DNA from: an uncultured virus (IMG/VR IMGVR_UViG_3300008954_000036)
Lineage: Duplodnaviria; Heunggongvirae; Uroviricota; Caudoviricetes
Strand: one strand, 5' to 3'
Length of the DNA stretch: 20,000 nt
Virus record (IMG/VR): IMGVR_UViG_3300008954_000036
Part shown: one piece after another, positions 1 to 20,000 of the stretch
Position numbering within the stretch: the stretch's first letter is position 1
Layout of the letters: every line of letters begins with the position of its first letter
The notes under the pieces: model-generated
The model's input: only the letters and a program-made list of their open reading frames with translations
Database searches by the model: none
What the model was told of the DNA's origin: nothing
Made by a program: the position numbers and the translations under genes

Positions 1-708
1 CTCAAGGGTAATATGTAGTACATTTCTGAGGTTTAGCCTTGCTTGATGCCCAAGAGCAACCATAGCAGTAGTTTTACATACGTTCGGGTAACTTAGGAAA
101 CAGAAGTACTCTCCTCTCGCTATCCCGCCATCTAAAATACTCTGATCATTCAGCGTAGGGGTAAATGTAGGGCAAACTATCTCCCTGGTCTTAGGGTCTA
201 GTAATATGTGTATATCTTTGGATATCTCTGTAAAGTCTGCCTCTCCTACTTTTCCGATATCAGCCAGCTTTTCCATATCCACCATCATTCGATTGAAGTC
301 TATTTTTCCGCTTTCTTCAAAAGAATCAACATGAGAATTTAGAAATTTAATCCCTTCCATGTGCTGAATAAATGGGATTAGCTTATCTGATACCCAATCA
401 GAATCAGGTAGGTTAGACCACACAGATTTAACTAAAGTGTAAACATCCTGCTTAGCGGCGGCGTTCTTTAAAGCATCCGGTAGATTATTACTGTCGTACA
501 GTGTTTTTATATGTATCCCTATTTCGCTCTTTTTAGGGCAACGTTCATATTTTTTGGCAAAGTCTACTAATACTGCCAATAGTATTTTCTGTGATGCAGA
601 CCTAAAGTATGCCTCATCTAGCACAGAGTAAAAATTAAGTAAAAATTCCCTATTCTGTAGGCATAGAGATAAAACCTGTTTTGCAAAGTTGTTGTTATCA
701 AACAGCAC
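1..708 (-). CDS. Replicative DNA helicase, DnaB/T4 gp41-like (N-terminal 236 codons; runs off the left edge)
   Basis: Hand translation from GTG at 708 (RBS AAGGAG 7 nt upstream) stays open to base 1 and ends ...LDGGIARGEYFCFLSYPNVCKTTAMVALGHQARLNLRNVLHITLE. This matches SF4 helicase H1 (GG..RGE.....xKT) and H1a (V.hhTLE). Confidence 0.85.
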   Translation of the reverse strand, partial: MLFDNNNFAKQVLSLCLQNREFLLNFYSVLDEAYFRSASQKILLAVLVDFAKKYERCPKKSEIGIHIKTLYDSNNLPDALKNAAAKQDVYTLVKSVWSNLPDSDWVSDKLIPFIQHMEGIKFLNSHVDSFEESGKIDFNRMMVDMEKLADIGKVGEADFTEISKDIHILLDPKTREIVCPTFTPTLNDQSILDGGIARGEYFCFLSYPNVCKTTAMVALGHQARLNLRNVLHITLE

Positions 709-1324
709 TTGAATTCTCCTTCTTGTAAAATTTAAGCCAATACCACGTATTAAACGGGTACATAGCTTTTTCGTACTCCTTCATTATTTGTTTTCCTATC
801 TGGAATTGATTAATTACTTTTAACCTTTTAGTAAAATCATCCGGCAAAGAACCCCACACTAAGCATGGGTAGTGTAATGCCTTCCACCAAGAGTATATTA
901 AGGGGTTTGCTTGTATTAGAAGGTACTTATCTTCGTCTTCCCGCATACTGTGATACTTGGTAAAGTATTCTTGAGAGGATTTCTGAATCCTGCTTCTTAT
1001 TTTCTCCAGGTCTAGCCTATTCCCATTTTCTTGATTAAATTTCTCCGGGAAAATGTTTTCTCTATTAAGTAGTATCCTTTTAATGGCAAACTCAAAATCC
1101 CCTCTTATCATTCCCGACGGCTTAAAAACCAAATCATAGTCTTTGCAGTACCATATCCACCATTTTACTAGAGCTTCTATAGGCATTTTGTATTGGTTTT
1201 CCACGTAGCCTAAACAATCCCCTAAAAGTTTTGTTTTAGACTCAGTTAACCCCCATTTTAATTCTTCATCATAGAATTTTAGGTATAGTCTACTGACTAA
1301 TTCTTTTATATCTTCATTGTCCAT
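698..1324 (-). CDS. Hypothetical protein (208 aa), co-transcribed with the helicase
   Basis: Long ORF overlapping the helicase start by 11 nt. No motif recognised. Confidence 0.75.
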   Translation of the reverse strand: MDNEDIKELVSRLYLKFYDEELKWGLTESKTKLLGDCLGYVENQYKMPIEALVKWWIWYCKDYDLVFKPSGMIRGDFEFAIKRILLNRENIFPEKFNQENGNRLDLEKIRSRIQKSSQEYFTKYHSMREDEDKYLLIQANPLIYSWWKALHYPCLVWGSLPDDFTKRLKVINQFQIGKQIMKEYEKAMYPFNTWYWLKFYKKENSSAV

Positions 1325-1423
1325 AAAATCTCTTACTGTTTGGTTTGGTAGGGTACAGGCATCAATAAGAATAAAGTCTGTACCCCTTGAAAAGAAAAAA
1401 GGGTAAAAAAGAAAACTGACCCC

Positions 1424-1452
1424 ATGATGCCCCGGTTTTTACCCGGTGTCAA
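1424..1452 (-). promoter_or_regulatory. Possible leftward promoter (TTGACA-N17-CATCAT)
   Basis: Perfect -35 on the minus strand at 1452-1447 with a weak -10. It points toward the helicase operon. Confidence 0.3.
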
Positions 1453-1501
1453 ATTGGCTATACAAAGCTCAAAGTAAAATACCTGATCCAAGTTTTGAAT
1501 T

Positions 1502-1530
1502 TTGCCGAACTTCTCCCAAATTCATACATT
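1502..1530 (+). promoter_or_regulatory. Possible sigma70-type promoter (TTGCCG-N17-TACATT)
   Basis: Near-consensus hexamers with a 17-nt spacer in the divergent intergenic region. Confidence 0.35.
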
Positions 1531-1562
1531 TTCAAACAATTTTATACGAATATAGAAAAAGA

Positions 1563-1592
1563 TTGACAAACCCAAACAAGTCGAGGTATATT
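1563..1592 (+). promoter_or_regulatory. Sigma70-type promoter for the replication operon (TTGACA-N18-TATATT)
   Basis: Perfect -35 and 5/6 -10, A-rich upstream sequence, 37 nt before the primase ATG. Confidence 0.65.
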
Positions 1593-1629
1593 GAAAATGG
1601 GCCTCTGAATCCGGCCCAGGAGTAAGAGA

Positions 1630-2577
1630 ATGGCCTTAGGCGATAAAAGATTCAAAAGAAAGCAGATTACCTCAAAGTTTTACGGTTTAGTAAATAATAC
1701 CGAACTTAGGTATGACTGCCCAGAATGTACGGACACTAAGGGCCGCTTTTTTCTGAATCGTAATACTCAGAAATTTATCTGCCATAATTGCGGTATCCGT
1801 GGTCAAGTTTCTGAATTCGCTGTTGAGCAGTTTAAGAAAGCGGAAACGGGCGAATTGAAATATGCGGGGATGGCGCTATCGGAAGTAGATGCCTCCGAGT
1901 ATAAGGTTAGGCTTGACCTAGAAGATGATAAAGAAGCTTTTACTAAGTTTATGTCTTCTAGGGGTTTTCAGGATGTAGAACAGTTTCCTGTTATTCCAAT
2001 GTGTAAAAATGTGCAGTACAGAAATAGATTAGCAATTAAGTGTACTTCTATTTTATCTACTAAAGAGTTTTGGAACTTACGGGATATAACAGGTAAGGCG
2101 GATAAGAAAGTATTGTTTCCTAAAACTTGCGCTAATATTGCTAGAAAATCTAATGCTGTTTTATGGAACCCTGCAGTTAATATTAAAGAATTACTTATAA
2201 CTAAGGGCAGTATTATACCTGTAGTAGTAGAGGGGGATATGGCCGCATTATCAGTTTTTAGAAAACTGGGGAATAATTACTACATAGGGTTAGCTGTTTT
2301 TGGTAAGGATATATCTGCTGCACAGGCTAGGTATTTATCTAGTTTTAAAGAAGTTCTTTATATGCCGGATGCAGACACTACAACTAAAGAACAAGAGAAA
2401 GCTATAAATAAACTTATGTTGGGCGGTTGCGAAGAAGTTAAAGTTTACCAAGGCTCACAGTATTTAGATGGTAAAGATGACGCTAACGATATTTTTAAGA
2501 GACAGGGTAACTGGGATTGGTTTAACCCTAGTACGTTTACTAAAAGATCAGTTAGTAAGATAAAACTAAAACTTTGA
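1630..2577 (+). CDS. DNA primase (Zn-finger + Toprim)
   Basis: CPEC...CHNC zinc-binding motif. Toprim VVVEG, FGK, DAD (DxD) and a C-terminal KDDAND motif. RBS AGGAG. Confidence 0.85.
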   Translation: MALGDKRFKRKQITSKFYGLVNNTELRYDCPECTDTKGRFFLNRNTQKFICHNCGIRGQVSEFAVEQFKKAETGELKYAGMALSEVDASEYKVRLDLEDDKEAFTKFMSSRGFQDVEQFPVIPMCKNVQYRNRLAIKCTSILSTKEFWNLRDITGKADKKVLFPKTCANIARKSNAVLWNPAVNIKELLITKGSIIPVVVEGDMAALSVFRKLGNNYYIGLAVFGKDISAAQARYLSSFKEVLYMPDADTTTKEQEKAINKLMLGGCEEVKVYQGSQYLDGKDDANDIFKRQGNWDWFNPSTFTKRSVSKIKLKL

Positions 2578-2640
2578 ATCAGTGTTCAAAGATTAACAGG
2601 TTACAGGCTGACCTACTAAAAGCCTATAAGGAGATTTGAT

Positions 2641-3099
2641 ATGGGAAATATTACTTTTAAAGTAAAAAAGATGGATCAGCTTGAAATTTGTATTGAAGGT
2701 GTTGATACAAACTCTTTAGCTCAGGCACTTGCATATGCGGGTATTCTTAATACAGAAAGTAAAGTGCAAGTTCCGGGCCATGTAAGGGCCTTAGGTAAGG
2801 TCGAAGACTCCGAGGACTTTCTGTCTGAAACAGAAGAAATTGTTAAAGATACGAAAAGCTCTAAAAAAGAGGCAAGTAAAGGTAAGGCAAAGGAAGATCC
2901 TAAAAAGGAGCCTGAGCCTAAGGAAACAAAAGTTGAAGAACCTGAGGAAAGCTTTAAAGATTCTGTTTCATCGGATGATGATTTTGATGATGAGCCTTTT
3001 AAAGATGATGAATCTTTGGGGGATGATTTTGAGAACGATTCAAAGGAGGCTACTGATACGGACGATTTTGAATTTTCAGACGACGATTTCAAGGACTAA
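2641..3099 (+). CDS. Hypothetical protein with Lys/Glu-rich linker and very acidic Asp/Phe C-terminal tail
   Basis: RBS AAGGAG. The tail has repeated DDF units (DDDFDDEPF...DDFEFSDDDFKD). Confidence 0.8.
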   Translation: MGNITFKVKKMDQLEICIEGVDTNSLAQALAYAGILNTESKVQVPGHVRALGKVEDSEDFLSETEEIVKDTKSSKKEASKGKAKEDPKKEPEPKETKVEEPEESFKDSVSSDDDFDDEPFKDDESLGDDFENDSKEATDTDDFEFSDDDFKD

Positions 3100-3124
3100 A
3101 GACCCCATGCTTTAGTTTTTGAAA

Positions 3125-3201
3125 GGCGGGTAGTGAGGCCTTGTTTTCACGTTCTCTAGTGAAACCCTACTTTCACGCTCTCACGGTTTACACTACCCGC
3201 C
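3125..3201 (+). promoter_or_regulatory. Structured leader / inverted repeat upstream of the DNA polymerase
   Basis: GGCGGGTAGTG (3125-3135) is the perfect reverse complement of CACTACCCGCC (3191-3201). Internal TTTCAC/GTGAAA/TTTCAC elements lie between them. Confidence 0.6.
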
Positions 3202-3224
3202 ACTAACTTTTATGGAGGAAGATA

Positions 3225-5435
3225 ATGAGTAAAGAATGTACGAAATGCGAATTACATAGGTATGTAAGTGACGAATATCTGGAACAGTACCATAGGACTA
3301 TTCAGAAAATTAATCATGTAGAAGGGGAAGCTCCTGCTTTGCTGGTAATTATGCCTGCTCCTGATTTTGAACAAGATAGAAGAGTAAAGCAGTTTAGAAA
3401 TCTTATGGACAAACATTATAGGCACTATGATGATACTCAGATTTATTTATTTCACGCTGTTAGCTGTAACTACCCGAAGGGGAAAACTCTAAGTAAAAAG
3501 TGGATCGGTTTGTGTTCAGATAATCTAAAATTCGCAATAGAGGCCATAAAGAAAAAGCATAATGTTCTATCGGCCCTAGCTTGCGGGGTTGACTCTATTG
3601 TAGCGCTTAAGAAACTAGGGTTTGAGTTCTCAGATAAGCATAAGTCTTCAATCATGTATAACCGTAGGGTTAGGCATACTATAAATCCTTATGGTATTCC
3701 TACTTTTTGCGCTAGGACGTTCGATAAGCAGACTGTGGGTTCTTATAACGAAATGGTATGGGCTAGTGATCTAAAGTTTATGTGTGATTCCTTGGAAGGA
3801 AAGGTAAAGAAGCTTTCATATAAGCACCAATTAGTTTTAGGATCAGATCAAATAAAGAAGTTACATAGAGTAATTGAGAGAAAAATAAAGGAAAATGGAG
3901 AAATATGTGTATCAATAGATACAGAAACTAATAAGCTATCTATATACGGCAGAGAGTTAAGATTAAAGCTTCTAACAGTTCAGCTATCCTTCGAGTCCGG
4001 CAGAGCGTTTGTAATTCCTATTCAACATAAAGAGACTCCTAAGTTTGAGGATGATTTGAATATTAAATTCCTGCGCTGGTTTCTAAAGAATCCTAAAATC
4101 AAAAAAATTGCTCATAACGGTATGTACGATTGGAGAGTTTTTAGAAAGTTAGGGTTTCAAATTAATGGGTGGGATTGGGATACCATTCTATTACATCATC
4201 TAGCTTATGCTACTGAACCTCATGCGTTATCATATATAACTAAAGTTTTCACAGACTATGGGGATTACGACTCCGAGCTAGAGCATTATAAGTCAGATAA
4301 TCCAGAGGCAGACCCTGGAAAAGGGGGAACTTACGCTAATGTACCTCTTAAAATACTGGCTAAGTATGGGGCCGGGGATGCGGTAGTTACATACGATTTA
4401 CTGGCTATTTTATTGGATGCTGTGGATGAGCTGGGGTTAAAGGAGTTTTATTTTAATCATGTGCGACGAGCGCAATTAGCTTTTCTGAATATGTCACATA
4501 CGGGGATGAATTTAGATGAGGATAAATTGCGCTCGTATTTTAAGGAATACCAAGAGGAGCTGGATAGGTATTACAGGGAAGAAATATCACAACTACCCAC
4601 AGTAATAGAGTTTGAAAAGAATAATGAAAAGAATAAGGAATACTGGGAGTTTATTAAAGATAGAGACGCATGGTGGAAAGCTAATCCTAGAAAGAAGAAG
4701 CCGCCACAAAAAAAGGAGTTTAACCCTAAAAGTTCGGATCAGTTAGGGGTATTTTTATCAGAGTTTTGTGATTTGCCTGTATTACTTAGGAGTAAAGGAA
4801 AGCAGTTACCTTCCTATAGTAAAGAAGTAAGGGAGCATTTAATGTCCCTGCCTGAGGAGAAAAACGAGTATGGGGTAAGCTTTAGAATAGTCCATATTTT
4901 ACATGACCATCTTCTACAACGTCATGAGTTTAATACCTATATAAAAGGGATGTTAAATTCGGATATTATAGGATTAGATGGACGAATTCACGGTAATTTC
5001 AAGCTATTTGGTGCTGTTACTGGTAGAACTAGCTCTAGTGATCCCAATATGCAGAATATCCCAAGAAAGCCGCTGGTTGAGAAGTTTAATATTAAAGGAC
5101 TGTTCACCGCGCCTAAAGGTAAAAAAATAATACAAGCCGACTACGGGCAAATGGAGCTTAGAGTAGCGGCCTCGGTATCCCAGGATGAGGGTATGCTTAA
5201 AGCTTTTAATGACGGGGTGGATATTCATACTCTTACGGCGGCTAGGTTATATGGAATATCTACAGAAGAAGTGACAGATTTACAAAGGTTTTCAGCCAAG
5301 GCTATTAACTTTGGGCTTATTTACGGCAAGGGGGAGGCTGCCTTAGCAGCCGACTACTACAAAGCGCTAGACGGGGATAAGGAAAAAGCTAAGGAAATGT
5401 ATAGGAAGCTAGAACTGGAGGGCTACGGTGTATAG
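3225..5435 (+). CDS. polA: Family A DNA polymerase, N-terminal part (UDG-like domain, 3'-5' exonuclease, polymerase motifs A and B)
   Basis: Exo I DTET, Exo II HNGMYD, Exo III YGAGD. Also TGRTSSSDPNMQNIP, motif A QADYGQMELRVAA and motif B RFSAKAINFGLIYG. Motif C is absent. RBS GGAGG. Confidence 0.95.
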   Translation: MSKECTKCELHRYVSDEYLEQYHRTIQKINHVEGEAPALLVIMPAPDFEQDRRVKQFRNLMDKHYRHYDDTQIYLFHAVSCNYPKGKTLSKKWIGLCSDNLKFAIEAIKKKHNVLSALACGVDSIVALKKLGFEFSDKHKSSIMYNRRVRHTINPYGIPTFCARTFDKQTVGSYNEMVWASDLKFMCDSLEGKVKKLSYKHQLVLGSDQIKKLHRVIERKIKENGEICVSIDTETNKLSIYGRELRLKLLTVQLSFESGRAFVIPIQHKETPKFEDDLNIKFLRWFLKNPKIKKIAHNGMYDWRVFRKLGFQINGWDWDTILLHHLAYATEPHALSYITKVFTDYGDYDSELEHYKSDNPEADPGKGGTYANVPLKILAKYGAGDAVVTYDLLAILLDAVDELGLKEFYFNHVRRAQLAFLNMSHTGMNLDEDKLRSYFKEYQEELDRYYREEISQLPTVIEFEKNNEKNKEYWEFIKDRDAWWKANPRKKKPPQKKEFNPKSSDQLGVFLSEFCDLPVLLRSKGKQLPSYSKEVREHLMSLPEEKNEYGVSFRIVHILHDHLLQRHEFNTYIKGMLNSDIIGLDGRIHGNFKLFGAVTGRTSSSDPNMQNIPRKPLVEKFNIKGLFTAPKGKKIIQADYGQMELRVAASVSQDEGMLKAFNDGVDIHTLTAARLYGISTEEVTDLQRFSAKAINFGLIYGKGEAALAADYYKALDGDKEKAKEMYRKLELEGYGV

Positions 5436-5844
5436 GGGCATTATAGATTATAGGAATGCAGAGCTGGAAGATCATTGTTTATGTAATGACCTAAACACAA
5501 GGCGGAAGTTTAAGGCTACCCATGAAAGTACGCCATCCGAGATAGTGTGCATTAGGTGTTTTAAAAAGTATTGGTATGTGTATTCTGATTATTTTACAGA
5601 TAAGAAATTCTTGTTCCCTATAAGAGCTTATACAGAACTGGAAAAGGCTATAAGCATTTTAGGGCTGCCCGAATTAGGCGCACCTAGTTCATGGACTGAG
5701 CGCAGGTATAACGAAATTTGTGAGCTTGTTTGTATTGACGAAGGGCATAGATCGGAGTTCTTTAATTTTTTTGATGCTTTTAGGTACGGTGTGCTTGAGC
5801 ATAAGGCAGATTTGGGGGTTATGAATGGCTCGTTTAGACATTGA
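5428..5844 (+). CDS. Unknown Cys-rich protein (138 aa) inserted between the polymerase halves
   Basis: GTG start preceded by GGAGGG at 5417-5422. Contains HCLC...CIRC, a possible Zn site. The ORF spans the whole gap and overlaps both polymerase ORFs. Confidence 0.65.
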   Translation: MYRGIIDYRNAELEDHCLCNDLNTRRKFKATHESTPSEIVCIRCFKKYWYVYSDYFTDKKFLFPIRAYTELEKAISILGLPELGAPSSWTERRYNEICELVCIDEGHRSEFFNFFDAFRYGVLEHKADLGVMNGSFRH

Positions 5845-6340
5845 AAGACCTGAGATTTTTGATAAATTAGCAGGCGCTATGATGAAGAAGTATTTTGCGG
5901 AATTTCCAGGGATTGCGGATTGGATTAAGCATACGCAAAGACAGGCTACCCAGGATCAAGTAACGGTTTCTATTTGGGGTAGGCGGGAAGATTTACCAGA
6001 TATAACTTCTAAACATAGGATGAAGAAAGAGGAGGCCCTTAGGCAGGCTATTAATATGCCTATTCAGTCTGCTGCTAGTGATATCACTTTAGCAGCAGTA
6101 TTTAAGGTGCATGAGTGGATTAATACTGACCCGAAATGTGAAGAAGCGGGATTGGTGATGGTGAATTCGGTTCATGATTCTATCGTATTTGAGTGTAAGG
6201 AGAACTATGTAGAATGGGCATGTAAGAAAATTAAGTTAATCATGGAGGACAAGACAGGATTAGATTGGTTACTGTGTGTTCCTTCTGTAGATTTTGAAGT
6301 TGGAGATAATTACGGGGAGCTGGAAGCTCTCGATATTTAA
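5825..6340 (+). CDS. polA: Family A DNA polymerase, C-terminal part (contains motif C)
   Basis: YFAEFPGI, WGRR, RQAINMPIQSAASDI, motif C VHDSIVFE and terminal VGDNYG. GGGGG lies 6 nt before the ATG, and an in-frame TGA sits immediately upstream at 5822-5824. Confidence 0.95.
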   Translation: MARLDIERPEIFDKLAGAMMKKYFAEFPGIADWIKHTQRQATQDQVTVSIWGRREDLPDITSKHRMKKEEALRQAINMPIQSAASDITLAAVFKVHEWINTDPKCEEAGLVMVNSVHDSIVFECKENYVEWACKKIKLIMEDKTGLDWLLCVPSVDFEVGDNYGELEALDI

Positions 6341-6351
6341 GGAGAAATATT

Positions 6352-7161
6352 ATGGCTTTAAATAGAGCTAATTTTAAGGGTAGAAAAAAGCTGAGCGATA
6401 AGTACCAAAAGAGTAAAGGGTATGGCCTGGAGTTTAGACCAGAAAAGGACGTTGAATATCAGATAGCTATTATTCCTTTGATGGATATGGAAGGTAATAC
6501 TTTCCCTAATCCAGATGCCGATTTGGTGGATACTGTTAGAGTTCATCAACAAGTAGGAAAAGATAAAAAGCAATCTGTTCTATGTGCTTCTTCTTTTGGC
6601 GCTAGGTGTCAGGTTTGTGAAATTGCTAAAGGGAGGATAACTACCAGGGCTGTTCATACAGTAGTTCTGCTTAAGGAGAGGAAAACTGAGGCAGGTAGTA
6701 AGTTTATTCCAGTTAGTTTACCTATGTCTTTTAATTGCCCTCTTCAAGAACTTGGGGATGGTTACATTGACTGTATTATGAATGAGGATTTTCCTGCTAA
6801 TGATGATATCCGTAAACTTGCGATATTTAAGTATTTTGTGACCGGGGAAAAGATTGATACAGAACATAAACTTACAATCCGCCCCTCCGGTTTTATTTTT
6901 GATGTTGCTACTCTTAGGCGGATAAGGAAGGATGATAATGGGAAAGTAGTCTATGATCCACAAGCCGATAAGGATGAGCTAGTTTTTAAAACTAAGACCG
7001 AGCTAATGACTGAGCTTTCGTTGCCAGCAGTAGAGAGATTAAGTTGTCCGTATGAAAATCAGCAACTCGCAGCCGCTCGCGGGTTTGATGCTTATGAGAA
7101 GAAAGACAAGCTAGAAAGAATTCTTAGGAAGAATGAAATTATAGGAGGAGAAAATGAGTAA
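6352..7161 (+). CDS. Single-stranded DNA-binding protein, T4 gp32-like (putative)
   Basis: H...C...CxxC pattern (VHQQ...VLCASSFGARCQVCE) like the gp32 Zn site. Directly downstream of pol. RBS AAGGAG. Confidence 0.6.
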   Translation: MALNRANFKGRKKLSDKYQKSKGYGLEFRPEKDVEYQIAIIPLMDMEGNTFPNPDADLVDTVRVHQQVGKDKKQSVLCASSFGARCQVCEIAKGRITTRAVHTVVLLKERKTEAGSKFIPVSLPMSFNCPLQELGDGYIDCIMNEDFPANDDIRKLAIFKYFVTGEKIDTEHKLTIRPSGFIFDVATLRRIRKDDNGKVVYDPQADKDELVFKTKTELMTELSLPAVERLSCPYENQQLAAARGFDAYEKKDKLERILRKNEIIGGENE

Positions 7162-7444
7162 AGTAAAAAGTTTAAGTTTTGCGCTAGGTATGACTATAGC
7201 ATTGCCTAACTATGAGAATATCAAATTGGATGTTAGCGTGGATATTGATACAGACGTAACAAGCAAGGAAGATATTACAAAAGCATGTAACAAAGCTAAG
7301 AAGATTTTGTTCGCTCAGTTAGAAGAATGCTCAGACAAAAAATTTACAGCTAAGGTTAACGGGCTTAAGCACGAAGCCAGAGAGCTATGGGTTGATACTA
7401 TGAAGGAACAAACCCAGAAGCACCTTAAGCGTTTAGGTAAATGA
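7154..7444 (+). CDS. Hypothetical phage protein (96 aa)
   Basis: RBS AGGAG, overlaps both neighbours. The segment TIALPNYENIKLDV resembles small phage replication-region proteins. Confidence 0.75.
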   Translation: MSKVKSLSFALGMTIALPNYENIKLDVSVDIDTDVTSKEDITKACNKAKKILFAQLEECSDKKFTAKVNGLKHEARELWVDTMKEQTQKHLKRLGK

Positions 7445-8487
7445 AGCCCTATTCTACAAAAGTAAAGGGCGAGGAATATGCAGGCGGAAAAGTTTGCAAA
7501 AATACTCGCCCTACGCTTGCTTTAATCGACGGTAATAATTGGTGTATACGTGCTTATTTTACCAGCCAGAAACCCGATGAAGGAGATATAGACTTACGCA
7601 CACAGGCTTTTGTAATGATTAGTAAATTTCTAAGCACCTACGAGGTTGATGCTTTGGTATTCACCTTTGACGGGGGCCGGGAATGGAGAACGAAACTTAT
7701 AGAAACTGGAGATTGGCGTACTAAGTCTGGGAAGAAAGGCTATAAAGGCACTAGAACCTTCCACGATGATAGGGAGTATGCGGTTATAAAGGCAAGCATA
7801 AAACAGTTTGCTCATGATCTCCCTATAAGATTAGGTATACCAGTATTGATGCTAGATACGGTAGAGGCTGATGATGTTATTTTCACGGCTACTAAAATGC
7901 TACGAGGCGTTAATAAGCTGGTTGTATCTACAGATGAGGATTTGGTATTAGCCTGTTTAAACCCTAATACCTACTGGTATTCCCCTTTAAAGGGGATTGT
8001 AGTAAGTAAGCACACATATCCTGATTATAACTACGGTATGCCTTTAAAAGCTTACTCTACCTTAAAGGCTATAGTAGGAGATACTTCGGATAACATAGAG
8101 GGGGTTGCAGGCATTGGAGAACAGACCCTATTTACTTGGGCTAAAAAATCTGGGGTATACCCTTGGAAGTTTTTTGATTGGGTAGATAGGTTTGGGACAA
8201 TTAACCAAAAGAAGAAGTATTTGATCGACCCAGGATTTAGAAAGAATTTTCAATTAGCTTTAAAGGCTATTGATTTGAGATTGTATGAAGGTCAAAATTA
8301 CTCAGAGTTGGGCTTGCTTAGTGATTTATTAGCTATTAAGCCTTTGGATAGGGTAGAGGTTAAAAAGTTTTGTAAGGAAATTAATTTGGACGTAAAAATA
8401 CTATCGCAGATGCACAGACTTATATCTTCGATAGAAAGTAATCAAAGAGGGTTACAAAGGATGGGTAGGATATGGAAAAATCTGTAA
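7441..8487 (+). CDS. 5'-3' exonuclease / flap endonuclease (T4 RNase H / PolI N-terminal-like)
   Basis: LIDGNN, FDGG..WR, YKGTR, EADDVI, STDEDL and the H3TH motif GDTSDNIEGVAGIGEQT. Confidence 0.92.
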   Translation: MKPYSTKVKGEEYAGGKVCKNTRPTLALIDGNNWCIRAYFTSQKPDEGDIDLRTQAFVMISKFLSTYEVDALVFTFDGGREWRTKLIETGDWRTKSGKKGYKGTRTFHDDREYAVIKASIKQFAHDLPIRLGIPVLMLDTVEADDVIFTATKMLRGVNKLVVSTDEDLVLACLNPNTYWYSPLKGIVVSKHTYPDYNYGMPLKAYSTLKAIVGDTSDNIEGVAGIGEQTLFTWAKKSGVYPWKFFDWVDRFGTINQKKKYLIDPGFRKNFQLALKAIDLRLYEGQNYSELGLLSDLLAIKPLDRVEVKKFCKEINLDVKILSQMHRLISSIESNQRGLQRMGRIWKNL

Positions 8488-9821
8488 TTTTTAGGTTATA
8501 TGCTTTATTTAATAGCATTAAGCAAGAATCATCAAGAAATGCTAAGGCGGATATCTTTGAGGCTTTTATGGCTTTAGAGATAGACAAAGGAACATGGGCT
8601 GGAGATTTACAGTGGCTTTATATGATGTTTTGCGGTGAGTCCACTTTTGGAGTGAGTAAACTGCCAGATTATGAAACTATACCCTTTACAGATGGGGTGT
8701 TTAAAGATGAGGAAATGTGGAATTTATTGCGTAAGCTAGAAGAAAGGAGATTGACAGGGGATAATGCTAAGAACGCTATTATAGAGTTACTTACTGGCTC
8801 AGATTGTCGGTCCTACGATGTTTTGCATTGGATTGTGAATAAAGACCCGAAAGCAGGGTTTTCTATCAAGTCTATAAATAAGCAGTTAGCTGAGCCTATT
8901 CCTACTTTTGAAAACCACAAAGCTGAGAAAGTCTTCGATATAGGGGAAGACGGGAAGACGGTTATTTTGTGGGATAAGTTACCGGACTTACCCAACTACC
9001 TAGTAACTGTAAAGTATGATGGCAGGAGAACTTATATTGTTATTCCTAAGGAAGGTGCTGAGTTTGCGTATGCCTTGTCTTCTAAGGGGTTTGAAGTACC
9101 CGCTGTAAAGAATTTATGTGTGAAAATAGCAGAACATTTAGATCGTCCTGGCATAGTGTTAGATGGGGAATTCTTTTATAAGGATTTAAACGAGACACAA
9201 AGCATTATGAGCAAGGATGAGGACCAAGGCACTGAGACAGGGCTTAAGTTCTACTGTATAGGTGCTTTATCTATGAGTGAATGGAAAACAAGTGCCAGGA
9301 CTTCCTTGAAAGTGCAGTTAGGAACTATGAGGAATAGAGCAAAGAAGCTGATAGGAGATTCTACTAAGTACCTAACTATGACTAGTGGCAGAATGGTGGC
9401 CGGTAAAGACAAAACAAAAATTCAGCATTTAATGGACTTGGCTGTGCGTAAGGGGTTCGAGGGGCTAGTAATTCTAAACCCGGAAGAGGTTTACAGCAGA
9501 TTTAAAGAAAACCGTAAGGGTATGTGGAAGGCGAAGTATGTAGATGAGTATGATGCTACGATTGTGGATTTTGAAGAAGGTACCGGTAAGCTGAAAGGTA
9601 GACTAGGGGCTTTTATTGTTGAGTTTAACGGTGTTAGGTCTAATGTGGGGGGATCGTTAAAGATAAACAAAGTATCTACACTAGGCGAAGCCGAGCGATT
9701 ACAGTTTTGGACACAAAAAACTGAGCTAGTAGATAAAGTTATCCGTGTTCGTTCCTACGGAATAACGGCTGATGGCTGTTTTAGGCACGCCGGTTTTGTC
9801 GGTTTTCATGAAGGGAAATAA
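8472..9821 (+). CDS. ATP-dependent DNA ligase
   Basis: Motif I KYDGRR, III LDGE, IV EGLVI, V WKAK, and OB-fold GTGKLKGRLGA. Confidence 0.92.
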   Translation: MEKSVIFRLYALFNSIKQESSRNAKADIFEAFMALEIDKGTWAGDLQWLYMMFCGESTFGVSKLPDYETIPFTDGVFKDEEMWNLLRKLEERRLTGDNAKNAIIELLTGSDCRSYDVLHWIVNKDPKAGFSIKSINKQLAEPIPTFENHKAEKVFDIGEDGKTVILWDKLPDLPNYLVTVKYDGRRTYIVIPKEGAEFAYALSSKGFEVPAVKNLCVKIAEHLDRPGIVLDGEFFYKDLNETQSIMSKDEDQGTETGLKFYCIGALSMSEWKTSARTSLKVQLGTMRNRAKKLIGDSTKYLTMTSGRMVAGKDKTKIQHLMDLAVRKGFEGLVILNPEEVYSRFKENRKGMWKAKYVDEYDATIVDFEEGTGKLKGRLGAFIVEFNGVRSNVGGSLKINKVSTLGEAERLQFWTQKTELVDKVIRVRSYGITADGCFRHAGFVGFHEGK

Positions 9822-9823
9822 CA

Positions 9824-10399
9824 ATGAGTAGAAAAGTAAATTTCTCAGATGTAGGTTCTGAGTTCACGCATAAAGCGGCAATGTTTGATAATTCCTTGCC
9901 TTTAACAGAGTGGGTAAACGCACTACTAAAGTACGGCGTAGTCCCTGGGCCAACGACGGACTTAATATGTACTTTACCTTATTTGTCTGGGCTAACTTCC
10001 TTGGCAGCCACAAACAAGGATACAGTAGGGGAAAGTAAGATTTTGTTATCTATGTCTCACTTGCTGTTCCCAGGGTATAAGCCTATAGCTTGTATGTACA
10101 AAGGGAATATCTCTGATAACGTAGGGGTATGGAAAGTAAAACACCACGAACCTATAGGGCCAGCCTTTAATGAGTTGGCAGAGTTTAGGAGAGAAAGCGC
10201 TAATAAAAATCTTGATATTATTCTGCTAGACAGTATTAAATTTTGTACGTTTTCCCTGTTCAAAGTATTTGATGATACTGAGGATACAAAAGGGCTAATG
10301 AATATAATTCATAAGGGTTTTGAGTTTAATACGGCCAGGTTTAGTTACTATATAGAGGAAGAGGCTTTTAGCCCATCTATGTTAGGTGAGGGGTGTTAG
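9824..10399 (+). CDS. Hypothetical protein (191 aa)
   Basis: ORF packed tightly between the ligase and the nuclease. No motif recognised. Confidence 0.7.
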   Translation: MSRKVNFSDVGSEFTHKAAMFDNSLPLTEWVNALLKYGVVPGPTTDLICTLPYLSGLTSLAATNKDTVGESKILLSMSHLLFPGYKPIACMYKGNISDNVGVWKVKHHEPIGPAFNELAEFRRESANKNLDIILLDSIKFCTFSLFKVFDDTEDTKGLMNIIHKGFEFNTARFSYYIEEEAFSPSMLGEGC

Positions 10400-10401
10400 T
10401 T

Positions 10402-11391
10402 ATGTCTTGCTTAGTAGTAGGAGATTTACACTTAGATACTTACCCTAGTTTTGGAGTTAACTGTGACGGGTTCCCTAAGCGTTTGGATGATATGTCAAAA
10501 GCGCTGAACTTTTACCTTGAGCAAGCCCGTGAAGACGGGCATAGCTATATAGTCTTCACAGGGGATATTTTTGATAGTAGATTTAGCATTCATGCCCTGG
10601 CTTTAGTAGTTTGGGGTAATTTTTTAGATTGTGCCGCTATTGATGGTATTAAGATCATAGTGTGTGAAGGTAATCATGATCAGTTTGATGATTTCATAAG
10701 CTCACTACAGGCTTTTAAGTCTAATATTGTTTTGGTTTCTAGCGTTGAGTGCCTAGAGTTGGCAGACGGTACGATATTGGGCGTGATCCCTTATTCTAAA
10801 AGCACAGAAACTCTTATAGAAAATATACAAACTGTTAAAGACTGCGACTTAGTAGTAGGGCATTTTGGCATGGGGGATGTAGAGCTACAGAAAGGGTTTT
10901 GCGAAAAGGATAAGCCTATAGCAGAAGATTTATCGGAAGTTAAGGGTCATGTAATTTTAGGACATTACCACAATTACCACGAAGTAACAGACAGGATCAG
11001 GTTTATTGGTACTCCTTTGGGTATAACATTTGCGGAAGCTAATCAGAAAAAGTACATAGCTGCCTTTGATTTGGCTTCTGGGGTAGAGCTTATAAGCACA
11101 GACCACTTTCCGCAGCTTAGAGAGCTAGGCCCGGAACAAGCTAAGACTATAGGTAAGATGAATGATAATCATTATTACAAAGTTTGGCATACTTCCGACA
11201 CTAAACCTCCAAAGAATAAAAAAATAGTACGTACTGTAATGGTGAAAGCAAACGTCGCAAAGAGAATTCAAAACATAGGAAAGAAAACAAAAACGCAGCT
11301 AGTAGGAGAATTCATTAGTAATAAAGAGGATTTACCTTTTAAGAATACCTTATTCAATATGTGTAAAGCTATAGTCACAGAAGCTGCTTAA
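10402..11391 (+). CDS. SbcD/Mre11-like (T4 gp47-like) metallophosphoesterase nuclease
   Basis: GDLH, GDIFD, GNHD and GHYH motifs. Adjacent to an SbcC-like gene. ATG 10402 is preferred over GTG 10393 because GAGGGG lies 8 nt upstream. Confidence 0.9.
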   Translation: MSCLVVGDLHLDTYPSFGVNCDGFPKRLDDMSKALNFYLEQAREDGHSYIVFTGDIFDSRFSIHALALVVWGNFLDCAAIDGIKIIVCEGNHDQFDDFISSLQAFKSNIVLVSSVECLELADGTILGVIPYSKSTETLIENIQTVKDCDLVVGHFGMGDVELQKGFCEKDKPIAEDLSEVKGHVILGHYHNYHEVTDRIRFIGTPLGITFAEANQKKYIAAFDLASGVELISTDHFPQLRELGPEQAKTIGKMNDNHYYKVWHTSDTKPPKNKKIVRTVMVKANVAKRIQNIGKKTKTQLVGEFISNKEDLPFKNTLFNMCKAIVTEAA

Positions 11392-11412
11392 AACGGCTTT
11401 TTAGGAGAAAAA

Positions 11413-13230
11413 ATGATATTAAATATAAGTCATATCTATGCCAAAAATTTTCTTAGTTATGATGAGCTTTCCTATGATTTTCAGGAAGGGACTACGATCA
11501 TACTAGGGGAAAATCGGGATGAAATGAAGTCTAACGGAGCGGGTAAAACAGCAATATTTGAAGCTGTATACTATGGATTATATGGTGCGCTGATGTTTAC
11601 CAAGGATCGTCCTACCAAGACCGGAAAAAAGCAGATGGAGCTTAGGTTAAAGCTGTCTGCTGATGACCAAGAAGTAGAGGTAAGGAGATTTATTAACGGG
11701 GCGGCAAGCCCTAGTCTTCAAGTTTATATAGACTGTAAAGACGCTAGCCGGGGAACTACTACGTTATCTCAGGAGCTTCTACAGGATATTATTAAAGTAT
11801 CCCCTACTGTGTTTCTTAATACGGTTATTTTTGGGGGTAAAGCTTCTTCTTTCGCTTATGGGACTGATGCTACACAAAAGCCTATATTAAACAAGATTCT
11901 TGGGCTGGATGACTGGGAAATTTACCAAGATAAAGCTAAAAAAATAAGAACAAACCACCTGTATAAAAGACAGGAGCTTATAGGGCAAAGAGGCAGCGCA
12001 GAGCAGAGAATTAAACTTTTAGAGGGGGATATAGAAAACTATAAAGAGGACTATGTAAAAGCTGTCGGGGATGTGCCGGTTGATAAATTTGATGAGCGGT
12101 TCACGTCCTTAAAAGAAGAGTACGACCGTGAACGTAAAAGACTGGTAAAAATGGAAGCAAAAGTATCCGAGGAGTCTGTTAGAAACGAGGTAGCAGAAAC
12201 TAACAAAACTACACTAAGCCACTTCAAAGGAGTCCTTAAAGAAGAGCTGTCTCGATGTGAGTTGCTGTCTAAAGAAATCCACGAACTGAATAAAGGCAAG
12301 GCCAAGGCTCAGAGCGGGGTATGCCCTACGTGTGGGCAGACAGTAAAGGATTCCGGCAAGATGGATTCTTACTTGAAAAAATTAGCAGCCAAGGTAGACA
12401 TATTCCAGAAAACAGAGAAAAGGAAAGATGAAAGCAGCAGAAAAGTAGCCGACCTGGAAAGTAGTTTAGATGGTTATGACTTTGGGAAGTTTATTAGTAT
12501 GCAGGCAGCATTAGATAAGCAAAGAAAAAGAGTATCCATATTATCTAATACAGTAAATGATAGGATCGCAGCCAAGGCAGAACATGATATTAAAGTTGCG
12601 GAAGCTAATCAAAGAGTGAAAGAAATAAATAGAGCCATAGATAAGGCACGTAAAGATAAAAAAGCAGAAGAGTTATCTATACAAGAGATTGGCCGTAAAA
12701 TGTCTTATCAAGACAAGATGCTTACTTGCTGTGATAACGCAATAGAAATGTTTAGTAGGCAGGGCATACAGTCTCAGCTAATCGGAGATTTTGAGGAAGT
12801 TTTAAATCTTGGGATTGGAAAGTATTTTTCTGCTTTTAATTTCAAAAGTGTAAAACTGTCATTAAGCACACAGAAGAAAAATAGAAATGGGGAATTCAGA
12901 GATAAGATTGATTTGAAATTAGTGAATAAAGACGGTAAGAAGAGGTCTTTTAGCTCTTTCTCCCCTGGTGAGTGTAAAAGGATAGAGCTGGCTATATTCC
13001 TTGCTTTAAGAGAGGCGGGTGAGGCGGAGGTAGAAATAAACCTAATGCTTATAGATGAGGCCTTGGATAAAGGGGATGAGGACTTACTTTTTAGTCTTAT
13101 GGAGATTATTGATGATCATTTCCCCTATAAATGGAAGTATTTAACATCCCCTAGACTGGTTCAGGGTATGGTATTTAGTAGATCAATAACAGCCGTAAAA
13201 AGTAAAGGGATTTCTAGGTTAGTAGAATGA
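11413..13230 (+). CDS. SbcC/Rad50-like (T4 gp46-like) SMC ATPase
   Basis: KNFLSY, Walker A NGAGKT, coiled coils around a CPTC zinc hook, signature FSPGE and Walker B LIDE. Confidence 0.92.
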   Translation: MILNISHIYAKNFLSYDELSYDFQEGTTIILGENRDEMKSNGAGKTAIFEAVYYGLYGALMFTKDRPTKTGKKQMELRLKLSADDQEVEVRRFINGAASPSLQVYIDCKDASRGTTTLSQELLQDIIKVSPTVFLNTVIFGGKASSFAYGTDATQKPILNKILGLDDWEIYQDKAKKIRTNHLYKRQELIGQRGSAEQRIKLLEGDIENYKEDYVKAVGDVPVDKFDERFTSLKEEYDRERKRLVKMEAKVSEESVRNEVAETNKTTLSHFKGVLKEELSRCELLSKEIHELNKGKAKAQSGVCPTCGQTVKDSGKMDSYLKKLAAKVDIFQKTEKRKDESSRKVADLESSLDGYDFGKFISMQAALDKQRKRVSILSNTVNDRIAAKAEHDIKVAEANQRVKEINRAIDKARKDKKAEELSIQEIGRKMSYQDKMLTCCDNAIEMFSRQGIQSQLIGDFEEVLNLGIGKYFSAFNFKSVKLSLSTQKKNRNGEFRDKIDLKLVNKDGKKRSFSSFSPGECKRIELAIFLALREAGEAEVEINLMLIDEALDKGDEDLLFSLMEIIDDHFPYKWKYLTSPRLVQGMVFSRSITAVKSKGISRLVE

Positions 13231-13472
13231 AAATACATAAATCATGCAAGCGCTCTTTATTTAAAATTTTCTCTGCTTTTGATTTTGTGGGCGAAGGTTT
13301 AACAAGAAGGGAAATAGTGCAAAGAGCGGGGGTGGCTACTACTACCTTTTCAAAAAATGTATTTAAGCTTTCTATGCTCGGTATTATAGAAAGCTCCGGC
13401 GCAAGGCCTGTGGTTTACAGAACGATAGCAAATGAGGATTATTTTAGAAAGGTGGTTAAATTTTATGAGTAA
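13227..13472 (+). CDS. Small winged helix-turn-helix protein (putative)
   Basis: GLTRREIVQRAGVATTTFSKNVFKLSMLGII...VVY pattern. ATGA overlap with sbcC. Confidence 0.6.
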   Translation: MKIHKSCKRSLFKIFSAFDFVGEGLTRREIVQRAGVATTTFSKNVFKLSMLGIIESSGARPVVYRTIANEDYFRKVVKFYE

Positions 13473-13635
13473 GGTAAAGATATGCAGAAGGCAAAACCAA
13501 AGAAGAGAAGTAGATAGAGCTTCTACTATGATAGAGCCTGGAAAATTATTCAATGCCGGGGAAGTTACTTTCATTGCTTTATTATGTTTCGGTATTGGCA
13601 TATTCTTAGGATATTGCAGGAGTTTTTATTTCTAA
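13465..13635 (+). CDS. Small membrane protein with one C-terminal hydrophobic segment
   Basis: ATG 13465 follows AAAGGTGG. Hydrophobic stretch FIALLCFGIGIFLGY. The stop overlaps the next ATG. Confidence 0.5.
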   Translation: MSKVKICRRQNQRREVDRASTMIEPGKLFNAGEVTFIALLCFGIGIFLGYCRSFYF

Positions 13636-14078
13636 TGACTAAAAATACTTATTTAATTTTCGTGAAATCCAAGTCTATAAAAGGCTGGCTTATTAGGTTA
13701 GTAACAGGAGAGGATATAGACCATGTAGCTATATATAGCCCTAGAACTAAGACAGTTTACGAAATGGTAGATGGGGGTTTAGAGGGGGTTTTGATGGTTG
13801 GTTATAGGCCAACTATTATCGGGCAGGTTGAGCTATTGTGCTGGGACGTAGTTAGTGATTGGTTAGTGACAAATAGCAAAGTCAAGTATGACTGGGGGCG
13901 CACTATTCTCTGGCCCTTCCGTAAGCTATTTACAGCAGATGACCCTTTTAAGCTTAATTGTGTAGAAATGGGGGAAAGCTTGCCCAAGGCGCACAGGTAT
14001 GAGCCAGAGACAGAGCAAAACAGAAGCCCAGGGAAACTATATAAAAGTTTAACTAATGGGCATTGGAAGATTACATGA
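13635..14078 (+). CDS. Permuted papain-like (NlpC/P60 superfamily, YiiX/YebB-like) amidase/peptidase
   Basis: IRLVT....DHVAI (His), KYDW and NCVE (Cys) occur in permuted His-before-Cys order. A TAATG overlap supports the start at 13635. Confidence 0.65.
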   Translation: MTKNTYLIFVKSKSIKGWLIRLVTGEDIDHVAIYSPRTKTVYEMVDGGLEGVLMVGYRPTIIGQVELLCWDVVSDWLVTNSKVKYDWGRTILWPFRKLFTADDPFKLNCVEMGESLPKAHRYEPETEQNRSPGKLYKSLTNGHWKIT

Positions 14079-14284
14079 GAAAAGATAAAAAACCTGCTAA
14101 AGACAAGGTTATAAAGCATTTAAGCTTAGTTAATCCTTTGAATACGAGCCAGCTTATGAGGCTTACTGGGTTAAGTAAGCCATCGGTAAATCAAGCCATA
14201 AGAGAGCTAGAAAAAGAAAGCAGGATAAGAATATCAGAAGCGCTTAGGAATAGAGTTTACACTTTAAAGGAGGAGAATGCATGA
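14075..14284 (+). CDS. Small winged helix-turn-helix protein (putative)
   Basis: LNTSQLMRLTGLSKPSVNQAIRELEKESRI pattern. ATGA overlaps at both ends. Confidence 0.65.
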   Translation: MRKDKKPAKDKVIKHLSLVNPLNTSQLMRLTGLSKPSVNQAIRELEKESRIRISEALRNRVYTLKEENA

Positions 14285-15171
14285 GATTAAGAAGTCCTAT
14301 ACTCTGGTTTGGAGGCAAGGGTAATTTCAGAAAAAAAACTTACCCCTACTTGCCCAAAACAAAGTCGTATGTAGAACCGTTCGGAGGGGGTGCTTCTGTT
14401 TTGATGGGCAGAGAGCCGTCAGAAATCGAAACTTATAATGACCTGGACGGGGCCGTGTATGACCTTTTTACGGTCTTGGCAGACCCAGAACTTTTTGAAC
14501 AATTTTATCGCAGGGTTAGTGCGCTCCCGTATTCCAGGCGACTCTTTCTCGAATGTAGAGAGGGCTGGCAGGCCGAGCCAGACAGAATCAAGCGCGTTTC
14601 GATGTGGTATGTGGTGGCTCGACAGGCGTTTAGTGGGGACCTTGGGTCTGGTTGGGGCTTTGTCTGTACTTCCTCAAGGCGTGGCATGGCCGCCCACGTC
14701 AGCAAATGGCTTACGGCGATTGACAACCTTCCTGAAATCCACAAAAGGCTCTCAAGGGTGCAGATAGAAAACTCAGATTTCAGAAACATTTTTCAGAATT
14801 ATGATACTCAGGACACGCTTTTTTATTGTGATCCCCCTTACGTACTGGGAACTAGAAAAAAGGGGGGATACTCATGCGAAATGAGCGACCAAGACCACGC
14901 TGATTTAGTTGACTGTCTGCTCGGCTTGTCTGGGATGGCTGTACTGAGCGGATACAACAGCGGAGTGTACGACGCACTAGAGCAAAACGGATGGATAAGA
15001 AAAGATTTTGAAACCGCTTGCTACGCCGCAGGTCGAACAAAAGCATCGGGCCTTCAAGGTAGGGGCGCGGCACTGGAAAAACAAGCAAGGGTCGAAAGTC
15101 TTTGGATATGCCCGAAAACTCAAAAACGGCTACAGATGCCCATGCAGATGCCGCTGTTCAAGGTTGGGTAG
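14281..15171 (+). CDS. Dam-family (D12 class) DNA adenine methyltransferase
   Basis: WFGGK, SAM-binding YVEPFGGG, YNDLD and catalytic YCDPPY. RBS AAGGAGGAG. Confidence 0.92.
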   Translation: MRLRSPILWFGGKGNFRKKTYPYLPKTKSYVEPFGGGASVLMGREPSEIETYNDLDGAVYDLFTVLADPELFEQFYRRVSALPYSRRLFLECREGWQAEPDRIKRVSMWYVVARQAFSGDLGSGWGFVCTSSRRGMAAHVSKWLTAIDNLPEIHKRLSRVQIENSDFRNIFQNYDTQDTLFYCDPPYVLGTRKKGGYSCEMSDQDHADLVDCLLGLSGMAVLSGYNSGVYDALEQNGWIRKDFETACYAAGRTKASGLQGRGAALEKQARVESLWICPKTQKRLQMPMQMPLFKVG

Positions 15172-15222
15172 CCGGTATGTTTTTTAACTTAGGGGGATCG
15201 CGTAATTGGAAAGGAATTAAAA

Positions 15223-15396
15223 ATGGAACTAAAAGCTATAGAACTAACTAAAAAACGCAAGCTTGAAATCCTCCGATCATCGAGAGACAGACTAGACGCG
15301 GCCATGTCTCGTCACCTGGAGGCCGCAAGGTCTTGTGAGCGGGAGTCGAATAGGCTTGAGCGTGAGATTTTGGAGATTGAGAGGGGGCTGGTATGA
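15223..15396 (+). CDS. Small coiled-coil hypothetical protein (57 aa; not in ORF track)
   Basis: RBS AAAGGA. Translates as MELKAIELTKKRKLEILRSSRDRLDAAMSRHLEAARSCERESNRLEREILEIERGLV. ATGA overlap with the next gene. Confidence 0.65.
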   Translation: MELKAIELTKKRKLEILRSSRDRLDAAMSRHLEAARSCERESNRLEREILEIERGLV

Positions 15397-15959
15397 CACC
15401 AGAAAACTTCAAGCAAGCCATCAGGGGCTTAAAAGACAACCGCCCCACATTTGAGATTGTAGCGGCTCAGTGGTGCGTTGAGTCAGACTATGGGCAATCG
15501 GCCTTGTCCATGTTTAGTCATAACTTTGCTGGCTTGAAATGGCGTGATGACATAGTAGAGCACATGCCAAGCGGCTCTAAGCATCTGATAAGCAAGGGCG
15601 ACCCGCACGAAGATTGGGACAACAAGCTAGATGAGTATGTCTACTGTGCAGACCCCTACTATTTTTATCTGATTTATTTTGCGTTTTTGGAGAGAAGCCC
15701 ATACGCTAAATCAACTTGGATTGATTACAAAGGCGACTCGTTACACCTGCAGGTAACTATAAAGTCTTTTCATGACCAACCCTTATCCTTCATGGCGCAT
15801 ATAGTCGAGTGCGGGTTCTGTGCCTCAGTAAGCGGCTTTCACCGCAAAAACTATAAAACAGACATGGGATACAAAAGAGCGGTTCAAGCAGAGTATATGC
15901 GCAGAGTTTTGAAGGCTTGGTCTAGTAAGAAGTTTAGAGGCTTGATTGAAGCAATTTAA
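15393..15959 (+). CDS. GH73/FlgJ-like glucosaminidase-fold protein (putative peptidoglycan hydrolase)
   Basis: AAQWCVESDYGQSALSMFSHNFAGLK matches the GH73 AQa.lESgwG.S.La...nNlfGiK motif, including the catalytic Glu. Confidence 0.65.
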   Translation: MTPENFKQAIRGLKDNRPTFEIVAAQWCVESDYGQSALSMFSHNFAGLKWRDDIVEHMPSGSKHLISKGDPHEDWDNKLDEYVYCADPYYFYLIYFAFLERSPYAKSTWIDYKGDSLHLQVTIKSFHDQPLSFMAHIVECGFCASVSGFHRKNYKTDMGYKRAVQAEYMRRVLKAWSSKKFRGLIEAI

Positions 15960-15970
15960 CAGGAGGAAAA

Positions 15971-16390
15971 ATGAAAAAACCAACAGATATTCCAGAAGCC
16001 GTAGACTTGCGATCCTTGCTTCCTAGCGTATCCCTGATGGATGCCTGGGGTGGGGAAACCGTCATGGGGTACTCGTTCGAACCCGGAAAGGATGAACCCG
16101 TCAAGGAAAACCAAGGCCAGTCCTGCATCGGGGGCATGGTCGATAGCCTAGTAAATCGAATACTGGTAGACCTTGTGCGCTCCAGACCCGTACTGCCAAA
16201 GCCAGAGCCCGTAGACTACTACGAACTAAAAAACACCCTACTGCTACAGGTGGATGGCTTTTTAGTCGCAATGAACAAAGACGACTATGAGGCATGGTAT
16301 GGCAAACTAGGGGAAAAAGACTGGGCGGAGATAAGGCGCAAGGCAGACTGGATGGAGGCAAAATATGAACAAGAAACAAAAGCCAAGTGA
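15971..16390 (+). CDS. Hypothetical protein (139 aa)
   Basis: Strong RBS AGGAGG. No motif recognised. Confidence 0.7.
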   Translation: MKKPTDIPEAVDLRSLLPSVSLMDAWGGETVMGYSFEPGKDEPVKENQGQSCIGGMVDSLVNRILVDLVRSRPVLPKPEPVDYYELKNTLLLQVDGFLVAMNKDDYEAWYGKLGEKDWAEIRRKADWMEAKYEQETKAK

Positions 16391-16739
16391 AAAAACCAGT
16401 GATGATGTGGTGTTGTCCTGGAAACTCTCTGGCCCCAGTGGGGAGTTAGCAACCCCCCCAGCGGCGCTGTTTTCCAAGGCCACACCCCATATAATGTCTG
16501 TCCTGGAGGTTGCGGTGTCAGGCGGATGTAGCCTCCACCCCAAACCAATCCCGCTGTATGAAAACAGGGGGTCAATCGTTTTTATGTGGGGTGATTTTGT
16601 TTCGGCCACTACCAGGCAAAAATATCAAGCCACCTACGGCCCCATCGAAAAGAATGATTTTTACCACCAGAGAATGACGAGGGAGGGTATACGTGCGGGA
16701 TATTACTGGGGAAGATTACGAAGTACAGGAAACGTATGA
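16365..16739 (+). CDS. Hypothetical protein (124 aa)
   Basis: RBS GGAGG, overlaps the previous gene, same strand as the operon. Confidence 0.6.
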   Translation: MNKKQKPSEKTSDDVVLSWKLSGPSGELATPPAALFSKATPHIMSVLEVAVSGGCSLHPKPIPLYENRGSIVFMWGDFVSATTRQKYQATYGPIEKNDFYHQRMTREGIRAGYYWGRLRSTGNV

Positions 16740-16772
16740 GGAGCTTATGAGTAAGCTTTTTAAAGGTGGGCT

Positions 16773-17057
16773 TTGTTCCTTATGAATACGTGGTACAAAG
16801 TGTTTAAATCTGATTTAGCTTACAGCCCAGCAGGGATAGGTTTAAGAGAAACTGAAAACTATGTAGATTTAGAAAGCGGAGGCAGTATATCTAGGGTAAA
16901 AAAGAATTCAAAGTTATTTATGTATTTTAGGGATAAAAGAAGGGCTTTAGATTACTGTGAAAGAAATTTAACAATCAGAATGGAGTCTCTACAATTTAAA
17001 GTAAGTGTACTGAGCCATAAAAGATCGGCAGTACGGGGGGAGCTGAGAAAATGTTGA
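16773..17057 (+). CDS. Hypothetical protein (start uncertain, ATG 16782 possible)
   Basis: ORF fills the gap and overlaps the kinase start. Confidence 0.6.
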   Translation: MFLMNTWYKVFKSDLAYSPAGIGLRETENYVDLESGGSISRVKKNSKLFMYFRDKRRALDYCERNLTIRMESLQFKVSVLSHKRSAVRGELRKC

Positions 17058-17608
17058 TATTAGGATTAGCGGGACATGCAGGAACGGGGAAAGATTTTCT
17101 TTGTGAGCAGATAATTAAGAACTACCCTGAGTATAGGTTTCATAGGTATGCGTTAGCAGATTTTCTTAAGGAGCTGATGTGTGTTGTACTCGATATGTCT
17201 ATGGAGGAGATTAACGAGAGGAAAGGGGATAAAGACTTTAGGCAAAGGTTAATTGATTTTTCAGAGCTTGGGATTAAAAAAGTGGATCATGAGTTCTGGA
17301 TTAAGAAGTTTTGGAAGGATGCACAACAAAAACGCAGGAACTACATTATTACCGATCTTAGATACCATGAAGAGCTTCATTTTATGGAAAAGCTACACGG
17401 CAAAGATAACGTAGTATTCTTTTCTACTTACGTAAAAAGGGTACATGCAGGTGTTTATAGGCATTGCGGGATGCAGATTGCGCCTTTTCAGTGTGATACA
17501 TATATTGATCATATAGATATAAGTAATCTGGAAAGATATAAAGATAATCTTAGGCAACTTATTAGGACTGTTAATAGGGCCGTAAGCGCCTCTTGTATAC
17601 GGGCTTGA
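17051..17608 (+). CDS. Deoxynucleoside monophosphate kinase-like P-loop protein
   Basis: ILGLAGHAGTGKD, LAD.LKE, R..L...G......W and IITDLRY.EE, as in phage dNMP kinases. Confidence 0.8.
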   Translation: MLILGLAGHAGTGKDFLCEQIIKNYPEYRFHRYALADFLKELMCVVLDMSMEEINERKGDKDFRQRLIDFSELGIKKVDHEFWIKKFWKDAQQKRRNYIITDLRYHEELHFMEKLHGKDNVVFFSTYVKRVHAGVYRHCGMQIAPFQCDTYIDHIDISNLERYKDNLRQLIRTVNRAVSASCIRA

Positions 17609-17707
17609 TCAGATAAAAACTAAAAATTAAAATCAAATTGCCAAATCACGAAAATTTATTTTAGTAAATTTTAGTAGGGGGTAGTCCTAAAATAAAGGAG
17701 AAAGATA

Positions 17708-18193
17708 ATGAATGGAAAAGGTAGGCAAAATAAAGGCAAGAACTGGGAAAGACGCTGTGCTAAAGCTCTCAGTGATTGGTCTGGCATAGAATTTCGCAGA
17801 ACAAAAGGATCGGGGGCGGATAAGGATGCTTATACCCTAGCCCACGAATTAGGGGATATTAGGCCGAAAGACCCCCTGCATTTTGAGCAATTTCCGTTAT
17901 TAGTTGAATGCAAGGCAGTAGGAAAATTCCCATTTCACCAGATTTTACTAGGACAATGTAAGGTTTTGGATTCGTGGATAGGGCAGGTATTTGGAGATAG
18001 AAAGATATTGCAGGAGAAGGCGGGACTTAAAAAGGACTGTATAGTGATATTTAAGGCTAATAACGTGCCTGCTATGGTAGTCATAAATATACCTGTTTTA
18101 AGTAACTGTATTTATAGGGGTTGGAGGGTATTAGCTCTTGATACCTTACTGTCAACCTTTAGCTTAAAAGACCTTTGCAATTATAAAAAGTAG
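17708..18193 (+). CDS. Holliday-junction resolvase-like PD-(D/E)xK nuclease
   Basis: KGKNWER...SG...GDI...VECK pattern of Hjc-like phage resolvases. RBS AAGGAG. Confidence 0.8.
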   Translation: MNGKGRQNKGKNWERRCAKALSDWSGIEFRRTKGSGADKDAYTLAHELGDIRPKDPLHFEQFPLLVECKAVGKFPFHQILLGQCKVLDSWIGQVFGDRKILQEKAGLKKDCIVIFKANNVPAMVVINIPVLSNCIYRGWRVLALDTLLSTFSLKDLCNYKK

Positions 18194-18198
18194 GGTGT

Positions 18199-18438
18199 AT
18201 GATCAGGTGTGAGGGATGTGGCTTTTCCTCGGTGGATTTTCGGGATTTCAAAACTACTATTATCCCATTCCCAAGAGGCCGAAAAATAGACCCCAACATA
18301 AGCGATAGGAATAAGTTATTCGTTGTGTTGGAAGGCAATTTCGTTAGCTTTCGCTGTCCCAAGTGTAAAACGCTTTATACAACTAAACCAAGCGAGATTA
18401 CTTTGATTTCGCTTCAAACAAAAGGACAGGGTGATTAG
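18199..18438 (+). CDS. Zinc-ribbon protein (79 aa)
   Basis: CEGC ... CPKC pair. Confidence 0.65.
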   Translation: MIRCEGCGFSSVDFRDFKTTIIPFPRGRKIDPNISDRNKLFVVLEGNFVSFRCPKCKTLYTTKPSEITLISLQTKGQGD

Positions 18439-18604
18439 TGTGGAATCTTTACCTATAGTTAAAGATGATGAGATAATTACAAATTACTACACAGGCGAGA
18501 AGTGGTATTTAGTGAGCATAAACGGTAATCAAACATATGTAAATGAGGCAAAGTATAAGCAATTACAAGGCCCAAGCGAGAAATTAATTCCTAATATTAC
18601 TTGA
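18431..18604 (+). CDS. Small hypothetical protein (about 54-57 aa; not in ORF track)
   Basis: Open frame from GTG 18431 or 18440 to TGA 18602-18604 (...ESLPIVKDDEIITNYYTGEKWYLVSINGNQTYVNEAKYKQLQ...). Confidence 0.5.
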   Translation: MISVESLPIVKDDEIITNYYTGEKWYLVSINGNQTYVNEAKYKQLQGPSEKLIPNIT

Positions 18605-18655
18605 TTTTATACTATATTCGCAGTAAACTAAAAATAACCGAAGTAAGCCACCATT

Positions 18656-18692
18656 AAACGGTAAGGATTTTTATAGTTCTTACCGTTTTTTT
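18656..18692 (+). terminator. Intrinsic terminator-like hairpin
   Basis: AAACGGTAAG (18656-18665) pairs with CTTACCGTTT (18679-18688). The T-run extends to 18692. Confidence 0.6.
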
Positions 18693-19109
18693 ATGCCTGA
18701 TAAACTTTCAAACGAATTCGAGAAAAGGGCAAAAGCCTTAAAATCCAAAACATTTAAAAACATAGCGTCTAGGAAGACCATACTAAAGCTTCTTAGGCCT
18801 ATATACCCGGATAAGCCTGACAGCTTCTTATGGTCTGTTTGGCAAACTCAGATGGATGTTTTAGTTAATCTTGTATGCCTGGGTTATGGGGTGGGTATAG
18901 CAGGCCAGCATTTCACAGCCGGGGTGCTTCACCCGGATACCCGAAAAGGTAAAACTATGGTCAATATTCGCAACACCGGGGAGCTAATAGATATGGACCC
19001 GAAAGTAATGATCAAGTTCAAGCATTACCCTGATTTTTTAAAAACCATGAACGCCGTGTACTACTCTGATTTAAAAGAGATTGTCCCGGAGCTATTTGGT
19101 GATGACTAA
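18693..19109 (+). CDS. HU/IHF-like histone-like DNA-binding protein (divergent)
   Basis: LV.LGYGVGIAG..F.....RKGKTMVNIRNTGELIDMDPKVMIKFK...FLKTMN parallels the HU consensus L..G..V...GFG.F....R..R.GRNP.TGE.I.I......FK...LK..VN. Confidence 0.6.
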   Translation: MPDKLSNEFEKRAKALKSKTFKNIASRKTILKLLRPIYPDKPDSFLWSVWQTQMDVLVNLVCLGYGVGIAGQHFTAGVLHPDTRKGKTMVNIRNTGELIDMDPKVMIKFKHYPDFLKTMNAVYYSDLKEIVPELFGDD

Positions 19110-19896
19110 CAAATATTTTCAAAATTTTGTTATCAACGAAGCGGCGCTGAAAAACATACCTTTATTAACTAAAACTCACAGCCTAAAATCTTTACGTGGA
19201 AAATTTGAAATTGAAGTCGTAGGCAGTCAAAAAGTTAATAAAGCATGGCAGATAGAAATACCTAAAAGTAAAAGAAGTGGTAGGGTTTCTTCTTTATTGT
19301 CTACAGAATACATGGAAGATCAGGTAATAGTAGTTTCCGAACCTGAGATTACACGAACTATTACCTCCCTGGATCGTAAAATTGTTTTTCGAGCTTGCGA
19401 TATAATCTTAGTCGAGTCCTGTGATTTATCTTGGCTATCTCTAACTTCCACAGGCCATGTGGAGTTAGCTGATTGCAATTTGTATAAAATACAGGATACA
19501 AAGGTTAGAGCTTCTGCGGGAGTTAACCCGGAGTCCGGGTTATCCGTTCATAGGTATTCTATTCCAGATAATCAGTTATTGACTATAGCGGAGCTTTTAA
19601 GGCCTAAAGGGGTAAGAAGCATAGAAGATATGCCTTACTGCTGGTTATGCCCCCCCAAGCAGGAATACACAGATATAGAGATAGAGCTTGAGGGGCAGGT
19701 TTGGCATACTAGGAAAGACTTACTATTGGGCTACTGCTTGTTAAAGAGGTTTTTGTATAGCACGAACTCTAGCATACGCCACTACTCTCCTCTTGACGCT
19801 TTGGGCTGGTTATACCTAGAAAAGGCTTTTATATCTGAGGAAATAGGAACGATCCTGCAAAACATAAGCCCTACAGGATCGAAATTGATTCTCTAA
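19102..19896 (+). CDS. Hypothetical protein (about 264 aa)
   Basis: Long ORF. ATG 19102 overlaps the previous gene end and is preferred over TTG 19081. No motif recognised. Confidence 0.7.
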   Translation: MTNKYFQNFVINEAALKNIPLLTKTHSLKSLRGKFEIEVVGSQKVNKAWQIEIPKSKRSGRVSSLLSTEYMEDQVIVVSEPEITRTITSLDRKIVFRACDIILVESCDLSWLSLTSTGHVELADCNLYKIQDTKVRASAGVNPESGLSVHRYSIPDNQLLTIAELLRPKGVRSIEDMPYCWLCPPKQEYTDIEIELEGQVWHTRKDLLLGYCLLKRFLYSTNSSIRHYSPLDALGWLYLEKAFISEEIGTILQNISPTGSKLIL

Positions 19897-20000
19897 TCAG
19901 GTAACCTGACTGCTACCAGTAATTTACCCTTGGATATATGTTTAACGCTCTTTGTTTTACCTTTAATCTGTTAATCTCAGAATCCGTTGTGCGGTTGATT

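Follow-up and report, generated by a model that had tools for sequence, protein, structure and literature searches.

A family A DNA polymerase (PolA) of an uncultured marine phage is encoded in two ORFs with a third ORF between them, and the locus is probably a two-chain "genes-in-pieces" polymerase that was interrupted by a foreign gene and whose halves would reassemble non-covalently. A natural two-chain PolA is the best supported reading because the break removes almost nothing, the motifs are kept, the pieces have their own translation signals and no intron signal was found. What is new here is that the gene breaks between motifs B and C and that the insert is an orphan; the split arrangement of phage PolA is itself already known. 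The window referred to below is the whole stretch of DNA that was analyzed, 20,000 nt long.

The polymerase halves and their break point

The three ORFs of the ORF listing lie on the + strand in frames 0 (N-half), +1 (middle ORF) and +2 (C-half; Table 1); the N-half and the middle ORF overlap by 8 nt, the middle ORF and the C-half overlap by 20 nt, and the gap between the two polymerase ORFs is 389 nt. A sequence-only reading of this DNA had described the successive +1 frames and the overlaps, and had placed motifs A and B in the first ORF, ending at a TAG, and motif C (VHDS) in the last, in a different frame downstream of the gap; the ORF listing bears out this layout, and Pfam and motif reading agree on the placement of motifs A and B.

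Table 1. Features of the split polymerase locus (positions in the window).
Feature	Position	Strand	Description
PolA N-half	3225..5435	+	736 aa, TAG stop; PF01612 and PF00476
N-half C-terminal tail	5355..5435	+	residues 711-736 (26 aa) and TAG stop; without counterpart in unsplit PolAs
Short local duplication	5400..5468	+	5400-5419 versus 5449-5468, 16 of 20 bases match
Putative Shine-Dalgarno site of middle ORF	5417..5422	+	GGAGGG, 5 nt ahead of the GTG; signal reading
Middle ORF	5428..5844	+	138 aa, GTG start; orphan family
Sites ahead of C-half start	5814..5824	+	G run (5814-5818), weak ribosome-binding site; in-frame TGA (5822-5824)
PolA C-half	5825..6340	+	171 aa, ATG start; PF00476, motif C

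The N-half begins with a domain of ~200 aa that has no assigned family and that appears to have lost the uracil-glycosylase signature kept by its relatives. Behind it lie the 3′-5′ exonuclease (PF01612, residues 212-398, E 2.1e-15), the thumb, and the palm and fingers through motifs A (DYGQMELR) and B (RFSAKAINFGLIYG). The C-half supplies the helix after the fingers, the remaining palm with motif C, and the C-terminus. PF00476 is matched by the N-half over profile positions 27-242 of 381 (E 2.4e-49) and by the C-half over positions 232-381 (E 8.1e-33), and, taken together, the chains account for a family A polymerase domain in which motifs A, B, and C are all present. The exonuclease domain is present on the N-half with residues D232, E234, D302, Y381, and D385 invariant in the alignment with relatives. 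Over the 907 codons of both halves there is no frameshift, internal stop or lost motif, in agreement with the earlier statement that the motifs look intact and the gene does not look decayed; VHDS is also found in the unsplit relatives P0021 and P0023 and is therefore a lineage variant rather than a sign of decay.

The break falls in the loop after motif B. A profile of unsplit relatives follows the N-half as far as profile position 773 (N-half residue 710) and picks up the C-half at profile position 779 (C-half residue 14), so that ~5 profile positions are absent between the halves and none is duplicated; in alignment with Klenow chains, the N-half reaches chain index 452 and the C-half resumes at 459, leaving a gap of 453-458. 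Beyond this homology the N-half carries 26 extra residues and the C-half 13. The DNA of the N-half tail includes the ribosome-binding site of the middle ORF and its first codons. A MAFFT alignment had suggested that the tail is a degenerate copy of the opening helix of the C-half, a suggestion that is unsupported; BLASTP finds no similarity between the N-half tail and the C-half head, and the tail alone has no match in the profile of unsplit relatives. The proposal made earlier from the sequence, a two-subunit PolA split after the O helix, is supported by the clean break, the intact motifs and the separate translation signals, while the assembly in trans that formed part of it stays presumptive.

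The GGAGGG site of the middle ORF is strong and is absent from the sequence-only reading; GGAG-type sites at similar spacing precede most genes in the window. The G run, 6 nt ahead of the C-half ATG, likewise has parallels ahead of other window genes, and both it and the in-frame TGA before that ATG, which had been pointed out earlier, are present. The 8-nt and 20-nt overlaps would be compatible with translational coupling, and no promoter- or terminator-like excess was seen in the gap between the polymerase ORFs. The two copies of the short duplication, one in the N-half tail and one in the middle ORF, share their codon register (YRKLELE versus YRNAELE), with a local alignment score of 23 that was reached by 15 of 2000 shuffles and by one of 186 neighboring window pairs; TGTATAGG is also present at 5398 and 5429. 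A candidate 5-bp target-site duplication, TAGAC at 5368-5372 and 5835-5839, was rejected as being at chance level by a rough estimate for windows of this size.

Close relatives of the split polymerase are scarce. The nearest PolA (P0020) is 45% identical and is known solely as an incomplete protein; in P0020 and another polymerase relative, P0143, an intein-like insert sits at the TGR motif. The relatives without a split, P0021, P0022, and P0023, are 869-922 aa long. Scanning IMG/VR with either the N-half or P0020 returned no close relative, an IMG/VR profile scan with the polymerase alignment returned six loci, one of which was examined and has an unsplit PolA of 553 aa, and blastn against phages gave no match. 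No insert-free allele was found either, the contigs of four runs included. The split PolA belongs to a full replication module that also has primase, helicase, flap nuclease, ligase, and SbcCD genes. The 61-kb record contains no further PolA and no PolB; the split PolA is the only visible DNA polymerase of this phage within the ~70% of the genome that the record covers, and a second polymerase could lie in the remainder.

The middle ORF

The middle ORF is, by its codon usage and homology, a real gene, because its codons score well in frame (+0.17, versus -0.19 and -0.53 off frame; phage genes, 0.06-0.31) and because it has a homologue of near-equal length in which the cysteines and an FDAFR motif are conserved. 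Four conserved Cys (CxC ... CxxC) are followed by a helical part that contains FDAFR. The sole homologue, P0139 (139 aa, E 7.2e-9, 41 invariant columns), is a complete protein with its own start and stop and is homologous over the full length of the middle ORF; the family has two clusters only among 1.84 billion representatives. P0139 is a free-standing gene beside a recombinase-like ORF, a type II methyltransferase and a restriction enzyme, with no adjoining polymerase.

Other searches with the middle ORF attached no family to it. Pfam (E ≤ 1), PHROGs, PADLOC and NCBIfam all came back without a match, and there is no signature of a homing endonuclease family (HNH, GIY-YIG, LAGLIDADG, PD-(D/E)xK, Vsr-like, and others), a very divergent nuclease being conceivable; a degenerate HNH finger between the Cys pairs was considered and rejected, HNH families matching neither member at E ≤ 1. 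The structure model has a mean pLDDT of 55, too poor to judge the fold, and the structural search with it gave a best Z of 4.4, with none of 48,161 chains at Z ≥ 5. The top match in the ESM Atlas scored 0.84 and named no family. A word-index search returned the middle ORF alone, tblastn against the phage collection gave no match at E ≤ 1, and no relative was found by pattern scans of IMG/VR and genome contigs with the middle-ORF/P0139 alignment or by an IMG/VR scan with P0139. Judged by its context, the middle ORF is probably foreign and mobile, or was once mobile. It is a rare orphan whose two occurrences are within a polymerase gene and in a recombinase/restriction-modification island, and is as such a candidate for an undescribed mobile gene.

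Origin and expression of the split locus

The preferred reading can be put as a series of steps. A foreign gene of 138 codons, probably once mobile, would sit in the surface loop after motif B; the upstream polymerase part would run 26 codons into the insert and then stop; the gene of the insert would begin 8 nt ahead of the N-half stop, from its own ribosome-binding site; and the downstream part would restart at the ATG within the last 20 nt of the insert gene. One transcript, if the ORFs are co-transcribed as presumed, would most likely yield three separate proteins, of which the chains of 736 and 171 aa would dock without a covalent bond into one palm. The first of these chains would contribute the carboxylate of motif A and the second that of motif C, and the middle protein would be a passenger and no part of the polymerase.

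That the break is instead an assembly or sequencing artefact, two single-base errors having split one continuous ORF, is extremely unlikely. In its favor, sequencing depth is low at about 3-6x, there are G runs close to either junction, and the +1 frame step occurs twice. However, contigs of three runs (one of them possibly the source sample) bridge the first junction with no differences and no indels, and public assemblies from JGI, ENA, and Logan hold three variants of the 736-aa protein, two of the 138-aa protein and the 171-aa protein. The three full-length 736-aa variants differ by one residue each, and single-residue differences between assemblies fall elsewhere in the proteins than at the junctions. 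A one-off assembly error is unlikely because the three ORFs recur in several public assemblies; the runs containing the stretch belong to two studies and include no RNA run, and the assemblies may derive from few related samples. The second junction is bridged in one run, possibly the source sample, and no joint that skips the insert occurs in contigs of four runs. Moreover, the GGGG run at 5435-5438 starts with the last base of the TAG, so that an error there cannot remove the stop, and a fused reading would put a foreign domain of 138 aa into the fingers, yet the homologue of that domain is a complete free-standing protein.

A single polypeptide made through an unrecognized self-splicing intron, ribosomal bypassing or two +1 frameshifts is very unlikely. 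Phage PolA genes are classic intron hosts according to the accessible portions of PMC3428280 and PMC11878797, and the frame steps by +1 at each ORF. No Rfam match at E ≤ 10 lies in 5000-6400, although the verified PolA intron of SPO1 is detected as a group I match in the same mode and window size (25.6 bits, E 4.6e-4); this negative is of moderate weight, since Rfam is also blank (E ≤ 1) on the endonuclease-containing gap of Bacillus phage Kida. There is no room for a ribozyme core because just ~73 nt of the gap lie outside an ORF that is homologous throughout to a free-standing protein, and the middle ORF extends beyond the first conserved codons of the C-half. Ribosomal bypassing over 389 nt would far exceed the 50 nt known for T4 gene 60 (bioRxiv 10.1101/2022.08.31.505936, accessible portion). 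The sequence-only reading had allowed formally for a single protein made by two frameshifts; this now looks unlikely, with a homologue of the same length that has its own start and stop, and with no slippery site read in the 23-nt and 20-nt overlap windows. The absence of an intein or intron core, also claimed there, accords with the blank Rfam result, the lack of an intein family match and the out-of-frame position of the middle ORF.

Two further readings are each improbable to a similar degree. One holds that the polymerase was inactivated by the insertion and is dead or dying, replication being left to another polymerase in the remaining ~30% of the genome or to that of the host. The incompleteness of the record and an N-terminal domain apparently without the uracil-glycosylase signature of its relatives would fit such a state; against it stand codons and motifs undamaged in both halves, precisely positioned start and stop signals, an arrangement that the assemblies share exactly or with single-residue differences, and an intact surrounding replication module in a record that shows no other PolA or PolB. 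The other makes the 138-aa protein a subunit, clamp or regulator of the two polymerase chains in a three-part enzyme, an option raised earlier from the sequence. The middle ORF is tightly coupled to both halves by its overlaps, is conserved in every assembly seen, is without a nuclease signature, and shares at its start the short duplicated stretch with the N-half tail. A subunit or regulator nevertheless finds no support: the sole homologue stands alone next to a recombinase-like gene and a restriction-modification pair, with no polymerase adjoining, unsplit relatives work without such a protein, and other split PolAs have unrelated inserts (e.g., the 77-aa gp14 of MEP401).

A bolder view of the middle protein, itself rather unlikely, takes it and P0139 as a new gene-invading family. 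Its members would be homing nucleases of a new type, or else modules for site-specific insertion that bring along the stop, the restart and the end peptides without which the target gene would cease to work. In another version the middle protein is a dedicated clasp for a PolA with its two catalytic carboxylates on separate chains. On either the new-family or the clasp reading, if true, a family A polymerase would for the first time be shown to work with an active site shared by two polypeptides. Under the preferred two-chain reading, if the chains rebuild an active enzyme, a family A palm can form from two separate chains that carry motif A and motif C respectively, the loop after motif B is a natural split point for split-polymerase engineering, and the locus adds one more case of how an essential phage gene survives the entry of a foreign one.

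Comparison with known split genes

Several classes of interrupted phage genes resemble this locus in part; except for the features of the locus itself, they are described here from the accessible portions of the sources cited. In the genes-in-pieces loci, nrdA of phage Aeh1 is split by an endonuclease gene (nrdA-a/mobE/nrdA-b) and gives a functional enzyme, and the split gp43 of T4-like phages arose through a free-standing homing endonuclease (PMC2677866). As in these cases, an essential enzyme is cut in its catalytic core into pieces with their own start and stop, and the non-covalent reconstitution described there is presumed here; the present locus likewise has two ORFs with their own translation signals and unsplit homologues elsewhere. 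The Aeh1 and T4-like inserts, however, are recognizable HNH or GIY-YIG endonucleases, whereas the insert here matches no endonuclease family and no homing-endonuclease insert is therefore recognized, and the host genes there are a class I ribonucleotide reductase and a family B polymerase rather than PolA.

In the "fractured genes" of Dassa et al. (2009; PMC2677866), split inteins occur together with a free-standing endonuclease; these, too, are phage-like loci from marine metagenomes in which two pieces of a replication gene flank an ORF, and the intein-like inserts of P0020 and P0143 recall this class. No intein halves are present here; ligation of the halves by protein splicing is impossible because the 26-aa tail and the 13-aa head are too short and match no intein family (Pfam), and, in place of an in-frame insert with a Hint fold, the middle ORF lies in a frame other than that of both halves. 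Group I introns with HNH genes interrupt PolA genes of Herelleviridae and T7-like phages (PMC3428280, PMC11878797). The PolA pieces of phage Kida break right after motif B, ~10-13 residues upstream of the break described here, so that the same gene is interrupted at nearly the same place with a gene in the gap. In contrast to the ~73 nt of non-ORF sequence at the present locus, intron-type gaps are 0.8-1 kb long and include an HNH gene together with several hundred bases of non-coding DNA, and a single chain is recovered by splicing. At the present locus neither a detectable ribozyme core nor space for one outside the ORF was found.

PolA is also known as two chains. The exonuclease and polymerase have undergone gene fission in T7-like cyanophages such as S-SBP1 (Czernecki et al., 2023; PMC10201439), and PolA is split in LUZ24-like phages (PMC3890496); the chains interact there and would be expected to do so here, but those splits lie at a domain boundary, whereas the present one lies within the polymerase domain, between catalytic motifs. 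In the literature searched, no PolA split between motifs B and C was found, although the supplements of PMC10580990 and PMC11878797, of which parts were accessible, could list more sites.

The most similar arrangement is that of the cultivated lytic OM43 phages MEP401 and MEP402, which replicate with a PolA split by a small ORF of no recognized family, as do most of their "group I" relatives (PMC10580990, accessible portion); growth of these phages in culture shows that the split enzyme is functional there. The MEP401 polymerase is only distantly related, not being among the best 30 matches listed, and the two middle ORFs (77 aa in MEP401, 138 aa here) look unrelated, judged by reading the sequences. 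The break in MEP401 and MEP402 lies just before motif A and leaves motifs A, B, and C all on the second chain, whereas in the present locus the first chain carries motifs A and B and the second carries motif C. Like the present locus, those of MEP401 and MEP402 are marine and tightly packed on one strand, with PolA in two ORFs and a small orphan ORF between them.

The split gene and its surroundings

The window spans positions 40993-60992 of an IMG/VR virus record from marine metagenomes, a linear sequence of 61,108 bp that is ~70% complete. The split of its family A DNA polymerase (PolA) gene is confirmed, and the ORF listing returned exactly the three ORFs of the sequence-only reading, which occupy frames 0, +1 and +2 in turn, with overlaps of 8 nt and then 20 nt. 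Pfam assigns the N-half a 3'-5' exonuclease domain (PF01612, E 2.1e-15) together with a match to the PolA profile (E 2.4e-49) that spans 27-242 of its 381 positions; the C-half matches that profile at 232-381 (E 8.1e-33). Pfam and motif reading agree with the earlier placement of motifs A and B on the first chain and motif C (VHDS) on the second; the VHDS form is not a sign of decay, because the unsplit relatives P0021 and P0023 also have it.

Features of the split polymerase gene and flanking ORFs (window positions)
Feature	Position	Length	Start or stop
N-half	3225-5435	736 aa	TAG stop
Middle ORF	5428-5844	138 aa	GTG start
C-half	5825-6340	171 aa	ATG start
ORF between primase and polymerase	2641-3099	152 aa	
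ORF directly 3' of C-half	6352-7161	269 aa	

The surrounding replication module is normal by PHROGs matches (DnaB-like helicase, primase, split PolA, flap nuclease, ATP-dependent ligase, SbcD, SbcC, methyltransferase, dNMP kinase, and RusA), and the 61-kb, ~70% complete record holds no further PolA piece and no PolB. The 269-aa ORF has a good ribosome-binding site, phage-like codon usage and a small Cys cluster, and is without a match in Pfam, PHROGs and NCBIfam; its position in the module suggests a DNA-binding accessory protein. The 152-aa ORF, whose C-terminal half is very acidic and of low complexity, matched no family in PHROGs or other family searches.

The exact proteins of the split PolA are recorded from several assembly sources (JGI/IMG, ENA, and Logan). 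The N-half cluster has six members (three full-length 736-aa variants with single-residue differences among them, and three fragments), the middle ORF cluster four (two of 138 aa, one residue apart, and two 88-aa calls from an internal start), and the C-half cluster two (171 and 103 aa). Indel errors across 5400-5850, a concern of the sequence-only reading, find no trace at contig level: Logan contigs of four sequencing runs from two studies, at a low read depth of ~3-6x, differ from 4900-6400 by 0 substitutions, 0 indels, and 0 joints. The junction of N-half and middle ORF is spanned by X2 (1708-nt contig, possibly the source), X3 (5296-5461), and X4 (5351-5653), and that of middle ORF and C-half by X2 alone; X5, from the second study, covers 5540-5690 and 6198-6348. 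A GGGG run at 5435-5438 begins at the final base of the TAG stop, so a homopolymer error there could not abolish the stop. Together, the recorded proteins and contigs make a good, if not exhaustive, case against an artefact. At 5295-5328, much deeper contigs of other organisms match with three mismatches in all four runs; they represent unrelated polA genes that share the conserved motif B and do not reflect variation in this phage.

The break point and the middle ORF

Of the 117 unsplit relatives with at least 850 aa, four close ones and every fifth of the remainder went into a profile. Its match to the N-half ends at residue 710 (profile position 773) and its match to the C-half begins at residue 14 (position 779), so that only ~5 profile positions are absent at the break. 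On solved 605-aa Klenow chains, the alignment of the N-half ends at chain index 452 and that of the C-half begins at 459. Counted from residue 324 of E. coli Pol I, where the Klenow fragment begins, the break would fall at about Pol I residues 776-781, within a loop that lies behind motif B and its trailing short helices, ahead of the helix returning to the palm.

Residues 711-736 of the N-half (a 26-residue tail) and the first 13 residues of the C-half (the head) are extra relative to unsplit relatives. MAFFT set the tail on the helix that opens the C-half; a duplicate of that helix was rejected as its origin, as the tail has no BLASTP similarity to the head and, alone, no match to the unsplit-relative profile. 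The end of the tail and the start of the middle ORF contain a short duplication (5400-5419 and 5449-5468 are identical at 16 of 20 bases in the same codon register, and TGTATAGG is found at both 5398 and 5429). Its local alignment scores 23, a value attained in 15 of 2000 shuffles and in 1 of 186 pairs of neighbouring windows. This modest signal fits a tail encoded by inserted DNA, not by the old polymerase gene.

Several points argue that the middle ORF is a real gene of its own. A GGAGGG site lies 5 nt upstream of its GTG, as in most genes of the window; its codon score per codon is +0.17 in its own frame vs. -0.19 and -0.53 in the others (phage genes, 0.06-0.31); and its G+C is unremarkable. 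Searches of Pfam, PHROGs, PADLOC, and NCBIfam assigned it to no family. Apart from the middle ORF, the 1.84 billion representatives scanned in full with HMMER yielded a single relative, P0139, which is 139 aa long and 33% identical (E 7.2e-9). The two proteins are nearly equal in length and have 41 invariant columns, among them a CxC ... CxxC set and an FDAFR motif. P0139 is encoded within a 10-kb metagenome contig (region L002:138-4245), outside any polymerase, 27 nt downstream of a 99-aa ORF with a faint DUF4258 match (E 0.18). Its other neighbours, a recombinase-like ORF encoded on the opposite strand and a type II pair of cytosine (C5) methyltransferase (E 2.1e-71) and restriction enzyme (E 1.2e-24), point to a mobile or defence-type neighbourhood. 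Because this family is free-standing in such a neighbourhood, and because the edges of the middle protein coincide with those of the gap in the polymerase gene, an inserted foreign gene is favoured over an internal polymerase domain; from its context, the middle ORF is probably mobile. The AlphaFold model of the middle ORF is poor (pLDDT 55), and neither a structural search with it (best Z 4.4) nor the ESM Atlas (best score 0.84) gave a lead. On the most novel, less probable reading, the orphan gene would represent an undescribed gene-invading family or a dedicated clasp.

Alternative explanations and proposed expression

Removal of the gap by an intron is disfavoured, as the sequence-only reading had supposed in noting no intron core. 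Rfam returned nothing at E ≤ 10 in 5000-6400; as a control with identical mode and window size, the SPO1 PolA intron, which is established by experiment, gave a partial group I match (25.6 bits, E 4.6e-4). The tool is not fully sensitive, as it was also blank (E ≤ 1) on the endonuclease-containing gap of Bacillus phage Kida. The lack of room weighs more: the middle ORF takes up all but ~73 nt of the gap, is homologous throughout to a free-standing protein, and extends past the first conserved codons of the C-half. That the middle ORF is an intein, likewise doubted from the start, is disfavoured by its being out of frame with both halves and by the lack of any intein family match. A single protein made by two +1 frameshifts, which had been considered formally possible, would require shifts within 5413-5435 and 5825-5844; no slippery site was read in either stretch, and the product would hold a complete foreign protein inside the fingers. 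A decaying gene also fits poorly, as had been judged at the outset, with 907 codons free of lost motifs and internal stops, precisely placed start and stop signals, and an arrangement constant across assemblies. A natural two-chain PolA, the main interpretation of the sequence-only reading, is the best-supported reading of the sequence anatomy; the further suggestion that the middle protein is a polymerase subunit found no support, its sole homologue, P0139, not being in a polymerase.

For a two-chain PolA, the three ORFs would be transcribed together; no promoter- or terminator-like excess was seen in the gap. Ribosomes ending the N-half would sit 8 nt beyond the start of the middle ORF, and those ending the middle ORF 20 nt beyond the start of the C-half; coupled re-initiation would be possible at both overlaps, aided by two G-rich sites. 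The 736-aa chain would bring the exonuclease, thumb, fingers, and the palm part with motif A, and the 171-aa chain the remaining palm strands with motif C. In family A polymerases, the motif A and motif C carboxylates bind two catalytic metal ions, so the two chains would have to dock for any activity. The tail and head may aid docking or be merely tolerated at the surface.

Relatives and known split polymerases

The closest relative of the N-half, P0020 (706 aa, 45% identity), and P0143 (706 aa), which clusters with the unsplit 869-aa P0021, are available as proteins only. Both have an intein-like insert at the TGR motif and stop ~90-125 residues inside it, which gives them the look of N-parts from split-intein "fractured genes" or of truncations at contig ends. 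By Pfam, the P0020 insert has weak support (Intein_splicing, E 7.6e-4, below cut-off) and the P0143 insert no intein match at E ≤ 0.01. The N-terminal ~200-aa domain of the N-half also occurs in P0020 (alignment A4). Residues 1-200 (3225-3824) gave no uracil-DNA glycosylase signature by Pfam, PDB phmmer, or BLASTP against the relative P0023; PF03167 is found at the corresponding place in the more distant unsplit relatives P0021 and P0022 and in P0143.

Split phage polymerases are already known in general, and published accounts describe several kinds. T7-like cyanophages show exonuclease/polymerase domain fission, described as the first in PolAs (Czernecki et al. 2023, PMC10201439), and this domain boundary also separates the "part I" and "part II" annotated in LUZ24-like phages (PMC3890496). 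Two further kinds are "fractured genes" with split inteins and genes in pieces such as Aeh1 nrdA/mobE and T4-like gp43, the latter the work of free-standing endonucleases (PMC2677866). PolA group I introns occur at E. coli positions 674, 676, and 881 (PMC3428280), and about half of the PolA genes of Bastillevirinae are split by one to three introns (PMC11878797). Within the literature listings and passages covered, no published break falls between motifs B and C with the catalytic carboxylates on separate chains and an insert other than an endonuclease, intein, or intron.

The PolA of Kida (L007:3250-4650) is interrupted directly behind the YG of motif B, ~10-13 residues upstream of where the present gene breaks, and its gap of ~1 kb contains an HNH gene. 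No group I intron was found in that gap (Rfam, E ≤ 1), though Bastillevirinae PolA introns are documented (PMC11878797); the gap is either an intron missed by the Rfam model or not an intron. PolA in two ORFs around a small unknown ORF is reported for two cultivated OM43 phages, MEP401 and MEP402, and for most of their relatives from metagenomes (PMC10580990). The middle ORF of MEP401 (77 aa) looks unrelated to the one described here, judged by reading alone, and its break lies just ahead of motif A with all three motifs on the second chain, whereas here the first chain has motifs A and B and the second has motif C.

Follow-up and report, generated by a model that had tools for sequence, protein, structure and literature searches.

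Replication-related phage genes that are interrupted by free-standing ORFs have been described several times. The examples covered in PMC2988022 include mobE in nrdA of Aeromonas phage Aeh1, mobA in gene 39/60 of T4, and a seg gene at gene 43, and the free-standing endonuclease ORFs discussed there overlap the upstream ORF by 11 to 24 bp. Gene 43 of the Aeromonas phages 25 and 44RR is likewise in two parts, separated in one of these phages by a seg gene and in the other by a spacer that is not translated; the two halves co-purify and are active (PMC2988022). Among marine phages, the OM43 phages MEP401 and MEP402 carry a family A polymerase that is divided over two ORFs. Between these lies the small ORF14, which belongs to no known family and which the authors of PMC10580990 could not name. 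The "fractured genes" described by Dassa et al. 2009 (PMC2677866) are marine-metagenome replication enzymes, mostly of phage, that are broken by a free-standing gene.

We analyzed a 20,000-nucleotide stretch of DNA (the window) in which the family A DNA polymerase of a marine phage is present as two separate ORFs with a 138-amino acid ORF, ORF138, in between (Table 1). The locus is a variant of the known "genes-in-pieces" arrangement, from which it departs in having an insert that cannot be recognized as a nuclease gene. It resembles nrdA-a/mobE/nrdA-b of Aeh1 (Friedrich et al. 2007, as cited in PMC2988022), where a free-standing ORF, packed tightly on the upstream cistron, divides an essential replication-related gene into two cistrons that are translated separately, splicing is not involved, and reassembly preserves function. 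However, mobE of Aeh1 encodes an HNH homing endonuclease whose activity has been demonstrated, and the split enzyme has been shown to work, as reported in PMC2988022, whereas the insert described here matches no nuclease family. The Aeromonas 43A/43B genes likewise provide a replicative polymerase from two genes with intervening DNA, but this is a family B polymerase, and the DNA described in PMC2988022 as lying between the genes is either a seg-type (GIY-YIG) gene or an untranslated spacer. The marine fractured genes share with our locus the replication enzyme that is broken by a free-standing gene. In the cases presented in PMC2677866, the insert is an endonuclease and split-intein halves re-ligate the protein, whereas the extensions at the break in our polymerase are only 27 and 13 amino acids long and have no intein features. 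MEP401 and MEP402, as they are characterized in PMC10580990, share with our phage the marine habitat, the divided family A polymerase and the small intervening ORF of no known family.

Table 1. Features of the split polymerase locus (positions in the window)
Feature	Position	Strand	Remarks
DNA polymerase A, N-terminal half	3225..5435	+	736 aa; stop TAG at 5433-5435
Imperfect 20-nt direct repeat	5400-5419 and 5449-5468	+	16/20 identical; brackets the N-half stop and the ORF138 start
GGAGGG Shine-Dalgarno motif	5417..5422	+	within the last codons of the polymerase N-half
ORF138, orphan	5428..5844	+	N-terminal four-cysteine CxC...CxxC segment, zinc-ribbon-like; predicted C-terminal helical domain (about 42-125)
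Putative zinc-binding knuckle pair	5476..5559	+	codons C17-L-C19 ... C41-I-R-C44, then conserved FKK[YF]W
GGGGG Shine-Dalgarno-like motif	5814..5818	+	from sequence; inside ORF138
DNA polymerase A, C-terminal half	5825..6340	+	171 aa; ATG start

The N-terminal half of the polymerase (N-half) consists of an N-terminal extension, a 3'-5' exonuclease domain, the thumb, and palm and fingers, and matches the Pfam families DNA_pol_A_exo1 (E 2.1e-15) and DNA_pol_A (E 2.4e-49). The C-terminal half (C-half) opens with a 13-amino acid head, continues from helix P onwards, and matches DNA_pol_A (E 8.1e-33). Because the two matches occupy positions 27-242 and 232-381 of the 381-position DNA_pol_A profile, the polymerase is truly cut in two and nothing essential has been lost. 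Each half is an intact ORF with a translation start of its own, and between them they carry every catalytic motif: the N-half has A (DYGQMELR) and B (RFSAKAINFGLIYG), and the C-half has C (VHDS). In phmmer alignments to the contiguous Klenow chain, the N-half aligns as far as chain residue 452, leaving its last 27 amino acids as an unaligned tail, and the C-half aligns from chain residue 459; we take these residues, by our own offset, to be about 776 and 783 of Pol I. Just 6 Klenow residues are therefore unaligned between the halves, and the polymerase is interrupted in the fingers loop, immediately after motif B. The tail might have been a degenerate duplicate of the polymerase stretch with which the C-half opens, but BLASTP found nothing and a small HMM of the region scored the tail no better than 99 of 2000 shuffles, and this idea was rejected as unsupported.

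ORF138 starts with GTG. The preliminary description of this DNA placed it correctly, with 138 amino acids, and the claimed overlaps of 8 nucleotides with the N-half (5428-5435) and 20 nucleotides with the C-half (5825-5844) are exact. N-half, ORF138 and C-half occupy three different reading frames. ORF138 was also said to have its own ribosome-binding site and to supply that of the C-half from within its coding sequence, and we find both: the GGAGGG motif ends 5 nucleotides before the GTG, and the GGGGG motif 6 nucleotides before the C-half ATG. Among ORFs of at least 80 amino acids in this phage (n = 62), 36 have GGAG, GAGG, AGGA or GGGG 4 to 16 nucleotides upstream of the start, versus 15% of random positions, so Shine-Dalgarno motifs are really used in this phage. 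Motifs of the GGGGG type also occur in the sequences upstream of other genes of the phage.

ORF138 is a real gene, according to its codon score, its GGAGGG site and a distant homologue, P0013, that has all four cysteines. Its frame has the best codon score of the six (0.086 versus -0.28 or lower), slightly under the scores of its neighbors (0.2 to 0.43), and its GC content is that of the flanks, which leaves no compositional mark of recent arrival. Two of the four near-identical database copies are called as an 88-amino acid protein that starts at V51; the 138-amino acid form is supported because P0013 keeps the cysteines upstream of this position. The HCLC and CIRC motifs mentioned in the preliminary description are present at residues 16-19 and 41-44, and their cysteine pattern suggests that the segment is a putative zinc-ribbon that could bind metal. 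An AF2 model based on a two-sequence alignment is helical over residues 42-125, but it is poor (mean pLDDT 55, and below 50 in the cysteine segment), and the description of domains that it suggests is a weak one. When this poor model was compared with 48,161 PDB chains by VIA-align, the best Z was 4.4, and a Foldseek comparison with BFVD, a check proposed in advance, gave 0 matches at E<=0.001; with a model of this quality, both comparisons carry little information. An ESM Atlas feature search returned zinc-ribbon clusters at 0.81-0.83, which is the chance level, and nothing at or above 0.85 was found in two ESM Atlas searches.

The family to which ORF138 belongs is met just twice among 1.84 billion representative proteins: a phmmer search at E<=0.001 detected ORF138 itself and P0013 (33% identity, E 7.2e-9). 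Their alignment (A1) has 41 invariant columns, including C17, C19, C41 and C44. FKK[YF]W and FDAFR are also invariant, and the CxC and CxxC pairs, 21 to 26 residues apart, are kept in both proteins. The ESM Atlas model of P0013 has a pLDDT of 0.47. A word-indexed search of 5.8 billion proteins returned the cluster of ORF138 alone, to which A1 added P0013 alone, and a PDB sequence search with A1 gave a single chance match (E 0.85). No match to ORF138 was found by tblastn among GenBank phages at E<=1, no relatives were found in IMG/VR with ORF138 or with P0013, and none were found in genome contigs with A1 or with P0013. A metagenome scan found none with A1 and one locus, L003, with P0013.

L003 is one of 10 contigs on record that carry P0013, and is the one on which our view of its context rests. 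It corresponds to a bacterial island, in which P0013 is flanked by a 99-amino acid ORF and a tyrosine integrase; further along are an m5C methylase, a type II restriction enzyme, Vsr, a caspase-like peptidase, MerR and LytTR. No polymerase is present in L003. The most likely reading of these sequences is that the ORF138 family is tiny and moves between genomes, being found here and beside an integrase in a bacterial island, where "mobile" refers to two contexts of a two-member family.

The explanation that we favor, with somewhat better than even confidence, is a gene in pieces in which ORF138 is a foreign free-standing gene in the fingers loop of the polymerase, and the polymerase is made as two polypeptides. 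The place of insertion would be a surface loop of the fingers subdomain, approximately six Klenow residues after the segment of the O-helix and motif B. N-half, ORF138 and C-half would most likely be translated from a single mRNA through re-initiation at both junctions, and the polymerase halves would then reassemble non-covalently, perhaps aided by the 27-amino acid tail and the 13-amino acid head. ORF138, with its putative zinc-ribbon and small helical domain, is probably a nucleic-acid- or protein-binding accessory gene that is dispensable to the polymerase. A non-splicing insert that leaves its host gene working as two cistrons had been proposed beforehand, and this proposal is supported by the three frames and the lack of an intron signal, by the start and Shine-Dalgarno-like motif that each half possesses, by the unbroken gene of relatives, and by the mobile context of P0013.

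ORF138 might instead be an active homing or self-mobilizing nuclease of an unrecognized family, which cut an insert-free polymerase gene at the fingers loop and was copied in. We consider this unlikely, although free-standing endonuclease genes are classically found within conserved, essential phage replication genes, as ORF138 is, and P0013 occupies another mobile context. Also, the putative CxC...CxxC zinc knuckle resembles zinc fingers with which some homing endonucleases bind DNA. Nevertheless, the HNH, GIY-YIG and LAGLIDADG signatures that the preliminary description did not see are likewise absent from a Pfam scan of ORF138, which gave zero families at E<=0.1. NCBIfam and PADLOC gave nothing at the same threshold, and PHROG gave a chance-level match alone (phrog_4864, of unknown function; E 0.051 over 18 residues), so that no clear match to an intron-encoded endonuclease appears in these four collections. 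Profiles of HNH (PF01844), HNH_5 (PF14279) and Endonuclease_7 (PF02945) have no match at E<=10 in the whole 61-kb record from which the window comes. In the two sequences of A1 there is no invariant histidine, and the ORF138 model, at low confidence, is all-helical beyond residue 42 and lacks the beta elements of common nuclease folds. Homologues inside other essential genes had been suggested as something to look for; P0013, the sole homologue, is not inside a gene.

A bolder proposal, which we regard as improbable, is that ORF138 and P0013 are the founding members of a novel class of self-mobilizing genes that land in essential genes of phages and in bacterial islands, with the host gene surviving as two coupled cistrons. 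The product would be a zinc-ribbon/helical protein of ~140 amino acids with none of the known homing-nuclease folds, and translation signals would be rebuilt on landing, perhaps via the junction duplication at 5400-5468.

It is similarly improbable, in our estimate, that ORF138 is a co-opted accessory or assembly factor of the polymerase that binds both halves and without which the enzyme would not be active or processive, with tight translational packing setting the stoichiometry. ORF138 sits exactly at the break, and the overlapping stops and starts on both sides fit proteins that are made together. However, its sole homologue occurs in a bacterial island that has no polymerase in the vicinity, which makes such a role less likely, and because of this context ORF138 appears to be a wandering accessory gene rather than a polymerase subunit.

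We give slightly less credence to a history in which the polymerase had been split beforehand, and ORF138 is a later passenger in a short intercistronic gap and not the cause of the break. An earlier split was raised for gene 43 of Aeromonas phages 25 and 44RR in PMC2988022, and the MEP401-type marine phages of PMC10580990 have a family A polymerase that is split elsewhere, with an unrelated ORF. In MEP401 (record OP830906) the break is at Pfam positions of about 132/154, between motifs A and B, whereas here it is at 242/232, after motif B. ORF14 of MEP401, with 77 amino acids, lacks any cysteine motif and shows no relationship to ORF138 (BLASTP E 4.2). An earlier split and the gene in pieces that we favor share the same view of how the locus works at present.

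Distant relatives, L005 and L007, have a single polymerase ORF across the site (813 and 821 amino acids), and therefore the split is derived. The N-half matches the L007 polymerase by BLASTP with 29% identity over 448 amino acids (E 4e-36), and the match reaches N-half residue 724. No close relative was found among GenBank phages (best polymerase identity <37%) or in IMG/VR (best loci at about 29-41%), and with the relatives at hand either order of split and insertion would fit. One further protein, P0018, was considered as a C-half split at the same loop, but its relatives L005 and L007 are unbroken, and it is therefore either a fragment or a gene called from an internal start.

Phage genes for family A polymerases often contain group I introns that carry ORFs, an annotated case being gene 31 of SPO1. 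It is very improbable, however, that ORF138 lies in a self-splicing intron or in another element through which a single polymerase chain would be regained at the RNA or protein level. An Rfam scan of 4800-6500 at E<=1 found no intron family (the sole match is a minus-strand miRNA model, E 0.29), the RNA of 5340-5870 folds with a z of +0.67 (76 of 100 shuffles fold at least equally well), ORF138 fills the Klenow-unaligned stretch except for ~75 nucleotides upstream and ~20 downstream, stop, start and Shine-Dalgarno-like motif are present for each half separately, and the use of three frames excludes an intein. The tail and head are also too short for split-intein halves, with no Cys/Ser opening the tail and no HN plus Cys/Ser/Thr in the head. 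The SPO1 intron is not at the same site, since it sits upstream of motif A.

Split replication genes indicate how much cutting an essential enzyme tolerates, and how a phage genome can take up selfish or passenger genes and remain viable. In the loop that follows the O-helix, a family A polymerase has a natural permissive split site, which could interest engineers of split polymerases. If ORF138 drove its own insertion, it would represent a new type of mobile gene; otherwise, together with the MEP401 phages, it indicates that marine polymerase-splitting inserts are not always endonuclease genes.

The locus has an identical sequence in four of four sequencing runs from two studies, and one contig of 1708 nucleotides covers 5037-6744 with 0 differences. 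At the low depth of these runs, their contigs contain no joint that skips ORF138 and no insert-free allele. A 23-nucleotide similarity between 5197-5219 (polymerase LKAFNDGV) and 5771-5793 (ORF138 FDAFRYGV) is attributed to chance, because FDAFR is native to the ORF138 family and is also found in P0013. The direct repeat at 5400-5468 reads as YRKLELE when translated in the frame of the polymerase and as YRNAELE in that of ORF138, and is of a close-range type of which the 20-kb window holds just two; it may be a junction duplication, with a significance that was assessed post hoc.

ORF138, a cysteine-rich ORF, lies between two ORFs that correspond to the N-terminal and C-terminal parts of a family A DNA polymerase (N-half and C-half), and each of these three cistrons is in a different frame. 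The N-half and ORF138 overlap by 8 nt, and ORF138 and the C-half by 20 nt. Ribosome-binding-site (RBS) motifs like those preceding ORF138 and the C-half occur 4-16 nt upstream of 36 of the 62 phage ORFs of at least 80 aa, compared with 15% of random positions. All elements of the preliminary description of ORF138 (coordinates, overlaps, RBS motifs, and the HCLC and CIRC motifs at residues 16-19 and 41-44) proved correct on re-reading the sequence, which is part of a 61.1-kb IMG/VR virus record classed as linear (CheckV completeness 70) and differs from it by a single base, at 15731. We lean slightly toward one reading as the most likely: a small, foreign zinc-ribbon gene would occupy a break, derived in origin, in the polymerase's fingers loop, ribosomes would translate the N-half, ORF138 and the C-half one after another on a single mRNA, and the separately made polymerase halves would reassemble.

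Features of the split polymerase locus, the remainder of the window, and the metagenome contig (L003) that carries P0013, the single distant homologue of ORF138
Feature	Location	Coordinates	Strand	Remarks
Polymerase N-half	window	3225..5435	+	736 aa; ORF call
ORF138	window	5428..5844	+	138 aa, GTG start; ORF call
Polymerase C-half	window	5825..6340	+	171 aa, ATG start; ORF call
GGAGGG	window	5417-5422	+	5 nt 5' of ORF138 GTG
GGGGG	window	5814-5818	+	6 nt 5' of C-half ATG
Imperfect 20-nt direct repeat	window	5400-5419 and 5449-5468		16/20 identical; brackets N-half stop and ORF138 start
DnaB-like helicase, primase, flap exonuclease, ATP-dependent ligase	window			other module genes
SbcD/SbcC, Dam-type methylase, dNMP kinase, PDDEXK resolvase	window			other module genes
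99-aa ORF of no family	L003	138-437		before P0013
Genes following P0013	L003	984-8846		bacterial island
Tyrosine integrase	L003			after P0013, opposite strand
m5C methyltransferase, type II restriction enzyme, Vsr	L003			after P0013
Caspase-like peptidase with GAF protein	L003			after P0013
MerR and LytTR regulators	L003			after P0013

The N-half matches Pfam profile DNA_pol_A_exo1 and positions 27-242 of the 381 positions of DNA_pol_A, and the C-half matches positions 232-381 of the latter; PHROGs assignments of both halves agree. The N-half contains motifs A and B, and the C-half contains motif C (VHDS). When aligned to the Klenow fragment, the N-half match stops at chain residue 452, where the motif B segment (...AINFGLIYG...LA) ends, and the C-half match begins at residue 459, leaving unaligned between them only six Klenow residues, the fingers loop after the O-helix. 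By our own offset from the printed alignment, the break corresponds to approximately Pol I 776 to 783. An N-half tail of 27 aa and a C-half head of 13 aa have no Klenow alignment. In two distantly related IMG/VR loci, L005 and L007, the polymerase is one ORF across this site (813 and 821 aa, respectively), which makes the split the derived state. BLASTP aligns the N-half to the L007 polymerase with 29% identity over 448 aa (E 4e-36), reaching N-half residue 724.

The stretch is present in five marine or seawater metagenome runs from two studies. Contigs from four runs are identical to the window wherever they overlap it, and one of 1708 nt covers 5037-6744, including both junctions, with zero differences. 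No contig from these four runs skips ORF138.

ORF138 is a genuine gene, and its family is almost unique: when 1.84 billion representatives were searched exhaustively with phmmer (E<=0.001), the two proteins recovered were ORF138 itself and P0013, which is 139 aa long and 33% identical (E 7.2e-9). Their pairwise alignment has 41 invariant columns; C17, C19, C41 and C44 are invariant, as are FKK-x-W after the second cysteine pair and FDAFR near the C-terminus. We found no match to ORF138 in Pfam, NCBIfam or PADLOC (E<=0.1), one chance-level match in PHROG (E 0.051), and none by tblastn among 50,697 GenBank phage records (E<=1). The codon score of its frame (0.086) is the best of six, the others being -0.28 or lower, and is somewhat below that of neighbouring genes (0.2-0.43); its GC content equals that of its flanks. 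Two of the four near-identical members of its 90%-identity cluster are annotated as 88 aa, from V51 (window 5581, an internal GTG or ATG), and these calls leave out the cysteine motifs, indicating that automatic annotation under-calls ORF138. Apart from that at 5428, the open frame has no start codon 5' of the first cysteine, and the conserved columns, including the four cysteines, support this predicted start and the 138-aa form.

The surroundings of P0013 bear on the proposal that ORF138 is a co-opted accessory factor. P0013 was recovered from one metagenome contig, in a bacterial island of the mobile or defence type, and no polymerase gene is found around it there. This polymerase-free context makes it less likely that the ORF138 family is a polymerase component. 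Because the phage polymerase and L003 are unrelated, mobile-looking contexts, we regard the family as a wandering accessory gene.

Nuclease activity of ORF138 finds no support in the sequence or the structural model, and the indications for a homing nuclease are all negative; a nuclease of some new fold is a less likely reading. The HNH, HNH_5 and Endonuclease_7 profiles have no match in the whole 61-kb record (E<=10). The two-sequence alignment with P0013 has no invariant histidine, and the 20-kb window has no recognizable homing endonuclease gene. An AF2 model built on this alignment is of low quality (mean pLDDT 55, and below 50 for residues 1-39), with helices at 42-62, 65-78, 91-101 and 110-123 (pLDDT 60-77). 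Comparison of this model with 48,161 PDB chains gave no Z above 4.4, BFVD gave 0 matches (E<=0.001), and all matches in two Atlas searches were below 0.85. ORF138 is best described as a predicted four-cysteine, zinc-ribbon-like head with a small helical domain, a pattern from which we infer a putative role in nucleic-acid or protein binding.

The locus contains no intron, intein or split intein, which supports the non-splicing insert of the preliminary description: the three different frames exclude an in-frame intein, the N-half tail and C-half head fall well short of the length of split-intein halves and have no junction nucleophiles, the single Rfam match in 4800-6500 (E<=1) is to a minus-strand miRNA model (E 0.29), and the RNA structure of 5340-5870 has a z of +0.67, with 76 of 100 shuffles folding equally well or better. 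There is also no enrichment of promoter-like or terminator-like sites.

Translated in the polymerase frame, the direct repeat at the 5' junction reads YRKLELE; in the ORF138 frame it reads YRNAELE. The 49-nt spacing of its copies matches the +1 frame offset. Only two close-range repeats of this type occur in the 20-kb window. The GGAGGG of ORF138 falls within the upstream copy, so the junction may stem from a small duplication of ORF138 5' codons; in this post hoc reading, the duplicated codons may have built the present tail, stop, RBS and start. A further idea, in which the N-half tail derives from a degenerate duplicate of the polymerase segment opening the C-half, failed its tests.

The arrangement is of the same kind as the T4-type "genes in pieces". 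Among the examples set out in PMC2988022, mobE splits nrdA in Aeh1, mobA separates T4 genes 60 and 39, and gene 43 is split by a seg gene or by an untranslated spacer; the pieces reassemble in such cases, and a free-standing endonuclease ORF shares 11-24 bp with the ORF upstream of it. The "fractured genes" of marine metagenomes (PMC2677866) have split inteins in addition, unlike the ORF138 locus. The nearest parallel is in the OM43 phages MEP401 and MEP402, where a small ORF that the authors left unassigned splits a family A polymerase (PMC10580990). However, the break in the MEP401 polymerase (OP830906, 6111-8221) separates motif A from motif B (Pfam positions ~132/154), whereas here it follows motif B, and MEP401 ORF14 is a 77-aa protein without cysteines, unrelated to ORF138. 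The MEP401 split is an independent event at another site. The SPO1 intron is positioned upstream of motif A. The novelty lies in where the polymerase is broken, after motif B, and in an insert from an orphan family of predicted zinc-ribbon proteins; the kind of arrangement was already known.

Elsewhere the window (1-20000) carries the genes of a standard module for replication and recombination. Directly 3' of the C-half, this module includes a 269-aa ORF (6352-7161) with a C-x8-C-x2-C stretch and no match in Pfam, PHROG or NCBIfam. Between the primase and polymerase genes, 2641-3099 encodes an extremely acidic, low-complexity protein of 152 aa with D, E and F runs and no family match; the second close-range 20-nt repeat is inside this gene, at 2968. 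The polymerase N-half begins with an N-terminal extension of ~200 aa (window 3225-3850) that has no Pfam match. A similar extension is present in the unbroken polymerases of L005 and L007, and that of L007 contains a GEAPG-type motif of the sort that family 4 uracil-DNA glycosylases carry.
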